DNA of 64,000 bases from Hyphomicrobiales bacterium (GCA_965198845.1 CBDAQD010000001.1:20733-84732), one strand, 5' to 3'; shown: positions 1 through 64,000, counted from the stretch's first letter. Numbers and translations: made by a program. The notes: a model not told the origin generated them from the sequence alone.

Positions 1-465
1 GACGCGTAAGCCAAACGCTCTGAGCGTGCCGCGGATATGGTTTTCCATGTCGATCAACTTGCGCTTCAACAGCCGGCGGTTGGCCAATAGCATGCGTAAG
101 CGCTGGCTCTCCGGGCTTTTCACGTGGACCGCGCGATACCATCCCATGCGCCTCATCTGGGCGATGCCTTGAGCATCGTTTCTGTCGGTCTTGTTGCGCT
201 GAGCCCCCATGGCCGCACGGGCGTGGCGGGCATCAACGACGATCGCCGGAAAGCCCGACTCGGCAAGCTCGTCATGCAGCCACGAGCCGAGAGACGAGGC
301 CTCCAGGCCGACGCGCTCGAGGTCGGCGTCATGATCGGCAAGCACACAGCTGATGGCTTGTGGATCGGTCGCGACCTTGGTTTCTCGCACCGTCTTGCTA
401 CTTTCATCGACGATACAGATATGGGTTTCTTCCAGCGATATATCGAGGCCGGCATACAGGTTCAT
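1..465 (-). CDS. IS110-family transposase, N-terminal 155 codons; the gene continues beyond the left edge
   Basis: Absent from the ORF track because it has no stop in the window. My translation from ATG 465 (AAGGAG 9 nt upstream) reads MNLYAGLDISLEETHICIVDESSKTVRETKVATDPQAIS...VVDARHARAAMGAQRNKTDRNDAQGIAQMRRMGWYRAVHVKSPESQRLRMLLANRRLL. This is the typical DEDD N-terminal domain of IS110/IS1111 transposases (GLD.S, KTD..DA). Confidence 0.85.
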   Translation of the reverse strand, partial: MNLYAGLDISLEETHICIVDESSKTVRETKVATDPQAISCVLADHDADLERVGLEASSLGSWLHDELAESGFPAIVVDARHARAAMGAQRNKTDRNDAQGIAQMRRMGWYRAVHVKSPESQRLRMLLANRRLLKRKLIDMENHIRGTLRAFGLRV

Positions 466-680
466 GAGCAGGATCTCCTTGTCCTCAAAGATTCAATCGA
501 ACGCTGAAGACTGCCGGCTTGATCGAGATTCGACACCATCAACAGTGCCCCAATCTCGACCTGACCCGATTACGAGAGCCCTCCGCTGCCTGAGACGTCT
601 TTCACGCGCCGATTCCTTCCGGGCACTGGATCGGCTTTGCTTGCGTTTCCGCAAAGGTAACCGCAGCCGCGTCGCCCGTC
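1..680 (-). mobile_element. IS110-family insertion sequence, partial; its inner (5') end lies somewhere between 466 and about 680
   Basis: Comprises the transposase gene plus its 5' non-coding leader. The traF frame loses family-like sequence after ...FGPVDRRLIMGRA (about 673-690) and continues as an Arg/Lys/Ser-rich tail, as expected for read-through into an inserted element. IS110 elements lack terminal inverted repeats, so the exact end cannot be read off. Confidence 0.45.
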
Positions 681-1146
681 CCATGATCAGCCGGCGATCG
701 ACGGGGCCGAAATAGCGCCCATCGAAGGAATACGGATGGTTCTGAAGCAGGAAGACTCGATCCTCTGACAAGATGTGGCAGCCTTGCCAGACAGGCATCG
801 GCCGCCCTGAACGATCGCTTGCCTGGGCTTCGGCAACGGTGTTTGCGTTGATCGAGATGCGTGTTGCTTCACGGCAGATTTCATCGCCCTCGACGCCCAT
901 GACGCGCTTGATCAGCGGAATTTCGGGTGGCAAATAGCCCCGTTCCCCAACAAGCGCGCGGACCCGCATCGGTATCTGAACGAGGACGAAGTCACCCCGT
1001 TTGATGGGCTGGTCGTCGAGCCAATACAGGCCCGGCGGCGCGCTCTCGGAAGCATTGTAGATCAGCTTTTTCGGTATGCCGACCGCCGACGCCAGCCCCA
1101 AAGCGATCACCGGTACAGCCGTTACAAGCAGGGTTGCGCCCTTCAT
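493..1146 (-). CDS. traF: TraF-like conjugative-transfer signal peptidase (S26 family); the 3' end is probably altered by the IS110 insertion
   Basis: 217-aa ORF with an N-terminal TM/signal segment (MKGATLLVTAVPVIALGLASAV) and S26 boxes (ASESAPPGLYW, LIKRVMGVEGDEI, SFDGRYFGPV). Its ATG overlaps the stop of the upstream DUF2840 gene (ATGA). Confidence 0.8.
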   Translation of the reverse strand: MKGATLLVTAVPVIALGLASAVGIPKKLIYNASESAPPGLYWLDDQPIKRGDFVLVQIPMRVRALVGERGYLPPEIPLIKRVMGVEGDEICREATRISINANTVAEAQASDRSGRPMPVWQGCHILSEDRVFLLQNHPYSFDGRYFGPVDRRLIMGRATRLRLPLRKRKQSRSSARKESARERRLRQRRALVIGSGRDWGTVDGVESRSSRQSSAFD

Positions 1147-1610
1147 GACGCGACCCGCCGCGCCGCCCTATAGGCGGCATGCTGAGATTGTGTATAGGGT
1201 CGGATCGGTCGCCTGGCCGCGATCCGATTATGGACGTGGCGGTAGTAGTCCGGCGACACGTCAGCGGGCTCGAAACCCGCCGCTTCGAGCACGTCGATCT
1301 GCAAAAGTGCGTGCTTGACCTTCGTGTTCCCGGTCGTGAGCAAAAGGACTGCCCCGCCTGGATGGACACCCTCTATGCGGCTCAGGATCAAGGAGGGCTC
1401 GGCAGTCTTGACGATGGTGAAGCGCCAATCCCGGGTGCCGTATTCGTTGGCCCGCCAGCGGACATACCCGAAGACCTGGCCCGGCCCGAACAGCGCGAGC
1501 GAGCGGCGGCGGTCGAGATCGTGCTGCCCGTCGGGTGTGCCGAAACGCAGCCAATGGTTCAGATATTCCGGGTAAAACACGATCTCGACCCACGTGAAAT
1601 ACTCAGACAT
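1143..1610 (-). CDS. DUF2840-like ICE backbone protein
   Basis: I place the start at MSEYFTWVEIVFYPEYLNHWLRFG (ATG 1610), which overlaps the stop of the upstream HTH gene by 8 nt. The sequence and its position between the excisionase and traF match the conserved DUF2840 gene of alphaproteobacterial ICEs. The longer track ORF (to 1712) would overlap the HTH gene. Confidence 0.7.
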   Translation of the reverse strand: MSEYFTWVEIVFYPEYLNHWLRFGTPDGQHDLDRRRSLALFGPGQVFGYVRWRANEYGTRDWRFTIVKTAEPSLILSRIEGVHPGGAVLLLTTGNTKVKHALLQIDVLEAAGFEPADVSPDYYRHVHNRIAARRPIRPYTQSQHAAYRAARRVAS

Positions 1611-1821
1611 CGGACGTCGAATCCTTCTTCCGCATGTCGGACCACGCCATGAGGTCGTCGATGTGGTAGCGGACATGACGCCCATGCTTGCGGTATTGCG
1701 GGCCGCCGCCATAGACGCGCATTTTCTCCAGTGTGTTCGGCTTGAGCTTCAAGAAGTGCGCCGCTTCTTTTGTCGTAAGAAAAGGCCCTTCGTGTACCGC
1801 TCGAGAATCAGTCATGGTCAT
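1603..1821 (-). CDS. Excisionase-family HTH protein (RdfS-like recombination directionality factor candidate)
   Basis: 72 aa. LTTKEAAHFLKLKPNTLEKMRVYGGGPQYRKHGRHVRYHIDDLMAW is a typical excisionase/MerR-type HTH_17 domain. It lies directly downstream of the FseA-like genes and upstream of traF, as rdfS does in ICEMlSymR7A. Confidence 0.75.
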   Translation of the reverse strand: MTMTDSRAVHEGPFLTTKEAAHFLKLKPNTLEKMRVYGGGPQYRKHGRHVRYHIDDLMAWSDMRKKDSTSDV

Positions 1822-1943
1822 AGCTCCTCCGGCTTCGGCGAATTTGCTCTATCGGAAAGAAGCGTGGGCCGGCGCAGCCTCTGACGGCAGCATCGTTCGA
1901 GGGGGTTCGCGAGAACGATACCCCTGCGTGGACATCGCAACGG

Positions 1944-2531
1944 TCATGTGAGCAGCGATCTGTATCCGCCCTCCATCATACGAAAGCCCCGTTTGACGCT
2001 GCGGATGGCGCGATTTTTCATGGTCTGGTCGGGGTTGTTCCAATCGCGCCGTACCGCCATTTCGCCATAAAGGAAGATGGCAACCTCCCGGTATGAGTGC
2101 CCTTCCTTGCGCCGGTCGAGCGCGGCCAAGGCGTCGCGATGGCGCATTGCCTCGACGGTCCAGCCATCGGTCGGGCGGCCGGGAGGCCTGTTGCGGCAGA
2201 GGTCGGCAAACCGCTTAATGAGCCTCTGACGGCTTTCCACATTTGGAAAACCGTCGACCACAACCTCCATTACGACCGTGTCGGCTCCAATGTCTTCGCC
2301 GATGCATCGGACCTGCGCGACCCGCGACTGGTCACGCAATAGCAGATGCTGGACGCCGTCGACGGTCTTCAAGATCGTCTTGCGGCAGTTGATTTGCCCG
2401 AGTGAGACGGTGCTGCCAAAGCCAGGGCGAAATCGGCTTCGGACATAGGCGGAAAGCACGCGTCGATAGTCCTCGACCCTCCAAAAGACATCCGCCTCGA
2501 AAGCTGTCTCATCAGGGTCGGCGAAAGCCAT
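1944..2531 (-). CDS. DUF2285-domain protein (Msi171-like, C-terminal part of an FseA-type activator)
   Basis: 195-aa ORF. It overlaps the upstream DUF6499-type ORF by 20 nt in the +1 frame. Its ICE backbone position and family-like sequence support the call. Confidence 0.75.
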   Translation of the reverse strand: MAFADPDETAFEADVFWRVEDYRRVLSAYVRSRFRPGFGSTVSLGQINCRKTILKTVDGVQHLLLRDQSRVAQVRCIGEDIGADTVVMEVVVDGFPNVESRQRLIKRFADLCRNRPPGRPTDGWTVEAMRHRDALAALDRRKEGHSYREVAIFLYGEMAVRRDWNNPDQTMKNRAIRSVKRGFRMMEGGYRSLLT

Positions 2532-2766
2532 AGAGGCCCCAGACTTCCGCGCGCGCGAAGCGACGCTGCGCCTGGAGCAGGACTAATTCGTCATTCGGAA
2601 GGACGGGTTGGGGCCGCCGTGGCGCTGAGTTGCGCCAGTCGCGTCTATAATCGGGGTGTCGCCTGAGATATTCCCAAGCGATCCGTGACCGGGTCAGAGA
2701 CCGCACATAGTCGTAATCGCTCAGTCGGGGCGCGCCAGAAACCGCAGGATCGGAAGACGCCGCCAT
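2512..2766 (-). CDS. DUF6499-type N-terminal activator domain protein (Msi172-like)
   Basis: 84 aa with the IAWEYLRRHPDYRRDW motif characteristic of the N-terminal domain that precedes DUF2285 in ICE activators. It stops at CCC TGA inside the start of the next ORF. Confidence 0.7.
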   Translation of the reverse strand: MAASSDPAVSGAPRLSDYDYVRSLTRSRIAWEYLRRHPDYRRDWRNSAPRRPQPVLPNDELVLLQAQRRFARAEVWGLYGFRRP

Positions 2767-2915
2767 TGTCCTTTCCTCTCTCGCAGGACGACAGCAGCCG
2801 ACGCAGTCAACGCCGTAAGCTCGATTCAGCCCCTCTGTTTATTCGCTTACCTTTGGTCCGCCAGTCGCGTCTAGCGCCGAGTTGTCGATCTGCGGCATAC
2901 AGTCTCAACCGATAC

Positions 2916-2928
2916 TGCAATTATTGCA
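2916..2928. promoter_or_regulatory. Perfect palindrome TGCAAT-T-ATTGCA in the AT-rich region upstream of the FseA-like genes; candidate operator
   Basis: Seen directly in the sequence. It lies in a roughly 130-bp AT-rich stretch (2880-3010) between the DUF736 terminator and the fseA-like start. Any function is inferred only. Confidence 0.2.
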
Positions 2929-2995
2929 CATAAGTATCAATGACTTGTCATAAAGTGTGAAGATTTTCATGGAAATTCATACTGAATACCTATTA

Positions 2996-3037
2996 ATAAA
3001 AAACACGAAAAGCCCCCGCGCCGGAGGGCGCGGGGGC
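2996..3037 (-). terminator. Rho-independent terminator of the DUF736 gene
   Basis: An 11-bp GC stem (GCCCCCGCGCC / GGCGCGGGGGC, 3012-3022 and 3027-3037) with a GGAG loop, followed on the minus strand by a U-rich tract (plus-strand A-run 2996-3011). It sits 13 nt after the stop codon. Confidence 0.8.
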
Positions 3038-3049
3038 CGGTGATGGCCG

Positions 3050-3379
3050 CTAGCCGAGCGGGTTCCAGAGAATTGCCATGACATCGGGATCGTCCTGTCC
3101 GGCGGCCCGGCCGAGATTGGCGTAGATCTTGGCAGGGCCGAACTCCGGGGCGGAGAAGGTCAGCGAGACATAGGGGTTGCCGCTCGCCTTGCCGACCCGG
3201 TTCCAGCCGCCGCCGATCTCCACGCGATCCTCGGTGTAGACCCTGAAGTCCGGCTGTGCGTCGGTCTCCTTCGCCGGGTTGGGCAGGATGCGGATGCGTT
3301 TCTTGAGGCTCATCGTCGCGAGCGTGCCTTCGTATCCGCCGGTCTCGTTCTTCGTCACATATCCGAGTGCCTGTGCCAT
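3050..3379 (-). CDS. DUF736-domain protein (ICE backbone)
   Basis: Start at MAQALGYVTKNETGGYEGTLATMSLKKRIRILPNP (ATG 3379, AGGAGA upstream). 109 aa with the typical DUF736 pattern. The upstream 82 codons of the track ORF are Arg/Pro-rich junk. Confidence 0.85.
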   Translation of the reverse strand: MAQALGYVTKNETGGYEGTLATMSLKKRIRILPNPAKETDAQPDFRVYTEDRVEIGGGWNRVGKASGNPYVSLTFSAPEFGPAKIYANLGRAAGQDDPDVMAILWNPLG

Positions 3380-4084
3380 ATCATCGTCTCCTGTTGGCTT
3401 TAGCGGGCGCCCATCGCCCTGCTGATGCGGGACCGTCCATGGCGGGCGGGGGTCGCATGCACCGAGAGGCCGAAGCGAAGCGAAGGACCGGCGGGCGCAC
3501 TTTTTTGTTCCGCGAGGAAGCCGCGTAGCGGCGGGGAAAAAAGTGCAAAACGCCGGTTTCATGCGGCCGCTGTCCGCCATAGGTCCATCGAGCAGAAGCA
3601 GGCGAATGGGCGTCTCGGCTGCCATCGATCAGGAGACGCGATGGCACAGACGGCGCCGATGTTCGTGACGCAAGATGGCCGGTGAGGGGTCTCGCGCCCG
3701 ACGGCCTGGGGGCGTCAGCGCAGCCGCGTGCATGCCTGACTGTATAGAAGAAGAAACGAACGCCTGATGAGATAAGCGGTCCGCAAAGGGAGCGCGGAAC
3801 CGGACGGCACGAACCTATCGGCAAGCACCGGCACGATACCTCAGTGTCGGTGACCTTCTCCGCTCCCGAAGGTTACCGCGTGAACGGAACCGTCGCATCC
3901 GAAGGGATGCCGGACAGGACGATTCCGATGGCTTGGCGGTTCACCAAATCCCGCCTGAAAGTGCGTGACAATACCCCGTGCCATCCGGTTGTGGGTGGAC
4001 TTGCTGACAGCGATTGAGCGGCGGAAAGCGTTCGCGGCCCTCCCGTTCGGGTGAGACGGCCGCTCCCGCCGTCCGTCACCGGTT

Positions 4085-5806
4085 TCAGGAAACGAGCGAT
4101 TTGACACGGGATGTGTTGTCGCTCAGCCGTCCACCGCCATTCTTGGTGTAGGTTTTGAATGGAAACTCCATGTAGCGCGGTAGCCAGTCCTCGGCTTTCT
4201 TCCGGCTGTCGCCGGTGATGCAGTCGCGGATGATCTTCTTCTGGACCTTCGTCGTTGCCGTGACATTAGCGTCGGCGACGGCTTTGCCGCCGATATGGCG
4301 CAGCATGGCGTTGACCGCTCCCTTGTCACGGAGAAGGTCGAAGAAGGCGTCGTCCGCCTCCCAATAGTCGCGCATATCGACCTTGAGGCGGGTTCCCAGC
4401 GCTTCGACCACGGCGGTCCCGGACTCCAAGGTCTCGGCCATGACGATGGCCAGAACCCGAAACACGTCGTCGTCGGAGAGCTTCAAGAGCGCCCCAAATA
4501 GCTCGAGTACGCGATAATCATCGCCGTTCGAGTGCACGACGGAATGGCCGTGGGCGGGCAGTCCGAGAAGCTTCAAGACGTCCTCACGTTCCTCGGCCAG
4601 CGCCGTCTCGGCCTTCGATTGGGCGACGCTTTCCGCCGTCTTATCCTTGCGCGTCGTCTGCGGATCGGCCTCGGTGCGCCACAGCGCCGAGCCACCGATA
4701 GCGTGGGCCACCATCAGCCGGAGGGCAACGCCCGTATGCCTCAGCATTGCATGTCGCACGGCGGCGTGACGATGCAGTTCGATGTAGTTCTGCGCCGGGT
4801 TGGTCAGTTCGGGACGGATAGGTTTTCCGTCGGTGGCCGGATCGTCCTTCGACGCCTTGGCGCGGCGCTTGGCTTTCGCTTCCTTAGTCGTCAACCAACC
4901 CTCATGGGCCTCGACCTCGCCGCCGTGGGACACGGTGATATAGACGCGCCCGCCATCCTTTTTGAGCGTCTTTTCATGATCCCATGAATGAAAGCGCAAG
5001 CCGGGTTCGAGGATGTCGACCTCGGTCCAGCCGTTTTCCATGAGGGCATCGCGTTTGGCGGCAATGGCCGCATTCTGCAAGGTCCAGAACTGGTCTGTGT
5101 CCGCGAAATAGCCTTTCTCCCCAAACAGGTCCGTGACGGTCTGGCCCTTGTAGGCATCGAGCGGGAACAGCGCGACCTCGGTCGAAATCTGCTGACCGCC
5201 GAACAGCCATTGCTTCAACTGACAGCCGAGCGGCGCGTATTCGTCCGGGTCGCTGAACAGCTTGAGCCAGTCGCGCTGCTGGCGCTTGGTGGCCATGGTC
5301 AGATGGCGAACGGTCCGGGCGTCGATGTCCTCGTTGCGGTATGCCTTCCTGATCTTGGGCAGAAGCTCGCCCAAGGCGAGGCGGCGCTTCACCATCAACT
5401 CGGTGATGCCGAAGGTCGCGGCGATGTCGGCGACCGACGTCCCGGCCTTTCGCAGGCGCACGAAGGTCTCGTATTGCGTCATCTCGTCGGGGTCGAGCCG
5501 GGCAAGGTTTTCGATGAGCGACGCTTCGAGTGCCGCCGCGTCGTCGCCCGGCTCCATGATGGCGCAGGGCAGCGGCTCGACCGCGCCGCCATTGTCAACA
5601 ATAGACTTGGCCGCGAAGTAACGCCGCCGCCCGGCCACGATCTCGAAGCTCTCGCCATCGCCCTTGGGCCGCACCAAGAGCGGCACGAGGACGCCGCGCG
5701 CCTTCACGCTGGGAAGGATGTCGGAGACATCAGGCGCGGCTTTGGCATGGCGCATGTTGATGGCGGCGTCCTTCAGCTTGCCGAGTTCAATATGTTGGAG
5801 TAGCAT
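4085..5806 (-). CDS. ParB/Srx N-terminal-domain protein (large ICE ParB-like nuclease-domain protein)
   Basis: Start at MLLQHIELGKLKDAAINMRH (ATG 5806, AGGAG upstream). ParB box FEIVAGRRRYFAAK. 573 aa. The first 83 codons of the track ORF are rejected. Confidence 0.85.
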   Translation of the reverse strand: MLLQHIELGKLKDAAINMRHAKAAPDVSDILPSVKARGVLVPLLVRPKGDGESFEIVAGRRRYFAAKSIVDNGGAVEPLPCAIMEPGDDAAALEASLIENLARLDPDEMTQYETFVRLRKAGTSVADIAATFGITELMVKRRLALGELLPKIRKAYRNEDIDARTVRHLTMATKRQQRDWLKLFSDPDEYAPLGCQLKQWLFGGQQISTEVALFPLDAYKGQTVTDLFGEKGYFADTDQFWTLQNAAIAAKRDALMENGWTEVDILEPGLRFHSWDHEKTLKKDGGRVYITVSHGGEVEAHEGWLTTKEAKAKRRAKASKDDPATDGKPIRPELTNPAQNYIELHRHAAVRHAMLRHTGVALRLMVAHAIGGSALWRTEADPQTTRKDKTAESVAQSKAETALAEEREDVLKLLGLPAHGHSVVHSNGDDYRVLELFGALLKLSDDDVFRVLAIVMAETLESGTAVVEALGTRLKVDMRDYWEADDAFFDLLRDKGAVNAMLRHIGGKAVADANVTATTKVQKKIIRDCITGDSRKKAEDWLPRYMEFPFKTYTKNGGGRLSDNTSRVKSLVS

Positions 5807-6107
5807 GGGTTTGCTCCTGGGGTTGGGCTCCGGGTCCGCCGGAGCGATGAAGCGCCCAATCCGGGCGCGAAACTCTGGCCGTGCACACACAGTCCTCGCT
5901 TTCCCTGCCGATCTTGAGCATTGTCGGATCGGACAGAGCGAGCACGCCCTGGCGTTCGGCCTGATCGAAGAGCGTGGCGTATGGCTCGCGATCGATATGG
6001 AAGAGACGCATGTCCGGGCAGTGGCCCTTGAGCGTGCAGCCGGAGGTGCGCCCACCCGAAAACGAGACGACGGCGGGACCGTCGAGGCGGTATGGATAGC
6101 GGCTCAT
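5787..6107 (-). pseudogene. Short PP-loop (PAPS reductase-like) ORF, probably an internally deleted remnant
   Basis: MSRYPYRLDGPAVVSFSGGRTSG carries the SGGxxS PP-loop of PAPS-reductase-family proteins that pair with ParB-like genes. The ORF is only 106 aa, jumps straight to a Cys-containing tail (GCTLKGHC...EDCVC), and then runs into the parB-like start. Confidence 0.4.
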
Positions 6108-6217
6108 GGCTTCGCTCCCGCCCACGTTCCGGTGTCCTGAAAGGCGAGGATGAAGTCGGCTGCCTTCGAGGCTTGGCTCGCCGCGCGGAAGATGGCGCGA
6201 TTGTCCTCTCTCAGGAC
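6104..6217 (-). pseudogene. ardC: ardC fragment 3 of 3 (C-terminal 37 codons plus stop)
   Basis: My translation is VLREDNRAIFRAASQASKAADFILAFQDTGTWAGAKP*. It continues the ArdC C-terminus in frame from fragment 2. Its stop overlaps the ATG of the PP-loop ORF (ATGA). Confidence 0.8.
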
Positions 6218-6255
6218 TTCGATTTATCGCGAGGTGAAGATTATGCGGAGGAAGT
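6218..6255. repeat. RIT-1 left terminal inverted repeat (38 bp)
   Basis: ttcgatttatcgcgaggtgaagattatgcggaggaagt is the exact reverse complement of 10026-10063. It contains two direct sub-repeats, TTATCGCGAGG and TTATGCGGAGG. Confidence 0.9.
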
Positions 6256-6366
6256 TTTCATTGGCGCCGTTTTTTCAATGACTTGGACGGCGTTTCAGCC
6301 TCTCATACTGCGCATTATTTGAGATCGGTGGTTCCCTTGGTTGATCAACAAACCAAGGAGAACCAG

Positions 6367-7605
6367 ATGTCATCCTCGACCCCGGAAGCCATTATGAAGC
6401 TTCGCGAGACGCTGCGCACCAGGCGCTATAGTCCGACCGTTATTCACAATTACTGCCTTTATGCAGGTCAGTTTCTGTCCTGGCTGCAAGCGCGAGAAAT
6501 CGAGCTGTGCGAAGTCACACTGGACCTTGTGGCGCGCTATCTGGGCCACGCGGTGCGGCAATTTGAGAAGGATCGCGGGCGTTTGCCTGCTCCCAAATGG
6601 ACGGGGGTCCCGCGCTCGGGCATCCATGCGTTGCTACGCTCAGCTTTGGTCGATTGGCCGCCGGTGCCGCCCGCCGCAAGCGTGGCTGAACAGGTTTGTC
6701 GGGATATATGCTGTGTTTACGAGGACTGGCTGCGTGCTGAACGTGGTCTCGCGGAGCCTTCGATCAAGGCATTGATGTGGGAAGCACGTCACTTCTGTAA
6801 ATGGTATCTTCAGCAATACGAGCACGCGGACTTCGCCGCCCTGAACGTGTGCGACACCGATGCTTATATGGACGGCAGAGCTCCGGGGCTAACCCGCAAG
6901 TCGCTCAAGGATGTGGCCGAACGGCTGCGTGGATTCCTTCGGCATCTGCACCGTAGTGGCCTGCATGAAGACGATCTTTCGGGGCACGTGATTGCCCCGC
7001 TTCTCTACGCCTATGAAGGCATTCCCTCGATCCTGACCACTGAACAGATCGACGCTGTATTGGGCACGGCGGCGCAGGACAAGTCTTCGCTTGGCTTGCG
7101 CGATCATGCGATCCTTCAGCTTCTGGCCAATTACGGCCTTCGGTCTGGCGAGGTTGGGCGTTTGCAAATCGAAGATATCGATTGGCGCTCCGACACTTTG
7201 CGGGTCCACCGGTCCAAATCCCACACTGCGGCCGCGTTGCCCCTCGTGGAACCCGCCGGAGAAGCGATCTTGCGGTATTTGCGCGATGGCCGCCCGGAGA
7301 CGGATGCAAGGACCGTCTTTCTGAGAAGCCGGGCGCCATATCAGGCCATGAAAGCGGGCGGGCTTTATGGCGTTGTCAAACGCCGCCTCGAAAATGCCGG
7401 GATAGAACCGACCGGCAAGCGTGGACCACATATCTTCCGTCATGCTCGTGCCGTCAGCCTGCTGCGGGCGTCCACACCGCGCAAGATCATCGGAGATGTG
7501 CTCGGACACCGGTCGCCAGACTCGACCGTGCCCTATCTGAAGCTTGCGACAGAGGATTTGCGAGCCATTGCCATCGACCTTCCGGGGCGGGAGGTCAAAC
7601 CATGA
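6367..7605 (+). CDS. Tyrosine recombinase RitA (RIT-1)
   Basis: Start MSSSTPEAIMKLRETL with AAGGAG 6 nt upstream. Catalytic region GLRSGEV...HIFRHARAVSLL...LGHRSPDSTVPYLKL (R, HxxR, H, Y). Confidence 0.85.
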   Translation: MSSSTPEAIMKLRETLRTRRYSPTVIHNYCLYAGQFLSWLQAREIELCEVTLDLVARYLGHAVRQFEKDRGRLPAPKWTGVPRSGIHALLRSALVDWPPVPPAASVAEQVCRDICCVYEDWLRAERGLAEPSIKALMWEARHFCKWYLQQYEHADFAALNVCDTDAYMDGRAPGLTRKSLKDVAERLRGFLRHLHRSGLHEDDLSGHVIAPLLYAYEGIPSILTTEQIDAVLGTAAQDKSSLGLRDHAILQLLANYGLRSGEVGRLQIEDIDWRSDTLRVHRSKSHTAAALPLVEPAGEAILRYLRDGRPETDARTVFLRSRAPYQAMKAGGLYGVVKRRLENAGIEPTGKRGPHIFRHARAVSLLRASTPRKIIGDVLGHRSPDSTVPYLKLATEDLRAIAIDLPGREVKP

Positions 7606-8966
7606 TGCGTTGGCCTGAGGATGGAGAACAGATCATCAAGCAATATGTTGCGCAGCTCCCGTTGGGTTACGCGACGACACCGACTTATTACCGGCAAGCA
7701 CTGGACAGCTTCTGGCGGGCGGCTCTGCGATGTGGTGCAACAGACCGGCAAACACTTGAACACTGGCTAGGCGAGCGCTGTGAGGTCTGGGCGCGCTCAA
7801 CGGTGCAGCACCGTGCGCGGATCATTACGCGTTTCCTTGATGTCCTCGTTGACGACGGAAGGCTTGAGGGCAATCCCGTCTCGGACCTTCGAAACGCCCT
7901 GAATGCCTATAGTGACACGAGCATCATACGCGCCTTGATGTCACCTGACCCGGACAGGGCACTCGAAGATTTACGACGGCCCCAGCCCTATGGGAGTTCG
8001 TGGGGAAATCTCATGCGCACTCATGTTCACCGCATGCAGCGCATGGGGTACCGCTACGAGACACAGGATGTCATTTGCCGCCGGTTCGACCGCTTTGTTC
8101 AGGAACGGCCCGATCTTGATGGCCGTCCGCTAGAGACATTGCTTGCACAGTATCGCCAGATAAAGACGAACCCGAACCATCCGGCAGAATGCGAGAAGCT
8201 GGCCCGTGTCGTGAACAAAGCCTTGTGCCACGATGATCCGTCACGACCGGTGCGACCGCTTGATAAAGGGCCTGCGAAACAGGTCGAACGCACGTGGCGG
8301 CGCCCGTATATCTACAGCCATGAGGAGATCCAGAAGGTGCTGGCGATCGCCCGGACCTTTCCGTCTGCGCGTGCGCCGTCACGCCCGATAAATCTCTACA
8401 CAATGCTCGTTCTGGCCTATTGTGCCGGGCTGCGGGTCGGAGAGATAGCGCGGCTGAAACTCGGCGACGTTGACATGCAGGCGGGGACCATCGCGATTCG
8501 CGAGACGAAGTTCTTCAAGTCCCGCATCTTGCCCTTGTCCGATAGTGCGATGGACGCCATGCGCGCGCTTCTCAAAGCACGTCGAGACGCCAAGGTCTCA
8601 TGTGATCCTGAAGCTGGCCTGTTCTGGCACGAACAAAAGAGTGGGCATTACGGCCGGGCAGCGATTAGTTCGCATCTTGTCGCCATTCTGCGCATGGCGG
8701 GCCTGAAACCTGCCGAAGGCAAGACAGGGCCGCGCGTCCATGACCTGCGCCACACCTTTGTCGTTCACCGCATCTTGCAATGGTACCGGCAAGGCGTGAA
8801 CCCACAGGAAAAACTGCCCTATCTCGCAACCTATCTCGGCCATCGGGATATTAACTCCACGCTGGTCTACATCACCGTGACGCAGGAATTGCTGCATGAA
8901 GCAAACGAGCGGTTCCGGGCCTTCGCCTCTCCGGGCAACGCTGAACGAACGGAGGCGGCATCATGA
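7602..8966 (+). CDS. Tyrosine recombinase RitB (RIT-1)
   Basis: ATG 7602 overlaps the ritA stop (ATGA). Catalytic region GLRVGEIARL...HDLRHTFVVHRI...LGHRDINSTLVYITV. The track ORF start at 7182 lies inside ritA and is rejected. Confidence 0.85.
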   Translation: MMRWPEDGEQIIKQYVAQLPLGYATTPTYYRQALDSFWRAALRCGATDRQTLEHWLGERCEVWARSTVQHRARIITRFLDVLVDDGRLEGNPVSDLRNALNAYSDTSIIRALMSPDPDRALEDLRRPQPYGSSWGNLMRTHVHRMQRMGYRYETQDVICRRFDRFVQERPDLDGRPLETLLAQYRQIKTNPNHPAECEKLARVVNKALCHDDPSRPVRPLDKGPAKQVERTWRRPYIYSHEEIQKVLAIARTFPSARAPSRPINLYTMLVLAYCAGLRVGEIARLKLGDVDMQAGTIAIRETKFFKSRILPLSDSAMDAMRALLKARRDAKVSCDPEAGLFWHEQKSGHYGRAAISSHLVAILRMAGLKPAEGKTGPRVHDLRHTFVVHRILQWYRQGVNPQEKLPYLATYLGHRDINSTLVYITVTQELLHEANERFRAFASPGNAERTEAAS

Positions 8967-9961
8967 AAACCGATCCGCTCCCAGAATTGCTGCGCTTGTT
9001 CTTCACCGACTGGATGGTCCAGCAACGCAACGCGTCTGTTCACACGGTCAAGTCATATCGCGATACCTGGCGACTCTTTCTCCGATTTGTCGCGGAACGG
9101 CACGGCAAGCCTGTTTTCCGTCTCACCTTGAGCGAATTGACCGCCGCCGAAGTCGCTACTTTTCTCAAACACCTCGAGGAAGACCGCGGTGATACCATTG
9201 GTACGCGAAATTGCCGCCTGTCGGCCTTGCGCAGCTTCTTCGGCTTCGTGGCAACGCGCGACCCGGAACGCATGGCACAATGCGCACAGGTCCTTAACAT
9301 CCCAACAAAGAAGGCGCCGACCCGTGCCCCGGACTACCTTGAACCGGAAGAAGTACAGGCAATCCTTGCTCAACCGGATCGGTCAATGTTGATCGGTCAG
9401 AGGGACCATGCCCTGCTGTCGTTCCTCTACAACACAGGTGCCCGCATCCAAGAGGCGCTTAATCTATGCCCACAGGCCATCAGGTTCGATGCACCAGCTT
9501 GCGTGCGATTGCACGGAAAGGGCCGTAAGGAACGCATCAGCCCGCTCTGGCCAGAAACGGCTGCTCTGCTGAAATCACTGCTTGAGCGAACGCCAAGGCC
9601 TGACGATGCGCCCCTCTTCGTGAACCGCTACGGCAACCCGTTAAGCGCCTCGGGGGTGCGCTTCAAGCTGGCGGAGTATGTGAAAGCGGCGGCGGTGGAT
9701 GTGCCGACGCTAGCGAAAAAACATGTGACACCACACAGCTTCCGGCATGCAACAGCTGTGCATCTGGTTGCCGCGGGCGTGGACATCACCGTAATCCGAA
9801 GCTGGCTTGGCCATGTCAGCCTGGAGACGACAAACCACTACGCGCAGGCCAACCTGGAGACCAAACGCCGGGCATTGGAACAAATTGAGAGCCCAAAGAC
9901 TGGCAGCCCACCTTCATGGCGACGCGACCAAAGCGTGCTCGACTGGCTCGATACGCTCTGA
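8963..9961 (+). CDS. Tyrosine recombinase RitC (RIT-1)
   Basis: ATG overlaps the ritB stop (ATGA). 332 aa with GARIQEAL...HSFRHATAVHLV...LGHVSLETTNHYAQA. Clearly homologous to the third gene of RIT-2. Confidence 0.9.
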   Translation: MKTDPLPELLRLFFTDWMVQQRNASVHTVKSYRDTWRLFLRFVAERHGKPVFRLTLSELTAAEVATFLKHLEEDRGDTIGTRNCRLSALRSFFGFVATRDPERMAQCAQVLNIPTKKAPTRAPDYLEPEEVQAILAQPDRSMLIGQRDHALLSFLYNTGARIQEALNLCPQAIRFDAPACVRLHGKGRKERISPLWPETAALLKSLLERTPRPDDAPLFVNRYGNPLSASGVRFKLAEYVKAAAVDVPTLAKKHVTPHSFRHATAVHLVAAGVDITVIRSWLGHVSLETTNHYAQANLETKRRALEQIESPKTGSPPSWRRDQSVLDWLDTL

Positions 9962-10025
9962 TGCAAGCCTCAAATTATGCGGAGGAAAGAAGATCGAAAG
10001 GACAGAAAACTAAGGGCCGCGCCCG

Positions 10026-10089
10026 ACTTCCTCCGCATAATCTTCACCTCGCGATAAATCGAATAATGACGACCTCGTCATTATTCGAT
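10026..10089. repeat. RIT-1 right terminal inverted repeat (10026-10063) plus a 15-bp-stem perfect palindrome (10058-10089)
   Basis: atcgaataatgacga-cc-tcgtcattattcgat. The distal arm (10075-10089) is the missing outer tip of the left IR (see findings). Confidence 0.9.
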
Positions 10090-10257
10090 CCAATCGGCGA
10101 TATAGTCCGCATGGCGCACGGTTGGGGTAATGTTCTGCGCAGCGCAAACAAAGGCGCTCGCCATTTCTGCGACAAGTTCCTCGCGGGCGTAATCCTTGGT
10201 TCCCCTGCTGGTGGTCAGGTTCCGATCGAGGCGGGATTGATGGCCTGTCCAGTGGCC
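10084..10257 (-). pseudogene. ardC: ardC fragment 2 of 3 (58 codons)
   Basis: My translation is GHWTGHQSRLDRNLTTSRGTKDYAREELVAEMASAFVCAAQNITPTVRHADYIADWIE. This is the zincin HExxH-WTGH region and downstream helix of ArdC, in frame with fragments 1 and 3. Confidence 0.85.
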
Positions 10258-10324
10258 GTTATGCCGACATCGGCATAACGGCCATAATGCCGATATCCGG
10301 ATTATGCCGAGCTAGCCGCTGAGA
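10254..10324. repeat. RIT-2 ritC-side end: 14-bp-stem palindrome (10254-10283) plus terminal IR (10283-10324)
   Basis: ggccgttatgccga-ca-tcggcataacggcc, followed by cataatgccgatatccggattatgccgagctagccgctgaga. It contains four of the eight copies of the TWATGCCGA motif. Confidence 0.9.
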
Positions 10325-10366
10325 GTACGGCTAGCCCGACTTGGTCACTTCAAAATGTCGGCATAA

Positions 10367-11371
10367 TCAGAGGGCTTCCAGGAATTCCAACAAGCTGTCG
10401 TCCGCAATGTATCGACCCTTGGGCGTCTTGCGATTCATCCTCTTCGTCTTGGCCATCGCCTTTTCTTTAAGCTCGATATCGGCGTGGACGTATATTTGCG
10501 TTGTTTCCACCGACTCGTGACCCAGCCACAAAGCGATTACCGTTCGATCGACCCCATTCTGTAATAGGTGCATCGCTGCAGTGTGACGGAGCACATGCGG
10601 TGAGACCCGCTTCTTAGATAGTGTCGAGCACGTTTCTGATGCGATCAAAACGTGTTTCCGGACAATGCGTTCTAAAGCATCTCGACTTAGTGGACCTCCA
10701 CGGATGCTGACAAATAGCGGCTCTGATGGTCTACGACTACGCTCCTTCAGCCATGACTTAAGAGCCGTGACTGTGTCTCCACGAAGCGGTGTCGCACGTT
10801 CTTTTCGCCCCTTTCCAAGACATCGCACGACAGCACCGTGTCCAAGTTCCACGTCATTGATTTTGAGCGCCAACACTTCCGAGACCCTCAAACCCGTCTG
10901 GACCATCATCTGCAACAGAGTACGATCGCGGCGGCCGAACCAGGTCGACAGATCAGGCGCGTCGATCAGCGCTTCGGCCTCATCATAAGTCAGAAAGTCG
11001 ATTGCTCTTTTCACATACCGTTTCTGGGGCATCGATAAGATACGCTGGCAGTGATGAAGCAGTTGTGGTTCTTTGTCCGCGACATATTTGAAGAACGACC
11101 TGATGGCTGCGAGGCGCGTGTTTCGAGTTCTCGCGCTGCTACCCCTCGTGTCTTCGAGATGGATTAAAAACCGCCCGACCAGATCGGCGTCAATATGGTC
11201 TAAATGCAGCTTTGTTGGCGCTCTTCCGGTATCACTCGTCGCAAAGCGCAGGAGCATCCGGAAGGTGTCGCGATATCCAGCAATTGTGTTCGGACTGGCA
11301 TTCAGCTGACCAACGAGCCGCTCTGTAAAAAAGCGCTGTAAGTAGGGCGGAAGTGGATGCTGCTTGATCAT
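10367..11371 (-). CDS. Tyrosine recombinase RitC (RIT-2)
   Basis: 334 aa with GLRVSEVL...HVLRHTAAMHLL...LGHESVETTQIYVHA. Its ATG overlaps the ritB2 stop. Confidence 0.9.
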   Translation of the reverse strand: MIKQHPLPPYLQRFFTERLVGQLNASPNTIAGYRDTFRMLLRFATSDTGRAPTKLHLDHIDADLVGRFLIHLEDTRGSSARTRNTRLAAIRSFFKYVADKEPQLLHHCQRILSMPQKRYVKRAIDFLTYDEAEALIDAPDLSTWFGRRDRTLLQMMVQTGLRVSEVLALKINDVELGHGAVVRCLGKGRKERATPLRGDTVTALKSWLKERSRRPSEPLFVSIRGGPLSRDALERIVRKHVLIASETCSTLSKKRVSPHVLRHTAAMHLLQNGVDRTVIALWLGHESVETTQIYVHADIELKEKAMAKTKRMNRKTPKGRYIADDSLLEFLEAL

Positions 11372-12315
11372 CGCTGCCTCCGCTTCTTGAGCAGTGCCTC
11401 AGAACGCTTCGCCGCCAACTGCATCAGTTCGGGGACAGCTTCGATGTACCAGTATGTGTGCACCGGTTTTTTGTGGCCCAGAAAGGCACTTAGCTTGTAC
11501 ATTTCCTGATCGACATCGACGCCTGCCTTGTACCAACTGATGATCGTGTGCACGGCGAACGTATGTCGAAGATCATGGATACGAGGTCCAACACCATGCC
11601 TTTTGTAGCCCGCAGGATTGCGATGTCCGAGTCGGCGTCCGACTTGGGCAAATGTGTACCGCGCCCCACAGTCGCCTAGCGGCGCACCGGTGTGACGCAC
11701 AAAGATCGGACCACTATTGAGGCCGGTGATATGCCGTCTTAACTCCAGATACTGCCCCAGACGATCAACTGTGGATGGTGAGAGCGGCAAGCATCTCTCA
11801 CTCCCCGACTTGGACTTCAGGATTTCCAAGGTGCCCGCGGATAAATCGATATGATCTTTTTGAAGGCCGAGCGCTTCATTTATCCTCAAGCCGGTGACGG
11901 CGATCAGTCCAAAGAGCGTTGACGCCGTCAGGCCACGGAAGCCGTACTCAGAAGGCAAACGAGCCGCTTCTGCGACGATGTCTCGGATCTGTTGCTCGCT
12001 ATAAATGTAGGGTTTGGAGCGTTTAGGTTTTCCGATTGCAATATCGCGAGGCGGGATCTCCGACTTGCCGTCTATTCCACGCAACCATGTCGCAAACTTC
12101 CTGACCATGGATACGCGGGCGGACCAGGTGTTGGTGTCCGCAGCGCCATAGTCTCGCTTCCAATCTTTGAAGAGCGCGCTCGTTATATGCTCTGCATTTC
12201 GTTCATCTGCATATGCAGTGAACTTCTTCATGACGCGCTCGGTAAAACTAAGATCGTACCCGAGGGCACGACGTATCTCGAGATACTCGTATAGTCGTTC
12301 AGTGAGTGTTTTCAT
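11368..12315 (-). CDS. Tyrosine recombinase RitB (RIT-2)
   Basis: 315 aa with GLRINEAL...HDLRHTFAVHTI...LGHKKPVHTYWYIEA. Its ATG overlaps the ritA2 stop. Confidence 0.9.
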   Translation of the reverse strand: MKTLTERLYEYLEIRRALGYDLSFTERVMKKFTAYADERNAEHITSALFKDWKRDYGAADTNTWSARVSMVRKFATWLRGIDGKSEIPPRDIAIGKPKRSKPYIYSEQQIRDIVAEAARLPSEYGFRGLTASTLFGLIAVTGLRINEALGLQKDHIDLSAGTLEILKSKSGSERCLPLSPSTVDRLGQYLELRRHITGLNSGPIFVRHTGAPLGDCGARYTFAQVGRRLGHRNPAGYKRHGVGPRIHDLRHTFAVHTIISWYKAGVDVDQEMYKLSAFLGHKKPVHTYWYIEAVPELMQLAAKRSEALLKKRRQR

Positions 12316-13559
12316 CGCGCATCCTCCTGATCTGGCCAGGAAGGGGCGAGCGCTCGCAACGCGTCGACATCGTATTTGGCATAGATCGAAGTCGTCGACG
12401 GGGAACGATGTCTGAGGACATCGCTGATTTCCTCCAGAGAGGCGCCGTTCCGAAGCAGATCGGTCGCCAGACTGTGCCTTAAAATATGAGCGCCGACATA
12501 AGACTGCGGCGGGGAGATACCTGTCGCATTATAGGTTTTGCTCAAGATCCAGTTTACGATCTGGGAGTCGGCAAAGTTCTTGAACGGCGCTCTCGTCGAG
12601 ACGAAGAGATATCGAGAGGATCCACGTCGTTCATTCTTGATATAGTCGACGATCGCTGTTCCGACCTCATGGGGTAACGGCATTCGATCATGCAATCGAC
12701 CTTTACCACGGATCAGAACTTCACCCAGGCGCCAATCTAAGTCCTCCAATTTAATCGCGATGATTTCAGGTCCGCGCAGGCCCATCCGCGCCATCATCAT
12801 GATCATCGCATGGTCACGGCGTCCCGTTTTCGACGATAGCCGAGCCGCTTCGATGAGCCGGTTGATATCCTCCGGTGGCAAATACCTTGGGATTTTGCCG
12901 TTGCCGATGGTCCGTTGAGACGGAACTTGCTCAGCCAAGTTCTTGTCCGTGTGCTTCGCCCAATACAGGAAGCGAAAGAACGACCTGAGATGCGACGCGA
13001 TCGACTTGTCCTTAGCGATACGCGCGTTCTTACGCCTGCGCATCATATAGTCGGTAATGTCCTGAGCCTTTAGACCCTTGAGGTCGCCAAGACGGGGACC
13101 GTATTTGAACGTCAGAAATCCATGCGCATATCTCACGCAGCCATAAATCGTCGCCTCGGATAATCCTCTTTGTTCGCGAAGGTAGGCCTCATACTCGCGC
13201 ATAAGAACGGCGCGTTTAGACTTGTCGACCTTCTGGGGTCGTGCTGCAACCTCGCCTGCCTCGATCAGAAAATCCACGAAACGATTGATGCAATAAACGC
13301 CATAAGTGGCTTTTGAACCTTTATGCAGGCCGAGAACGGTCTGGATCAATCCATCGATCGCGCTTTCATCTAATTTCGACAAATAGATGCCACGCTTCAC
13401 GGCAAATTCTGCGAACCGTCGACAATGCGATCGATACGTGCCGACCGTTGCCGGTGTATAGCCTTGTCGATCAAGAAACACCGTGAACTCATCGATGCGT
13501 TGACTGTAGCGCTTTGCTTCCCGCTCTGGCAGCCGGTGGACGTTTCTATTTCTAGGCAT
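12312..13559 (-). CDS. Tyrosine recombinase RitA (RIT-2)
   Basis: 415 aa with GLRGPEII...HILRHSLATDLL...LRHRSPSTTSIYAKY. Confidence 0.9.
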   Translation of the reverse strand: MPRNRNVHRLPEREAKRYSQRIDEFTVFLDRQGYTPATVGTYRSHCRRFAEFAVKRGIYLSKLDESAIDGLIQTVLGLHKGSKATYGVYCINRFVDFLIEAGEVAARPQKVDKSKRAVLMREYEAYLREQRGLSEATIYGCVRYAHGFLTFKYGPRLGDLKGLKAQDITDYMMRRRKNARIAKDKSIASHLRSFFRFLYWAKHTDKNLAEQVPSQRTIGNGKIPRYLPPEDINRLIEAARLSSKTGRRDHAMIMMMARMGLRGPEIIAIKLEDLDWRLGEVLIRGKGRLHDRMPLPHEVGTAIVDYIKNERRGSSRYLFVSTRAPFKNFADSQIVNWILSKTYNATGISPPQSYVGAHILRHSLATDLLRNGASLEEISDVLRHRSPSTTSIYAKYDVDALRALAPSWPDQEDAR

Positions 13560-13665
13560 TTTTTGAACTCCTTCTCTTTGCTCAGAAGGAACGAATGCCT
13601 CATCGGTGCGTTGTCTGGGATTTTTATGCCGACTCTTTAGTGCGTCGGCCCCGCAGCTAACAGCG

Positions 13666-13708
13666 TCTCAGCGGCTAGCTCGGCATAATCCGGATATCGG
13701 CATTATGT
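13666..13708. repeat. RIT-2 ritA-side terminal inverted repeat
   Basis: tctcagcggctagctcggcataatccggatatcggcattatg(t) is the reverse complement of 10283-10324. Confidence 0.9.
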
Positions 13709-14373
13709 CCTAATTCGTGAAAACAGGTGCTGTAATAATTTATCTGGTCACGGAATGCGGGTTGCGGCGGCGCCTGAATAAAGTCTTCGCTCGGCACGAA
13801 AAAAGCCCTGTCGCCGCCGATACGAAAATCGGCGCCGGTGGCTTCAATAAGCTGTTCGGCGCGGGGGATGATTTCGCGCTCCGGCAAGGGCTGCACATTG
13901 GCTAAAAATTCATCGGGCAAGCCTTCACACTGGTCGGCGTTAAACACTGTGTAGCGTTTCAAAAAGCCGACGCGCTGCGGGTCGTCTCCTGTTTGCTGCG
14001 CTTTTTCTGCCTCGGCTTTGGGTATGAAGGTATCGGCGTAACAAATTGCAGTGCCGCGTTCGCCTTTTCTGACGCATCCGCCTAGCGACAAGGCTTGTTT
14101 GAAGGTTAGCCAGTGTTGGGTGGTTCTCGCGGTTTCGATAGCCGCTCCCCACAGCAACAAGATGTTGATGCCGGAATAGGTATTGCCGGTTGCCGCGTTT
14201 TTCGGAAGTCCCATCGGGGTCTTGATGTGGTCGCGTCCCCAAGGCTGAACCCAAGGCACTGCGCCAGCCTCAAGCTGCGCAATAATCTTGTCTGTCACGT
14301 CTTGATAAAGGTCGCGGCGCGGTGCGCTGCTGCGCTTGCCTCTTGCGCTTTGGTCGCGGTTCTTGGTGGCCAT
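13708..14373 (-). pseudogene. ardC: ardC fragment 1 of 3 (N-terminal 222 codons)
   Basis: MATKNRDQ...VPWVQPW...YSGINILLLW...YYSTCFHELG. This is the ArdC ssDNA-binding N-domain plus the start of the zincin motif. The track ORF then reads into the RIT-2 IR (..H NADIRIMPS*). AGGAGA lies upstream of the ATG. Confidence 0.85.
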
Positions 14374-14607
14374 GTCTCGTCTCCTGTTCTGCCCCCGTCA
14401 CCAGTTTCCCCCCGGCGGGAGGGGGTGGGCGGCAGGAACGCCGCGCAGGCGTGGGGCATCAGGGCCAAGGCAGCTTGCTGCCGGTGGGCAAGTTTCTTGG
14501 TAGGAGACCTTTGACGACCTATACGGATGAATACCCAAGAGGCTTGCGCATGGGCCGCCCCGCGCCAGCGTGGCTGACGCCCACACCCGAGCGCCTGGGG
14601 AAACCTC

Positions 14608-14629
14608 AAAAAAGCCGCGCGTCAGCGCG
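14608..14629 (-). terminator. Possible rho-independent terminator upstream of ardC
   Basis: On the minus strand, a 5-bp stem CGCGC / GCGCG (14625-14629 pairing with 14616-20) with a UGAC loop, then GC UUUUUU (plus-strand A-run 14608-14613). The stem is short. Confidence 0.35.
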
Positions 14630-14799
14630 TCTGCTGTTTCAATACGGTAAAGACGGCGCAAGCCGAGGCGCAGTCGAGGGAAGGATCATTACCGGATGGC
14701 CAAGACCCGATTCATCGGGGCTTGGGGAGGCGTGTAAAGCACGCCGAGTAGAGCCCGGTCGCGGCCTGCCGCGATGCGCTAGGTTTCCAAAAAGCGCAG

Positions 14800-16875
14800 C
14801 TAAGCTAATTTGGTGTAAGAAATCCCTTCCAGTCTAGCTTTTTCCAAAGCTATCAGCAGAACAGTGCATTGTTTTTCTGAGGGAACTTTCTGTGGTATGT
14901 TCTTGGCAATATTGAGGACACCAACTTCTTTTGGGGTGAAAATTCTTCTTTTGGAGCCTTCATCGAGTATGTAATTCCACTCAGCCGAAGTGATTTCAAA
15001 TACTTTCTTCTGAGCATCAATCCCATCATCAATTTTCTGAACATTCTTGGCCTGCCGCTGCCTTGCCTTGGTTTCTTCCTCGGTGATCGAGTCGCTCCAA
15101 AAACCATCCGAAATACCTGCAAGAAATTCATCCAGATCAGACATGATATTCGTCCAGCAAGCATCCTTCTTACACCACTCGGTGACGTTCGAAAATCCGG
15201 AAGGAGGCTCAGTGATATGATCATTTACAAACTTCGCAGCCGTTTCCAGAACAGATATAAATTCTGTTGAAAGCGTCTGCGTGTTCCAGATTTTCATAAA
15301 ATCAATATTTGACTCTTTTCTTCTACAGCTCTCTGCAATAGCCGCGATAGTGTATGCAACGATATTTGCGCGATACCCTCCATTGTACCATTCCTGTGCG
15401 GAAACCATGCGTTCAGTTGCTCTGAAAACAATGCCCCGTGCAATAGCGCGCTTGAAGTAGTGTTCATTGAAAGATTCAGACGACTTTGCCCACTCCTTTC
15501 CAATTCGTTTAGCGTATTGGGCAAAGTTCTTTTGGGCACCCAGATTCACCCACTTTGGATGCTCATCCCAGACATTCTCAAACTTGGCTAGGTCAGTTTT
15601 GCTGAACATCTGTGGTTTTGGGTTTTCAGCCTTGAATTTTTTCTTCTCGCCTGGCGTGAGTTTGGATTGAGCATCAGCATACTGACCGCGCGCTCGTTCA
15701 TAAAACCACTTCGTTTCACGTTGTGCACCTCTAACCGCAGGAGCCCAGAGCCGACGGGAAAAGTCCTCCATTCGAATATGGAATGGATGGTTTGAAAAGA
15801 AATCAGCTGCATTTACGCGATTTTGTGTATTCGCATATTCTGAAATCCGGGGAACGACGGTCTCGCTTTCTTCGCTATCAATTACAGAAAGTTTGAGTTG
15901 AACAAAAATTCCCTCAAGCGAAGCCTTATCCTTTCTTGCAGTATGGAAGAGTGAAGCTGTCGTTTGTCCGCCATTCACGATTTGAAGATCTGTTATCGAA
16001 ACGAGCTCCAATCCCTGGGGCGTAGAACGAGTCTCGACGCTTTGAGCGGTAGCGGTGATACCGTTGTTGTAGGCGAAGAACATTTCCGGCTCGGTAATTA
16101 TTGTGGACCGGATACCCTTATTTACTTTTCCTCGTGCCTGGAGAAAGCATCTGACGTTTTGTTCCAGAAGCCTTGCTCCGTATCTTCCGTATAATTCCGC
16201 CAGAACAGTTGCAGGCATTACGATAAGATATGATTGATAGGCGTGTGAGCCGAGATGTGCCGGAAGGCACGGAATACCGTATCCGAAGCGTTCATCAAAA
16301 TTTATATCCAATGGCTCCTTGTGGCCGCGTGCCGCTCGTTGTCTTTGCAACCGTGTAATATCCCAAATGTGGAATGAACATGGCACATTGCAAACTTCTG
16401 CATCTTCTACTTGTTGTAACCTTTCACTCAGAGCCCGCTCTGAGAATAGAATACAATTCAGCCTGACGATTGTTTTTCCACGATCAGCGATTTCCCTTGC
16501 GAGACCATACTCCGGTGAGGTTTCCTCCAATTCGCGGTGAAGATTCTTTACAAGACTTGCTTCGAAAAAATTTGACAACCGCCGGAAGGTTGCATCCACA
16601 TCTGTTCTTGTAAGCGAGTTGAGTTTTTCACGGCAATCAAAGTCCGCAATAAACAGATCGAGAACACCGTCATCGTTAAACCAGTATCCATCAACTCGCA
16701 TTCCTCGCGGTGCCCGATAGTGACAAAACTCAAAACCTTCTACAAATCCTGTATCGACAAGTTCATCCGCCAGTGCATTCATGAACTCGGCTAACTGAAA
16801 ATCGCTTCGAGCCTCAGCCGCCGCCAGCATCTCCTGTCGAAAATCATGGAAAAACTCGGAGACAGTCTCACTCAT
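14800..16875 (-). CDS. AIPR-family (abortive infection phage resistance) protein
   Basis: Start MSETVSEFFHDF (ATG 16875) overlaps the upstream stop by 8 nt. 691 aa. The central region FFAYNNGITATA...LQIVNGGQTTASLFH resembles the AIPR family core. Confidence 0.7.
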   Translation of the reverse strand: MSETVSEFFHDFRQEMLAAAEARSDFQLAEFMNALADELVDTGFVEGFEFCHYRAPRGMRVDGYWFNDDGVLDLFIADFDCREKLNSLTRTDVDATFRRLSNFFEASLVKNLHRELEETSPEYGLAREIADRGKTIVRLNCILFSERALSERLQQVEDAEVCNVPCSFHIWDITRLQRQRAARGHKEPLDINFDERFGYGIPCLPAHLGSHAYQSYLIVMPATVLAELYGRYGARLLEQNVRCFLQARGKVNKGIRSTIITEPEMFFAYNNGITATAQSVETRSTPQGLELVSITDLQIVNGGQTTASLFHTARKDKASLEGIFVQLKLSVIDSEESETVVPRISEYANTQNRVNAADFFSNHPFHIRMEDFSRRLWAPAVRGAQRETKWFYERARGQYADAQSKLTPGEKKKFKAENPKPQMFSKTDLAKFENVWDEHPKWVNLGAQKNFAQYAKRIGKEWAKSSESFNEHYFKRAIARGIVFRATERMVSAQEWYNGGYRANIVAYTIAAIAESCRRKESNIDFMKIWNTQTLSTEFISVLETAAKFVNDHITEPPSGFSNVTEWCKKDACWTNIMSDLDEFLAGISDGFWSDSITEEETKARQRQAKNVQKIDDGIDAQKKVFEITSAEWNYILDEGSKRRIFTPKEVGVLNIAKNIPQKVPSEKQCTVLLIALEKARLEGISYTKLA

Positions 16876-17863
16876 CGGGCGGTCTCCACAGTTCTTCCGC
16901 CAAACACTCATGAACTGCAATTTCCTGAAGCTGAAGGTCATATGATACCTTCAGGATAGCTCCCGGCAGATCGGAGCGTACTAGCCGTGGGAACTCATCT
17001 CCTACCAAGAACACTTTGATTCCCGTTAAAGTCAGCGCAGGGTTATCGTATTCTCTGATCTCAGCATATCCGACTGCTGCAAGTTTATCGGAAAATAATT
17101 CAATCGCGTTGTCATCGGTGAGTGACGAATATACATTTCTTATAAGGTCATTTAGAGAAATGGAATGATCCGATGGTGATCGTTCAGCAAGTCTGTAAAC
17201 GCAGAGAAATAATTTCGGACAAACGGTTTCAAGCTGATCTTCTGAAGAGATATGAACCGCATTGCGCGTATTGCCATAAAGTGACTTAATTTCAACGGCA
17301 CGATCAAAATATAGGAAATCCTGCTGTTGACGATCCGGACCATGCCAAGCTTCAAGGGCTGCCATTTCGTTATTGAAAAGCCTGATGAGTTCTTGCAGAA
17401 ATTTGACCTCACAGAACAGACCGCGCTGTTCTTCAACGGATAAAATGCGGAGTGACCGTCCTGCAAGAAATGCTTTCCAGCGTTTCAGGTGCTTGAAAAT
17501 CACATTCAAAAGGATGGAAGAATCTTCAATAGAAGCGACAGCTTCAATAATGGTGTTACACAAAGCGTAGAAGAGATCGAGGTCGATTTTGCGTTCCAGA
17601 CGTAGAACAAAGAATTGAGCGCCGATTGATTCTAGAAGCCGGAGGTCTGTGCTCACCCCATGTATAGTGACCTTCTCATTCTGGAACTGATCAGCAAGGT
17701 CACCCTGAAGGCCGATCAGAAAAAGGCAGCAGTTGTTTGAGTCTTTGCCCCAGAACATTTCCATGCAGGACTCATGGCCTACCTTCCGGACGTTATAGTC
17801 CTGGTCCGGTGTCTTGATCTCAGTCCATGGAGTTATGCTCTCAGTCACCATAATCCTCGTCAT
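16868..17863 (-). CDS. PD-(D/E)XK motif protein (putative nuclease)
   Basis: The start is uncertain (ATG 17863 or 17851); both overlap the Z1 stop. The candidate catalytic stretch is QQQDFLYFDRAVEIKSL (D...ExK). About 330 aa. Confidence 0.6.
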   Translation of the reverse strand: MTRIMVTESITPWTEIKTPDQDYNVRKVGHESCMEMFWGKDSNNCCLFLIGLQGDLADQFQNEKVTIHGVSTDLRLLESIGAQFFVLRLERKIDLDLFYALCNTIIEAVASIEDSSILLNVIFKHLKRWKAFLAGRSLRILSVEEQRGLFCEVKFLQELIRLFNNEMAALEAWHGPDRQQQDFLYFDRAVEIKSLYGNTRNAVHISSEDQLETVCPKLFLCVYRLAERSPSDHSISLNDLIRNVYSSLTDDNAIELFSDKLAAVGYAEIREYDNPALTLTGIKVFLVGDEFPRLVRSDLPGAILKVSYDLQLQEIAVHECLAEELWRPPDE

Positions 17864-20510
17864 CTTCCGGCGCATCCACTGATGGACCGTGCATTTTTTC
17901 AACCCATACCTTGTTTGCCACAACTTCAACTTCAGTGGTGTAGTCTCCCGGGGGATAACTGATGCCGAATGCAGGAACCCGTTCCTGAATTGAGTCCCCC
18001 TTTCCGAGATTGAGAGAATGGAGCATGAGCAATGGTTTATTCCTCACTTCCCGATAGTGAGTGTCTGATGGTTTCTTGCCATCATCGGCAAGCGATTCCG
18101 CTCTTTCCAGTTGAACAGGCGAAAGCCCGAGCTTTTCATCGCCTCTGCTGGCAACACGGTTTTTGCTGGTACGCCAAGCACCATCAGGTATCGTGGCGCT
18201 TCTTCTATCCTGAGTCCCAAGGCGATAACTGCTCATATCCTCATCCCGATCAGAAATGGATATAAGGAGGACATCGGAATTGGAATGGTCTTCAGAGATT
18301 GCACGAAGATATTCCAAAGCAGCAGCTTTCGTATTTGCAAAAGAAGGATGGACCTGAAACCGACTAAGAAACTCCCCGAGTTCATCAGTTGCGGCGTCGG
18401 CAATAAACCAACCCTTTGGTCCGGGTGTGGCAGGAAATATTTTTTCCGAGCCAGCACCAAACCCGGTTCGCCAGTATTCAGAAATCAATTCTTCATTCTT
18501 TTGATTGATTTCATCCTCCTCAGGCAGAACATAGCTTTCTACGATCCTTCCGCTGAGGTTTGTTCTAACCGTAAACTTTTCTCCGGCGCGCATCTTGTTC
18601 ACGGCTGTGATCAGCAAACGATCCGGATGTGCTTTGACGTAAAGTCCGAATTGTCGTGGACTGAGACCATCACGTCTCATTCGTTTTATCTGCTGCCGCA
18701 ACTCTTCGGAGGCATCCGATATATGCCCGTACCAATCAATAGAATCGGGAGAAAGGTGTATTCGGCATACGTCATCATAGCCGGGGCGGTATCCAAACCA
18801 CCGACCCATCTGCATTAGAGTGTCGTACATGCGGGTATTGCGGTACATATAGCTGACAGACAAACCTTCGATTGTCAGACCACGTGAAAGACTAAGGCCG
18901 CCTATCGCAATAGCCGTAAGGCCAATACCGTCTTTTTCGTACTTTTTGAAATCAAGTTTTTCATCGGATTTGCTGTTCACAACAAAAATTCGGAGAGTTT
19001 CAAATACTCCGTTCAACTCCGTCTTAATTTCTTCCCACTTATGTCCACTACCAGAATACTGCTCATCATAAGCGGACCGCAGGTTTGCCATATACGGGTC
19101 TTGAGAGGCTATATTTTCCGGCATTGCATAGTTTGCTTTAACCGCCTGACGTAGTGACTTTTCATAGATACTTACAAAATCACGTATCCTATTTTGCACA
19201 GATACAAAGCGAGACGCATTGATCATCATTGAAGCATGTTTGTTCTTTTGCTTGCGCAGATTTCGTATTGCCCTTGCGACAATAAATTGATCGATTGCTC
19301 TGTATAATGATGGCGGAAGGTCTTTTATATCGTCGTCTTTTTTGTGCGAAAAGGGTAGGTATTCCTCAGCATCCTCGATAGGGATAACAGGGTCCGGATT
19401 AAAATTCTCCTCTTCAAAAACCCTGGCTGGGCCAAAATAAGTATTGGGCGCATCAAGGCAGTAAATGAAATCTCTTGGAAACAGCTCCTCGTGCGCCACA
19501 TCATCGTAGGATTCCGGGTTAATGAAAATATTGGCGAACGGAGTTGCTGTATATCCAACATAACAGGATTTATCAAAAAGACCGAGAATCTTTCTGATCA
19601 TTGTATTAGTACGTGTAGGATCAAGGTCTTCCTTATTTGTATTTATTGACGCATTGTCCGCTTCATCGTCGATGAGAAGCATAGGTACATCGGATATGCG
19701 ATCTCCTCCCTTTGCATTCATTTCTTTCAGCCAATTGAAGAGAGATTCAAGAGTGCGTACATTCTTCTTAATGACAAGAATTATCGGTTTGCTGAAATCG
19801 TTGAGTTCCCAGCCACTCTGGTCAGCCGTTTTTTTGTTGAAATCATTGTGGACGTTCGTGAGGGTTGCCGGATGAGGGTAGTTAGCGGCAGTCAAACCTA
19901 CTCCAACAGTCTGCCGGTCCTCTGGATTGCTTGAGCGCCCCACAAAACCTTCATCAACACGCTCCTGGGTCTGAGTTCTAAGATTATTATGAATGCCCGC
20001 AATCACAACGATGAACTTGTATCCGGCATCGGCTGCTCGTGCGATAAGTCCCAAATAATTGGCTGTCTTGCCTGATTGAACGTGACCAATAACGAGCCCA
20101 CGACGATCCCAGCGCGTGCCTTCGCTCGATGGATCTTGCAGATGTCCAAGAATTTTACCGGAAACGTCACCAAGTGACCGTACAATGTTCGGATGAAATC
20201 CCTGTTGTTTCAAATATGCTTCATATGCCTCTGAATAAGTCCACTGGATGTCATCACGCTTGAAAACCCATTCTTCATCATGCTCTGCTTCGGTATCTAT
20301 AAGCGAAATTCCCTGACCCATGCGGCTGTCCACAGCGATCATTGCCTCACCAATGATGCCTTCCAGATCACCGGTGTAATTCAACATTTCAGCGAGTTGC
20401 TGTGCTTTGGTCTTTATGACTTCGGGGGTAGGCGTTTCCTCCAGCGTCGATAACGCACTTATCAGTGAGCTCGTGAAGTTTTTTTCGGCTTCAAGTTGAT
20501 TGTGAGCCAT
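17841..20510 (-). CDS. Z1-domain protein (SF2/DEAD-like NTPase)
   Basis: 889 aa. Walker A GHVQSGKTANY, Walker B MLLIDDEADNAS, GYTATPFAN, and a motif VI-like SLSRGLTIEGLSVSY typical of Z1 proteins. Its ATG shares 1 nt with the upstream stop (TGATG). Confidence 0.8.
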   Translation of the reverse strand: MAHNQLEAEKNFTSSLISALSTLEETPTPEVIKTKAQQLAEMLNYTGDLEGIIGEAMIAVDSRMGQGISLIDTEAEHDEEWVFKRDDIQWTYSEAYEAYLKQQGFHPNIVRSLGDVSGKILGHLQDPSSEGTRWDRRGLVIGHVQSGKTANYLGLIARAADAGYKFIVVIAGIHNNLRTQTQERVDEGFVGRSSNPEDRQTVGVGLTAANYPHPATLTNVHNDFNKKTADQSGWELNDFSKPIILVIKKNVRTLESLFNWLKEMNAKGGDRISDVPMLLIDDEADNASINTNKEDLDPTRTNTMIRKILGLFDKSCYVGYTATPFANIFINPESYDDVAHEELFPRDFIYCLDAPNTYFGPARVFEEENFNPDPVIPIEDAEEYLPFSHKKDDDIKDLPPSLYRAIDQFIVARAIRNLRKQKNKHASMMINASRFVSVQNRIRDFVSIYEKSLRQAVKANYAMPENIASQDPYMANLRSAYDEQYSGSGHKWEEIKTELNGVFETLRIFVVNSKSDEKLDFKKYEKDGIGLTAIAIGGLSLSRGLTIEGLSVSYMYRNTRMYDTLMQMGRWFGYRPGYDDVCRIHLSPDSIDWYGHISDASEELRQQIKRMRRDGLSPRQFGLYVKAHPDRLLITAVNKMRAGEKFTVRTNLSGRIVESYVLPEEDEINQKNEELISEYWRTGFGAGSEKIFPATPGPKGWFIADAATDELGEFLSRFQVHPSFANTKAAALEYLRAISEDHSNSDVLLISISDRDEDMSSYRLGTQDRRSATIPDGAWRTSKNRVASRGDEKLGLSPVQLERAESLADDGKKPSDTHYREVRNKPLLMLHSLNLGKGDSIQERVPAFGISYPPGDYTTEVEVVANKVWVEKMHGPSVDAPEDDEDYGD

Positions 20511-21988
20511 CAGACTGCCTTCCTGATAAATTCCTGAATGATGTCATTATGATTTTCAAAGATTCTTGTAGAGCGCGCCACTTCTTCGAACGCATCCGCA
20601 TCAAACGAATTATCATCGAAAAGAATACGCTTCAGCATTTCGAGTTTGTCCTTCAATTCGCTTTCCTCGAAATTCAACTGAGTCATATCTGCCGGATGAG
20701 TCGAGTAATCCGAATAGATCATCTCTACAGGCAGAGATGCTGAAATGAGCTGGAGTACTGTGCTGAACTGCTTTCCCTGATCTTCATTCAGTGTCTGAAG
20801 AATAGATTTTATGAGGGGATGATCCGAATTGATCTCATAGTGAATAGAACCTTTTTCCGCGAAACGATCCCAAACCGGAGCGGAAACTTCATCATAGAGT
20901 TTCTTACCTCTTCCCCTATGCACAACGGTGCTTCGCTCTGAGATTCTGGCGAGAATCTGACGCAGCCTTTCCCGAACCTGATACGGAGGACGAGCGCGAG
21001 ATTTTTTTATGTCGATGGTCCAGGTTTCATCAAGCGCATTGGGAAAGTCGATCTGAACACGGGCAAGTTTTGTAGACTCGCCCTTTGGAATAAGGCGGAA
21101 CCAGTCACCCCACGCCATCAACCTACCATTTCGGTATATATAAGCACCCTGGTTGGAAATGAAATCGCTACGATCCTGATAGAAATCATACTCAGATGCA
21201 GTCAGCTTGCTATGATGGGGCAGAATAAACGGCTGCATTCTGATCACATAGTCATCAAGCCGGACGATTTCTTCTGGCATGACCTGCGTGGCCGCATTTT
21301 TGCGGCAGAATGGGTCAAAAGCCTGAATGGAGTGCCCATTCAGCGTGATCGCAAGTTTCTTCCTACCTCTGATTTCACCGGACAGAAAACGATGAAAAAC
21401 AAGTGATAGATGTCGTTCGACTGTATCAAGCTTTTCATTGACGACTTCAGAACGCCGTTTTCCACTCTGCTCTTCCGTGAGTCTGTCGAGGTCGCGCCAT
21501 AGAACGAGCGTGCCTTGATGTTCAATTTCTTGTGTGAAGGGCAGAGCCTCTATTTCACTCTGATCAAGAATGCTGATTATCCAGTCATCGTGTTCGCTTA
21601 CCGATTTAAGATCCCATTCCGCAGCGGACGTAACGTTATTCTGAACGCTTACAACAGTTAGGCGGCGGCATTGCGAAAACGAAGCTGTTTTGAGGCCAAG
21701 CCCGAATCGCCCTAAGTCGGTTGGCATTCTCTCAGTTCTGGAATGAGATGACCCATGTCGCATCGCCTGAATGAGTTCTTCTGATGACATCCCATCGCCA
21801 TCATCAATGATTGCTAACAGAGGTTCCTCCGCAGTGAGATCACAGAAAATTCTGATCGCAGTTGCATTGGCTGATATACTGTTATCAATAAGATCAGCGA
21901 TTGCTGTTTCGAGAGAATAACCAAGGTCTCTAAGCGACTCACTTAAACTGGCTGCACTAGGTGGCAGATGATATTCACGGGCCATCAT
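20510..21988 (-). CDS. GHKL-superfamily ATPase (MORC/MutL-like, HATPase_c_3 type)
   Basis: Start MMAREYHLPP (ATG 21988 or 21985) overlaps the vsr stop. Bergerat-fold boxes AIADLIDNSISA, IIDDGDGM and GRFGLGLKTAS. About 492 aa. Confidence 0.8.
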   Translation of the reverse strand: MMAREYHLPPSAASLSESLRDLGYSLETAIADLIDNSISANATAIRIFCDLTAEEPLLAIIDDGDGMSSEELIQAMRHGSSHSRTERMPTDLGRFGLGLKTASFSQCRRLTVVSVQNNVTSAAEWDLKSVSEHDDWIISILDQSEIEALPFTQEIEHQGTLVLWRDLDRLTEEQSGKRRSEVVNEKLDTVERHLSLVFHRFLSGEIRGRKKLAITLNGHSIQAFDPFCRKNAATQVMPEEIVRLDDYVIRMQPFILPHHSKLTASEYDFYQDRSDFISNQGAYIYRNGRLMAWGDWFRLIPKGESTKLARVQIDFPNALDETWTIDIKKSRARPPYQVRERLRQILARISERSTVVHRGRGKKLYDEVSAPVWDRFAEKGSIHYEINSDHPLIKSILQTLNEDQGKQFSTVLQLISASLPVEMIYSDYSTHPADMTQLNFEESELKDKLEMLKRILFDDNSFDADAFEEVARSTRIFENHNDIIQEFIRKAV

Positions 21989-22403
21989 CACCTGCCTTAA
22001 TGAAATTTTCAAAACAGTTCAAAAGAGCTGGTGGGTTTTTTTTGAGTTCGCATTCCCACGCAACAAATACACGCCAACCTTGCTGCTCAAGCTGAGCCCG
22101 AACCCGCTTGTCTCTGGCAACATTGTCGTTGAATTTTTTCTGCCAGAAATCTTGGCGCGTCTTTGGCGTTGTCGCCAGAGAGCATCCTTCATGCCTATGC
22201 CAATAACAGCCATGCACAAAAGCAACTGATCTGTGTTTGGGAAGAACAATGTCCGGTTTGCCTGGAAGGTCTTTGCAATGAAGTCTGAAGCGGTATCCGG
22301 CTCTGTGCAGAAGAGAGCGAAACTTTAATTCCGGCTTCGTATCTTTTCCCCGGATACGTGACATATTCCAGCTTCGCTTTTCGGCGGAAATCGTGTCAGG
22401 CAT
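21975..22403 (-). CDS. vsr: Very short patch repair endonuclease
   Basis: Start MPDTISAEKRSWNMSRIRGKDTKPE (ATG 22403, 8-nt overlap with the dcm stop). FVHGCYWHRH motif. 142 aa. Confidence 0.9.
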   Translation of the reverse strand: MPDTISAEKRSWNMSRIRGKDTKPELKFRSLLHRAGYRFRLHCKDLPGKPDIVLPKHRSVAFVHGCYWHRHEGCSLATTPKTRQDFWQKKFNDNVARDKRVRAQLEQQGWRVFVAWECELKKNPPALLNCFENFIKAGDDGP

Positions 22404-23982
22404 TTTTCTTTCTCCCTGACAAAATGAGTTCAGAGACAATTTCCGCTATCTGTCTTGCGAGATAGGGTGGGACGGCATTGCCGACTTGATGATATTGAGA
22501 AGTTCGCGGCCCTTCAAAATGATAGTTATCGGGAAATGTCTGCAACCTCGCGGCTTCGCGAACTGTCAGACTGCGGCATTGGAGCGGGTCATAGTGAATA
22601 AAATAATGCCCATCCTTCGAAATGTGGGATGTGATCGTAGTTGAATAAGACCCCGGAATCTGGACCCGGAATCTGTCGCAGAACATTTTGCCCGCTCTTC
22701 CAAGCTCCACATTTTTATGTGCTGGAAGCAGACTTTCGGGAAAATCCCCCAGCTTCGGACTTGTTCCGCTCACTTTGGCGAATGCGGAACAGAATAGATA
22801 CCGGTGCAGATCAGAAGCCATGTGACCACGAGATTCATGGCTGGTTAGAACTGGAAGTTCTGCATCATAAAGAAAATTCAATGCGGCATGGTTCGAGCGG
22901 AATTTTTTCGGGTATTTTTTGGAACTTCGAGATTCGGGATACTTCGTTTTCTTCTCAACCGCTGCCTTTATCTCCTTAATAAGTTTTCCCGTATATTCTG
23001 CGCCATTTAGCTGTTTTCTGAATTTTTCTATGTCTACATCACATAGCGCTTGCCTCCAGTTTTTTGCAGTATCTTTGTTGCGAGAAAGTCCGCTTCTTAT
23101 GGATGGCAGGTTGCCTATCGTCTGCTTTACTGTTGGACCGGCATGTTTATCTAGCTGCCTAGGTGTAACCTCAATATCGTCACGCACGCCGACGAAAAAC
23201 ATACGATGTCTTGCTTGTGGAACGCCGTACTCTTCCGCTCTAACCACAAATTGCCTCGGATCAATATCGCCTAGCGCCTGATCCGGCTCCGTCAAAGAAA
23301 ACAGTTTATAGTTGTAGCCATTACTTCTGCCGGTAATTGCTTTAAGTGGATCAGAGAGATCAGAAACTATCCTGCCGACAACAGACTCCCCTTTAACCGT
23401 TGCGGATAGGAGGCCTTTGACATTCTCCATTACAAAGACTGGCGGCCAGTGATCGCTTATAATTTTGAGGTATTCTTTATAAAGGAAATGCCTTACGTCT
23501 TTTTCAAAATCTGGGTTACCCATCATACGGGAGCGTCCCACCAGTGAATACGCTTGGCACGGTGGGCCGCCCACCAAGACCCAAGATTCTTGACCTTTTA
23601 ATTTCGAACTAATTTTTCTCTTAATGAGATCATGGTTCCCTTCGCATAATGTAAGTTTTAGCGCGCCTTTTGCTGCCTGTGAGAACTTTTTTTTATGCTT
23701 GGCAATCAGTTCATCCAACTGAATTTCTTTTTTTAAGTATTTGAAGTATTCTTCAGGTATTTCGTCATCTTCGAATGAGCGAATGAAATGCCTCAACAGC
23801 AAGGTCTGATGAGCAAACTCATTGTTTTCAATTGATAAAGCATTGGAAAAAACGGTTTTGCCTTTAGAGTTTTTCAGCGCGGCAAAACCTTCTCCCAACC
23901 CTCCAGGGCCCGCAAACAGGTCTATCACCGGTATTCCGGCACAGCGCTTCTGGTCGCTTTTCCTTCTACCAGCGGCCATCAT
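22396..23982 (-). CDS. dcm: DNA (cytosine-5)-methyltransferase
   Basis: Start MMAAGRRKS (ATG 23982, G-rich RBS). Motifs IDLFAGPGGLGEGF (I), GGPPCQAYS (IV), VMENVKGL (VI), REAARLQTFPDNYHF and GNAVPP (X). The track start at 24057 would overlap the HTH gene. Confidence 0.9.
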   Translation of the reverse strand: MMAAGRRKSDQKRCAGIPVIDLFAGPGGLGEGFAALKNSKGKTVFSNALSIENNEFAHQTLLLRHFIRSFEDDEIPEEYFKYLKKEIQLDELIAKHKKKFSQAAKGALKLTLCEGNHDLIKRKISSKLKGQESWVLVGGPPCQAYSLVGRSRMMGNPDFEKDVRHFLYKEYLKIISDHWPPVFVMENVKGLLSATVKGESVVGRIVSDLSDPLKAITGRSNGYNYKLFSLTEPDQALGDIDPRQFVVRAEEYGVPQARHRMFFVGVRDDIEVTPRQLDKHAGPTVKQTIGNLPSIRSGLSRNKDTAKNWRQALCDVDIEKFRKQLNGAEYTGKLIKEIKAAVEKKTKYPESRSSKKYPKKFRSNHAALNFLYDAELPVLTSHESRGHMASDLHRYLFCSAFAKVSGTSPKLGDFPESLLPAHKNVELGRAGKMFCDRFRVQIPGSYSTTITSHISKDGHYFIHYDPLQCRSLTVREAARLQTFPDNYHFEGPRTSQYHQVGNAVPPYLARQIAEIVSELILSGRKKNA

Positions 23983-24029
23983 GCCCCCTTTTTCTTTTTT
24001 GAGGCGCGCGCCTCTTCGTCGATCCAAGA

Positions 24030-24173
24030 TTAGATTTCCGTTCGCCGAAAACGCCACGCACCACCAACCTTGAAACCCGGCAACTTGTCTTCGCCGGCAA
24101 GGCGATAGGCGGTTTTCTTGTTGATGCGCAGATACTCGGCAACTTCATCAATGGTCATGATGTCATCTGCCAT
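24030..24173 (-). CDS. 47-aa excisionase-family HTH protein (candidate controller of the operon, or an Xis remnant)
   Basis: Below the track cutoff. My translation is MADDIMTIDEVAEYLRINKKTAYRLAGEDKLPGFKVGGAWRFRRTEI*, a complete HTH_17-type domain (KxGxxWRF). It lies 47 nt upstream of dcm. Confidence 0.7.
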   Translation of the reverse strand: MADDIMTIDEVAEYLRINKKTAYRLAGEDKLPGFKVGGAWRFRRTEI

Positions 24174-24483
24174 GTCTGAAATCTGTCCCCAAATCAGTCC
24201 TTTTGAGAAAGTTAGGGAAATTTGAGGAAGCTGACAAGCGTAAACATGAACGCAAGCAATACTTCGGATTACTTATTTGTCCGTGCTTGGATGAATTTCA
24301 AATGGAAGCAAAGCAAGAATAAACTTACTTCTTCAACTCGGAAATTTCATTGCGAGTTTGATCTACCATTGCGGAGATTTTCGATCTGAATATTGATTTT
24401 ACATGCTAGAGATTCTGGCGTGTGAGAATCTTATAATTCGGCTTGCTAAGCTCTGATACAAAGCCAAGTACAGTATCGGAAAA

Positions 24484-24560
24484 TGGCGGTCCCGGCGCGA
24501 TTCGAACGCGCGACCTTTCGCTTCGGAGGCGAATACTCTATCCAGCTGAGCTACGGGACC
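24484..24560 (-). tRNA. tRNA-Arg (anticodon CCG), CCA encoded
   Basis: The reverse complement folds as GGTCCCG TA GCTC AGCTGGATA GAGT A TTCGC CTCCGAA GCGAA AGGTC GCGCG TTCGAAT CGCGC CGGGACC GCCA. All four stems pair and the anticodon loop is CU-CCG-AA. Confidence 0.92.
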
Positions 24561-24693
24561 AAAGAGATTTGGTGATACCTATGTGTTACCTAACGATTTA
24601 CCGCAAGTCATTTCCGAAAATTCGACTTTCAGTAAATCTTTGAAACTGAACTCCTTTTTATCAATTTCGATCATCCAAACTCACGCTTGACAT

Positions 24694-24737
<44 letters not shown>

Positions 24738-24947
24738 TTCGCGTCTGGTGAGCGATAGATAGCGCATGGCGGCTTGAAGGGCAATCGGGGTTTCGTGTCC
24801 CTCCTGTTGCCCGATGCGGCGCTGGCATTATCTGTCAGCAGGAGGGCCCGCAGCACGGCGGGCCCTATGGCGCTCTGATGCCGCGGGTGGCATAGTGCGG
24901 GCGATGGCGAAAAGCCGCTGCAATCACCTCCTGGAAAACCGGTCCCG

Positions 24948-27926
24948 ATGCCTGAAAAAGCCGCTCTGAAGAAAGAAAACAAGACTTACGTCCCCGCCCG
25001 CGAGCCGCGTCCCGTCGCCAAGGGAGATCACGTCTATCTCATTGACGGATCGGGCTATATTTTCCGCGCCTATCACGCGCTGCCGCCTCTGACGCGCAAG
25101 TCGGACGGCCTGCCCGTCGGCGCAGTGTCGGGCTTCTGCAACATGCTGTTCAAGCTGCTGCGTGACGCCCAGGACGGCACGGAACTGACGCATCTGGCGG
25201 TCATCTTCGACTATTCCGGACGCTCGTTCCGCAACGAGATCTACGGCGAGTACAAGGCACACCGGCCGCCGCCGCCGGAGGATCTCGTGCCGCAGTTCGG
25301 CCTGATCCGCGACGCCGTGCGCGCGTTCAACGTGCCGTGCATCGAACAGGAGGGCTTCGAGGCCGACGACCTGATCGCCACCTACGCGCGCCAAGCCGAG
25401 GCCGCCGGCGCGGATGTCACCATCGTGTCGTCGGACAAGGATCTGATGCAGCTCATCGGGCCGCAGATCGCCATGCTCGACACCATGAAGAACAAGGAAA
25501 TGCGCGAGCCGGAGGTGATGGAGAAGTTCGGTGTTGCGCCGGACAAGGTAATCGACGTGCAGGCGCTGGCCGGCGACTCGGTCGACAACGTGCCGGGCGT
25601 GCCGGGCATCGGGGTCAAGACCGGCGCCCAGCTGATCACGGAATACGGCGATCTCGACACGCTGCTCGAGCGTGCCAGCGAGATCAAGCAGAACAAGCGA
25701 CGCGAGAAGCTGATCGAGTTCGCCGATCAGGCGCGCATCTCGCGGGACCTGGTGACGCTCAAGGTCGACGTGCCGGTGGAACACGCGCTCGACGCGTTCG
25801 GCGTATCGGACCCCGAGCCCGGAACGATCATCGGGTTCCTGAAAGCGCTCGAATTCACGACCATCACCAAGCGCGTCAGCGAGGCGCTGGGCGTCGACCC
25901 GGACGGCTTCGAGGCCGGTGATGTCGAGGTCGAGATGGACGGCCGCGGGCCGGACACGCACATGGACCAGCACGCCGATGCCAAGTCGGATTCGGCGAAA
26001 TCGAACGGCGCGGCGATTGCAGGCGCAGGTCCGACCGAGCTCGCCGCCCATATGGCCGAGACGGTGAAAGCGATCCCGGTCGATGTTTCGGCCTACGAGA
26101 CGGTCACGACAATCGCGCGGCTTGAGGAGTGGATCGCCGAGGCGACCGCGCTCGGCTTTGTCGCCGTCGACACCGAGACCACCTCTCTCGACGCCATGCA
26201 GGCGGACCTGGTGGGCGTGTCGCTGGCGACCGCGCCCGGCAAGGCGTGTTACGTGCCGATCGGCCACCGGGCGGGCGACGGCCTGGCATTCGACGGCGAG
26301 GCGGTGGGCGAGCAGGTCCCGCGTTCCGAAGCCATCGCCGCGCTGAAGCCGCTGCTCGAAAACCCGGCAGTGCTCAAGATCGGCCAGAACCTCAAATACG
26401 ACTGGCTGCTGCTGCAGCGCTTCGGTATCGAGGTGGCGCCGCTCGACGACACCATGCTGATCTCCTACGCGCTCGACGCGGGGCTCGGCGGCCACGGCAT
26501 GGACGAGCTCTCGAACCGCTGGCTCGGTCACGCACCGATCCCGTTCAAGGAGATCGCGGGTACCGGCAAGAACATGCTGACCTTCGACCTGATCCCCGTC
26601 GACAAGGCAACGGAATACGCGGCGGAAGACGCCGACATCACGCTCAGGCTCTGGCAGGTGCTTAAACCGCGCCTCGTCGCTGAGAACATGACGACGCTCT
26701 ACGAGACGCTTGAGAGGCCGCTGGTGCCGGTGCTGGCGCGCATGGAGGCGAATGGCATCGTCGTCGACCGGGCGGTGCTGTCCCGCCTTTCCGGCGATTT
26801 CGCGCAGACCATGGGCGCGCTGGAGGACGAGATCCACAAGCTCGCCGGCGAGACCTTCAATATCGGATCGCCGAAACAGCTGGGCGAGATCCTGTTCGAC
26901 AAGATGGGGCTCGAAGGCGGCAAGAAGACCAAGACCGGGGCCTGGGGCACGGGCGCCGACGTGCTGGAGACGCTGGCCGCGGAAGGCCACGACCTGCCGG
27001 CACGCGTGCTCGACTGGCGACAGCTCTCCAAGCTCAAGAGCACGTATACGGACGCGCTGCCGACCTTCATCAACCCGGACACGGGCCGCGTCCACACCTC
27101 CTATTCGCTGGCGTCGACGTCGACCGGGCGGCTGTCCTCATCGGATCCGAACCTGCAGAACATCCCGGTCCGCACAGAAGAAGGCCGGCAGATCCGCACC
27201 GCCTTCGTGCCCGAGCCCGGCAACGTGCTGATCTCGGCGGACTATTCGCAGATCGAGCTGCGCGTGCTCGCCCACGTCGCCGATATTCCCGCACTCAAGC
27301 AGGCCTTCGCCGACGGTCTCGACATCCACGCCATGACGGCATCGGAAATGTTTGGCGTAGCAGTAGAGGGCATGGATCCGATGGTGCGACGGCGCGCCAA
27401 GGCGATCAATTTCGGCATCATATACGGCATCTCGGCCTTCGGGCTCGCCAACCAGCTCTCGATCCCCAGGGGCGAGGCCAAGGAATACATCGATACCTAT
27501 TTCGAGCGCTTCCCCGGCATCCGCACCTATATGGAGGACACCAAGGCGTTCTGCCGGACCAACGGTTACGTGGAGACCGTGTTCGGGCGCAAGGTGCACA
27601 TGCGCGGCATCAACTCGAAGAACCCGGCGGAACGGGCATTCTCCGAACGTGCCGCCATCAACGCACCGATCCAGGGCTCGGCCGCCGACGTCATCCGGCG
27701 GGCGATGATCCGCATGGAGCCGGCGCTTGCGAAAGCGAAGCTTGGCGCCCGCATGCTGCTCCAGGTCCACGACGAACTGATCTTCGAAGCACCGGAGAAG
27801 GAAGCCGACAAGACAATGGACGTGGCGACCAAGGTCATGGAGACGTCGACCGAACCCGTGCTCAAGCTGTCCGTGCCGCTTAAGGTCGACGCCCGGGCGG
27901 CGGCCAACTGGGACGAGGCGCACTGA
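24948..27926 (+). CDS. polA: DNA polymerase I
   Basis: 992 aa. 5'-nuclease N-terminus VYLIDGSGYIFRAYHA, a 3'-5' exo domain, and pol motifs DYSQIELRVLAH and LQVHDELIFE. Confidence 0.97.
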   Translation: MPEKAALKKENKTYVPAREPRPVAKGDHVYLIDGSGYIFRAYHALPPLTRKSDGLPVGAVSGFCNMLFKLLRDAQDGTELTHLAVIFDYSGRSFRNEIYGEYKAHRPPPPEDLVPQFGLIRDAVRAFNVPCIEQEGFEADDLIATYARQAEAAGADVTIVSSDKDLMQLIGPQIAMLDTMKNKEMREPEVMEKFGVAPDKVIDVQALAGDSVDNVPGVPGIGVKTGAQLITEYGDLDTLLERASEIKQNKRREKLIEFADQARISRDLVTLKVDVPVEHALDAFGVSDPEPGTIIGFLKALEFTTITKRVSEALGVDPDGFEAGDVEVEMDGRGPDTHMDQHADAKSDSAKSNGAAIAGAGPTELAAHMAETVKAIPVDVSAYETVTTIARLEEWIAEATALGFVAVDTETTSLDAMQADLVGVSLATAPGKACYVPIGHRAGDGLAFDGEAVGEQVPRSEAIAALKPLLENPAVLKIGQNLKYDWLLLQRFGIEVAPLDDTMLISYALDAGLGGHGMDELSNRWLGHAPIPFKEIAGTGKNMLTFDLIPVDKATEYAAEDADITLRLWQVLKPRLVAENMTTLYETLERPLVPVLARMEANGIVVDRAVLSRLSGDFAQTMGALEDEIHKLAGETFNIGSPKQLGEILFDKMGLEGGKKTKTGAWGTGADVLETLAAEGHDLPARVLDWRQLSKLKSTYTDALPTFINPDTGRVHTSYSLASTSTGRLSSSDPNLQNIPVRTEEGRQIRTAFVPEPGNVLISADYSQIELRVLAHVADIPALKQAFADGLDIHAMTASEMFGVAVEGMDPMVRRRAKAINFGIIYGISAFGLANQLSIPRGEAKEYIDTYFERFPGIRTYMEDTKAFCRTNGYVETVFGRKVHMRGINSKNPAERAFSERAAINAPIQGSAADVIRRAMIRMEPALAKAKLGARMLLQVHDELIFEAPEKEADKTMDVATKVMETSTEPVLKLSVPLKVDARAAANWDEAH

Positions 27927-27952
27927 CTGCGGTCTGAGGCAGGGAGGCACCG

Positions 27953-28711
27953 ATGGCCGAAAAGACAATAGAGGATGTTCTGCAGCGGCTGGATAAGCTG
28001 GAAAAACCCAAGAAGAAGGACTTCTGGGACAAACTCAGTACGATTGGCGTCCCCGCACTCCTAACCGTTGTCGTCAGCGCGGTTGGCCTCTTTCAGAGCC
28101 ATAAGCTCAACGAGCAAAAGAATGAAATCACCAACCTCAAGGCGCAACTCGAGTTTCAGGTCGACAGCGACGGGGTGAAGATCAAACAGGCGGAGACAAT
28201 AAAGCAGTATTTTGACGACCTGATTCATCAGGATGAAATCCGGCGAAAAATCGCAATGGAGGCGGTCAGGATCATCTTGCCCGCAGAATCTTCTGCCAGA
28301 ATCTTTCGTGTCTTGGAACAGCGCGGTAATGAGCAAGAGCGGAAGGATGCAACTTTGGCATCCAACAATCTTCGCAAGAGCAATATTGCCAGTCTTTACA
28401 GCGACAGCGCCGCCGAACGTAAATCTGCGTACAACGCACTCATTCAATCGTGGAGTAACGATGATGACCTTGTCGACGAAGTGATCGCACAGTACGACGA
28501 GTTCAAAGATGCCCGCGGTCGACTTGTCTCCGAGAATGGATTTGAGAATGGCCTATACAATTCATTGGTCCTGTTGAGTCATCTGAAGCCCGTAGTCCTG
28601 AAGAGAAAAGCGACGACTATCCGGGAATTCGCGGATGGTCTGAACAATATCGGCCCCAAGACGGAAGGCCGAAAAAAGACACTGCTCGACCGGGTGAGCC
28701 GGGCCTCATGA
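27953..28711 (+). CDS. Hypothetical membrane-anchored protein (low-GC orphan)
   Basis: AGGGAGG RBS. 252 aa with one N-terminal TM (LSTIGVPALLTVVVSAVGLF) followed by a charged, helical region. About 45% GC. Its stop overlaps the next ATG (ATGA). Confidence 0.65.
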   Translation: MAEKTIEDVLQRLDKLEKPKKKDFWDKLSTIGVPALLTVVVSAVGLFQSHKLNEQKNEITNLKAQLEFQVDSDGVKIKQAETIKQYFDDLIHQDEIRRKIAMEAVRIILPAESSARIFRVLEQRGNEQERKDATLASNNLRKSNIASLYSDSAAERKSAYNALIQSWSNDDDLVDEVIAQYDEFKDARGRLVSENGFENGLYNSLVLLSHLKPVVLKRKATTIREFADGLNNIGPKTEGRKKTLLDRVSRAS

Positions 28712-29391
28712 TCTGGGCGCTGGGTGGCCTTGCACTGCTTGCGCTGGTCTTCGGGCCGACCCTGTGGGTGCAATGGGTGATGCAGGCGCATACCGCCGAC
28801 CGGCCGGACTTTCCGGGCACCGGCGGCGAGCTTGCCCGCCACCTGCTCGACGAATTCAACCTCGGTGAGGTGAAAGTCGAGGTCGAACCCGGCGGCGCCG
28901 ACCACTATGACCCGACCGAGAAGGTCGTGCGCCTGTCACAGCAGAACTTCGATGGCCGCTCGGTCACGGCAGTGGCGGTTGCCGCGCACGAGGTCGGCCA
29001 CGCCATCCAGGACCGTGACGGCTACGGTCCCCTGCGGCTGCGCGGCCGGCTGGTGCGCTCCGCCGCCCTTGCCGACAGGCTCGGCAGCTTCATCATCATG
29101 GGGCTGTCGCTCGTCGGCAGCGTCGCCGTCTCACCGCGCCTCATCATCGTCGGTGTCATCGCAGTGATTATCCTGGGGCTGATCGAGGTGGTCGCGCATC
29201 TGGTGACGTTGCCCGTCGAATTCGACGCCAGTTTCGGCAAGGCGCTGCCTGTTCTGGAGAAGGGCGGCTATCTGCCGGAAGGCGACATGACGTCTGCCCG
29301 CAAGATCCTGACCGCCGCGGCCCTGACCTATGTGAGCGCCGCAGCGGCGCGCATTCTCAACGTGATCCGATTCCTGAGGGTGCTGCGTTAG
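28708..29391 (+). CDS. Zinc metallopeptidase (YugP/Zn_peptidase_2-like membrane protein)
   Basis: 227 aa with the AAHEVGHAIQD zincin motif and TM segments at both ends. Confidence 0.85.
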   Translation: MIWALGGLALLALVFGPTLWVQWVMQAHTADRPDFPGTGGELARHLLDEFNLGEVKVEVEPGGADHYDPTEKVVRLSQQNFDGRSVTAVAVAAHEVGHAIQDRDGYGPLRLRGRLVRSAALADRLGSFIIMGLSLVGSVAVSPRLIIVGVIAVIILGLIEVVAHLVTLPVEFDASFGKALPVLEKGGYLPEGDMTSARKILTAAALTYVSAAAARILNVIRFLRVLR

Positions 29392-29414
29392 GCAATTGCC
29401 ATGGGCAGAAAACA

Positions 29415-29990
29415 GTGAGTTTCGTTGAACGCTACCTGAACCGACATATTCTTCTCGAGCTGCTCCCTGCAGCCGTATTCTTCGGCGTGAACTACGGATG
29501 GGGCCTTTTTGCCGCCGCCGTCGCTGTCATGATCACGACAACCGCCGTCGTTCTGGCCGGGATCGCGCTGGAGAGAAGGGTGCCGGTCCTTGCCGTCATC
29601 ACGCTCGTTCTCGTCCTCGCATTGAGCGGAGCCGGATTGGTCTTCAAGGATGAGACCTTCATCAAGATAAAGCCGACCGTCGGCAAATGCCTGTTCGCGG
29701 GCGCGCTGGCGATCGGACTGTTCTTCCGACCGAGCTTTCTGGTCCGTGCGCTCGGCGGCCAACTCCGGTTGAGCGGCGCCGGCTGGCGCCTACTGACATT
29801 CAGCTGGATCGCTTTCACGCTGATCCTTGCAGTCATGAACGAGATCGTCTGGCGCACACTCGACACCGACACATGGGTGACCTACGGCACGGCGATGACC
29901 CCTGTTTCACTCATCGGATACATCGCCATCACCCGCGCCGTCGCGCGGCGGCACTGGCTTTTGGCAGAAGAGGAGACGCAGGCCGCATAG
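29415..29990 (+). CDS. yciB: Inner-membrane septation protein A (YciB/IspZ family)
   Basis: GTG start. 191 aa with five TM helices and a family-like FKDETFIKIKPT motif. Confidence 0.8.
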   Translation: MSFVERYLNRHILLELLPAAVFFGVNYGWGLFAAAVAVMITTTAVVLAGIALERRVPVLAVITLVLVLALSGAGLVFKDETFIKIKPTVGKCLFAGALAIGLFFRPSFLVRALGGQLRLSGAGWRLLTFSWIAFTLILAVMNEIVWRTLDTDTWVTYGTAMTPVSLIGYIAITRAVARRHWLLAEEETQAA

Positions 29991-30016
29991 CGCGGAATGG
30001 CCTGCCAAACGTAAAT

Positions 30017-30907
30017 CTACTGCGCCTCCGCGTTGGCCACCGTACTGCATGGTTTCGGCAGGTCGCGCAGGGTCACGACCTTGTACCGGATCGGCGGCTT
30101 CTTGCGCTTGGGCTTGGCATAGGGTTTGTCCGACAGCCACCAGGCCAGGTTCTTGCCGCAGCCATCGCCGACAGGCGGGGCCGGCTGGTTCTTGCAGCGG
30201 TCGCCCTGCGGGCACCTGATGCGGACATGGAAGTGGTAGTGGTGACCGTACCAGGGCCTGATCTTGCGCAGCCACCTGCGGTCGCCCTTTGCCCAGCGGC
30301 ACAGCTCCTTCTTGATCGGCGGATTGACGAAGATGCGTGTCACTTCCGGATAGGATGCGGCCCGGCGCAGAAGCTTCGCGTGCCCCTCGGTCCAGACCTT
30401 CCGGTTGATCTCCCGGCGGTTCTTGATCACCGAGATGGAGCTGATCTTCTCACGCTCGCGGCGCGACAGTTTGCGTGGAGGCGACGGCAGCATCCAGATG
30501 TCGGCATCGAGCCCGATCTGGTGGCTGGCGTGACCGGTCAGCATCGGACCGCCACGCGGCTGTGCGAGATCGCCGACCAGCAGGCCGGGCCAGCCGTCGA
30601 GTTCCTTGGCATCCTTGGCGAGACGCTCGACATAGGCAACGAGGTCGGGGTGGCCCCAGTTGCGGTTGCGCGACAGCCGCATGGCCTGCCAGGCAGGACC
30701 GTCTTCCGCCAGCTTCTTGCCGCCGGCAAGGCAGCCGCGGTTATAGGTCCCGAAGGCCTGGGGCTTCAGCTTCGCCGGCTTGGGAAGATGGCCGAAGATC
30801 TGCTTGGCCGGTTTCGGTCTGGGCTTTTTCGGTTTCTTGTCGGCAAGCGCAGGCGCCGCAATGGCCGCGGACAGAGCAAGAATTGCAATCGTGAAGGCAT
30901 GTTTCAT
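30017..30907 (-). CDS. mepA: Penicillin-insensitive murein endopeptidase
   Basis: Start MKHAFTIAILALSAAIAAPALA (signal peptide). Motifs GHASHQIGLDADIW and HHYHFHVRI. Confidence 0.85.
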   Translation of the reverse strand: MKHAFTIAILALSAAIAAPALADKKPKKPRPKPAKQIFGHLPKPAKLKPQAFGTYNRGCLAGGKKLAEDGPAWQAMRLSRNRNWGHPDLVAYVERLAKDAKELDGWPGLLVGDLAQPRGGPMLTGHASHQIGLDADIWMLPSPPRKLSRREREKISSISVIKNRREINRKVWTEGHAKLLRRAASYPEVTRIFVNPPIKKELCRWAKGDRRWLRKIRPWYGHHYHFHVRIRCPQGDRCKNQPAPPVGDGCGKNLAWWLSDKPYAKPKRKKPPIRYKVVTLRDLPKPCSTVANAEAQ

Positions 30908-30987
30908 GTTCAACCGCCGGAACTCAATACACTGGCCGGCCATGTTAGAGAGAGTGGAGACCAGATGGAACAGTTCTGCCGGTGGAC

Positions 30988-31383
30988 CTACTCGGGAAGG
31001 CCGGTCGCCTGATGGTGGGTAATGCGCCACGCTCCGTCTTCACGCACGAAGGTGTTCGACGCGATGGTCCGGGCATGCCCCAGATCCTCGGTGCAGAACA
31101 CGACCGCGCAGGTGCCGTTCATGATGACGGTGGGCTCGACCGGGTAGACCGCAGGCGGCTCGCCCACGAACATGATGCGGTACCACGACTCCATGACCTC
31201 ATCGCGGCCGGACAGTCCCGGCCACCCGGGATGGAAGACGGCAACGTCGTGACCGCGCGCCCACAAGGCGTCCATGGCTTCCAGATCGCCACCCCGGAAG
31301 GCGGCATAGAAGGCATCGTTGGCCGCGAGAATTGCCGCCTCGTCCGCCTTGCTGCCACGCGATTGGCTGGTATCAGCCATCAA
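30988..31383 (-). CDS. SnoaL-like / NTF2-fold protein (DUF4440-type)
   Basis: 131 aa with ILAANDAFYAAFRGGDLEAMDALWA, typical of the family. Confidence 0.75.
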   Translation of the reverse strand: MMADTSQSRGSKADEAAILAANDAFYAAFRGGDLEAMDALWARGHDVAVFHPGWPGLSGRDEVMESWYRIMFVGEPPAVYPVEPTVIMNGTCAVVFCTEDLGHARTIASNTFVREDGAWRITHHQATGLPE

Positions 31384-31599
31384 TATTCTCCGGGTCGATG
31401 CTCCGTTTTGGGGATACGGAGCCCATGACGAAATCCTAGCCCGGTCATTGCGTCATGTCACGAAAGATGCGGGCGGCGAGATGCCACTGCGACCCGACGT
31501 CCTGTCGCGGGAGTTCAGGGGTTGATCTCCGTCAAGGTAGGCCCGGGCGGTGGGGGGCACACTGCGTGCCTTCACAGATTTAAGGGAGGAGCATCAGAT

Positions 31600-31782
31600 A
31601 TGGAAAGCATCGATGTTCTTGAATACGCCCGCAAATTGCACTCCGCGCATGGCGACAAGGCCGAAGCCGAGGCCGCGCAGAAGGCAGCGGAATTCGAGGC
31701 AGCCGGCGACAAGGACCAGGCGGAGATGTGGCGCAAGATCCGCGCCGCGATCGCCCAGGCCCGCGGCCCGCGCTCAACCTGA
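31600..31782 (+). CDS. Small hypothetical protein (60 aa)
   Basis: AAGGGAGGAG RBS 8 nt upstream of ATG 31600. A helical Ala/Glu/Lys-rich peptide, MESIDVLEYARKLHSAHGDKAEAEAAQ. Confidence 0.55.
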   Translation: MESIDVLEYARKLHSAHGDKAEAEAAQKAAEFEAAGDKDQAEMWRKIRAAIAQARGPRST

Positions 31783-31874
31783 CACTATTGCGCAGCGATC
31801 CCGAAAGGGATCGCTTTCGCGCGATTGGCGCCGACCCGTTCAACAGGCCCGGCAATGACTCATGCCGCGGGCGC

Positions 31875-32663
31875 CTACAACGCCGTCACGTAATCTTTCA
31901 GGCAATCGTCCGCGACAGGCTCGACCGGCGTGAGATCGCGGTGATGCTTGTAGTCGGGTCGGCTTGTACCCGTGTAGGCGTTCGAAACGGGGTTCACGAT
32001 GAGCGAGAAGATCGACCGGTCCCACGGAGACATGTTGTTTGGTGAACCATGTATGAGCGTGTCGTGGAAAATGAGCACCGTCCCGGGTTCTCCGGTCGCG
32101 GCGACAATTCCATTGCGATTTGCCATTTCCCGGACACGGGCATGATCGGTCACCCATAACGGATAGCTCGTTGTCTCGTCGTCAAGCGTGGCCGCGTGCT
32201 CGCTCGCGCGATGCGATCCGGGCAGAAAATAAAGCGGGCCATTGAATTCGCTGACGTCGTCGAGAAGGATGTGCAGGTTAAGAGCAAGGGGCGCCGGAAC
32301 GCCATCCTCCTCGTGATGCGTCGCGAAGTCCGTGTGCCACTGCCATATCTCGCCTGAAAATGCCGCTTTCACGTTCACCTTGACCTGCTGGACGTACATC
32401 GGCTCGCCGAGAATCTGCTGAGCAGGCTCAATCAGGCGCGGATGACGCACCAGATCGGCGAAAAGGTCGTCGCGCAGATGCAGGCCCATCGCCGTGCGGA
32501 CGACGCCCGAGTTCCGTTCGATGACATTTGCCTCATCCTGCTGCGAAAACAGTCGCGGCAGTCTTGAACGGATTGCCTCCACCTCGGCCCCGGAGAAGCG
32601 TTCGGCGAGAACGATGAATCCGTCCGTATTCAGTTGTTCGCATTGCGCGTCGGTCAGTTTCAT
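31875..32663 (-). CDS. Phytanoyl-CoA dioxygenase (PhyH) family Fe(II)/2OG oxygenase, ectoine-hydroxylase-like
   Basis: Start MKLTDAQCEQLNTDGFIVL. WQWHTDFATHHEEDGVP resembles the EctD signature FxWHSDFETWHxEDG. A distal HGSPNN motif is present. Confidence 0.8.
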   Translation of the reverse strand: MKLTDAQCEQLNTDGFIVLAERFSGAEVEAIRSRLPRLFSQQDEANVIERNSGVVRTAMGLHLRDDLFADLVRHPRLIEPAQQILGEPMYVQQVKVNVKAAFSGEIWQWHTDFATHHEEDGVPAPLALNLHILLDDVSEFNGPLYFLPGSHRASEHAATLDDETTSYPLWVTDHARVREMANRNGIVAATGEPGTVLIFHDTLIHGSPNNMSPWDRSIFSLIVNPVSNAYTGTSRPDYKHHRDLTPVEPVADDCLKDYVTAL

Positions 32664-32767
32664 TTTCGCCACCGTCTGATTGTCCCTGCATCCAATCATT
32701 AGATTTGACGTATTACCGGCCCCGAGCAATGATCAAATTCTGCGCTGTTGAATAGATTGACTAAACT

Positions 32768-33661
32768 ATGGCCCGCATAATTCCTTCCCTGAAAGCAGTT
32801 CGCTACTTCGAGGTGGCCGCGGAACAGGAGAGTTTCGTCCGTTCCGCTGATGAACTCAGAGTTTCGAAAGGCGCGGTTAGCCAGCAGGTGAAAATCCTCG
32901 AGCAGTTTTTGGGCGTTCCCTTGTTTAGAAGAACTGGTCGTCGTGTGACGTTGACAGACGCGGGCCGCCGGTATCATTCCGCTGTACGTAACGCGTTCAA
33001 CATCCTGGAAAAGGAAACCGAGCGCGTTGCCGGGTCGCGGGTGCGCGGTCAGCTGAAGATCACCGTGCTGCCAGCCTTCGCGTCCTTGTGGCTCGTGCCG
33101 AGACTGAGCGACTTCCAGAAATCTATGCCGCACATCGACATTGTCGTCTCCGCAGACGCGGAAATGGTCGATTTTTCAAGATCCGATGCGATGCTCGGCA
33201 TCCGCTACGGAACACCCGACACTGACGGCCTTACCGCGACCTGTCTGGGTCATGACACCCTGACGCCCGTATGCACGGCGGACTATGCGAAGACCATGGA
33301 CATACGCGAACCGGCCGACCTGTCCCGCTGCGTGCTCCTGCATGACACATTCTGGTCCGACGACTGGACGCGCTGGTTGTCGAAGGCGGGCGTTGCCGGA
33401 TCGCTGGGCGGCGACGGACAATTCTTCACCCATTACAGCATGGCCATCGATACCGCGCGGGCCGGCGGCGGCATCGCGATGGGACATCAGCTTCTGCTTG
33501 GTGACCTGATTGCGCGCAACGAGCTGGTATGTCCCCTGAACCGGACGATCACCGCACACCAGGGGTATTTCGTTGCGGTCCCCGACCGAGCGGCCCACCT
33601 CAGCTTTGTTCAACGCTTCCGTGACTGGCTCGTGGACGCATTCGGAATTACGCACCCCTGA
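32768..33661 (+). CDS. LysR-family transcriptional regulator
   Basis: N-terminal HTH LKAVRYFEVAAEQESFVRSADELRVSKGAVSQQVKILE. 297 aa. Divergent from the PhyH gene. Confidence 0.9.
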   Translation: MARIIPSLKAVRYFEVAAEQESFVRSADELRVSKGAVSQQVKILEQFLGVPLFRRTGRRVTLTDAGRRYHSAVRNAFNILEKETERVAGSRVRGQLKITVLPAFASLWLVPRLSDFQKSMPHIDIVVSADAEMVDFSRSDAMLGIRYGTPDTDGLTATCLGHDTLTPVCTADYAKTMDIREPADLSRCVLLHDTFWSDDWTRWLSKAGVAGSLGGDGQFFTHYSMAIDTARAGGGIAMGHQLLLGDLIARNELVCPLNRTITAHQGYFVAVPDRAAHLSFVQRFRDWLVDAFGITHP

Positions 33662-33701
33662 ATGGTAGTCATGCTCCTGGAGGTGACCGAGACCGTTTTT
33701 T

Positions 33702-34634
33702 TCACTCGCCCCGATCCTGCGACGGGGCGAGGCCGTATGCGCGCTGGTAGGCGCGTGTGAAGGTCTCATGGTTTTCGAAACCGCAGAGCGATCCGATTTC
33801 GCCAACACGGTGATGCGAGTTGCGCAGCAGGTTGCGCGCCCGTTCAAGCCGCAACCCGAGATAATAGGCCGACGGCAACTTGTGCAGGTGGCGCCGGAAC
33901 AGGCGCGCCAGGTGCCAGACGGGCACGTTTATCCGCGTGCTGATTTCCGAAATCGTCAGCGGCGCCTGTAACGTGGAGACCATGATCTCGACGGCACGCG
34001 CCAGGTCCCGGTTCACGAGGCCCAGTGCCCGGTCCCCGATCATGCGCTCCTGCGCTCCGCCATGGCCGGACGGCAGGTAGGTCAGTATTCCTGCGACCCG
34101 GTCGGCAAGCTGCGCGCCGGAGAAATGGGCGATCATCTCAAGAGTCATGTCGAACGTCGCGACACCTCCGGCACTCGAACAGCGCGGCGGGCTGAAGTCG
34201 TAGAGGCGGTCAACGAACATCTCCTGCGGATACTGCGCGGTGTATCCCGGGATCGCCTCGAAATGGGCCGCCGCCGGACGCCCGCGCAAGAGTCCGGCTT
34301 CGGCAAAGACCAGCGCGCCAGTATCGACACATCCCATGAGTGTCCCCTTGCGCGCTCGCGCCCTCAGCCAGCGCATCAGTTCCGGCGTCAGTGCGGTTTC
34401 CGGATGATAGGACGACAACAGGATGACGGCATCGGACGGACGGTCATCGATCGGCTCCGTCGGCAGCGCGACCCCGCTCGACGAATGGACGGTACCCCCG
34501 CCGGCGGAAAGGTACCGCCAGTCATAGGCCGGCCCGAGGCTTTCCCGGTTGGCGACCCGCAGCGGTTCGCTGACCAGCGCCAGAGAAAGCAGCGGGAACC
34601 CTTCAGCCAGCACGATATCAATCCGGTGAGTCAT
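33702..34634 (-). CDS. GlxA-family regulator (DJ-1/PfpI-like domain plus AraC HTH; GbdR/CdhR type)
   Basis: Start MTHRIDIVLAEGFPLLSLALVSEPLRVAN. C-terminal AraC HTH LCGFENHETFTRAYQRAYGLAPS. Confidence 0.85.
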   Translation of the reverse strand: MTHRIDIVLAEGFPLLSLALVSEPLRVANRESLGPAYDWRYLSAGGGTVHSSSGVALPTEPIDDRPSDAVILLSSYHPETALTPELMRWLRARARKGTLMGCVDTGALVFAEAGLLRGRPAAAHFEAIPGYTAQYPQEMFVDRLYDFSPPRCSSAGGVATFDMTLEMIAHFSGAQLADRVAGILTYLPSGHGGAQERMIGDRALGLVNRDLARAVEIMVSTLQAPLTISEISTRINVPVWHLARLFRRHLHKLPSAYYLGLRLERARNLLRNSHHRVGEIGSLCGFENHETFTRAYQRAYGLAPSQDRGE

Positions 34635-34729
34635 GTTTTCTAACATCAAGAAAATGCTTGTTCTCGTCAAACATATCGAAGTTGCACGCGATAGACTTGG
34701 CTGTTCGATCGAACCACGCGAGGCGATCA

Positions 34730-35932
34730 ATGCAGCCCCTGCCCTGGACACCGGATTTCGACACCTGGCCGATCACGCACGCGATTTCGGATGCACGTGC
34801 GGATGGCCCGGCCATCCACGTCACCTGGGACGACGGCCGGACTTCGGCATTTCATGCGCTCTTCCTGCGCGAGAACAGTCCTGACGAGGAGACAATTAAC
34901 TCGGTCTCGCGCGAGGCGGTGACGTCGCCGCTCGACTTCGCGGAAGACCTCACGGCGCAGGCCGTGTCGGTCGACGGCGCAGGCGCGCTTGTCGTCACCT
35001 GGTCGCACGGCGGGCATGTCAGCAGGTTCCATCCGGGATGGCTGCGCGCGCACGCTTGGTTCGAGGACAATGCGCGCCGTGACACGCGGGTACTGTGGAC
35101 GGCCGACGACCTGACCGCGCCGCCGACGTTTTCCGGCGAGCAGGCGCTCGTGGACGACGCCGTGTTCCTGTCCTGGCTGCAAGCACTCAGGGATTTCGGC
35201 GTCGCGCGGCTGGAAGGACTCGCAAACGAGGACGGACTGCTCGAAGCGGTCGTCTCGAGGATCGGCCCGGTGCGCGAATCCAACTTCGGCCGTACATACA
35301 CGCTTGAGATCAAGGACGAGCCTGATTCCAACGCGTTCACGTCCGACGCCCTGCTCCAGCATATCGACATGCCGACGCGGGAAAACCCGCATGGCCTCCA
35401 GTTCCTGTTCTGCCGGGAGAACTCGACCACGGGCGGACGCGGCATCTATGCGGACGCCTACCGGATCGCCGAGGACATTCGGGCGGAAGAACCGGAGCAC
35501 TTCCGGTCCCTCGTCACGGATATCTGGGAATACAACAACCGGTCCAAGACGTCCGACTACCGGGCTTCGGGACCTGTCGTCGAGACCGACGGAAGCGGCC
35601 GTATCACGGGCATCCGCTACAACACCTGGCTCAGGGCGCCGCTCATCGCGCCGCTCGACGTTCAGGAGCGCGCCTACAAGGCCGTGCGCGCTTTCGCGGC
35701 CCGCGCCCAGTCGGACAAGTACCAGCTGAAATTCACCTACCGGCCGGGAGACCTGCTTGCGTTCGACAACCGCCGGGCGCTTCACGGCCGTGACGGTTAC
35801 GACGCCGCCGGCGGCACGCGCTTCATCGAGGGCGTCTACGCCGACCGGGACGATCTTCACTCGACGATCCGGACACTCGAACGAAAGCTGGCGCAAGACC
35901 CCGCCGGCCAGGACTCACAGGAGCAATCATGA
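34730..35932 (+). CDS. TauD/TfdA-family Fe(II)/2OG dioxygenase with N-terminal DUF971 domain (gamma-butyrobetaine hydroxylase-like)
   Basis: Start MQPLPWTPDF. DUF971-like HVTWDDGRTSAFHALFLRENSPDE, HID facial-triad region LLQHIDMP, and NRRALHGR. Confidence 0.8.
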   Translation: MQPLPWTPDFDTWPITHAISDARADGPAIHVTWDDGRTSAFHALFLRENSPDEETINSVSREAVTSPLDFAEDLTAQAVSVDGAGALVVTWSHGGHVSRFHPGWLRAHAWFEDNARRDTRVLWTADDLTAPPTFSGEQALVDDAVFLSWLQALRDFGVARLEGLANEDGLLEAVVSRIGPVRESNFGRTYTLEIKDEPDSNAFTSDALLQHIDMPTRENPHGLQFLFCRENSTTGGRGIYADAYRIAEDIRAEEPEHFRSLVTDIWEYNNRSKTSDYRASGPVVETDGSGRITGIRYNTWLRAPLIAPLDVQERAYKAVRAFAARAQSDKYQLKFTYRPGDLLAFDNRRALHGRDGYDAAGGTRFIEGVYADRDDLHSTIRTLERKLAQDPAGQDSQEQS

Positions 35933-36699
35933 CCTTGGCTCACGCGCAATTCTCACCGAACCCGGCCTGGAGCGCCGGCGAACTTCAGGCACGGACCGAC
36001 CTTGCGGCCCTGTTTCGCATTCTCGGCCATTACGGCATGTCAGACCTTGCCAACGGCGCCGTCGCCGCGCGCGTGCCGGACGAACCCGGGCACTATCTCG
36101 TGCATCCCTACGGCATGTTCTGGGAGGAGGCCACGGCGTCCAGCTTCGTGAAGATCGACAGCGCCGGACAGCCGGTCGATCCGGACGGACCATGGCTGAA
36201 TGACGGTGTTCAGAACCTGTGCATGTGGATCTTCGGGTCACGGCCCGAGGCCAACTTCTTCGTCCACGGCCACGAGGAGGAAGTGATGGCGGTCGGATCG
36301 ATCGAGGACGGGATCATGCCGCTGAACCAGCCGGCGGTCTATCTCGCCAACATCACGGGCTACATCGAGTATGAATTCGAGGAGGACGAGGCATTCGGCG
36401 AGCATTTCGTCGAGACGCTTGGCGGCCACCAGATCCTGATCAGCCGCAACCACGGCTATTACGCGCTCGGGACGACCGCGGCGGAAGCTTTCTTCCGCGC
36501 CTATTTTCTGAGGCAGACCTGCTCAGCGCAGATCAAGACGCTTTCGATGGGACGGGAACTGCATCTGATGGATCCGCAGCGGGTGGCCCGATACCAGGAC
36601 CAGATGGCGGTATCCGACCACTACAATTACAACGGTGAAACGGAATGGCCGGGGTTGCTGCGGATGCTCGACCGCACCCAGCCGGACTACAAGACCTAA
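35929..36699 (+). CDS. Class II aldolase/adducin-family protein
   Basis: 256 aa. Its ATG overlaps the upstream stop. FFVHGHEEEVMAV metal-binding region. Confidence 0.8.
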   Translation: MTLAHAQFSPNPAWSAGELQARTDLAALFRILGHYGMSDLANGAVAARVPDEPGHYLVHPYGMFWEEATASSFVKIDSAGQPVDPDGPWLNDGVQNLCMWIFGSRPEANFFVHGHEEEVMAVGSIEDGIMPLNQPAVYLANITGYIEYEFEEDEAFGEHFVETLGGHQILISRNHGYYALGTTAAEAFFRAYFLRQTCSAQIKTLSMGRELHLMDPQRVARYQDQMAVSDHYNYNGETEWPGLLRMLDRTQPDYKT

Positions 36700-36720
36700 G
36701 CGGAAACCGCAGTTTCCGGG

Positions 36721-36906
36721 CTAGTTGTCCTTCGTTTCGTCCTGCTCGGCACTCTCGTCGTCCTGACGTGCGCCGTGACGCTCAGCCGTCGTGCTGGCCA
36801 GCCGCTCCATGGCACCAATAAGACTGAGCACTTCGCTCACCTCGGGGCTGATCGGTCTCGGCCGGACGATTTCCGGTTCGACGCGTGCGGTTGATTGCTT
36901 GGCCAT
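36721..36906 (-). CDS. Small hypothetical protein (61 aa)
   Basis: GAGGAGA RBS upstream of ATG 36906. Acidic C-terminus. Confidence 0.5.
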   Translation of the reverse strand: MAKQSTARVEPEIVRPRPISPEVSEVLSLIGAMERLASTTAERHGARQDDESAEQDETKDN

Positions 36907-37209
36907 GGCCGGTTCTCCTCAAACTCAACTCAGACTGGCGCTCCTGCCGTTAAGCAGGACAGTGCTACTCTGTCAGCCCCTCCCTGAACCGAGCCGAAGT
37001 ACGCCGTTCACCTGTTATTCATGCGGCCGGCGCGTCTTCGAACCGTTCCATTGTGCGCCCAGAATGCTAACGAATGGCAAAGATCAGGACGCCCAACGGC
37101 AACAAATCCGACGGCACGCCGACGCGCCGCCAAACGCGATTCAGTACTCAGCCAATGTGGCCGGACTTTGGATTCGAGAGGGCTTGATTCAGGCCGCTCG
37201 TGTACGCCT

Positions 37210-38367
37210 TCAGTCCTTGCGCAGCAGGAATTCGCGGCCGACTTTCACGCTCGACTTGCCGTCATATTCGATGATGTCGGCCGTGGCGTAGGTTTCCGAC
37301 CATTTCTGCGGCAGGAACGAACCGGTACCGATGGTATCGATCGGCGCCTGGGCCTCTGCCATGACCTTGCACTTCTCAGGCCCGAATCCGGAGGAGGCGA
37401 CGATGTCGACGGACGGGAAGCCGGCCTCGTCGAGACGCTCGCGCAGGTGCCAGACGGCGGCGGCCGAAACGCCGGTGCCGATCAGATGACGAAGCTGGCT
37501 TTCTGTCCGGTAGCCGCGCACGGCATCCGGCACATGGCGCTCAAGAACCGCGTAGGACTCCGGCGGGTCGAGTCCCTCGATATAGCGGCCGCCGGGCGTG
37601 TCAATACGCAGGCCGAGCCGGCCGTCATTGGCAAGTTCGGGGAAGCGCTCGCAGACCGCAATCGAGTCCGTCACCTCAAGACCGTAATAGTCGACCAGAA
37701 CGGTCATCGGCTTGTCCGGATAGGCCTCGTGGAACATCTCGGCCGCGCGCACCGTCGATCCGGCATAACCGATAATGGCATGGGGCATGGTGCCCATGCC
37801 GCCGTCCTGCCCGAAATAATGGGCAGTGGCATCGGTGGCGTTGCCGAGGAAGCCCTTCGCGCCCGCCTTGTCCCTGGCCCGGCTGGAGCCGACCGCGGCC
37901 GCATAGGCCATCAGTTCCGCCATCTCGGTGCCGGCGCAGTGGCGGGCATCAAAGGCGAGGAACTGGACTTTCGGCAGGTCAACGCAGATCGTGAACGCGT
38001 TGTAGGCCGCAACACAGGCAGCACCCAGTTTCTGAAGGAAGATGGTCTCCAGGTCCACCAGATGGCTGAACGGACCTGTGACGTAAAGCATCGGCTCACC
38101 GGCGCCGACCCAGCGGCCTTCCGCGTAATTGAGCTCGATCTCGAACCGTGTGTTGCGTGCAGCCGCAACGGCCTCCAGCCATTCGATGGCGAGACGCGGC
38201 GCGGAGACCACGGGACGCCGCATGAAGATGGCGTAGGTCACCGGCACATCGCCGAACTTCTCGACGATACCCTTCGACAAATTGAAGTAGTGATCGGTCC
38301 AGCGCGCGACATGGTCGGCTGGCGGCCACGGCTGCGTGGCGCCGGTTGTGCTCGGCGGTTTGTTCAT
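37210..38367 (-). CDS. Nicotinate phosphoribosyltransferase-family enzyme
   Basis: Start MNKPPSTTGATQPW (GGGAGGA RBS). 385 aa with GMGTMPHAIIGYAG and SSGFGPEKC family motifs. Confidence 0.8.
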   Translation of the reverse strand: MNKPPSTTGATQPWPPADHVARWTDHYFNLSKGIVEKFGDVPVTYAIFMRRPVVSAPRLAIEWLEAVAAARNTRFEIELNYAEGRWVGAGEPMLYVTGPFSHLVDLETIFLQKLGAACVAAYNAFTICVDLPKVQFLAFDARHCAGTEMAELMAYAAAVGSSRARDKAGAKGFLGNATDATAHYFGQDGGMGTMPHAIIGYAGSTVRAAEMFHEAYPDKPMTVLVDYYGLEVTDSIAVCERFPELANDGRLGLRIDTPGGRYIEGLDPPESYAVLERHVPDAVRGYRTESQLRHLIGTGVSAAAVWHLRERLDEAGFPSVDIVASSGFGPEKCKVMAEAQAPIDTIGTGSFLPQKWSETYATADIIEYDGKSSVKVGREFLLRKD

Positions 38368-38530
38368 TCCTGCCGTCCTCCCGATCTGGCGGCTCCGATC
38401 TGCCCAGGCGGCATTATCCTCTTTGTCAGCAATCATACAAGCGTCGAACTGAAGTCCGGCGTCACGGTGCCGGCAAAGGCAAAAAGAAACGCCGGCTCGA
38501 ATTCCCGGACCGGCGCTTCCCACCAATCAG

Positions 38531-38558
38531 AAACCGGCGCCATGGAGTTCGCCGGTTT
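38531..38558 (-). terminator. Hairpin terminator after the CNPC-repeat gene
   Basis: AAACCGGCG / CGCCGGTTT 9-bp stem (38531-39 and 38550-58) with an 10-nt loop, followed on the minus strand by UUUCUGAUU. Confidence 0.5.
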
Positions 38559-38570
38559 GCGATCGCTAAA

Positions 38571-38873
38571 TCAGTTCGTCTTTGCAGCCTTGCACGGGTT
38601 GCAAGGATTGCACTTGGCGGCTGCGCACGGATTGCAGGGATTGCAAGCCTTTGCAGCGGCACACGGATTACAGGGATTGCAGGCTTTTGCGGCCGCACAC
38701 GGGTTGCACGGATTGCAGGCCTTCTTGGCTGCCTTGCACGGGTTACAAGCCGCGGCAGCAGGCGTCGCGTCAATCGTCGTCACGGCGGTGACGGCCGGAA
38801 CGGCCAGAGCCAGGCCGAACAGAACCGGGATGGTCGCAGTCGACGAAAGAAGCTTTTTTGTGGTCTTACGCAT
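38571..38873 (-). CDS. Secreted Cys-rich CNPC-repeat peptide (100 aa precursor)
   Basis: GAGGAAA RBS. Signal peptide MRKTTKKLLSSTATIPVLFGLALAVPAVTAV, followed by CNPCKAAKKA-(CNPCNPCAAAKA)x2-CNPCNPCAAAK-CNPCNPCKAAKTN. 14 Cys in about 58 residues. Confidence 0.75.
   Translation of the reverse strand: MRKTTKKLLSSTATIPVLFGLALAVPAVTAVTTIDATPAAAACNPCKAAKKACNPCNPCAAAKACNPCNPCAAAKACNPCNPCAAAKCNPCNPCKAAKTN
38574..38747. repeat. 36-nt-period in-frame tandem repeat encoding the CNPCNPCAAAKA units
   Basis: The copies differ mainly at synonymous positions (for example cacggattgcagggattgcaagcc, cacggattacagggattgcaggct and cacgggttgcacggattgcaggcc). Confidence 0.85.
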
Positions 38874-39114
38874 GAGTTGTTTTCCTCACCAATTCGGAAG
38901 AGTGAATGGGCACAAACGCCACGCATCAAAGGTAGTCAGACTTTGGGGCGAAAGCCCGTCACAACTCGTCACGGCCAATAACAATTCCGTGTGCGTCACT
39001 ATGGGGTGGAAATGGCGAAAATCCGCAAAAAAGCAGCCGTTCCGACCAGTGGCCGGAAATCGAAAAATGGCACGGGCGTGGCAGCCGCGCCCGCCGGTGT
39101 CAGGACGTCCGAAT

Positions 39115-39834
39115 TCAGGCGGCGACGCTTGAAAGCGCCCGGTTCACACCGGCCGCCTGCTTGGCAACGTCAATGCGCATGATCGAGGTGATCTCAAGGT
39201 CACGGTCCTCGTAGACGTCGACTCCGGGATGGGACGCGGCCCAGTTTGCGACCGCGCGGTCGCGTTCGAGCAGCAGGGCTTCCGCCTGCGGCCGGAACAG
39301 GCGCATCATCGCGCCGATCCACTTGTTGACCGCAAGACACGGATAGACATGGTCGACCTCGAACCTGTCGATCATGCCGATGACATCCTCGGCCTTGTAG
39401 TAGGTCTCGCCGGTGACCCAGCGGTTGGTCGTGAACATGGCAATCGGGAAGCCCGGCCGGTTCATCGAGATGGCGACAAAATGAGTCAGCGCATCATTGC
39501 CCATCGGCCGTTCGCCGTCGCCGTCATAGGGGGCAGGCTCGGTTTTCTTCGGCATGCCCTTGGCCCGCAGGAAGGTATGAAAATGACCGTGCTCGCCAGT
39601 CTCGCCGCGGTGGGCATGATAATAGTACTGGCTGTGCGTTTCCTGGTCGTAGACATCGCCGGAAGGGTAGTGGTCGAACTCGTAGAACGTGCCCTGATGC
39701 GCCAGCACCTGGCCGACGATATTGGCGCTCGCCTTTTTCAGAAGGCGGTATGATTCCTCGATTTCCAGCGCAGCGGCGGCCATGTCCTCCAGGCGCTCGC
39801 GCGGCAGGTCTTCGAACTTCAACTTGAACTTCAT
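39115..39834 (-). CDS. Conserved hypothetical protein with a His-rich motif (DUF6969-like?)
   Basis: 239 aa with coding-like composition and the motif YYYHAHRGETGEHGHFHTF. The family name is only a recollection. Confidence 0.6.
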   Translation of the reverse strand: MKFKLKFEDLPRERLEDMAAAALEIEESYRLLKKASANIVGQVLAHQGTFYEFDHYPSGDVYDQETHSQYYYHAHRGETGEHGHFHTFLRAKGMPKKTEPAPYDGDGERPMGNDALTHFVAISMNRPGFPIAMFTTNRWVTGETYYKAEDVIGMIDRFEVDHVYPCLAVNKWIGAMMRLFRPQAEALLLERDRAVANWAASHPGVDVYEDRDLEITSIMRIDVAKQAAGVNRALSSVAA

Positions 39835-39938
39835 GGCCAGAATTCTCCGCTTACGGCCTATCTCGCTCTAGTATCTAATTGAGTACGAGGATGCCGGAAA
39901 CAAAACACCGCGTCAAAACTCCGTGAGGTCGCCGAACC

Positions 39939-41153
39939 GTGCCAGAACCGAATGTCCGCCTGTCACCGGGAGAATTCGACTTCTATCAGGATCCCTATGC
40001 GGCCTACCGCCGGTTTCATGACATCGGCGAGGCGTTTTTCTGGGAAGATTACGGGCACTGGTGCTTCGCCTCGTTCGAAGACGTCAACACGATCCTGCGC
40101 GACCGCCGGTTCGGCCGGGAGATCCTGCATGTCACGTCCCGCGAAACGCTCGGCTGGCCCGAAATCCCGGCACGGCTCGCTCCGTTCTACGACTTCGAAG
40201 CCCGCTCGATGCTGGAGCGCGAACCGCCGGAGCACACCCGGCTCAGGAGCCTCGTGAACCGGGCGTTCGTGTCCAGGCAGGTCGAACGCATGCGGCCCTC
40301 GATCGCCACACTCGCGAATACGCTGATCGACAAGATCGAACATGAGCGATCCGCGGATCTGCTTCCGGCCTTCGCCGAACCGATCCCGGTGACGGTCATT
40401 GCCGACCTCCTCGGCGTGCCTGCCGACATGGCAGACCAGTTGCTCGACTGGTCGCACAGAATGGTTGCCATGTACCAGTTCAACCGCACGCGCGAGGCCG
40501 AGGACTCCGCGGTGGCGGCAACGATCGCCTTCACGGACTTCATGCGCGGGCACGTCGAGGCGCGCCGGACCAGTCCGGGGGACGATCTCCTGAGCCATCT
40601 GATCGCGGTGGAGGAACAGGGCGAACGGCTTTCGACGGAAGAGCTCATCACCAACGCCATCCTGCTCCTGAACGCCGGTCACGAGGCAACCGTCCACGCC
40701 ATCGGCAATGCAATCAAGGTGCTTCTGGAGACAGACGCCGATCCGGCGACCCTGTTCGCGAACCGGGAGACGACGGCGGCGACGGTCGAGGAACTTCTGC
40801 GTTTCGATGCGCCGCTGCACATGTTCACGCGCTATGCGCTTAAGGACATGCAGGTCAAGTCACTCGCGCTCAAGCAGGGTGATGTGGTCGGTGTCCTGCT
40901 CGGTGCGGCCAACCGCGATCCGGTGCGCTTCGAGGATCCGGATCGGTTCGACCCGACCCGCACCGACGGCGGCAACGTGAGTTTCGGCGCCGGCATCCAT
41001 TTCTGCCTCGGCGCCCCGCTCGCCAGACTGGAGCTCGAGGTCGCACTTCCGATCCTGTTCGAACGCCTGCCCGGCCTCAGACTTGCGGACACGCCGCGCT
41101 ACGCGAACCGCTATCACTTCCGGGGGCTCGAAGCCCTGCCGGTCGCGTGGTGA
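39939..41153 (+). CDS. Cytochrome P450
   Basis: GTG start. 404 aa with an EELLRF (ExxR) motif and the heme loop FGAGIHFCLGAPLA. Confidence 0.9.
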   Translation: MPEPNVRLSPGEFDFYQDPYAAYRRFHDIGEAFFWEDYGHWCFASFEDVNTILRDRRFGREILHVTSRETLGWPEIPARLAPFYDFEARSMLEREPPEHTRLRSLVNRAFVSRQVERMRPSIATLANTLIDKIEHERSADLLPAFAEPIPVTVIADLLGVPADMADQLLDWSHRMVAMYQFNRTREAEDSAVAATIAFTDFMRGHVEARRTSPGDDLLSHLIAVEEQGERLSTEELITNAILLLNAGHEATVHAIGNAIKVLLETDADPATLFANRETTAATVEELLRFDAPLHMFTRYALKDMQVKSLALKQGDVVGVLLGAANRDPVRFEDPDRFDPTRTDGGNVSFGAGIHFCLGAPLARLELEVALPILFERLPGLRLADTPRYANRYHFRGLEALPVAW

Positions 41154-41198
41154 CGCGGCACCTGTTCATCACGAGGTGGCGGGAGTAGTCTCGCGACC

Positions 41199-41669
41199 AT
41201 GGACGAGGACGACGAACTGATCATCACCGACGGTCGCCAGTCGGAGGAGGCTGCTGCCGTGCAGCGGGGCACCTGCAGGATGCTGCGCGCCATGGGGCTG
41301 GCGTCGGTGACGGAACTGCCGCTCGCCAACGGACGGCGCGCCGACATCCTTGCAATGGACCGCAAGGGCGACATCACGATCATCGAGATCAAGTCGTCGA
41401 TCGCGGATTTTCGCGCCGATTCAAAGTGGCCCGAATATCGGGACTTTTGCGATCTGCTGTATTTCGCGATCCCGGCGGACGTGCCGCCCGAAATCATGCC
41501 GGAAGATGCAGGACTGATCATCGCGGACCGGTTCGGTGCGGAAATCATGCGGCCGGCGGACGAGCACCGTCTCGCCGCAGCCCGGCGCAAGGCAGTCACG
41601 CTCCGGTTCGCCCGCGCCTGCGCACTCAGGCTGCAGGGCGTCAACGACCCTGGTCACATGCTGGATTGA
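41199..41669 (+). CDS. mmcB: MmcB-family DNA repair protein (PD-(D/E)XK fold)
   Basis: 156 aa with RADILAMDRKGDITIIEIKSSIADFRAD (D...ExK) and YRDFCDLLYFAIP. Confidence 0.75.
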   Translation: MDEDDELIITDGRQSEEAAAVQRGTCRMLRAMGLASVTELPLANGRRADILAMDRKGDITIIEIKSSIADFRADSKWPEYRDFCDLLYFAIPADVPPEIMPEDAGLIIADRFGAEIMRPADEHRLAAARRKAVTLRFARACALRLQGVNDPGHMLD

Positions 41670-41691
41670 TTTTCGGGACCGGCTCGATGCG

Positions 41692-42246
41692 TTACCGCGG
41701 TGCGCGTTTGGCGAGGATACGCTGCAGCGTCCGGCGATGCATGTTCAGGCGGCGCGCGGTTTCCGACACGTTGCGGTCGCACAACTCGTAAACCCGCTGA
41801 ATGTGTTCCCAGCGGACACGGTCGGCGGACATCGGGTTTTCCGGCGGATCGGCCTTTTCGCCGGGTTCGGCCAGAAGCGCCGCGCAGACATCGTCGGCAT
41901 CCGCAGGTTTGGCAAGATAGTCCACTGCGCCTAGCTTCACCGCGTTCACGGCGGTGGCGATGTTGCCGTATCCGGTCAGCACGATGGCACGGGCGTCCGG
42001 TCTGGCCTCATGCAATGCGGAGATCACATCAAGACCGTTGCCGTCCTCCAGGCGCATGTCGACAACGGCAAAGGCCGGCGGAGCGCGGCGCACGGCATCA
42101 ATGCCGGCGGCGACATTGTCGACCGCTTCAACCGCAAACCCGCGGGACGTCATGGCCCGGGCGAGGCGGTTCAGAAACGGCGTGTCGTCGTCGACGAGCA
42201 GCAGCGTCGCGTCTTCAGGCAGGTCCAGTGTGCTGTCGTTGGTCAT
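41692..42246 (-). CDS. actR: Redox response regulator ActR/RegA/PrrA
   Basis: Start MTNDSTLDLPEDATLLLVDDD. Receiver domain plus the invariant RegA HTH NVSETARRLNMHRRTLQRILAKRAP. Confidence 0.9.
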   Translation of the reverse strand: MTNDSTLDLPEDATLLLVDDDTPFLNRLARAMTSRGFAVEAVDNVAAGIDAVRRAPPAFAVVDMRLEDGNGLDVISALHEARPDARAIVLTGYGNIATAVNAVKLGAVDYLAKPADADDVCAALLAEPGEKADPPENPMSADRVRWEHIQRVYELCDRNVSETARRLNMHRRTLQRILAKRAPR

Positions 42247-42355
42247 AGTGGACTCTGAGGTTCCAGACCGTTCATCAAGGCGTGTCACTATACTGTCACG
42301 ATATTCCATAGCAAAATTCGCAATCTCCCAGCGGCAAAGCCAGCGGTTTCGAAAT

Positions 42356-43735
42356 TTATCCTGAATCCTTACCGGATATAGATAGATCTACGGCCTCCCG
42401 GGGCCACTCGACGCGCACAATAGCCCCATGTGAGGGCAAAGGTCTATTGGCAAGCGTCACCCAGGCGCCGGACCGTTCCAGCAGGGTCTTGGCAATGAAA
42501 AAGCCCAATCCCATGCCCTCCTGGCCGCCGTCCGTGCGCGGCGTCAGCCCGCGCGAGCGCCGCGTGGTCACGTACGGCTCACCGAGCTTGTCTATGATCT
42601 CCTGTGCGAAGCCCGGTCCGTCATCCTCGATCTTGATGACCACGGAACGGTCATCCCAGGCTGCGCGCACGTCGACCCAGGTTGACGCGAAATCGGCAGC
42701 GTTGTCCGTCAGGTTGCCCAGCCCATGCAACATACCGGCGTTGCGCCGGACTTCCGGTTCCGGCCCCTCTCCCTGGAGCGATACGGAGATTGTCACGTCA
42801 CCGGACCGCAGCGGCTCGACAATCTCTTCCAGCATGGCCGAAAGCCGCATCCGTCCGAACATCGCGTCACCCTCGTCCGGATGCTGGGTCAGCGTCGAGA
42901 GGATGCGGCGGCAGCGTTCGGTCTGGGTGTTGAGGAGGTCGAGATCCTCGGCAAAGACTTCTGCGTTCGGCAGTTCACGCTTCAGTTCCTTCGCCACCAG
43001 CGCGATCGTCGCCAGCGGAGTCCCGAGCTCGTGCGCGGCGGCGGCCGCAAGACCGTCCAGTGCCGAAAGCTGCTGTTCGCGGGCGAGGACCATTTCCGTC
43101 GCCGCCAGCGCGTTGGACATGCGCCGGGTTTCCTCCGACACGCGCCAGGCATAGATGCCGTTGAAGACAAGACCGCAGACCAGAGCCGTCCACATGCCGA
43201 TCAGGTAGATCGACGGCAGATGCAGCGGATCATCCGGATTCCATGGCAGCGGCTGATGCTCGATCGACAGGAAAGTGATGCAGGCCAGAGTCAGGCACTG
43301 GATCAGAACCGTCCTGCGCAATGGCAATGTGGCCGCCGAAATTGTCGCCGGCACGAGAAACAGGAACGAAAACGGGTTCTGCAGCCCCCCGGTCAGGTAG
43401 AGCAGACAGGCGAGCTGCAGGACGTCATAGGCGAGCAGCAGCGCGGCATAGCGGTTGCGCAGCCGCAGGTTCGCCCTATACCGGATCGCCAGGAATATAT
43501 TGAGCCACGCCGACGTCGCGATAACCGCGAGGCAGGGGCCGAGGGCCAGGGGAAACCCGAGCCCGAAATAGACGATCAGTACAGCCGTCGACTGACCCGC
43601 CACGGCAAGCCAACGGAGGCGCACCAGGGTCTGCAAGCGCAACCGGCTGGCGCCCGGCCGCTGACGCGACGGGGCGAACGGGATCGGCGGCGACTGGCCA
43701 CCGCGCAATTCGATTGTTTCCAGACCGGTGGTCAT
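42356..43735 (-). CDS. actS: Sensor histidine kinase ActS/RegB/PrrB
   Basis: 459 aa with multiple TM helices, the H-box AAAAHELGTPLATI, and the G-boxes DDGPGF and GMGLGFFIAK. Confidence 0.9.
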   Translation of the reverse strand: MTTGLETIELRGGQSPPIPFAPSRQRPGASRLRLQTLVRLRWLAVAGQSTAVLIVYFGLGFPLALGPCLAVIATSAWLNIFLAIRYRANLRLRNRYAALLLAYDVLQLACLLYLTGGLQNPFSFLFLVPATISAATLPLRRTVLIQCLTLACITFLSIEHQPLPWNPDDPLHLPSIYLIGMWTALVCGLVFNGIYAWRVSEETRRMSNALAATEMVLAREQQLSALDGLAAAAAHELGTPLATIALVAKELKRELPNAEVFAEDLDLLNTQTERCRRILSTLTQHPDEGDAMFGRMRLSAMLEEIVEPLRSGDVTISVSLQGEGPEPEVRRNAGMLHGLGNLTDNAADFASTWVDVRAAWDDRSVVIKIEDDGPGFAQEIIDKLGEPYVTTRRSRGLTPRTDGGQEGMGLGFFIAKTLLERSGAWVTLANRPLPSHGAIVRVEWPREAVDLSISGKDSG

Positions 43736-43875
43736 TCTCGTTCCGGTTTCGTCATGTGATCAGCACCACAATCATCTACTTTATATCAGACGCAAGCCTT
43801 ATGATCGCAGTTAGCACGGCACGAAAGCGACCGCATTCGTCATCGGTTGCGTTCGTGCCAATCCGGATTGAATCG

Positions 43876-44658
43876 ATGGACCAGCACGCCGCAGCAAAGA
43901 CAAGCGCGCAGACGGTTGCGGCCGCTGCGATCGCCGTGGAAGGCCTGCGCAAGACCTATGGCCCGGTCGTTGCCGTGGACCAACTCGATTTCGCCATCTC
44001 CAGGGGTGAGACGACAGGTCTGCTGGGCGGCAACGGCGCCGGAAAGACAACGACGATCGCCATGCTGCTCGGCCTGGTGGAGCCCACTTCCGGGCGGATC
44101 GAAATCCTGGGCTACGATATGGCACGGGACCGTCACCGCGTTGCACCGACCCTCAACTTCGAAAGCCCCTATGTGGACATGCCGTTGCGCCTGACCGTGC
44201 GACAGAACCTGACGATCTACGGCAGACTCTACAGCGTGCGCGAACTCGAGAGCCGGATCGGCACCATTGCCGAAGACCTGAATCTCACCGAATTCCTCGA
44301 CAGGGCGACCGGAAAACTGTCGGCCGGGCAGAAAACCAGGGTCGGCCTCGCCAAGGCACTGATCAACCGGCCTCAGATTCTGCTGCTCGACGAGCCAACC
44401 GCCTCGCTCGATCCCGACACTGCGGACTGGGTTCGCGGGCATCTGGAAGACTACCGCCGGGAAACCGGCGCGACACTTCTGCTTGCCTCGCACAACATGG
44501 CCGAAGTCGAACGGTTGTGCGGACGGGTCCTCATGATGAAGGGAGGCCGGATCGTGGACGACGGCAGCCCCGCCTCGCTGATCGAACGTTACGGGCGCAG
44601 CACGATGGAGCAAGTGTTTCTGGACGTCGCACGCGGCACGGATCGGGCTGTATCATGA
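43876..44658 (+). CDS. ABC transporter ATP-binding protein (ABC-2 type)
   Basis: Start MDQHAAAKTS. Walker A GGNGAGKTT, signature LSAGQKTR, Walker B LLLDEPT. Confidence 0.9.
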   Translation: MDQHAAAKTSAQTVAAAAIAVEGLRKTYGPVVAVDQLDFAISRGETTGLLGGNGAGKTTTIAMLLGLVEPTSGRIEILGYDMARDRHRVAPTLNFESPYVDMPLRLTVRQNLTIYGRLYSVRELESRIGTIAEDLNLTEFLDRATGKLSAGQKTRVGLAKALINRPQILLLDEPTASLDPDTADWVRGHLEDYRRETGATLLLASHNMAEVERLCGRVLMMKGGRIVDDGSPASLIERYGRSTMEQVFLDVARGTDRAVS

Positions 44659-45494
44659 GTGCCCGGCGTGAAGATTCCGGTGAGATGGATGCCGCCGCGG
44701 CATTTTCGGGCGCGCGCATTTCCGCTCTGGTGCTGCGATACTGGTATCTGCTCAAAGGTTCATGGCCGCGGCTGCTCGAACTGGTGTACTGGCCGTCCGT
44801 CCAGCTCATGATGTGGGGTTTTCTCCAGCTCTATCTCGCCGAAACGTCCAGCTTCTTCGCCACCGCCGGCGGCGTCCTGATCGGTGCGGTCATGCTGTGG
44901 GACATCCTGTTCCGGGGCCAGATGGGGTTCTCCATATCCTTCCTGGAGGAGATGTGGTCACGCAATCTCGGTCACCTGATGGCCAGCCCTCTCAGGCCGA
45001 TCGAGTTCGTTGCCGCACTGATGGTGATGAGCATCGTACGCGTTCTGATCGGCCTTCTGCCCGTGACCCTGCTTGCGATCGGATTTTTCGGTTTCAACGT
45101 CTACGAAATGGGCCTGATGCTGGTTGCGTTCTTTCTCAACCTCATCCTGACAAGCTGGGCGATCGGCCTAGTGGTTTGCGGCATTGTGCTGCGCCAGGGT
45201 CTGGGCGCCGAAAGCCTGGCCTGGAGCCTTATCTTCGTCCTGCTGCCCCTGTGCTGCGTCTACTATCCGGCCGAGACGCTGCCGGCCTGGCTGCAGGCGA
45301 TCGCGTATCTGCTGGCGCCGACCTACGTCTTCGAGGGCATGCGCGCACTTCTGATCGAAAACCAGATCAGGCTCGACCTCATGCTTTCCGCTTTCGTCAT
45401 CAACATTGTATATTTCGGTTTCGGTCTGGTCGCGTTTTACGCGTTCTTCCGCGCGGCGAGACGAAACGGATCGATTCTTCAGATCGGCGAATGA
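44655..45494 (+). CDS. ABC-2 transporter permease
   Basis: ATG overlaps the upstream stop (ATGA). Six predicted TM helices. Confidence 0.85.
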   Translation: MSARREDSGEMDAAAAFSGARISALVLRYWYLLKGSWPRLLELVYWPSVQLMMWGFLQLYLAETSSFFATAGGVLIGAVMLWDILFRGQMGFSISFLEEMWSRNLGHLMASPLRPIEFVAALMVMSIVRVLIGLLPVTLLAIGFFGFNVYEMGLMLVAFFLNLILTSWAIGLVVCGIVLRQGLGAESLAWSLIFVLLPLCCVYYPAETLPAWLQAIAYLLAPTYVFEGMRALLIENQIRLDLMLSAFVINIVYFGFGLVAFYAFFRAARRNGSILQIGE

Positions 45495-45575
45495 ACTGCG
45501 GACGAATTTCAATCTATACGTGTTATCTTCATAAGATTGTACTTGCAACGCGTAGAGTAAAACGCCACTCTTTGC

Positions 45576-46832
45576 TTGTGTCTGCGGCGGGGTAGAAACA
45601 AAAAGAGGGGCAAGACACCACCGGTGACACGCACACTTCAGCAAGACTCGGCGCCCACGCAGTGGATCGCGCCCGCAATACTAGTGTCTTGCACGGCCGT
45701 CAGCATTCTCTCAACCGATCTCTACGTCCCGAGCCTTCCGCATCTCGAAAGCCTGCTCAATACGGACGAGGCGACGGTGAAGCTCACCATGAGCCTCAAT
45801 CTGTTCGCCTATGCCATTGCGCACCTGGCGCACGGACCAATCGCGGACAGGTTCGGCCGGAAACGGCTTCTGACCGTCGCCCTGTGCGGCTTCCTTGTCG
45901 CGACGATCGGTTGCGCACTGGCCCTCAATGTCAGCCAGCTGATTGCCGGCCGTTTCGCCCAGGGCCTGTTCAGCAGCGTGCCCTCGGTCGTGGTCGTGCT
46001 GATGATCAGGGAGCTTTTCAAGGGCGACAGGGCGGTCGGCATCATGGCGATCCACGGCATGGCCGTCGGCTTTTTCCCGGCGGTGGGACCGCTGATCGGC
46101 GGTTACATCTTCCTTGTCGCCGGATGGCGCATGAACTTCTTCGTGCTCGCCGCGCTCGCCGCGGTGGTGCTGATCGCCGTGATCCGGCATCTGCCCGAAA
46201 CCGGTACGCGCGTCACAACAGCACTTGAGCCAAAGCGCATCGCCACGGGATATCTCAGTCTGCTGCGCGAGCGGGGCTATCTGCGCTACCTGATTCCGCT
46301 GACGGCCATTTTTGGCGGATTCTTTGCCTTCGTGACCGACGGCACGTTCGTGCTGATCGGGCAGCTCGACGTGCCGACGCAGTATTACGGGTTCGCCTAC
46401 GGCGCCCTTATCCTGTGCTACATCCTCGGCAGTCTGACCGCCAACCGGCTTGCAGAACGCGTGTCCGCAGACCGTCTGGTTCAGGCGGCCATGTTCTACA
46501 CGCTCCTGGGTTCGCTGGTCCTGTTCGTGCCCGTGCTGCAGGGGAAACAGGACCTGATCATCATCATGATCGGCATGGGCATGTTCTTCGTCGGACTGGG
46601 CCTGATCCTTGCCAGCGGGCCAATCTGCCTGCTCGATGCGGCCGACGCCGACCGGCAAGGCCCGGCATCCGCCCTCATGGGCTCGCTGCAGATGGGCGCG
46701 GCGAGCCTCGCGGCACTTGCCGTCGGCGTGCTTCACAACGAAACCGCCCTTCCCATGACGGCCGTCATCCTGTCGTGTTCGGTGATCGCCGTACTCGGTT
46801 ACGTCGGTCTCAAGCCGAGGCATGCGGCATAA
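45576..46832 (+). CDS. MFS transporter (Bcr/CflA drug-resistance subfamily)
   Basis: 12-TM pattern with LSTDLYVPSLP and GPIADRFGRKR motifs. The start is uncertain (ATG 45576 or GTG 45624). Confidence 0.8.
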   Translation: MCLRRGRNKKRGKTPPVTRTLQQDSAPTQWIAPAILVSCTAVSILSTDLYVPSLPHLESLLNTDEATVKLTMSLNLFAYAIAHLAHGPIADRFGRKRLLTVALCGFLVATIGCALALNVSQLIAGRFAQGLFSSVPSVVVVLMIRELFKGDRAVGIMAIHGMAVGFFPAVGPLIGGYIFLVAGWRMNFFVLAALAAVVLIAVIRHLPETGTRVTTALEPKRIATGYLSLLRERGYLRYLIPLTAIFGGFFAFVTDGTFVLIGQLDVPTQYYGFAYGALILCYILGSLTANRLAERVSADRLVQAAMFYTLLGSLVLFVPVLQGKQDLIIIMIGMGMFFVGLGLILASGPICLLDAADADRQGPASALMGSLQMGAASLAALAVGVLHNETALPMTAVILSCSVIAVLGYVGLKPRHAA

Positions 46833-46875
46833 CGGCGCTTGGACTTTGACGATCCGAGCGGCCATTGTTTGCGCC

Positions 46876-47499
46876 ATGAAGAGAATACATGTTGCAGCAA
46901 TCGCACTGCTGGGCCTGGCCGCCGGAATTCTCGTGGCCATCGCCCTGCACCAGGCAAATCCCGGCGGCGTCGCCGTCTCGGGCGTGGGCAAATCAACGGG
47001 CACGGCCAGCGTCGGCGGTCCGTTCAGCCTCACCGACCATACGGGCAAGCGGGTCAGCGACCAGGACTATACCGGCAAGTTCCTGCTGGTCTTTTTCGGC
47101 TTCACCCACTGCCCGGATGTCTGCCCGACCGAGCTCCAGGTGATCAGCGCGGCCCTCGACAAACTTGGCGACAAGGCAAACGCCATCCAGCCGCTATTCA
47201 TCACTATTGACCCGGAACGCGATAATGCCGACGTGCTCGCGGAGTACATGTCCAACTTCCACAACAGCATCAAAGGACTGACCGGAACGCCCGAAGAGAT
47301 TGCCAGTGTTGCAAAAAAGTACCATGTCTACTACCGAAAGGTTGAAGACAAGGATGCCATCGACAACTACACGATGGACCACACGGCACTTGTCTATCTG
47401 ATGGATAAGTCCGGGAAATTCCTCACTCATTTCGCCTTCGGAACGAAATTCGAGGATATGGCGGGCCGGCTTGAAACCGAGGTCGACAAGACCTCTTAA
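46876..47499 (+). CDS. SCO/SenC-family copper chaperone (thioredoxin fold)
   Basis: Start MKRIHVAAIALLGLAAG. FGFTHCPDVCPTEL CxxxC motif and a distal DHT motif. Confidence 0.9.
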   Translation: MKRIHVAAIALLGLAAGILVAIALHQANPGGVAVSGVGKSTGTASVGGPFSLTDHTGKRVSDQDYTGKFLLVFFGFTHCPDVCPTELQVISAALDKLGDKANAIQPLFITIDPERDNADVLAEYMSNFHNSIKGLTGTPEEIASVAKKYHVYYRKVEDKDAIDNYTMDHTALVYLMDKSGKFLTHFAFGTKFEDMAGRLETEVDKTS

Positions 47500-47545
47500 G
47501 CGTTTGTTCGTCTGCTAATGGTCTAATTGCCCCGACTCTGACGCC

Positions 47546-48895
47546 TTGTTACCATCTTCCGCATTGCAACATCTTGTTGCAGTGGCGAAACAATGGGTGG
47601 GCACAGCTTTGCTGTATTATTTTTACGAGTTGAATCACGCGGCGATGGCGCCGGTCCGTGCGGCAGCGGACCTGGGGCGGCTCTATTTCCGCAATCCGGT
47701 CAATCCGATCTCCCAGACAACCTGGGGCAAGAGCATGGCGGCGAGCTTCGAAGTGTTCGAACGCGTCACCCGCCGTTACGGCAAACCGGAATTCGGCATT
47801 TCCGAGACCACCGTCGACGGCGTCCGCGTCAAGGTCGATGAGCAGGTGGTCTGGAGCAAACCGTTCTGCAACCTGCTCCATTTCTCGCGCGCCATCACGC
47901 AGCGCAAGCACACGGATCCCAAACTTCTCATCGTCGCGCCGATGTCGGGACACTATGCGACCCTTCTCCGCGGCACGGTCGAGACCATGCTGCCGAACCA
48001 CGAAGTCTATATCACCGACTGGGTGGACGCCCGCTGCGTACCGGTCGCGGAAGGCAGCTTCGATCTCGACGATTATGTCGATTACCTGATCGAGATGCTG
48101 CACGTTCTGGGCCCCGACACGCATATCATGGCGGTGTGCCAGCCTTCGGTGCCGGTCCTCAGCGCCGTCTCCGTCATGGAGGCCACGAAGGACCCGATGG
48201 CGCCGGCCAGCATGACCCTGATGGGCGGGCCGATCGATACCCGGCGCAACCCGACGGTCGTGAACAATCTGGCGGTGGAGCGCGGTGTCGACTGGTTCGC
48301 ACACAACGTCATCGTGAAGGTGCCGTTCCCGCATGCCGGCATGATGCGCAGTGTCTACCCGGGCTTCCTGCAGCTCACCGGCTTCATGTCCATGAACCTC
48401 GACCGGCACATGAACGCCCACAAGGAACTGTTCATGCACCTGATCGAGGGCGATGGCGATTCGGCCGAGAAACACACCGAGTTCTACGACGAGTACCTGT
48501 CGGTCATGGACCTCACGGCCGAGTTCTATCTGCAGACCGTCGACGAAGTCTTCATCAAGCATGCCCTTCCCGAAGGTACGATGACCCACCGGGGCCAGCC
48601 GGTCGATCCGGCCGCCATCACCAAGACCGCCCTGCTGACGGTCGAGGGAGAAAAGGACGACATTTCGGGTGTCGGACAGACCGAAGCCGCGCACGACCTC
48701 TGTATCAATATCCCCGAAGCGAAAAAGGCGCACTACCTGCAGCCGGGCGTGGGGCATTACGGCGTCTTCAACGGTGCCCGGTTCCGCTCCGAGATCGCAC
48801 CGCGGATCTCGGACTTCATCCGTTCCAACCGCCAGCGCGAATCGGCGGTCAAACGGGTGGCCAACAAGGTGAGGCGCCGCAAGCTCGCGTCGTGA
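47546..48895 (+). CDS. phaZ: Intracellular polyhydroxyalkanoate depolymerase
   Basis: YYFYELNHAAMAPVRAAADL N-terminus typical of PhaZ. The true start is probably TTG 47609 (MLYYFYELNH). Confidence 0.85.
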   Translation: MLPSSALQHLVAVAKQWVGTALLYYFYELNHAAMAPVRAAADLGRLYFRNPVNPISQTTWGKSMAASFEVFERVTRRYGKPEFGISETTVDGVRVKVDEQVVWSKPFCNLLHFSRAITQRKHTDPKLLIVAPMSGHYATLLRGTVETMLPNHEVYITDWVDARCVPVAEGSFDLDDYVDYLIEMLHVLGPDTHIMAVCQPSVPVLSAVSVMEATKDPMAPASMTLMGGPIDTRRNPTVVNNLAVERGVDWFAHNVIVKVPFPHAGMMRSVYPGFLQLTGFMSMNLDRHMNAHKELFMHLIEGDGDSAEKHTEFYDEYLSVMDLTAEFYLQTVDEVFIKHALPEGTMTHRGQPVDPAAITKTALLTVEGEKDDISGVGQTEAAHDLCINIPEAKKAHYLQPGVGHYGVFNGARFRSEIAPRISDFIRSNRQRESAVKRVANKVRRRKLAS

Positions 48896-49022
48896 TACCG
48901 CCGGCCTCTGTCCGGACACAACATTTTCACGCCGTCGTGGCATGATGACCGCGATGCCGCACTGATTCGCAGAAGCACCTGCGCGGCGACCCGTTTCAAC
49001 GTCCGCCGGATCTGCGTGCACC

Positions 49023-49793
49023 ATGGCCCTTGCAGGACTCTTCAGCAAAGACAAACGCGCCCGGCATCCGGGCGATGCGGAACTGCATGAAATCGAGATC
49101 GGCGGCCGGCTCGTTTCAGTGACCCTGAAACCCAACGCGAGGGCACGCCGGTTCATTCTGCGCATGGAGAAATCAGGCTCGGGCGCCCGTGTGACCATGC
49201 CCTCCAGCGCCAGCGCGCGTGACGCGCTCGACTTCGTCAGACGCCACAGCGACTGGATCGCGGACCGGATCGGGGCCATGCCGGCGCCGGTGCCGTTCGC
49301 CCCGGACGCCTTAGTGCCCCTGCGCGGAATCGAGCACAGGATCGCGCATGTGCCCGGGCGACGCGGAACGGTCAGCGTCGCGGATGCGGACCAGGGCCGC
49401 ACCCCCGAACTCCATGTCGCCGGCGGCGAAGAGCACATAGCCCGCAGGTTGAAGGACTGGCTGAAGCGCGAGGCGAAACGCGACCTCAACGCAGCCGTGG
49501 AGCGCTATGCGGCGCTTCTTGATGTCCGGCATGGCCGGATCAGCCTGCGCGACCAGTCTTCACGCTGGGGCTCGTGCTCGTCCAACGGCACGCTGTCGTT
49601 TTCCTGGCGGCTGATCCTGGCGCCATCGGAGATCCTTGACTATGTCGCGGCCCACGAGGTGGCGCACCTGATCGAGATGAACCACAGCCCGGCCTTCTGG
49701 GCGCATGTCAAACGGGTGTGCCCGCATACACAGGCGTCCAAGCGCTGGCTCAAGGCCAACGGCGCCGGTCTGCACCGCTACGGTGCTGACTGA
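49023..49793 (+). CDS. YgjP-like M48/SprT-family metal-dependent hydrolase (DUF45)
   Basis: 256 aa with VAAHEVAHLIEMNHSPAFW. Confidence 0.85.
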   Translation: MALAGLFSKDKRARHPGDAELHEIEIGGRLVSVTLKPNARARRFILRMEKSGSGARVTMPSSASARDALDFVRRHSDWIADRIGAMPAPVPFAPDALVPLRGIEHRIAHVPGRRGTVSVADADQGRTPELHVAGGEEHIARRLKDWLKREAKRDLNAAVERYAALLDVRHGRISLRDQSSRWGSCSSNGTLSFSWRLILAPSEILDYVAAHEVAHLIEMNHSPAFWAHVKRVCPHTQASKRWLKANGAGLHRYGAD

Positions 49794-49799
49794 AGGCGG

Positions 49800-51647
49800 C
49801 TACGACGCCTTTTCCAGGCTATCGAGTCCCAGGAACCCGCCGGACTGGCGTTCCCACAACCGTGCGTATAGGCCGCCGTGCCGGATCAGTTCGGCGTGGG
49901 TGCCCTGCTCGACAATCCGGCCCCCGTCCATGACCACCAACCGGTCAAGCGCCGCGATGGTCGACAGGCGATGGGCGATAGCGATCACCGTCTTGCCCGC
50001 CATGAGATTCTGAAGCTGTTCCTGGATCGCCGCCTCGACTTCGGAGTCGAGGGCCGACGTTGCCTCGTCGAGCACCAGGATCGGAGCGTTCTTGAGGATC
50101 ACCCGGGCAATGGCGATGCGCTGGCGCTGTCCGCCGGAGAGCTTGACGCCGCGTTCGCCGACATGGGCGTCGTAGCCCGTGCGGCCCTGCGGGTCCGTCA
50201 GGTCGGGGATGAACTGGGCGGCCTCGGCAAGCTCGGCGGCCCGCATCATGTCCTCGTCGGTGGCATCGGGACGGCCGTAGCAGATATTGTCCCTGATCGA
50301 ACGATGCAGCAGCGACGTGTCCTGGGTCACCATGGCGATCTTGCTCCGGAGGCTCGCCTGCCGGACGTCGGCGATGTCCTGGCCGTCGATCAGGATGCGC
50401 CCGCCCTCCAGGTCGTAGAACCGCAACAGAAGATTGACGAGCGTGGACTTGCCGGCACCGGACGGGCCAACCAGGCCGACCTTCTCGCCCGGCGCGATGT
50501 CGAGGGTCAGGTCGTCGATGACACCGTCCGCCTTGCCGTAGTGAAAGCGCACATGGTCGAATGTGAGGGCACCCCGATCGACCTTCAGCGCTTCCGCCTT
50601 CGTCCTGTCCTTCACCGCGTAAGGCTGGGAGATGGTCTCGATTCCGTTTTCGACCATGCCGATATTTTCGAACAGGATCGTGATCGTGCGCAGAATCCAG
50701 CCGGACATCTGGGTCAGCCGGATGACCAGACCGTTGGCGACCGCGATCGCTCCGACCGACAGTGTGCCCTGGAGCCAGAACGCGATCGAGGTCGCGGCCA
50801 CGGCCAGAATGAGCAGGCTGTTGAGCACGGTCAGGGCAACCGTCATGGTGAAGATCGACCGCATGAGCATCTGGAACGCGTGGGTATGGCGCGCGATGCC
50901 CTCGCGGGCAAATTCATCCTCGTGCTTTGCGTGGGCGAAAAGCTTGACCGCCTGAATGTTGGTGTAGCTGTCGACGATGCGGCCGGACAGGGCGGATGTC
51001 ATTTCCGAGGTGTGCGCGGACCGGCCGCGCACGGGCGGCACCATGAAGGCGATGACTGTGCCGTAGGCCGCGGTCCAGGCGACGATGGGAAGGATGAGCC
51101 GCCAGTCGAGGGCGGCAAACAGGGCGACCGTGCCGATGAGGTAGATGACCAAGAGCCAGACGCCGTCGATAACGTTGAGTACGGCCTCGCGCACCGCATG
51201 GCCGGTCTGCATGACCTTCTGCGCAATGCGTCCGGCAAAATCGTTCTGGAAATAGGCGAGGCTCTGGCGCAGCACGTAGCGATGGTTCCGCCAGCGCACC
51301 TGGCTGGTGAGACCGGGCACAAGCGCAAGCGAGATCAGGCCGCGGGAGAACAGGACGGCGACCGGGCGGATGATGATACCGATGATGCCCATGATGATCA
51401 GGGCCGTGCCGTATGTCTCGAGAAACACCGACCGGTCGGTCACCGTCATCCATTCGACAAGCAGCCCGAGGAAGGCATAGAGCGACATTTCCGCGACCGC
51501 GGCGATGCCGGATACCGCGAGAATCGCGACAAGCAGTCCGCGGATTGGATGCAGGAAATGGCGGAAGAATGCCGCTGTCGCCGTTGGCGGACGTTCGACA
51601 GAGTCCGACGCGAACGGATCGAACAGGCGTTCGAAATATGCGAACAT
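49800..51647 (-). CDS. ABC transporter, fused permease/ATPase (MsbA-like exporter)
   Basis: Start MFAYFERLFDPFA. Six TM helices, then GPSGAGKST, LSGGQRQRIAIAR and LVLDEATSALD. Confidence 0.9.
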   Translation of the reverse strand: MFAYFERLFDPFASDSVERPPTATAAFFRHFLHPIRGLLVAILAVSGIAAVAEMSLYAFLGLLVEWMTVTDRSVFLETYGTALIIMGIIGIIIRPVAVLFSRGLISLALVPGLTSQVRWRNHRYVLRQSLAYFQNDFAGRIAQKVMQTGHAVREAVLNVIDGVWLLVIYLIGTVALFAALDWRLILPIVAWTAAYGTVIAFMVPPVRGRSAHTSEMTSALSGRIVDSYTNIQAVKLFAHAKHEDEFAREGIARHTHAFQMLMRSIFTMTVALTVLNSLLILAVAATSIAFWLQGTLSVGAIAVANGLVIRLTQMSGWILRTITILFENIGMVENGIETISQPYAVKDRTKAEALKVDRGALTFDHVRFHYGKADGVIDDLTLDIAPGEKVGLVGPSGAGKSTLVNLLLRFYDLEGGRILIDGQDIADVRQASLRSKIAMVTQDTSLLHRSIRDNICYGRPDATDEDMMRAAELAEAAQFIPDLTDPQGRTGYDAHVGERGVKLSGGQRQRIAIARVILKNAPILVLDEATSALDSEVEAAIQEQLQNLMAGKTVIAIAHRLSTIAALDRLVVMDGGRIVEQGTHAELIRHGGLYARLWERQSGGFLGLDSLEKAS

Positions 51648-51787
51648 GACTGGCTTTCTGTTTCGAGGACCGGTTGGGAAAAATGCGGCGTACGTGCAAC
51701 TTACACCGCCCGAGACCGTTACTATCACTATGTAGTGGATTCTCCTGTTTTGGGAAGCGCACGGCAAGACGCTGACAGGACACTGAC

Positions 51788-52984
51788 ATGGACCGGTTCT
51801 ACAACGACCTCGCCCCGTTCGACGTGTTCGGCGAATTCGCCGAACTCGGCGCCTATGAATCGGTGCCCGATGACTGGCACGTGATGATCGCCGATATCCG
51901 GGGTTCGACAAAGGCGATCGAGGCGGGCCGCTACAAGGACGTCAACATGGTGGGCGCCGCCGCGATCACGGCGGTCCTGAACGTATGCGGCGATGTCGAG
52001 GTTCCGTTCGTGTTCGGCGGCGACGGCGGCACGGTGCTCGTCCCCGCCTCCCTGCGCGACGCAGCGGCAGATGCGCTCATGCGCCTTCAGGGTCTTTCGA
52101 AATCCACATTCGGTCTTGAACTCAGGACGGGAACGGTGCCCGTGGCGGATGTGCGCGAGAAAGGCAGCGACATCCGTATCCGCAAGTTCCGGCTCAGTCC
52201 GGGCAACTACCTCGCCATGTTCACCGGCGGCGGCATGGAGATGGCCGACGCCCTGCTCAAGGGGGAACCGCCGGACCCGCGCTACGTCTCGCCCGCGCCC
52301 GACAATCCGCCGGAACCCGATCTCGAAGGCCTGTCGTGCCGGTGGGAGCCGCTCACGCCGCGCGGCGGAACCATCCTGACACTGATGGTACGGGGCGTGG
52401 AACCCGATGCGAACGCGGAATCCGCAGTACTGCAAGAAACGGTGGCGAGGCTTCGGGACATACTGGGGGAGAGCCCGCGCAACGCCGCACCGGCAAACGA
52501 GCATTCGATGCGGTTCCGGTGGCCGCCGCGCGGCCTCGGTCTCGAGGCCAGGGCAACCGCAGCCGGGCGCAGTATCGCACGCCGCTATATGGAGATCTGG
52601 GTGCAGTCGTTCCTGCAATGGATCTGCGAGCGCTTCGACGTCAAGATGGGGGACTACGACGCGCCGGTGTACCGGGAGGAACTGCGCTCCAACACCGACT
52701 TCCGCAAATATGACGACACCCTGCGCATGGTCCTCGACGTGACGGCTGATCAGGCGGACGCGATCGAACAGCATCTTGAGGCCGAGTACGCTGCGGGGCG
52801 GCTGCTCTACGGCACGCACAGGGCCGGCGCGGCGCTCATGACCTGCCTCGTTTTCAGCATCGCCCAGGGCGAGCACGTGCACTTCATCGACGGGGCCGAC
52901 GGCGGGTTTGCCCGTGCCGCGACGGGTTTCAAGAAACGCAGCGCCGCACTGCAGGCCACGGGCGTCCCAGCCACGCACTCGTGA
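51788..52984 (+). CDS. DUF3095-family protein (cyclase-like fold)
   Basis: 398 aa with IADIRGSTKAIEAGRYKDVNMVGAA and FVFGGDGGTVLVP, characteristic of the family. Confidence 0.7.
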   Translation: MDRFYNDLAPFDVFGEFAELGAYESVPDDWHVMIADIRGSTKAIEAGRYKDVNMVGAAAITAVLNVCGDVEVPFVFGGDGGTVLVPASLRDAAADALMRLQGLSKSTFGLELRTGTVPVADVREKGSDIRIRKFRLSPGNYLAMFTGGGMEMADALLKGEPPDPRYVSPAPDNPPEPDLEGLSCRWEPLTPRGGTILTLMVRGVEPDANAESAVLQETVARLRDILGESPRNAAPANEHSMRFRWPPRGLGLEARATAAGRSIARRYMEIWVQSFLQWICERFDVKMGDYDAPVYREELRSNTDFRKYDDTLRMVLDVTADQADAIEQHLEAEYAAGRLLYGTHRAGAALMTCLVFSIAQGEHVHFIDGADGGFARAATGFKKRSAALQATGVPATHS

Positions 52985-53068
52985 ACCTTTTCCGCCGCCG
53001 CCGCGACCAACAGGTCAAAGCGCCCTTTTTTCCGGCGCGTTGTTCTGGTGGGAACACAGGTGGAAACC

Positions 53069-54310
53069 ATGTCTTACACACGCCCGATCATTCTGAGCCT
53101 CCTGGCAGGCTGCGGCCTGATGGCCATGAGCACCGCCGCCTCCGCTGCAGAGACCGATGCCAACTTCTCGAAATACTGCCGCAGCGCCTTTTCGAACAGC
53201 ATGTACCAGCAGCGCGCCCAGGCCTGGGGCATCGAGCACTATTGCCGGCAGGGCAGTACGCTGCAGGGCATCGATTTTGGCGAAGCCTGCCGCATGACGA
53301 CCGGCAGCCGCGTATTTCGCCAGTCCGGTTCACGCGTGCTGTGCGAGGGAGAGCCGAAAGCCGAGACCGCCGATGCGGCGACGCCGCTCGATCTGGTGAA
53401 GTACTGCCCGGCGGAGTTTCCGGGCAGCTCGTACCAGAAGCGGATGGAGAGCACCGGTCCGGTACATTACTGCCGCATTCCGGGCGCCAGCGGCGGGTTC
53501 GTGCTGCTCAACATCGATCTCGCCGGAGCCTGCCGGGCGGCTGCGGGCAAGACCGAATACCGCAACACGCCGGCCGGCGTTGTCTGCGAAGGACCTGATG
53601 TGGCGGAGAAAAAATCGAAGACAAAGAGCGTGTTCGTGATCCCCAGGCCGAATCCGGTTTCACGCAATCCCGACCCGAACGCGCCCTTCAGTCAGGACGG
53701 CGCCGGACCGGCGCCCGATCAGAATTCCGGCGACAGCTCGACCGGCACGCCGGACGACAAGCCGGAGACCCGCGGCAATGGCAAGATCTCCGGCCTGTGG
53801 ACCATGACCGCCGGCGTGCTCACGGGCATGACAGTCAATGTCTCCACCGCCGGGCCGTCGGTGAAGATCACGATTGCCAAGCTGCCCAGCGAGACGGCGC
53901 GCACTGCAAAGGTCAAATACGGTCTGAAGCGCGGTGACCTAATCGCCATCGGTTCTCTCAACCGCAAGACCCTCAAGCTGACAACACGGCTTGGCGTCGT
54001 CGGGCCCAAGGCCGAAGTGAAGCGGGCCTGCGGCAATCGCGTCGATCATGCGCGCTGGAACACCGAGCGCTGGCTGCCGGTCTTCGATCTCGATCTCACG
54101 GCAGACCGGATCGCCGGCCGCCACCGCGGCACCGAGATGCTCTATCTGGCGGGCGGGTGCATCGTGAACCACGCGCCGTTCGGCGCGCTGCCGCCGCAGG
54201 CCAATCAGTTCTTCGCCAAGTTCGGAGGCACGCCGACCGAGCGGTTCCGGCTGGATCCGGCGCATCTGCGCAGCGGAGCGGTGACATTCGAGTTGGCCCG
54301 CGTGAAGTGA
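53069..54310 (+). CDS. Secreted hypothetical protein with two tandem 4-Cys modules
   Basis: Signal peptide MSYTRPIILSLLAGCGLMAMSTAASA. There are two roughly 70-aa repeats (KYC...HYC...AC...CEG), a Pro-rich linker and a roughly 190-aa C-terminal domain. Confidence 0.7.
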   Translation: MSYTRPIILSLLAGCGLMAMSTAASAAETDANFSKYCRSAFSNSMYQQRAQAWGIEHYCRQGSTLQGIDFGEACRMTTGSRVFRQSGSRVLCEGEPKAETADAATPLDLVKYCPAEFPGSSYQKRMESTGPVHYCRIPGASGGFVLLNIDLAGACRAAAGKTEYRNTPAGVVCEGPDVAEKKSKTKSVFVIPRPNPVSRNPDPNAPFSQDGAGPAPDQNSGDSSTGTPDDKPETRGNGKISGLWTMTAGVLTGMTVNVSTAGPSVKITIAKLPSETARTAKVKYGLKRGDLIAIGSLNRKTLKLTTRLGVVGPKAEVKRACGNRVDHARWNTERWLPVFDLDLTADRIAGRHRGTEMLYLAGGCIVNHAPFGALPPQANQFFAKFGGTPTERFRLDPAHLRSGAVTFELARVK

Positions 54311-54386
54311 CGCAGCGGCTGGACGCCGTCGCGAGAGTTACGATACCTTCCGTCCGCATTGAACATGAACGGAATGGGGCGCGGCC

Positions 54387-55637
54387 GTGGCTGCTGGACA
54401 AAGCGACATAACTGGCGCCGGCGACATCGACGTCGCCGGCCTGGACATCCTGAACCTGCCGGACGACTTCGTGGCGAACGCGTACGGGTATTACGCGGCC
54501 CTCAGGGAACGGAGCCCCATCCACCGGAACTCCGACGGCTCGTTCATGCTGACGCGCTACGACGACCTGGTTGCGGTATACCGCGACCCCGAAGTCTGGA
54601 GCTCAGACAAGAAGATCGACTTCAAGCCCAAGTTCGGCGACTCGCCGCTTTACGAGCACCATACGACCAGCCTTGTTTTCCGCGATCCGCCGGATCACAC
54701 GCGCATCCGGAAACTGTTCCAGGCAGGCTTCACACGCAAGGCGCTGGCGGCGCTCGAGCCGCGGATCCACGCCCTCGTCGACGACTTCCTCGACCGGTTG
54801 GAGGACCAGCGGAAGATGGAAATCGTCTCGGAGTTCTCCTTCAAGCTGCCGATCGAGATCGTGTGCGACATGCTGGGCGTGCCGAGCTCAGACCGCAGTC
54901 TGATCCGTGACTGGGCCCTGCTCATTCTCGGAGGGCTGGAGCCGGTGCTGACGGACGAACAGTTCAAGGCGGGCTGCGACGCTGTCGAGGACTTCAAAGC
55001 CTATCTGCGCGAGCGCGTGAAGGAGCGCAAGGCGAAGCCGGAAGGCTGGAGCGAGAGCGACATTCTCGCCAAACTGATCGACGCGGAGGAGGACGGCGAA
55101 CGGCTGACGGAGCTGGAACTGCTGCACCAGTGCATCTTCCTGCTCAATGCCGGACATGAAACGTCGACAAACATGATCTCGCACGGCATCCACGAGATGC
55201 TGCGCAACCGGAGCGAAATCGCAAAGCTCAATGCCGACCCGGCCCTGATCGACAGCCTGGTCGAGGAAGTGCTGCGCTATCAGGCACCGATCCAGATCAA
55301 CAACCGGCGCGCGCTGAGAGACACGGAGCTGTCCGGCACACCGCTTGCGGCCGGGAGCATGGTGCACCTGATGATCGGCGCCGGAAACCACGATGCCGCC
55401 CAGTTCGCCGACCCGGAACGCTTCGATATCTCGAGGCGTCCGAACCGCCACCTTTCATTCGGTCTCGGCATCCACATCTGCGCCGGCAACTCGCTGGCTC
55501 GGATCGAGGCCAAAATCGCGTTCGAAAAGCTGTTCCACCGGTTTCCGGATCTCCAGCTTGTCGAGCCGCCGCGGCTGTCGAAACGGATCCGGTTCAGGGA
55601 AGTCAGCGCACTGCAGGTGGCGCTCCAACGCGACTGA
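54387..55637 (+). CDS. Cytochrome P450
   Basis: GTG start. 416 aa with an EEVLRY (ExxR) motif and the heme loop FGLGIHICAGNSLA. Confidence 0.9.
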   Translation: MAAGQSDITGAGDIDVAGLDILNLPDDFVANAYGYYAALRERSPIHRNSDGSFMLTRYDDLVAVYRDPEVWSSDKKIDFKPKFGDSPLYEHHTTSLVFRDPPDHTRIRKLFQAGFTRKALAALEPRIHALVDDFLDRLEDQRKMEIVSEFSFKLPIEIVCDMLGVPSSDRSLIRDWALLILGGLEPVLTDEQFKAGCDAVEDFKAYLRERVKERKAKPEGWSESDILAKLIDAEEDGERLTELELLHQCIFLLNAGHETSTNMISHGIHEMLRNRSEIAKLNADPALIDSLVEEVLRYQAPIQINNRRALRDTELSGTPLAAGSMVHLMIGAGNHDAAQFADPERFDISRRPNRHLSFGLGIHICAGNSLARIEAKIAFEKLFHRFPDLQLVEPPRLSKRIRFREVSALQVALQRD

Positions 55638-55953
55638 AAATCCCGGACTCCAATGAGTGCTTGTGATTCATTCCCCTTTCGGTTGTGCAAAAACCTTTGG
55701 AAATTATGGCAAAATCATGTCGAACTCTGTTCCAGTTTGAAACATAACTCGCGTATTAGTTGCAATTTTGCATCGGCGCTGATCTTCCTGCATCCCTGTT
55801 CCGTAATACGCCTTGACCGCGCGCAAGACGCGGCGCAACAGTTGGTCCACCGGCTCAATACGTCCGGCACACAACACTCACTCTGAGGCAAACGCAGGGG
55901 GGCTGCCCATCGCTTTCCGACTTCAGGAAAGCGACCCTGTAACGGAGCAGTCC

Positions 55954-56658
55954 ATGAGTTCGCGTTTCACTAAACTCCTCTTCACACTGGCCTTTGTCGG
56001 CATGTCCTTCGGCGGCGCCGCGCGCGCCGCAGATCTGCCGCAACAATCATTCCAGGCCCCGCCGCCGACACTCGGCAGTTTCTATCTCGCGGTACGCGGC
56101 GGCCTGAACTTTCTTGAAGACAATAACTTCGGCGTGCTCGGCATCACGGTCGACACCGACTATGACGTCGGATACGGGCTCTTCGGCGCCATCGGTTACG
56201 ACACCGGCGACATCTGGGCGCTCGGCAAGTTCCGCCTCGAAGGCGAGGTCGGCTTCCGGCACAACGACGTCGACTCCCACAATGTCGGCGGCGTGAACGT
56301 GACCGGGGGTGCCGCGGACGGCGATGTGTACCAGTACTCGTTCATGGCCAACCTCTATCACGACTTCCTGCCGGGAGCGGCGTTTCGGCCCTATGTCGGA
56401 TTCGGACTTGGCTATGCCGAGGCCGACGCCGACGGCTTCGCCGCCAACGGTTTAACCGTGCTCAATGACAGCGACGGCGACTTCGCCTATCAGCTCATGG
56501 CGGGCGCATCCTGGCAGTTTGCACCACAATGGACGTTAGAAGCCGAATACCGCTACTTCGCGACCGACAGCATCAGCCTGCAGGCGGTGGACGGCACAAC
56601 CAGCACCGTCGACTTCGACAATCACAGCGCGCTTGTCGGATTGCGGTTCGGATTCTAA
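55954..56658 (+). CDS. Outer-membrane beta-barrel protein (Omp25/Omp31-like)
   Basis: Signal peptide MSSRFTKLLFTLAFVGMSFGGAARA, alternating beta-strand pattern, and a C-terminal LVGLRFGF. Confidence 0.85.
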   Translation: MSSRFTKLLFTLAFVGMSFGGAARAADLPQQSFQAPPPTLGSFYLAVRGGLNFLEDNNFGVLGITVDTDYDVGYGLFGAIGYDTGDIWALGKFRLEGEVGFRHNDVDSHNVGGVNVTGGAADGDVYQYSFMANLYHDFLPGAAFRPYVGFGLGYAEADADGFAANGLTVLNDSDGDFAYQLMAGASWQFAPQWTLEAEYRYFATDSISLQAVDGTTSTVDFDNHSALVGLRFGF

Positions 56659-56665
56659 CGGCCAG

Positions 56666-56700
56666 CCGGCGGCACCCGGCCGAGGGGGAGGTGCCGCCGG
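56666..56700 (+). terminator. GC-rich hairpin after the omp gene
   Basis: CCGGCGGCAC / GTGCCGCCGG 10-bp stem with a 15-nt loop. The U-tract is weak. Confidence 0.45.
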
Positions 56701-56728
56701 TCATGATTTCCCGGCAACTTTGTTTCGA

Positions 56729-56950
56729 TCAATCGACTGCCGGCGGCCTAAGCCAGGCAGCGAAACGTGCCGTTACCGCCGGCATCACGACATAGACCAT
56801 CACCGGCACCATGATTGCGCTGAGAATGAGGGTGCGAAGCGGCATCGGCAAGGCATCGACCACAGGGTCAAGAGTCGCGATCAGCACCGTGATCAGGGGA
56901 TAGACGACGGACCACGTCAGCAGGGCCATCTTGTGCCGGTTCGGTTTCAT
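56729..56950 (-). CDS. Small two-TM membrane protein (DUF2798-like)
   Basis: 73 aa. Its ATG overlaps the stop of the aldo/keto reductase gene. Confidence 0.6.
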   Translation of the reverse strand: MKPNRHKMALLTWSVVYPLITVLIATLDPVVDALPMPLRTLILSAIMVPVMVYVVMPAVTARFAAWLRPPAVD

Positions 56951-57750
56951 TCGTCACCTCCCGCCAGAAAGCCATCGACGATGTCCCAGGCACTCCAGTT
57001 CTCCTCAAGGTGGGCGATGGATGTCGTGCCGGGGATGACGATGATGTTGGGCGATCTTTGCAGCAGCCAGGCCAGCGACTCGCGTGCTTTCAGCTTCGCG
57101 CCGCGCTGCATCGGATTGGCGCCGAGCGGTCCATAGGGAATGAACGCGATGTTTTGCCGGGCGGTGTAGTCCACAAGATCACTGTCCCCTGTTTCCGCCA
57201 TGTTGAACCGGTTCTGCACACTGGCGATCGGCGCAACGGCCAGTGCTCGGTCAAGCTGCTCACGGGAAACATTGGAAAGGCCGATGTGGCCGACGCGGCC
57301 GTCCGCAACTGCCTCGGCCAATGCGGAGACCGAATCTTCTATCGGCGTCTCAGGATCGACCCGATGAAGTTGAAAAAGATCGATGCGGTCGCGCCTGAGA
57401 TTGATCAGTGCCTTGTCGATCTGGCGCAGCAGCGTGTCCCTCGATCCGTCGACCACGATCCGCCCGGCTTCCGGCTTGTCGACGCCGCCTTTGGTGGCGA
57501 TGACGATATCGCGGCCCTCCAGCGCCTCACCGACGATCCGGTCGGCGGTTTCCGGTCCATAGGCCCAGGCGCTGTCAAAGAACGTCACGCCAAGATCGGC
57601 CGCCCGGCGCAGCAGATCTAGACCGCCCTGCCAGTTTTCGTACGGCCCGAAATTGCCCGGCTGACCGGTCAGCCTCATGGCCCCGTAGCCGAGGCGGTTC
57701 ACTTCAATTTCTCCACCAATCCGAAATGTCTTCGAAAAGTCCGTCATCAT
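56947..57750 (-). CDS. Aldo/keto reductase
   Basis: 267 aa with LGYGAMRLTG, FFDSAWAYGP and IPGTTSIAHLEEN. Confidence 0.9.
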   Translation of the reverse strand: MMTDFSKTFRIGGEIEVNRLGYGAMRLTGQPGNFGPYENWQGGLDLLRRAADLGVTFFDSAWAYGPETADRIVGEALEGRDIVIATKGGVDKPEAGRIVVDGSRDTLLRQIDKALINLRRDRIDLFQLHRVDPETPIEDSVSALAEAVADGRVGHIGLSNVSREQLDRALAVAPIASVQNRFNMAETGDSDLVDYTARQNIAFIPYGPLGANPMQRGAKLKARESLAWLLQRSPNIIVIPGTTSIAHLEENWSAWDIVDGFLAGGDE

Positions 57751-57857
57751 TTATCTCCGTTTTCGCTGCGGCACCCGCCGCCTTCGGAGATCAATTTGGC
57801 GATATTCTTTGCTACTCGGTAGACAGTTTAAACGCCTTATTGTTATACATAATACGT

Positions 57858-58778
57858 ATGAGTAAACCTCTGGACCGTCTCACCCTGCTTGAGACCTTTG
57901 CGAGGATCGCCGAACGTGGCTCGATCAGCGCGGCGGCACGCGACCTCGGACTGTCGCAGGCCTCGGCGAGCCGGCAACTGAAAGACCTTGAAGACCGCTT
58001 TGGCGCCCAACTGATCCGCAGAACCACACACTCCCTGTCCCTGACGTCGGCGGGACAGGATCTGTTGCGCGACGCACGCGAACTGACATCCAGCTGGGAA
58101 GCGCTTGAGGACAAGCACGGTGGTGCCGACCAGGATGTCAAAGGTGCGCTCAATGTGGTCGCGCCGGTCGCCCTCGGTCAACTGCATCTCGCCGAGATTG
58201 CACTGCGGTTTCAACTCGCACATCGTGGCGTGTCCATCGGCTGGCATCTGAATGACGAACTGATCCGGTTTGCCGAGATCGGCTGTGACTGCTGGATCAA
58301 GGTCGGGCCGGTCCCCGATGACACGCTGATCGTGCGTGAGCTTGGACGGGTTGAGCGCCTTATCGTAGCCGCTCCAAACCTTGCTGGGTCCGGGCAATTC
58401 ACGTCACCTGATCAGATCTCCAGTCTGCCTTGCGCTGCGCTGCAGCCGTTTGAAGGCGGAAACATCGCGCTATCCGGAACGTCCGGAGACACTTTCGTAA
58501 TCCGGCCGGGCGTCTGTCTCAGCACCAACAATATCTTCGCGCTTCATCGGGCGGCTCTCATGGGCGTCGGCTTTGCGGTTCTGCCACGCTGGTTTGTCGA
58601 GGAGGATCTTGAGACCGGGCGGCTGATCGACATCCTGCCGGACTGGCGGGCGACGACGCTTACAGTCAACGCGGCGTTCCTGCCGAGCCGGTATCAGCCG
58701 AAACGCCTGCTTCAGTTTCTCGAGCATCTGGCAGAAGAGTTCGGCGAAATACCCGGAATCCTGGCTCCGTCCGGCTGA
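57858..58778 (+). CDS. LysR-family transcriptional regulator
   Basis: Start MSKPLDRLTLLETFARIAERGSISAAARDLGLSQASASRQLKDLE. Divergent from the AKR operon. Confidence 0.9.
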   Translation: MSKPLDRLTLLETFARIAERGSISAAARDLGLSQASASRQLKDLEDRFGAQLIRRTTHSLSLTSAGQDLLRDARELTSSWEALEDKHGGADQDVKGALNVVAPVALGQLHLAEIALRFQLAHRGVSIGWHLNDELIRFAEIGCDCWIKVGPVPDDTLIVRELGRVERLIVAAPNLAGSGQFTSPDQISSLPCAALQPFEGGNIALSGTSGDTFVIRPGVCLSTNNIFALHRAALMGVGFAVLPRWFVEEDLETGRLIDILPDWRATTLTVNAAFLPSRYQPKRLLQFLEHLAEEFGEIPGILAPSG

Positions 58779-58794
58779 CCGTTCAGTCCCGAAT

Positions 58795-59482
58795 TCACAC
58801 TTCCGCCAGATCGTCGACCACCGCTTCACCGGCGAAGTGCTGGCCCAGCGGCCAGAGATGAACAGGAAAGGGCTTCGTCTCCATCGTTCGGATCGTCAGG
58901 CCTGCTTCCTCGATCATCCGTGGCGGCTGGCGGACCAGGTTGCAGCCCGCCGCAAGGATACCCCAGACACCGTTCAGTCGATCCTGGGCGCGTGCGCGAA
59001 ACGCCTGGCCAGACCGGCCATGTTCAACAAAGAGAAGCCGGCCACCGGGCTTGAGCACGCGCCGGATCTCCCGGAGCGCGCGGTCCGGTTCGGGAATCGT
59101 GCAGAGAGCATAGGTCACGACAGCGGTATCAATGGACGCACTCTCGACCGGAAGGTCCTCGGCAACGCCTTTTGACAGGGTAACCGCATCACCTGTTTCT
59201 TCTGCCTTGCGCCTGGCAATCCCGAGCATCCGCACATCCGGATCGATGCCGATGATTTCCTCGATCCCGGAAAAATCATAGAACGGCAAATTGAGGCCCG
59301 ATCCCGGAAAAATCATAGAACGGCAAATTGAGGCCCGAGCCGATTCCGACCTCGATCACGCGACCGCTGGCTTGCGTAACCACCCGCCGTCTCATGGCCG
59401 CAAACGTGCCCAGCGCGCAGCCGGCATGAACGCAATAGGGCGCGATCCTGTCTCTGAAAAAGACGCTGCATGAAATACACAT
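58795..59482 (-). pseudogene. Class I SAM-dependent methyltransferase, frameshifted by a 37-bp tandem duplication
   Basis: Two overlapping ORFs (59276-59482 and 58795-59316) both contain [14 protein letters not shown]. Removing one repeat copy restores a single frame: ...[33 protein letters not shown]...LKPGGRLLFVEH. Confidence 0.8.
59263..59336. repeat. Perfect 2 x 37-bp direct tandem duplication
   Basis: gatcccggaaaaatcatagaacggcaaattgaggccc occurs at 59263-59299 and again at 59300-59336. Confidence 0.95.
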
Positions 59483-59695
59483 GACGAGACACTCCGTCCC
59501 TCGAATGCAGCGACGTCGTCTTCAGCACCGGCAAAGTTCCTCTTGGCAAATGCGACAGATCGCATATTTATGAGGCGGACCACCTGCCGATCCTGCGCGA
59601 AGACATCGCTGCCGTTTCCAATCATCAGGAAACCGGACTTAGGGCAGCGGCGTCCTCTGAACGTCCCCTGCCGCATCGAACGGATCGACCAAGGT

Positions 59696-61255
59696 ATGAC
59701 GCGACTCGACCTCAAACTCTTCGGATACCCGCGCCTTTCTCTGGGCGGGCTGGATCTTCCACTCAACCTGCGCAAGGGCCTGGGACTGCTGGCATTCGTC
59801 GCGGACGCACAGGCGCCTGTCAGCCGCGAGCGCATCGCCGAGCTGCTCTGGCCCGAGGCCGATCCTGGGGCCGGGCGCGCCCGACTGCGCCGGACCCTTT
59901 ACAACATGCGCGCGGCAATCGGGGCGGACCTGATTGCGTCCGACGGAGAGGCGCTCCGAATCGCCCCGGAACTCGGCGTGAACACGGACGTCCATGCATT
60001 CGAGGCCGCCTGCGACGCGGAGGACTTCGCCGCGGCGGCGCAGCTTTATGCAACGGACTTCCTCGCCGGGTTTTCCATCGACGACAGCAGCGACTTCGAC
60101 GACTGGTCATTCTACAGACGCGAAGAGTTGCGGAGCCGTTTCACGCAAGCTCTGGAGCGGCTCGCCGAATCGCAGATGGTCGAGAGTGACAGTCGGGCAG
60201 CCGTTGCAACCGCAACGCGTCTCGTCGGACTGGATCCCCTAAGCGAAGCAGCCCAGCGGAGACTGATCGCGGCCCACCTGGCGTGTGGCGACCGGTCGGC
60301 TGCTGAACAGCAATACGCTGCATGCGCGAGAATGCTCGAAGAGGAATTCGGAGCCGAACCGGCCCCGGAGACGCGGCAGTTGGTGGAAGCGGCACCTCGC
60401 GGACATGTCGCATCATTGCCGGCGACGCGTTATGCCGAGAATAATGGCCTTCATATTGCGTATCAGACGATCGGCGAAGGTCCTATCGACATTGTTGTCG
60501 TTCCGGGATTCGTGTCGCACGTCGAAAGGGCCTGGGACTTCCCGCCCTGCCGCCGGTTCCTCAACAAACTGTCCGCGTTTGCGCGTGTCATCATCTTCGA
60601 CCGGCGCGGCATAGGCCTCTCCGACCGGGTCGGTTCGGCGCCGACTGTGGAAGCCACCTCCGCTGATATCGGTATCGTTTTGGATGCTGTCGGCGCACGC
60701 AGGACACTTCTGTTCGGCGCATCGGAGGGAGGTCCGGCAGCAGTCCACTTCGCTGCCCGGCTCCCGGAGCGTCTGCACGGACTGGTGCTCTACGGCTCGC
60801 TCGCGAAGGGCATAAAGGACGAAAGTTACCCACACGCGCTGAGCCGGGCGCAATACGGCATGTGGCTCAAACGCCTCGTCTCCGGCTGGGGCGGACCGGC
60901 AGAGCTCGATACCTTTGCTCCGAGCCTTGCCGCGGACCGCCAGGCGGTGAACTGGTGGGGCGCCCTCTTGCGTTCGGCGTCCAGCCCGGGCGCAATCAAA
61001 GCCATTCTCGAAGCTCTTCGGGATACGGACGTACGGGACCTGCTGAAACAGGTAAGCGTGCCGACGCTGGTGATGCACCGTCGCGGCGACCGGGCCGTAA
61101 GGTTCGACGCCGGACAGCATCTGGCCGAAAACATTGAGAATGCCCGATTTGTCGAACTGGCCGGCCACGATCACTGGTTCTTTGCCGGCGACCAGGATGC
61201 ACTGATTTCCGAAGTTCGAAGATTTTCGATTGAACTGGAGCGCTTCAGCAATTAA
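59696..61255 (+). CDS. BTAD/SARP-type winged-helix regulator fused to an alpha/beta-hydrolase domain
   Basis: Start MTRLDLKLFGYPRLSLGG. The BTAD region is AAQRRLIAAHLACGDRSAAEQQYAACARMLEEEFGAEP. The C-terminal half carries VVVPGFVSHVE...LFGASEGG (nucleophile elbow GxSxG). Confidence 0.8.
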   Translation: MTRLDLKLFGYPRLSLGGLDLPLNLRKGLGLLAFVADAQAPVSRERIAELLWPEADPGAGRARLRRTLYNMRAAIGADLIASDGEALRIAPELGVNTDVHAFEAACDAEDFAAAAQLYATDFLAGFSIDDSSDFDDWSFYRREELRSRFTQALERLAESQMVESDSRAAVATATRLVGLDPLSEAAQRRLIAAHLACGDRSAAEQQYAACARMLEEEFGAEPAPETRQLVEAAPRGHVASLPATRYAENNGLHIAYQTIGEGPIDIVVVPGFVSHVERAWDFPPCRRFLNKLSAFARVIIFDRRGIGLSDRVGSAPTVEATSADIGIVLDAVGARRTLLFGASEGGPAAVHFAARLPERLHGLVLYGSLAKGIKDESYPHALSRAQYGMWLKRLVSGWGGPAELDTFAPSLAADRQAVNWWGALLRSASSPGAIKAILEALRDTDVRDLLKQVSVPTLVMHRRGDRAVRFDAGQHLAENIENARFVELAGHDHWFFAGDQDALISEVRRFSIELERFSN

Positions 61256-61275
61256 ATAACTAAAAGGTTTTTTAA

Positions 61276-61932
61276 TTGAAGTTGTCGCCTGTTATGTCCA
61301 GCCCCAGCGAAGACCGATTCCTTTACCTGATCAAAAGCCGGGGCAGTCAGACCGCAGGTGCGATCGCCGAGCGCCTCGGCATGAGCGCGGTGGCCGCGCG
61401 CAAGCAGCTCGGGCGGCTGGAGGCCGAGGGTCTCGTCGCCTTCGAAAACACATCGGGCAGCGTCGGGAGGCCGGAACGGCTCTGGTCGCTGACCGACAAG
61501 GGGCACGCCCGCTTTCCGGATACACATTCCGATCTCACGCTGGAACTGTTGCGTTCCGTGCGCGCCACGTTCGGCGAGGACGGCCTGGAACGGATCATTG
61601 CCGAACGCGAGAAGGCGACACGCGTGACCTACGACGCCGCACTTTCGGAACGCCAGAGCCTGGAGGACCGGGTCAGCGCCCTTGCGGACATCAGAAACCG
61701 CGAAGGCTACATGGCGGAATGGCAGCGCAACGACGACGGCAGCCTGATGCTGATCGAAAACCACTGTCCGATCTGCGCGGCGGCGACGGAGTGCCAAGGC
61801 CTCTGCCGCAGCGAACTGTTGATCTTCCGGGCCGTGCTCGGCGACGACGTCTCGGTCGAGCGTGTCGACCATATCCTTGCGGGCGCGCGGCGCTGCGCTT
61901 ACCGAATCTCGGCCGGCACCGGGTCGGCGTGA
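61276..61932 (+). CDS. Winged-helix transcriptional regulator with a C-terminal Cys cluster
   Basis: HTH SQTAGAIAERLGMSAVAARKQLGRLEAEGLV. Cys cluster HCPICAAATECQGLCRSE. The start could be a few codons downstream. Confidence 0.75.
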   Translation: MKLSPVMSSPSEDRFLYLIKSRGSQTAGAIAERLGMSAVAARKQLGRLEAEGLVAFENTSGSVGRPERLWSLTDKGHARFPDTHSDLTLELLRSVRATFGEDGLERIIAEREKATRVTYDAALSERQSLEDRVSALADIRNREGYMAEWQRNDDGSLMLIENHCPICAAATECQGLCRSELLIFRAVLGDDVSVERVDHILAGARRCAYRISAGTGSA

Positions 61933-61933
61933 C

Positions 61934-63352
61934 ATGGCAAGCCATGAACCAGGCGTGGCACAAGCCGGATGGGCGGACCTGTTCGAAAGCGGGCGCTTTC
62001 TCAAGCTTGTTCTACTATGCCTCGGGGTCTGGCTGCATGCGGCGGATGCCCTTCTGGCGGCAACGACCATGCCGAGCGCCGTCGAGGAGATCGGCGGCGT
62101 CGCCTATATCAGCTGGACCATCGCACTTTACGAACTGGGCTCGATTGTTGCCGGGGCTGTAACGGGACTTCTTGCCGTGCGGCATGGCCTGCGCCCAACG
62201 ACCATCGCTGCAGCATCCGTTTACACCATCGGCTGTGTCGCAAGCGCAGTCGCCCCCGACATGGCGACCATGCTCGCCGGCCGCACGCTTCAGGGCCTCG
62301 GCGGCGGCTGTCTCGTCGCCGTCGCCTTTGTGGCGGCAAGCAAGCTCTTTCCCGACCGCCTCATTCCCATGACCATGGCCCTCATCTCCGGGATCTGGGG
62401 TGCATCCGCCTTCTGCGGACCGCTGATCGGCGGCCTCTTCGCCTCCGCCGGGCTGTGGCGCATGGCGTTCTGGGCCTTCGCAGCCCAGGCGCTCGTTTTG
62501 ATCGTTGCCGCAATATTTCTGCTGCGCGACACCGAGGATGCGTCCGCCAGTGACCGCAAGAGCCACGACCAGGCCGCGCCGATACGCCGGCTGGGCATCC
62601 TGTCTGTCGCCGTTCTTGCCATCGCCGCCGCCGGCGCTGAGGTCGCTCCGCTCCGGTCTGCGGCCCTGGTTGCAGTCGGTATCGCGGCGTTCGTCTTGTT
62701 CTTCAGGCTGGATGCCAAAGCGGAGAACCGGCTGTTCCCGCGCCGGCCGCTCGACATACGCCATACGGTGGGCGCGGGACTGGCCATGATCCTTCTGCTC
62801 GCCATCGCCACCATGTCGTTCACCACCTATGGCCCGCTCCTGATGCGCGTGCTGTACGGCATCGATCCGCTCGGCGCGGGTTACATGATTGCCGTGGAAT
62901 CGGTCGGCTGGACCCTCGCCGCCATCGCCTTCGCCAGCGCGGCGGTCCGTTACGAGGGGCTGATCATCAAGACCGGCTCCGTGCTGATCACCGCCGGTCT
63001 CATCGGCTTTGCCTTCGCCATGCCGTCGGACTCCCTGATCGGTCTGTTCATTGCCGCGGTGGCGACGGGCGCCGGCTTCGGCATGTTCTGGGGATTCGTG
63101 GTCCGCAGGGTGGTCGCTGCCGCAGCAGACTCCGAGCGGGAGACGGCGTCCTCCTCGCTGCCGACAATACACCTGGTCGGCTACGCGGTCGGTTCGGCGG
63201 CGACGGGGATCGTTGCCAATGCGGCCGGTTTCGCCGATGGCGTGACGGTGGAAAATGCGCGGGTGGTTGCGTTCTGGGTCTTTGCCGCGTTCCTGCCGGT
63301 CGCGCTCCTCGGCAACGTGGCGGCCTGGAGGCTGGCGCGGGATCCGGCGTGA
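61934..63352 (+). CDS. MFS transporter (14-TM drug:H+ antiporter-like)
   Basis: Start MASHEPGVAQ, 1 nt after the upstream stop. Multiple TM helices with GRTLQGLGGG. Confidence 0.85.
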   Translation: MASHEPGVAQAGWADLFESGRFLKLVLLCLGVWLHAADALLAATTMPSAVEEIGGVAYISWTIALYELGSIVAGAVTGLLAVRHGLRPTTIAAASVYTIGCVASAVAPDMATMLAGRTLQGLGGGCLVAVAFVAASKLFPDRLIPMTMALISGIWGASAFCGPLIGGLFASAGLWRMAFWAFAAQALVLIVAAIFLLRDTEDASASDRKSHDQAAPIRRLGILSVAVLAIAAAGAEVAPLRSAALVAVGIAAFVLFFRLDAKAENRLFPRRPLDIRHTVGAGLAMILLLAIATMSFTTYGPLLMRVLYGIDPLGAGYMIAVESVGWTLAAIAFASAAVRYEGLIIKTGSVLITAGLIGFAFAMPSDSLIGLFIAAVATGAGFGMFWGFVVRRVVAAAADSERETASSSLPTIHLVGYAVGSAATGIVANAAGFADGVTVENARVVAFWVFAAFLPVALLGNVAAWRLARDPA

Positions 63353-63361
63353 CGGCCGGTC

Positions 63362-63775
63362 CTATTCAAGGCCCCATATGACGGGTTCGGCGAATTCAAG
63401 GCTGTTGCCGGCGGGATCCCGGAAGTAGATCGACCGGCCGCCGCTCGGCCACAGGAAGTCGGATTCGATTTCCACGCCTGCAGTTTCGAGACGCCCTATC
63501 CATTCCCCAATCTCGTTCGCGGTCGCCCTGAAACAGACATGGCCCGGCCCGTCAGCACCATGCGGCGGAACGGGCAGGCTTTGCGGTGAGGACGGCGGTT
63601 TCCTCGTTTCGACCGGATTGAAGACCAGCAGCACCTGATCACCGCAGCGGAAAAAGACATGCCGGTTGCCGACCCGGGTCATGCGTTCCAATCCAAGAAC
63701 GTCACGATAGAACGCCTCCGCCGCGTCGAGATCCTCGGCGTAGAGTACCGTTTCCAGAATTCCGGCTGGTGTCAT
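63362..63775 (-). CDS. VOC-family (glyoxalase/bleomycin-resistance fold) protein
   Basis: 137 aa with LYAEDLDAAEAFYRDVLGLE and HVCF...SIYFRDPAGNSLEF. Confidence 0.85.
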   Translation of the reverse strand: MTPAGILETVLYAEDLDAAEAFYRDVLGLERMTRVGNRHVFFRCGDQVLLVFNPVETRKPPSSPQSLPVPPHGADGPGHVCFRATANEIGEWIGRLETAGVEIESDFLWPSGGRSIYFRDPAGNSLEFAEPVIWGLE

Positions 63776-63802
63776 GATGACCCCTTCCTCGGGCCTTGCT
63801 GA

Positions 63803-64000
63803 CTAGAGGTCGTCGCGTGCCTTGCCGCCTGAGCCAAACAACCTGCCCCAGAATCCGGTACCGCTGTCGCTGCTGCGAACCGGCTCCTCCTCACCGCCAA
63901 TCTGCAGGCTGCTGAGCAGTCGCTCGATCGGGTTGAGCGTGTCACGGCTCTGGCCGGCGCCGAGCAATTCCTCGACCGGGAGCTGGGCATGAGCCGGCTC
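63803..64000 (-). CDS. C-terminal 65 codons of an unidentified protein (runs off the right edge)
   Basis: My translation in the frame not listed in the track is ...EELLGAGQSRDTLNPIERLLSSLQIGGEEEPVRSSDSGTGFWGRLFGSGGKARDDL*. Its composition is more protein-like than the listed 63772-63990 ORF. Confidence 0.45.
   Translation of the reverse strand, partial: EPAHAQLPVEELLGAGQSRDTLNPIERLLSSLQIGGEEEPVRSSDSGTGFWGRLFGSGGKARDDL

Follow-up and report, generated by a model that had tools for sequence, protein, structure and literature searches.

The anti-restriction gene ardC in the window analysed here, a 64,000-nucleotide stretch of DNA from a Hyphomicrobiales bacterium, is interrupted by two intact recombinase-in-trio (RIT) transposons, RIT-1 and RIT-2, with three tyrosine recombinase genes apiece, and it is very probable that each of the two lineages homes to a short conserved coding site of its own within ardC. 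The elements would then lie 171 bp apart because each lineage inserts at its own fixed codon; a single ardC gene that meets both lineages can therefore take up both insertions, the 171-bp middle piece being the inter-site distance. The target preference suggested in the original prediction is thus right, and stronger than proposed, and the selection for ardC loss offered beside it is not needed for explaining two hits.

Integration would be a conservative recombination by tyrosine recombinases with a 6-bp overlap, rather than cut-and-paste transposition with target duplication. The junction hexamers would be either the target's own or brought along from an earlier ardC target; the palindrome and one hexamer would land on a fixed side of the target, with the recombinase trio facing either direction. 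We infer a circular intermediate, the precise points of cleavage, and what RitA, RitB and RitC each do.

The interrupted gene and its two inserts

The features of the region, in window coordinates, are as follows.

6104..6217 (-): ArdC C-terminal tail (piece 3), V-L-R-E-D-N-R-A-I-F ... stop; ardC-b-type lineage
6218..10089 (+): RIT-1 with bounding hexamers; inserted DNA 3866 bp (6218-10083 or 6224-10089); GC 0.581
6218-6223: RIT-1 far hexamer ttcgat
6218-6255: RIT-1 left inverted repeat; pairs with 10026-10063, 38/38 nt
6283..7605 (+): RIT-1 ritA; up to 440 aa from a TTG start, alignment to relatives beginning at residue 29
7602..8966 (+): RIT-1 ritB; 454 aa, ATGA overlap with ritA
8963..9961 (+): RIT-1 ritC; 332 aa, ATGA overlap with ritB
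10026-10063: RIT-1 right inverted repeat; includes inner hexamer atcgaa (10058-10063)
10064-10083: RIT-1 20-bp palindrome, TAATGACGA-cc-TCGTCATTA
10084-10089: RIT-1 outer hexamer ttcgat
10084..10254 (-): ardC piece 2; aa 223-279, H-W-T-G-H ... A-D-W-[I-E]; 83.9% nt identity to the intact ardC locus L090
10253..13711 (-): RIT-2 with bounding hexamers; inserted DNA 3453 bp (10255-13707 in the frame of the original prediction); GC 0.532
10253-10258: RIT-2 outer hexamer TGGCCG
10259-10278: RIT-2 20-bp palindrome, TTATGCCGA-CA-TCGGCATAA
10279-10284: RIT-2 inner hexamer CGGCCA
10280-10324 and 13666-13710: RIT-2 inverted-repeat arms (repeat finder, 44/45 nt)
10367..11371 (-): RIT-2 ritC; 334 aa, ATGA overlap with ritB
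11368..12315 (-): RIT-2 ritB; 315 aa, ATGA overlap with ritA
12312..13559 (-): RIT-2 ritA; 415 aa, Phage_integrase (E 2e-28) and a SAM-like domain, HxLRH...Y motifs
13706-13711: RIT-2 far hexamer TGTCCT, corresponding to the G-H codons of the target itself
13708..14373 (-): ardC piece 1; aa 1-222, ardC-a lineage; 91.7% nt identity to L090

The three minus-strand pieces translate exactly as originally predicted, and in alignment they are colinear with 319-aa intact ArdC proteins across both junctions. The zincin motif is indeed cut by the RIT-2 junction, between HELG and H, and joining pieces 1 and 2 restores HELGH. The joined pieces match the Pfam families ArdcN (2-123 of 123, E 7e-40) and MPTase-PolyVal (2-126 of 126, E 1e-51); the composite accordingly has both domains and the HEXXH motif of an ArdC protein, with a tail from another lineage. 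In piece 1 the ssDNA-binding domain (ArdcN) is complete, and the protease domain begins there and runs as far as H-E-L-G. Both insertion sites are located downstream of the ssDNA-binding domain, so that an N-terminal ArdC ORF of 232 aa survives, extending to 13675, within the RIT-2 inverted repeat. The final six nucleotides of piece 2 (10084-10089, ttcgat) are the RIT-1 outer hexamer and not native ardC. The 'I-E' residues at this junction were probably carried by the element rather than by ardC, to judge from sequence comparison, because W-L-x is present in all 12 closest homologues inspected, none of which has W-I-E, and W-L-T in the empty-site allele described below.

The inserts are RIT elements, as had been proposed: two trios of Phage_integrase ORFs lie between the ardC pieces, each trio on one strand, with the ritC ends of the two elements pointing at each other. 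Pfam Phage_integrase matches every one of the six ORFs (E 1e-16 to 2e-38), and HxxRH ... LGH/LRH ... Y motifs are found in the C-terminal 75 residues of 6/6 proteins (a motif-level check). The A, B and C subfamilies follow in order, the best matches among RIT-1, RIT-2 and an Acidiphilium trio being A to A, B to B and C to C; the RitA of RIT-2, for instance, is closest to those of RIT-1 and Acidiphilium. RitC of RIT-2 is 42% identical to that of RIT-1 and 59% to that of Acidiphilium, with cross-type identities of 25-32%. ATGA overlaps occur at 4/4 gene junctions (overlaps of 4-8 bp are a RIT criterion: PMC3414803), and both trios are bounded by terminal inverted repeats. Of the GC contents given originally (about 58% versus about 50%), that of RIT-1 holds at 58.1%, but that of RIT-2 is 53.2% and not about 50%. 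The description of RITs as a rare element class was overstated, as 356 plasmid records were matched in the RitC search.

The inverted repeats of the two elements, originally regarded as unrelated, are built to a common design, a 32-bp palindrome with the shared core ATGNCGA..TCGNCAT. The end architecture in both lineages is a 20-bp palindrome with 6-bp hexamers on either side. The outer and inner hexamers are identical in 7/18 cases and within one mismatch in 11/18. The hexamers adjacent to the palindrome encode Leu/Ile-X codons at the RIT-1 site (site 1) and end in CA, part of a His codon, at the RIT-2 site (site 2); the element-borne hexamer CGGCCA of RIT-2 equals the HEXXH-site hexamer of an ardC-b-type gene. 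The side on which the palindrome lies is constant at all palindrome-bearing ends examined at site 1 (15 ends, 14 loci) and at 6/6 at site 2: palindrome and one hexamer are on the N-terminal side of the target at site 1 and on the C-terminal side at site 2. The orientation of the trio differs between loci. No obvious similarity was found between the arms of the target and those of the element.

Attachment sites across ardC genes

RIT-1 relatives break about 30 other ardC genes, from plasmids and metagenomes, at the same codons, between W-L/I-x and V-L-R at residue ~279, within the final helices of the ArdC metalloprotease domain. The flanking peptides are of 12 distinct N-side and 16 distinct C-side types, corresponding to 12-16 distinct ArdC lineages; the loci were gathered by RitC similarity and thus do not amount to an unbiased sample, and among the metagenome loci a single element may in some cases have been sampled twice. 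RIT-2 relatives are located at the H of HEXXH, residue ~222, in at least five other ardC genes, one of them in Bacteroidota. HE-x-x and H-x-x-G are separated by a RIT-2-type element in Acidiphilium pACRY01, Pelagibacterium, Aliihoeflea and a Prolixibacteraceae genome (Bacteroidota), and a Tardiphaga locus has the H-x-x side only. One site-1 locus, L101, is a clean insertion with the 6-bp direct repeat CTGCGG.

Target choice tracks the RitC tree, the clustering of target labels being matched in 0/200 shuffles. RitC of RIT-1 belongs to an 18-row clade (support 100/99), 14/18 rows of which are in ardC site 1; among the exceptions, L002/L005 adjoins an IS5-type transposase gene and is without a left repeat, and the target assignment of L106 and L110 is unclear. 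RitC of RIT-2, on a long branch, falls in a clade with all six ardC site-2 insertions (support 95/92), and its two nearest relatives (L079 and L015) were not found in ardC. In a sister subclade the targets are genes for IS110 transposases or for a Strawberry-notch-type helicase, and the elements that target IS110 group together in a single subclade (support 99/91).

In S2, a sister metagenome sample, the RIT-1 site is unoccupied and followed by the native tail (W-LT-VLRNDKRA). Piece 2 is there joined directly to ...CTGACC GTG CTG CGC AAT GAC AAG..., the junction reading TGG CTG ACC GTG. The absence of RIT-1 from S2, where the empty site persists, supports the recency claimed for both insertions in the case of RIT-1. 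RIT-1 may move as a unit, to judge from the same comparison and from the exact boundaries that elements of its type have in many ardC lineages; neither an excision product nor a circle junction was seen. At the DNA level, an intact ardC occurs at L090 (92% identical) and at the ardC-b-type locus L092.

Chance insertion by low-specificity elements, retained because loss of ardC benefits the host or the conjugative element, is highly improbable. Both insertions disrupt the protease domain, and ardC is accessory, being required by R388 only for transfer into recipients bearing restriction systems (PMC7213743). Such insertions, however, would be expected to scatter along the gene, whereas about 30 share one codon boundary and at least 6 a second one, the identity of the interrupted proteins to the ArdC of the window going down to 31-40%; moreover, the ORF of the ssDNA-binding domain is left intact. 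Since a protease-dead ArdC mutant of R388 retains anti-restriction activity (PMC7213743), both sites are ill suited to a knock-out.

If the arrangements went back to one or two ancient insertions that diverged along with their host ardC genes, targeting would be unneeded. Several metagenome loci have near-identical flanks, and the N-side peptide EMNAAYLHNW is common to 7 junctions, so some loci are one insertion sampled repeatedly. As a general explanation this is nevertheless very unlikely, because the recombinases are 77-88% identical and the ArdC proteins only 31-41%, with no meaningful DNA similarity. The Rhodovulum plasmid pRGUI03 illustrates this contrast. The RIT in its ardC is 77.6% identical to RIT-1 in nucleotides (RitA/B/C 77/77/86%), while its host ArdC is only 34% identical to that of the window and the two ardC genes share a single 48-nt match; the junctions are homologous, WLR followed by VLRSD and WIE followed by VLRED. 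In addition, hexamers and trio orientation vary among loci, close relatives of occupied genes have empty sites, and two samples of one and the same organism differ in whether RIT-1 is present. The insertions are independent, and homing of each lineage to its own site remains the preferred reading.

The left junction of RIT-1

The original reading of one uninterrupted 316-aa ArdC was not upheld, as both protein and DNA comparisons assign piece 3 to another ardC lineage. Pieces 1 and 2 are 93-94% identical in amino acids to P0006 (93.9%) and P0005, the tails of which are only 75-78% identical to piece 3. Conversely, piece 3 is 100% identical to the P0088 tail over 31 aa, while the N-terminal part of P0088 is only 63% identical to pieces 1 and 2. 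In DNA, piece 3 is 92.8% identical to L092 and has no match to L090; it leads on to a ParB-like gene of b type (4085-6055). At its left junction, RIT-1 therefore either bridges two conjugative-element backbones or marks a place where the assembly was joined across a repeat. In the first case, RIT-1, or two RIT-1 copies, would most likely be the crossover point at which a 5.7-kb stretch from the backbone of a second conjugative element was joined to this one.

Read evidence consists of metagenome contigs, none of which spans a RIT; a search for long-read runs found none. A 220-nt short-read unitig (10063-10282, 0 mismatches, two runs) independently connects piece 2 to the ends of both RIT-1 and RIT-2, and piece 3 lies within a 5695-nt short-read contig (window 553-6247) with graph branch points at either end. 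In short contigs a circle junction is not distinguishable from the palindromic right end of RIT-1. Depths are noisy, the middle piece having 61 and the flanks 98 and 136.

The composite join is, on balance, likely to be real. The competing possibility, a mis-join across the 3.9-kb repeat in a mixed population, would make RIT-1 a simple insertion in ardC-a with its native tail, the b-type tail coming from another RIT-1 copy; it is somewhat unlikely. The source runs are metagenomes of 6-9 million contigs, and a 19-kb contig from the source sample places the native-tail flank on the RIT-1 left repeat with the target's hexamer GGTCAG, as a simple insertion predicts. The right flank of the window differs from the contigs by about 10 SNPs in 6 kb and has minority alleles (51 versus 90 at 13977), while the left flank is identical to the majority contig, which suggests that strain variants are mixed in the window. 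Against a mis-join, no alternative RIT-1 right flank was found in either source run, every right end entering piece 2; the depths of the two left flanks added together (98 + 67) approximate those of RIT-1 (187) and its right end (190), fitting two strain variants with a common right side. Different ardC copies are also joined via a RIT in unrelated loci, L094 (between two ArdC N-terminal parts) and L098 (between two C-terminal parts).

A broader picture, put forward tentatively, is that RITs not only home, as parasites, to genes of mobile elements but also serve as portable sites of recombination, the window combining double occupancy of ardC with a 5.7-kb backbone swap bordered by a RIT-1 end. 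Each lineage would occupy one conserved codon of a gene borne by a conjugative element, an insertion sequence or another element with a recombinase; the hexamers beside the palindrome would be a record of former targets, and copies in homologous genes of two elements could allow precise backbone exchange at the RIT.

Relation to known systems

Homing into genes of conjugative elements would account for the spread across phyla of RITs, which are without transfer genes. Truncated ArdC proteins, or ardC 'pseudogenes' beside three integrases, are to be read as RIT insertions; both flanks of a RIT should not be assumed to belong to one gene copy, and assemblies across 3.5-3.9-kb RIT repeats require long-read support. 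With two attachment sites in one gene, hexamers that behave as conservative recombination predicts and a natural empty allele, RIT integration becomes directly testable with cloned components.

RIT elements were described by Van Houdt et al. in 2009 and 2012 (PMC3414803) and are frequent on alphaproteobacterial plasmids and genomic islands. RIT-1 and RIT-2 resemble them in the co-directional A-B-C trio, 4-bp overlaps, inverted repeats of 38-45 nt and a size of about 3.5-3.9 kb. RIT movement and target specificity are marked as untested in Table 1 of a 2023 review (PMC10214605), and no RIT circle junction is reported in PMC5737581. The defined ardC site of each lineage, the palindrome-plus-hexamer module on a fixed side and the hexamers recording earlier targets set the present elements apart from these accounts, although this picture may in part already be described in Ricker et al. 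2013 (Plasmid 70:226).

Tn554 is likewise a tyrosine-recombinase transposon with strong site specificity, no target duplication and a 6-bp core carried between sites (PMC10214605). Tn554 (att554), however, has the recombinases TnpA and TnpB plus TnpC and no terminal inverted repeats, whereas in RITs there are three recombinases, and the ends are formed by long inverted repeats together with a palindrome. A Tn554-type identity was rejected on account of the three recombinases, the long inverted repeats and the lack of any further ORF inside either element. SE (strand-biased circularizing integrative elements) and GInt (three-integrase islands) also possess several tyrosine-recombinase-type genes that work jointly, are site-specific and transfer a 6-bp footprint (PMC10214605). 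They differ in requiring a fourth conserved protein (Tfp/GinC, Srap/GinD), in carrying cargo and in residing in Gamma- and Betaproteobacteria, while RIT-1 and RIT-2 are bare trios; with only three recombinase ORFs per 3.5-3.9-kb element, an SE/GInt identity was rejected. In Tn916 and CTnDOT, staggered cuts at a 6-7-bp non-homologous overlap, the coupling sequence, produce heteroduplex junctions, and the flanking hexamers thus come from the former site; in contrast to RITs, both are large and conjugative, have a single integrase plus Xis and are relaxed in their choice of target. The ArdC of R388 (PMC7213743) has the same two-domain architecture as that of the window, binding ssDNA through its N-terminal domain and ending in a gluzincin domain with HEXXH; here the protein's gene serves only as the target.

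Organisation of the two RIT elements and the interrupted ardC gene

ardC sequence lies on the minus strand in three pieces, between which two trios of Phage-integrase-type (tyrosine-recombinase) ORFs are located. The features and the layout of both elements are as follows.

6104-6217, minus strand: ardC piece 3
6218-6255 and 10026-10063: inverted repeats of RIT-1, 38/38 nt
6283-7605, 7602-8966 and 8963-9961, plus strand: RIT-1 recombinase ORFs
10084-10254, minus strand: ardC piece 2
10280-10324 and 13666-13710: inverted repeats of RIT-2, 44/45 nt
12312-13559, 11368-12315 and 10367-11371, minus strand: RIT-2 recombinase ORFs
13708-14373, minus strand: ardC piece 1
RIT-1 layout: flank - ttcgat - left repeat ... 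right repeat - atcgaa - TAATGACGA cc TCGTCATTA - ttcgat - flank
RIT-2 layout (window plus strand): flank - tggccg - TTATGCCGA ca TCGGCATAA - cggcca - repeat ... repeat - tgtcct - flank

The three minus-strand stretches translate precisely as in the original prediction. When joined, they cover the Pfam domains ArdcN (2-123/123) and MPTase-PolyVal (2-126/126) end to end and are colinear across both junctions with intact homologues, the best of which are 91-92% identical (319 aa). RIT-1 and RIT-2 are canonical RIT elements on each structural criterion tested: an ATGA overlap is found at every gene junction in both trios, and HxxR...Y motifs are retained in all six recombinases. The GC content is 58.1% for RIT-1, 53.2% for RIT-2 and 59-62% for the flanks. 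One end of each element carries a 20-bp palindrome that, together with two complementary bracketing hexamers, makes up a 32-bp perfect palindrome; the opposite end has a single hexamer. The inverted repeats had been described as unrelated, but this end design is common to both elements, including a core (ATGNCGA..TCGNCAT) present in both palindromes. The elements are distant relatives, with identities of 32% for RitA, 32% for RitB and 42% for RitC. A by-eye comparison of target arms with element arms gave no convincing similarity.

Both insertion sites are within the metalloprotease domain. The truncated ardC ORF (13675-14373, minus strand; 232 aa) terminates 11 codons inside the RIT-2 inverted repeat and retains the complete N-terminal ssDNA-binding domain; the fragment could be partly functional. 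The protease-dead mutant E229A of R388 ArdC retains anti-restriction activity (PMC7213743). Since the ssDNA-binding domain is kept and this mutant is active, the cost of insertion to the carrier element may be small. Directly upstream of ardC, in a low-GC block (0.46), is a gene for a 713-aa AIPR abortive-infection protein (14800-16941, minus strand; Pfam AIPR, E 5e-105, and AIPR_N), which is probably defence cargo.

Two ardC target sites and the RitC lineages

The RIT-1 clade inserts at site 1, ardC residue ~279 (W-L/I-x before the break and V-L-R after it; breaks in the peptides below are marked by a slash). The nearest plasmid relative of RIT-1, in Rhodovulum pRGUI03 (77.6% nt identity; RitA, RitB and RitC 77, 77 and 86%), is also located within ardC. 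That ArdC is 34% identical to the window's, with one 48-nt DNA match only, and the break falls at homologous codons (WIE/VLRED in the window, WLR/VLRSD in Rhodovulum). Plasmid loci of S. fredii, S. meliloti GR4 and B. elkanii have the site-1 break as well. About 30 loci from plasmids and the metagenome RitC scan possess an ArdC interrupted at this position; among them, the N-side peptide (..Y-[LI]-x-x-W) occurs in 12 distinct versions and the C-side peptide ([VAL]-L-[KR]-x-D..) in 16. The metagenome loci were gathered by a RitC protein scan in place of an exact inverted-repeat pattern scan, which gave no match in the metagenome contigs. Among the collected RIT/ardC loci (L-numbers), L101 is a clean site-1 insertion with a 6-bp direct repeat, CTGCGG. 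Apparent ArdC read-through beyond residue 279 (L094, L101, L118) and an ArdC starting immediately after ritC (L102-104) both proved to be alignment over-extension at ordinary site-1 junctions. In L112, the palindrome module adjoins an ArdC fragment and lies ~1 kb (2212-3300) away from where ritA would be expected to start; a second, intact ardC is situated 1.1 kb upstream.

Site 2, used by the RIT-2 clade, is the HEXX/H motif at residue ~222. A 57-nt match to the RIT-2 tip was found in Acidiphilium cryptum pACRY01, where the RIT (RitC 59% identical) is flanked by ...YSTALHELG / HATGHPSRLNR... and a 6-bp direct repeat, TGCCCC. A genome-wide RitC scan yielded additional RIT-2-type loci in Pelagibacterium, Aliihoeflea, Tardiphaga and a Prolixibacteraceae genome (Bacteroidota). 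HEXX/H is cut in Pelagibacterium, Aliihoeflea and Prolixibacteraceae; the Tardiphaga contig contains the H-x-x side only. The site-2 insertion in the Pelagibacterium genome (L039, 1669-7607) is 5.9 kb long, and its RIT therefore probably has ~2.4 kb of cargo. Another RIT-2 copy in the source sample adjoins a different ardC N-terminal part (...NYYRTCFHEL/CGGCCA).

In the RitC tree, two subclades around RIT-1 consist almost entirely of site-1 insertions (27 rows), and the elements of a sister subclade (support 99/91; L087, L088, L089) interrupt genes for IS110-family transposases directly after the motif YV(K/R)PFV(K/R); the reconstructed IS110 target was confirmed by Pfam. RIT-2 is on a long branch within a 13-row clade (95/92) holding 6/6 site-2 insertions. 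More distant relatives have other fixed targets, namely a Strawberry-notch-type helicase gene (L009) and an IS5-type transposase gene (L002/L005). Tyrosine-recombinase genes are targeted at the motifs ..LR/H.., LLGHxKL/E and IYAKV/D (L036, L054, L063, L066, L076/77, L079); for the GC-rich L036, L054, L077 and L079, automatic longest-ORF frames were wrong and short junction peptides were used instead. Because RitC subclades track these targets, homing to a single conserved coding motif, usually in another mobile element's gene, appears to be a property of the lineage. The interval from residue ~222 to ~279 corresponds to the 171-bp middle piece. The spacing of the two hits, originally called unexpected and read as a hint of target preference or of selection for ardC loss, is thus accounted for by two separate lineage-specific ardC sites.

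Several Acidobacteriota genomes (L010-L025, L063, L079) have two or three RITs a few kb apart, with up to six loci of the RitC scan on single chromosomes. No target site for RITs is given in PMC3414803, PMC5737581 or PMC10214605, Ricker et al. 2013 being outside this comparison. The contributions of this analysis are a second ardC site with a lineage of its own, the double occupancy of a single gene, the natural empty-site allele and the composite tail.

The composite ardC tail and the read evidence

The reading of the pieces as one uninterrupted ArdC did not survive protein and DNA comparison, in which piece 3 belongs to another lineage (ardC-b) than pieces 1 and 2 (ardC-a). Pieces 1 and 2 match the ardC-a proteins P0006 and P0005 at 93.9% and 93.1%, the tails of which match piece 3 at only 75-78%. 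Piece 3 and the tail of the ardC-b protein P0088 are 100% identical over 31 aa; the N-terminal part of P0088 matches pieces 1 and 2 at only 63%. At the DNA level, identity to the intact ardC-a locus L090 is 91.7% for piece 1 and 83.9% for piece 2, and neither piece 3 nor the left flank has a match there; identity to the ardC-b locus L092 is 92.8% for piece 3 and 71% for the ParB-like gene. W-L-x is present in 12/12 closest homologues inspected and W-I-E in 0/12.

The stretch occurs in four public runs, all of them metagenomes in contig form: X1 and X2 from the source sample, X3 and X4 from the sister sample S2; no Nanopore or PacBio run containing it was found. All junctions are present in the source sample, where a 220-nt unitig connects piece 2 with the palindromes of both elements with no mismatch. 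The RIT-1 left repeat has two flanks there, the window's (contig 553-6247, depth 98) and a 19-kb contig (depth 67) encoding at its end VLRNDKRA, the native ardC-a tail; source-sample contigs contain no second right flank of RIT-1. The two left-flank depths roughly add up to that of RIT-1 (187), which fits two strain variants with a common right side; as a linkage test, contig depths are noisy and partly contradictory (middle piece 61 vs flanks 98 and 136). An empty allele of site 1 is present in S2 (depth 2-4x only): RIT-1 is missing, the site reads TGG-CTGACC-GTG, and RIT-2 occupies the same site as in the window (99.3% identical). In the source sample, GGTCAG, the target's own hexamer, connects the native tail with the RIT-1 left repeat, and the palindrome side carries a non-native hexamer, ATCGAA. 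A megablast search of the plasmid collection with the reconstructed empty site gave no match.

The composite junction is probably real, in which case two conjugative-element backbones were joined through RIT-1. L094 and L098 are comparable: the L094 RIT (3235-7130) has a palindrome at both ends and lies between two head-to-head ArdC N-terminal parts, and the RIT of L098 has an ArdC C-terminal part on either side. Recombination between RITs inserted in two ardC genes would be expected to give such a reciprocal pair of products. An assembly artefact at this junction is the less likely alternative; contigs stop at RIT ends and none spans an element. The window's right flank (13977-19379) has ~10 SNPs in 6 kb relative to contigs of all three covering runs, with both alleles at position 13977 in X1 (51 vs 90), and the left flank has no differences from the contigs; the window may therefore mix strain variants.

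The 5.7-kb segment 553-6247 comprises the b-type ardC tail, a small ORF and the ParB-like gene. In the short-read assembly it forms a single contig that branches in the graph at either end; its depth is ~0.7 of that of its neighbours in both source runs, and it looks like a swapped backbone patch.

Palindrome side, hexamers and a possible mechanism

At site 1, the palindrome-plus-hexamer module abuts the ardC N-terminal part in all palindrome-bearing ends examined (15 ends, 14 loci); its neighbour at site 2 is the C-terminal part (6/6). The trio is oriented in both directions relative to the target at about equal frequency. The palindrome-adjacent hexamers, compared by sequence, look like target codons: those at site 1 are Leu/Ile-X codons (CTGCGC, TTGCGG, CTCAAG, TTGGAA, CTGGAG, CTCGAA, ATCGAA), and those at site 2 have a terminal CA, with which the second His codon begins. 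The element-borne CGGCCA of RIT-2 is identical to the HEXXH hexamer of an ardC-b-type gene. Three hexamer patterns occur: the outer hexamer equals the far one as a direct repeat (L101, L097, L003); the outer is the complement of the inner and the far one differs (Rhodovulum, L093, L113/114, window RIT-2); or all three are alike (window RIT-1).

In S2 contigs, position 10366 is connected to the reverse-complemented sequence from 13623 downwards (10366 / 13624 in the window), and the RIT-2 interior is therefore inverted in some copies; the breakpoints are at inverted ~9-10-mers, GTCGGCATAA / TTATGCCGAC. An S2 allele of RIT-2, at very low coverage, lacks exactly 26 nt (window 10268-10293), the combined length of the 20-bp palindrome and one hexamer, between the direct 9-mers TTATGCCGA and TAATGCCGA; it represents either a module lost by slippage or a natural palindrome-less form.

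Conservative recombination over a 6-bp overlap between non-identical partners would yield all three hexamer patterns. The heteroduplex junction would be resolvable either way, so that hexamers would travel from one target to the next. A putative circular intermediate (right repeat - hexamer - palindrome - hexamer - left repeat) would constitute one giant palindrome with two identical inverted core sites; such mirror-image sites would account for a palindrome side that is fixed and a trio orientation that is not. As the sole cause of free orientation they were rejected, since RIT-2 interior inversion is also seen in S2 contigs, and orientation may be set by either route, circular core sites or internal inversion. 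A 59-nt contig that suggested a circle junction at 6218 was discarded, being the palindromic right end in reverse complement; in short contigs, the junction of such a circle would read the same as this end. Hexamer carry-over between targets has also been described for Tn554 and for SE elements, in which a 6-bp hexamer is transferred as in the behaviour inferred here for RITs (PMC10214605).

Follow-up and report, generated by a model that had tools for sequence, protein, structure and literature searches.

The anti-phage operon mzaABCDE goes back to Gao et al. (2020); it is termed a validated system in PMC9523054, and the RefSeq annotation likewise designates mzaA-E an anti-phage system. According to a preprint, the Escherichia coli operon provides 10^3- to 10^4-fold protection against T4 derivatives, a protection that is weakened by glucosyl-hmC, and the purified E. 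coli MzaD protein cuts and degrades DNA in vitro, with the D187A substitution weakening both protection and cleavage. Growth curves recorded with three T4 variants showed no arrest, whatever the MOI, and the conclusion drawn in the preprint is that DNA is targeted directly. In the literature that we found, phage resistance mediated by Mza has been shown only for the systems of E. coli and Salmonella. An earlier note on the DNA studied here held that the effector half of such operons had only been predicted; given the validation of the Gao et al. (2020) system and the protection and MzaD cleavage data of the preprint, this view is outdated.

The operon type in which these effectors are linked to a methylase has been laid out computationally (Iyer, Abhiman, Aravind, 2008, PMC2292703; Miller et al., 2022, PMC9523054), and a GCAGC modification motif has been reported for Listeria strains with a methyltransferase-encoding mza system (PMC10687267). 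Two more distant systems offer mechanistic precedents: the H-subunit of CglI is a DEAD-Z1 double-stranded DNA translocase required to activate cleavage (PMC5861437), and VcSduA needs both its GHKL ATPase and its PD-(D/E)XK site (PMC12137116). For Mza-type systems themselves, the literature and PDB entries that we found contain no mechanism, solved structure or trigger.

We analyzed a stretch of 64,000 nucleotides from a Hyphomicrobiales bacterium (the window). It carries an intact copy of this widespread kind of anti-phage operon, equipped with its own cytosine methylase and positioned on a mobile island by a tRNA gene. The locus is a good specimen of an already described system and contains no new component.

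Gene content of the operon

Seven co-directional open reading frames on the minus strand make up the whole operon (14800-24173). From upstream to downstream, they encode an HTH_17 protein, a C5 cytosine methylase, Vsr, a MORC-like GHKL ATPase, a DEAD-Z1 helicase-like protein, a DUF4420 PD-(D/E)XK protein and an AIPR protein (Table 1). Since all seven products have strong matches in Pfam, PADLOC and NCBIfam, the locus is almost certainly a methylase-linked defence operon of the Mza type (MORC/DEAD-Z1/PD-(D/E)XK/AIPR). The earlier note had read the same genes from the sequence. Pfam bears out all seven of its assignments, the HMMER and PADLOC searches support its GHKL, Z1, AIPR, Vsr and methylase calls, and the PADLOC name Mza, which it had given, is indeed that of the models matching the four effectors (E-values in Table 1). 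Every motif it quoted is present, and across 59-74 homologues the catalytic positions show little or no variation.

Table 1. Features of the operon and its surroundings (positions counted from the first nucleotide of the window).
Feature	Position	Strand	Size	Support or remark
HTH_17/excisionase-type small DNA-binding protein (MAD1-like)	24030..24173	-	47 aa	Pfam HTH_17 1e-14
C5 cytosine DNA methyltransferase (Dcm)	22396..23982	-	528 aa	Pfam DNA_methylase 9e-46
Vsr T:G mismatch endonuclease	21975..22403	-	142 aa	Pfam Vsr 6e-28; TIGR00632 144.5 bits (cut-off 97.85)
MzaB-like MORC-type GHKL ATPase	20510..21988	-	492 aa	HATPase_c_3 3e-36; PADLOC MzaB 1e-86
MzaC-like DEAD-Z1 SF2 helicase-like ATPase	17841..20510	-	889 aa	Z1 1e-76; PADLOC MzaC 1e-129
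MzaD-like DUF4420 PD-(D/E)XK protein	16868..17851	-	327 aa	DUF4420 2e-63; PADLOC MzaD 2e-23
MzaE-like AIPR protein	14800..16875	-	691 aa	AIPR 5e-105, AIPR_N 6e-43; PADLOC MzaE 1e-80
AT-rich leader upstream of the operon	24174..24483	-		36-39% GC
Terminator-like GC hairpin followed by a T-run	14616..14629	-		~170 nt past the mzaE stop; pattern match only
Complete tRNA-Arg(CCG) inside the low-GC block	24484..24560	-		ARAGORN; Rfam tRNA 66.8 bits, minus strand only
tRNA-Arg(CCG) 5' fragment (positions 1 to ~43)	24694..24737	-	44 nt	22-nt repeat in common with the complete tRNA

Computed from ATG start codons preceded by a Shine-Dalgarno sequence, the reading frames overlap by 8 nt at dcm/vsr (vsr ATG at 22403; dcm stop ending at 22396), 14 nt at vsr/GHKL (ATG at 21988), 1 nt at GHKL/Z1 (ATG at 20510), 11 or 23 nt at Z1/DUF4420 (ATG at 17851 or 17863) and 8 nt at DUF4420/AIPR (ATG at 16875), so that the overlaps claimed in the earlier note are exact on recount. 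Its GC content of 38-42% for the block has to be corrected to 46.1% (43-48% per kb), as compared with 61.4% in the window outside the block. The genes for MzaB, MzaC, MzaD and MzaE form a colinear, compact operon, and the same order is found in related loci and in E. coli. Just before the HTH start, the leader carries the direct repeat CTTYCTCAAA twice (24202-24230); a search upstream of the operon for a strong sigma-70 consensus promoter found none.

The small HTH protein scores 71 bits against the NCBIfam MAD1 model (cut-off 80) and 46 bits against TIGR01764 (excise). At codon 48, its gene contains a premature TAA stop (24030-24032) at a position where a 99.8%-identical copy in a second genome (L001) has GAA; this costs 17 residues as well as the ATGA overlap with dcm, and a gap of 47 nt results. 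Homologues comprise 61-65 amino acids, versus 47 in the window. The nonsense codon had escaped notice earlier.

Dcm matches TIGR00675 with 142 bits (cut-off 100.65) and the PADLOC model DrmMII (6e-89). Motifs I and IV are separated by an insert of ~110 amino acids, the target recognition domain spans ~200 amino acids, and the FxGxG, PPCQ, ENV, QxRxR and GNAVPP motifs are kept in 58-63 of 63 homologues. Since its PDB relatives M.HaeIII, M.HhaI and DNMT1 can be aligned only over these catalytic motifs, the target motif of the enzyme cannot be deduced from them.

Among the effectors, MzaB has MORC2/3/4 as its closest PDB sequence matches, and its D40/N44, D70xGxG74 and G101xxGxG106 residues (ORF numbering) are invariant in all 74 homologues compared. 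MzaC, which also matches the PADLOC Helicase_II model (9e-40), possesses GKT, DDEAD, TATP and YDTLMQMGRWFGYR motifs that are invariant or nearly so across 74 homologues; each position of the last motif (residues 562-575) is kept in 71-74 of them. MzaD is the probable DNA-cleaving subunit: E148, D178, E187 and K189 are invariant in 72/72 homologues, and D178 aligns with D187 of E. coli MzaD, the residue mutated in the preprint. Its AF2 model (pLDDT 88.9) has a secondary structure compatible with a nuclease core; as Foldseek returned no significant neighbour in the PDB (best E = 8e-3, TM <0.2), the nuclease call is based on membership in the Pfam family, on the invariance of the E-D-ExK residues and on how the secondary structure elements are ordered. 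MzaE is the most conserved component, with >150 positions that reach 95% conservation or more among 67 homologues. Its AF2 model, built from 40 homologues, is poor (pLDDT 64, pTM 0.38), and no PDB entry reached an E-value below 0.9 in a Foldseek search, with Can2 and McrC (PD-(D/E)XK) as non-significant top entries. Sequence searches of the PDB with MzaC, MzaD and MzaE yielded no match, and a 5mC-reader or sequence-recognition domain is not recognisable in any component.

The mobile island and its sister copy

The setting described in the earlier note, between genes of an integrative and conjugative element (ICE) and a tRNA-Arg gene, was recovered on both sides: ArdC, ParB_N, DUF736, DUF2840 and an S26/TraF peptidase are encoded left of the operon, and the tRNA gene lies to its right (Table 1). 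The low-GC block in fact extends to ~24700, so that the complete tRNA-Arg belongs to it, and directly adjoins 44 nt from the 5' part of a second tRNA-Arg(CCG); neither the extension nor the fragment had been recorded before. The fragment leaves the canonical sequence just past the anticodon loop, whereas the native tRNA-Arg(CCG) of another genome (L004) has the expected continuation.

In L001, the same 11-kb block, 99.8% identical, lies within the tRNA-Arg(CCG) gene of that genome; the similarity begins exactly at position 24737 of the window, the complete tRNA-Arg(CCG) is identical, and only these 11 kb are shared by the window and L001, with unrelated flanks. The 44-nt fragment marks the junction between chromosome and island, and the operon is carried as cargo by an integrative element, at the end nearest the tRNA. 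The window contains the tRNA 3' half only once, which leaves the other end of the island undelimited. Both the near-identical block in a second tRNA-Arg(CCG) gene and the premature stop in the HTH gene of the window are new here.

Co-evolving effectors, an exchangeable methylase and the likely mode of action

Mza-type systems are common: a species-level genome scan recovered at least 585 of them, and each protein search gave at least 8000 matches. Carriage by phages is rare (18 distant relatives in IMG/VR and six unannotated fragments in GenBank phage records). Essentially every one of the 80 related loci, which come from many phyla, retains the B-C-D-E order, and the pairwise identities of MzaB to MzaE are tightly correlated (Spearman 0.89-0.94), which upholds the expectation that the four effectors are inherited together. 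The kept order, the correlated identities and the invariant ATPase and nuclease motifs argue for MzaB-E as one functional unit. Dcm and Vsr correlate with the Mza proteins at Spearman values of only 0.33-0.41, and their position and orientation differ from locus to locus; in one pair of loci, MzaC is 94% and MzaB 90% identical, but Dcm only 46%. This tight co-evolution of MzaB-E, combined with exchange of the methylase/Vsr module, is a finding that is new here. The GC content of the cassette lies below that of its flanks in 52 of 55 loci.

Also new is the constancy of the methylase link itself. Counting loci in which the MzaBCDE set is complete and each flank extends for 3.5 kb or more, we found a C5 methylase adjoining the cassette in 48 of 48, in line with the link between effectors and cytosine methylation that the earlier note had proposed. 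Forty-one loci have the Dcm subfamily present in the window, and Vsr is likewise found in 41; a different PF00145 methylase stands beside the cassette in the remaining seven, two of which fuse it to an HhH/FeS glycosylase-like domain instead of using Vsr. A component that reads specificity was sought by comparing two Dcm clusters: at MzaC identities of 0.82-0.90, the identity of MzaE falls from 0.84 to 0.69 and that of MzaB from 0.84 to 0.73. We do not rely on this drop, as it reflects effectively one evolutionary event in regions that are variable anyway.

The 48/48 adjacency and the GCAGC motif of the Listeria strains (PMC10687267) connect the effectors to methylation, and the most likely function of the operon is ATP-driven restriction gated by methylation, to which we assign a probability of about 0.55. 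Dcm would mark host DNA with 5-methylcytosine at a short motif and Vsr would repair T:G mismatches arising from 5mC deamination, while MzaB, MzaC, MzaD and MzaE would act as one ATP-driven restriction machine attacking DNA without the mark. MzaC may be a double-stranded DNA translocase, as the DEAD-Z1 H-subunit of CglI is; MzaB could be a dimerising GHKL clamp that licenses the nuclease and couples ATP binding to assembly or DNA looping; MzaD would make the cut; and MzaE may be an essential partner, possibly a sensor or a DNA-recognition subunit. The small HTH protein, truncated in the window copy, would be an optional controller, like those found ahead of methylases in restriction-modification and MADS systems.

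The exchange of the Dcm/Vsr module is also what one would expect if MzaBCDE sensed a phage-specific cue or a DNA structure independently of methylation, with Dcm-Vsr as a separate hitch-hiker, e.g., an orphan methylase shielding the island from the restriction systems of other hosts, or an epigenetic regulator. The varying position and orientation of the module fit this explanation, as does the canonical system of E. coli and Salmonella, which has MzaA and no methylase of its own, so that Mza effectors can defend without a dedicated one. Nevertheless, some C5 methylase stands beside the cassette at every one of the 48 loci, even where the methylase family has been replaced, and in the commonest layout the genes overlap like those of one translationally coupled operon. 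E. coli and Salmonella moreover carry dcm-vsr on the chromosome, and the canonical system is therefore not necessarily methylase-free in practice. We consider methylation-independent defence rather unlikely.

Improbable is an abortive infection scheme, which the earlier note had entertained and in which AIPR would be a toxic effector freed on infection, the cell dying or arresting before phage release. The family name derives from abortive-infection genes, and the AIPR core matches PADLOC AbiU (4e-24); however, the sole growth-curve data set, that for E. coli mzaABCDE, lends it no support, with no arrest at any MOI for the three T4 variants, and a dedicated methylase plus Vsr have no obvious role in such a scheme. 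Equally improbable is an addiction module that stabilises the integrative element, with loss of the island diluting methylation, long-lived effectors killing the segregant and defence being secondary: the tRNA-proximal location by ICE-type genes, the sister copy with unrelated flanks and the low cassette GC content would suit it, but it is compatible with defence and requires the same methylation-gated restriction mechanism.

Within methylation-gated restriction, swaps of Dcm/Vsr under near-identical effectors are hard to square with an engine that reads one unmethylated sequence, unless the methylase supplies recognition. Methylase-linked MzaBCDE might represent a distinct class of ATP-dependent restriction enzyme, an engine without its own sequence specificity for which an interchangeable C5-methylase module sets the rule that separates self from non-self; the methylase could be the recognition subunit, like Mod in Type III systems, or the engine could sense 5mC density generically. 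We put this forward tentatively and lean against it. If true, it would explain the swaps and provide a prokaryotic model for the response of a MORC ATPase to cytosine methylation.

Comparison with described systems

The methylase-linked clade is the natural place to ask what the AIPR protein does and whether cytosine methylation elicits a response from a bacterial MORC ATPase, a possibility that was brought up in 2008 in connection with how the eukaryotic MORCs arose. What makes the present locus valuable is that it is intact, compact and recently mobile, and that it can be compared with a near-identical sister copy.

The four effectors are homologous to those of mzaABCDE (PADLOC 'mza'; NCBIfam NF041932-NF041935), stand in the same order and have matching catalytic residues, and each PADLOC Mza model is the best or only match for its window protein. 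Identity to the E. coli proteins is only 29-46%, however, and all four miss the NCBIfam equivalog cut-offs by far (MzaB 328 bits, cut-off 850; MzaC 520, 1500; MzaD 112, 420; MzaE 336, 1050); the window proteins form a homologous subfamily and are not equivalogs of the E. coli/Salmonella proteins. E. coli MzaA (Ank plus Sigma70_r2/r4) is encoded upstream of mzaB, a place taken here by HTH_17, Dcm and Vsr, and neither the PADLOC nor the NCBIfam MzaA model matched any window protein.

The third MORC restriction-modification operon type of Iyer et al. (2008), a purely computational description, corresponds to this locus point for point, with no substantive difference. Its MORC GHKL plus S5 ATPase has a counterpart in MzaB, matched on the GHKL half; the C-terminal DThhQXuRhFG motif of its SFII helicase appears as YDTLMQMGRWFG in MzaC; its RE-fold protein with E-D-ExK corresponds to MzaD; and its frequent DCM, VSR and AIPR partners are all present. 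The putative 'Type II' system of Miller et al. (2022) has the same core of Z1, a PD-(D/E)XK DUF and a cytosine methyltransferase, plus AIPR, MORC and a putative regulator, and is of low similarity to mzaBCDE. That study reported that its systems were missed by PADLOC, whereas the PADLOC-DB v2 models match the window locus strongly.

Other systems have only parts in common with it. DISARM is represented by the DrmMII match of the methylase, the other six products matching no Drm model; for MADS, the HTH protein stays below the MAD1 cut-off and no other MAD model matched. VcSduA, a paraMORC3-type Shedu protein, likewise pairs a GHKL ATPase with a PD-(D/E)XK nuclease, but does so in a single polypeptide with a DUF4263 nuclease and without helicase, AIPR or methylase. 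In CglI/NgoAVII (M + R + H), a C5 methylase is paired with a DEAD-Z1 motor, which activates cleavage through ATP-driven translocation, and the window has both a C5 methylase and a DEAD-Z1 protein, although H.CglI is too distant to be reached by phmmer from MzaC. The R subunit of CglI/NgoAVII, a PLD nuclease with a B3-like recognition domain, is absent from all seven products of the operon; in the window operon the nuclease is of the PD-(D/E)XK type, and GHKL and AIPR partners are added.

The seven-gene operon and its recorded history

All seven minus-strand open reading frames claimed in the earlier note are present, each starting with an ATG codon that is preceded by a purine-rich, Shine-Dalgarno-like stretch, and the overlaps it gave are exact: 8 nt for dcm/vsr, 14 nt for vsr/GHKL (mzaB), 1 nt for GHKL/Z1 (mzaC), 11 (or 23) nt for Z1/DUF4420 (mzaD) and 8 nt for DUF4420/AIPR (mzaE). 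Pfam searches backed every assignment with E-values between 1e-14 and 5e-105; these genes are not chance reading frames. The PADLOC models recognized the four effector proteins as MzaB (1e-86), MzaC (1e-129), MzaD (2e-23) and MzaE (1e-80). The seven-gene observation is real and its annotation correct. The GC content requires revision; instead of the claimed 38-42%, our measurement gave 46.1% for the block, against 61.4% elsewhere in the window, with sharp edges of the GC profile at 14800 and at about 24700.

Likewise, the effector half is not merely a prediction, as had been supposed. PMC9523054 traces mzaABCDE to Gao et al. (2020) and describes it as validated. The same source presents a putative "type II" system with about 20% identity to mzaBCDE that comprises a Z1 protein, a PD-(D/E)XK DUF, a cytosine methyltransferase, an AIPR protein, a MORC protein and a regulator, an architecture that is also that of the window locus. 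Iyer, Abhiman and Aravind (2008; PMC2292703) had already defined it as the third of their types of MORC operon in prokaryotes, with an SFII helicase carrying a DThhQXuRhFG motif, a restriction-endonuclease-fold protein with an E-D-ExK signature, and DCM, VSR and AIPR as frequent companions. In a 2022 preprint, the E. coli mzaABCDE system protected 10^3-10^4-fold against T4(C) and T4(hmC) and far more weakly against glucosylated T4, and growth arrest was absent; purified MzaD cut DNA, and the D187A substitution weakened both its nuclease activity and defence. Collectively, two comparative-genomic studies have described the methylase-linked architecture, and the family is known and partly validated. 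Searches of the PDB detected no solved structure of Mza components by sequence.

Co-inheritance of the effectors and exchange of the methylase module

MzaC and MzaE have at least 8000 database matches each, and the best 120 of these are about 64-70% identical over their full length and stem from several phyla. A scan restricted to one genome per species yielded at least 585 relatives, from which 80 loci were taken as the comparative set. The order B-C-D-E is retained wherever the contig permits, and the most common layout, Dcm-Vsr-MzaB-C-D-E, is that of the window. Compared between pairs of loci, the identities of MzaB, MzaC, MzaD and MzaE are tightly correlated with one another (Spearman 0.89-0.94), and the ATP-binding and nuclease motifs are all invariant (59-74 homologues). 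Identity to the window protein is highest for MzaE (about 65%) and lowest for MzaD (about 45%).

Pairwise identities of Dcm and Vsr correlate with each other (Spearman 0.61), whereas the correlation of either with the Mza proteins is weak (0.30-0.41). Module exchange is clear in several instances, among them the related loci L021 and L041: their MzaC, MzaB and MzaD proteins are 94, 90 and 82% identical, but Dcm and Vsr only 46 and 43%. We counted methylases at the 48 loci that contain a complete MzaBCDE set and at least 3.5 kb on either side. The Dcm subfamily of the window was found in 41 of them, as was Vsr (41/48), and all of the other seven have a different PF00145 methylase adjoining the cassette. 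A typical genome of several megabases contains few C5 methylase genes, and by our rough estimate one should lie within a few kb of a random gene with a chance of the order of 1%; set against this expectation, its presence at 48 of 48 loci argues for a strong functional link between the methylase and MzaBCDE. In two of these seven, the distant Mza-type loci L071 and L074, a 639-amino-acid C5 methylase fused to an HhH/endonuclease-III FeS-like C-terminal domain lies immediately 5' of mzaB and Vsr is lacking; this glycosylase-like fusion may provide a T:G repair function that replaces Vsr. A GCAGC modification motif has been reported for Listeria strains with a "methyltransferase-encoding mza" (PMC10687267). 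The universal methylase link and the exchange of modules offer a concrete, testable lead on the mechanism of the family.

Island context and a recently transferred copy

Features of the window and of related loci
Feature	Locus	Position	Strand	Remark
First recombinase-in-trio element	window	6218-10063		left of block
Second recombinase-in-trio element	window	10280-13710		left of block
ardC, truncated	window	13675-14373		left of block; profile positions 2-56 of 126
ParB_N, DUF736, DUF2840 and S26 peptidase genes	window			left of block
Premature TAA in HTH gene	window	24030-24032		GAA in L001
tRNA-Arg(TCG), ARAGORN	window	24469-24544	+	
tRNA-Arg(CCG), complete	window	24484-24560	-	within low-GC island
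tRNA-Arg(CCG), second gene, 5' fragment of 44 nt	window	24694-24737	-	ends block; broken just past anticodon loop
polA	window			right of block
tRNA-Arg(CCG), native	L004	5962-6038		
Methylase-HhH/FeS fusion	L071	6594-8513		
Methylase-HhH/FeS fusion	L074	6591-8510		
Schlafen AlbA_2/HATPase_c_4/Fic-like_C protein	L075	5363-6832		
HD-domain protein	L075	16948-18630		
mzaB interrupted by IS421	L081 (E. coli NZ_CP025840.1)	4355-7206		

The ParB_N, DUF736, DUF2840 and S26 peptidase genes are typical of conjugative elements. The two adjacent trio elements carry three tyrosine-recombinase genes apiece and are bounded by terminal inverted repeats of 38 nt (100%) and 45 nt (98%), respectively; the right repeat of the second overlaps the 3' end of ardC and truncates this gene, from which the greater part of the C-terminal metallopeptidase domain is missing. 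At the other end of the block, the tRNA-Arg(CCG) fragment lies 133 nt upstream of the complete, differently sequenced tRNA-Arg(CCG) gene, and the displaced 3' half is not present in the window. The island seems to disrupt the host tRNA gene past the anticodon loop and to supply a replacement instead of restoring the 3' half. The overlapping plus-strand tRNA-Arg(TCG) looks like an antisense artefact, since Rfam supports the minus-strand gene alone.

Among the relatives, the L004 cassette (66% identical) is positioned immediately downstream of a native tRNA-Arg(CCG) gene, and a tRNA or tmRNA gene lies within 10 kb in about 20 of 60 scanned loci, a proximity consistent with carriage on integrative islands. 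Three loci (L016, L039 and L041) possess a tRNA-Ser(CGA) gene a few hundred bases after mzaE. At L075, the Schlafen-type and HD-domain proteins flank a Mza-type cassette in what may be a defence-island neighbourhood.

A second genome (L001) carries a nearly identical copy; the proteins of the window are encoded on another contig, of 1.11 Mb. Only window positions 13666-24737 (99.81%, 21 substitutions, no gaps) and part of one trio element (10280-12659) are aligned; in L001 the latter is inverted with respect to the Mza block, and the remainder of that element is replaced. Beyond the tRNA fragment, suf genes follow in L001 and polA in the window. With a shared element end and different flanks, both genomes thus carry the same end in their tRNA-Arg(CCG) gene, an indication of recent transfer. 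The substitutions are synonymous in MzaE (four) and Dcm (three) and non-synonymous in MzaB (one) and Vsr (two), while MzaC has four non-synonymous and one synonymous change; the ardC remnant of L001 contains an additional nonsense codon at codon 133. The L001 HTH protein comprises 64 amino acids and its gene ends in an ATGA overlap with dcm, its homologues in two further loci (L008 and L060) have 61-65 residues, and the window gene is cut short by a premature stop codon. Few of the Dcm-bearing loci possess the HTH gene (about 8 of 63), and its truncation probably does not disable the window system.

A proposed marking-and-cutting scheme and the relation to canonical Mza

For the window-type operon, comparison of sequences establishes the homology of the parts, their co-inheritance, the conservation of catalytic residues and the obligatory company of a C5 methylase; phage defence and the DNase activity of MzaD have been demonstrated in distant relatives. 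We infer a scheme in which Dcm would mark self DNA, Vsr would limit the mutational cost of this marking, and MzaBCDE would form a complex that uses ATP to cleave DNA without the mark, with MzaC as translocase, MzaB as clamp or licensing ATPase and MzaD as nuclease. There is precedent for a DEAD-Z1 protein in the CglI H-subunit, a dsDNA translocase needed for the activation of cleavage (PMC5861437), and for a GHKL ATPase governing a PD-(D/E)XK nuclease in VcSduA (PMC12137116). The N-terminal domain of MzaE has an alpha/beta pattern in a predicted model, and its best neighbours in a fold search are nucleases at non-significant scores that provide no basis for a functional assignment. The scheme is tempered by the fact that the canonical system functions without a methylase of its own and that methylase modules are swapped beneath near-identical effectors. 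This exchange argues against a fixed sequence reader among the effectors. It favours one of two alternatives: the methylase acts as the recognition subunit, or 5mC is read irrespective of the surrounding sequence.

In the annotated E. coli mza locus used for comparison (L081), mzaB is interrupted by IS421, and a Mrr_cat/NA-iREase1 restriction-endonuclease gene is located directly upstream of mzaA. Relative to this locus, the window proteins are 34% (MzaC), 29% (MzaD), 31% (MzaE) and, for the partial MzaB, 46% identical, and the NCBIfam MZA equivalog models match the effectors far below their curated cut-offs (B, 328/850; C, 520/1500; D, 112/420; E, 336/1050 bits). The E. coli MzaA is an ankyrin protein with sigma-70 r2/r4 domains; no MzaA-like protein is encoded at the window locus, where an HTH_17 protein, a C5 methylase and Vsr take its place upstream. 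This HTH_17 protein is closest to MAD1 of MADS, with 71 bits against a cut-off of 80, and the best PADLOC model for the C5 methylase is DrmMII. Judged by its sub-cut-off scores, its low identity to the E. coli proteins, the missing MzaA and the different upstream genes, the window locus is a homologous subfamily of Mza and not the canonical system.
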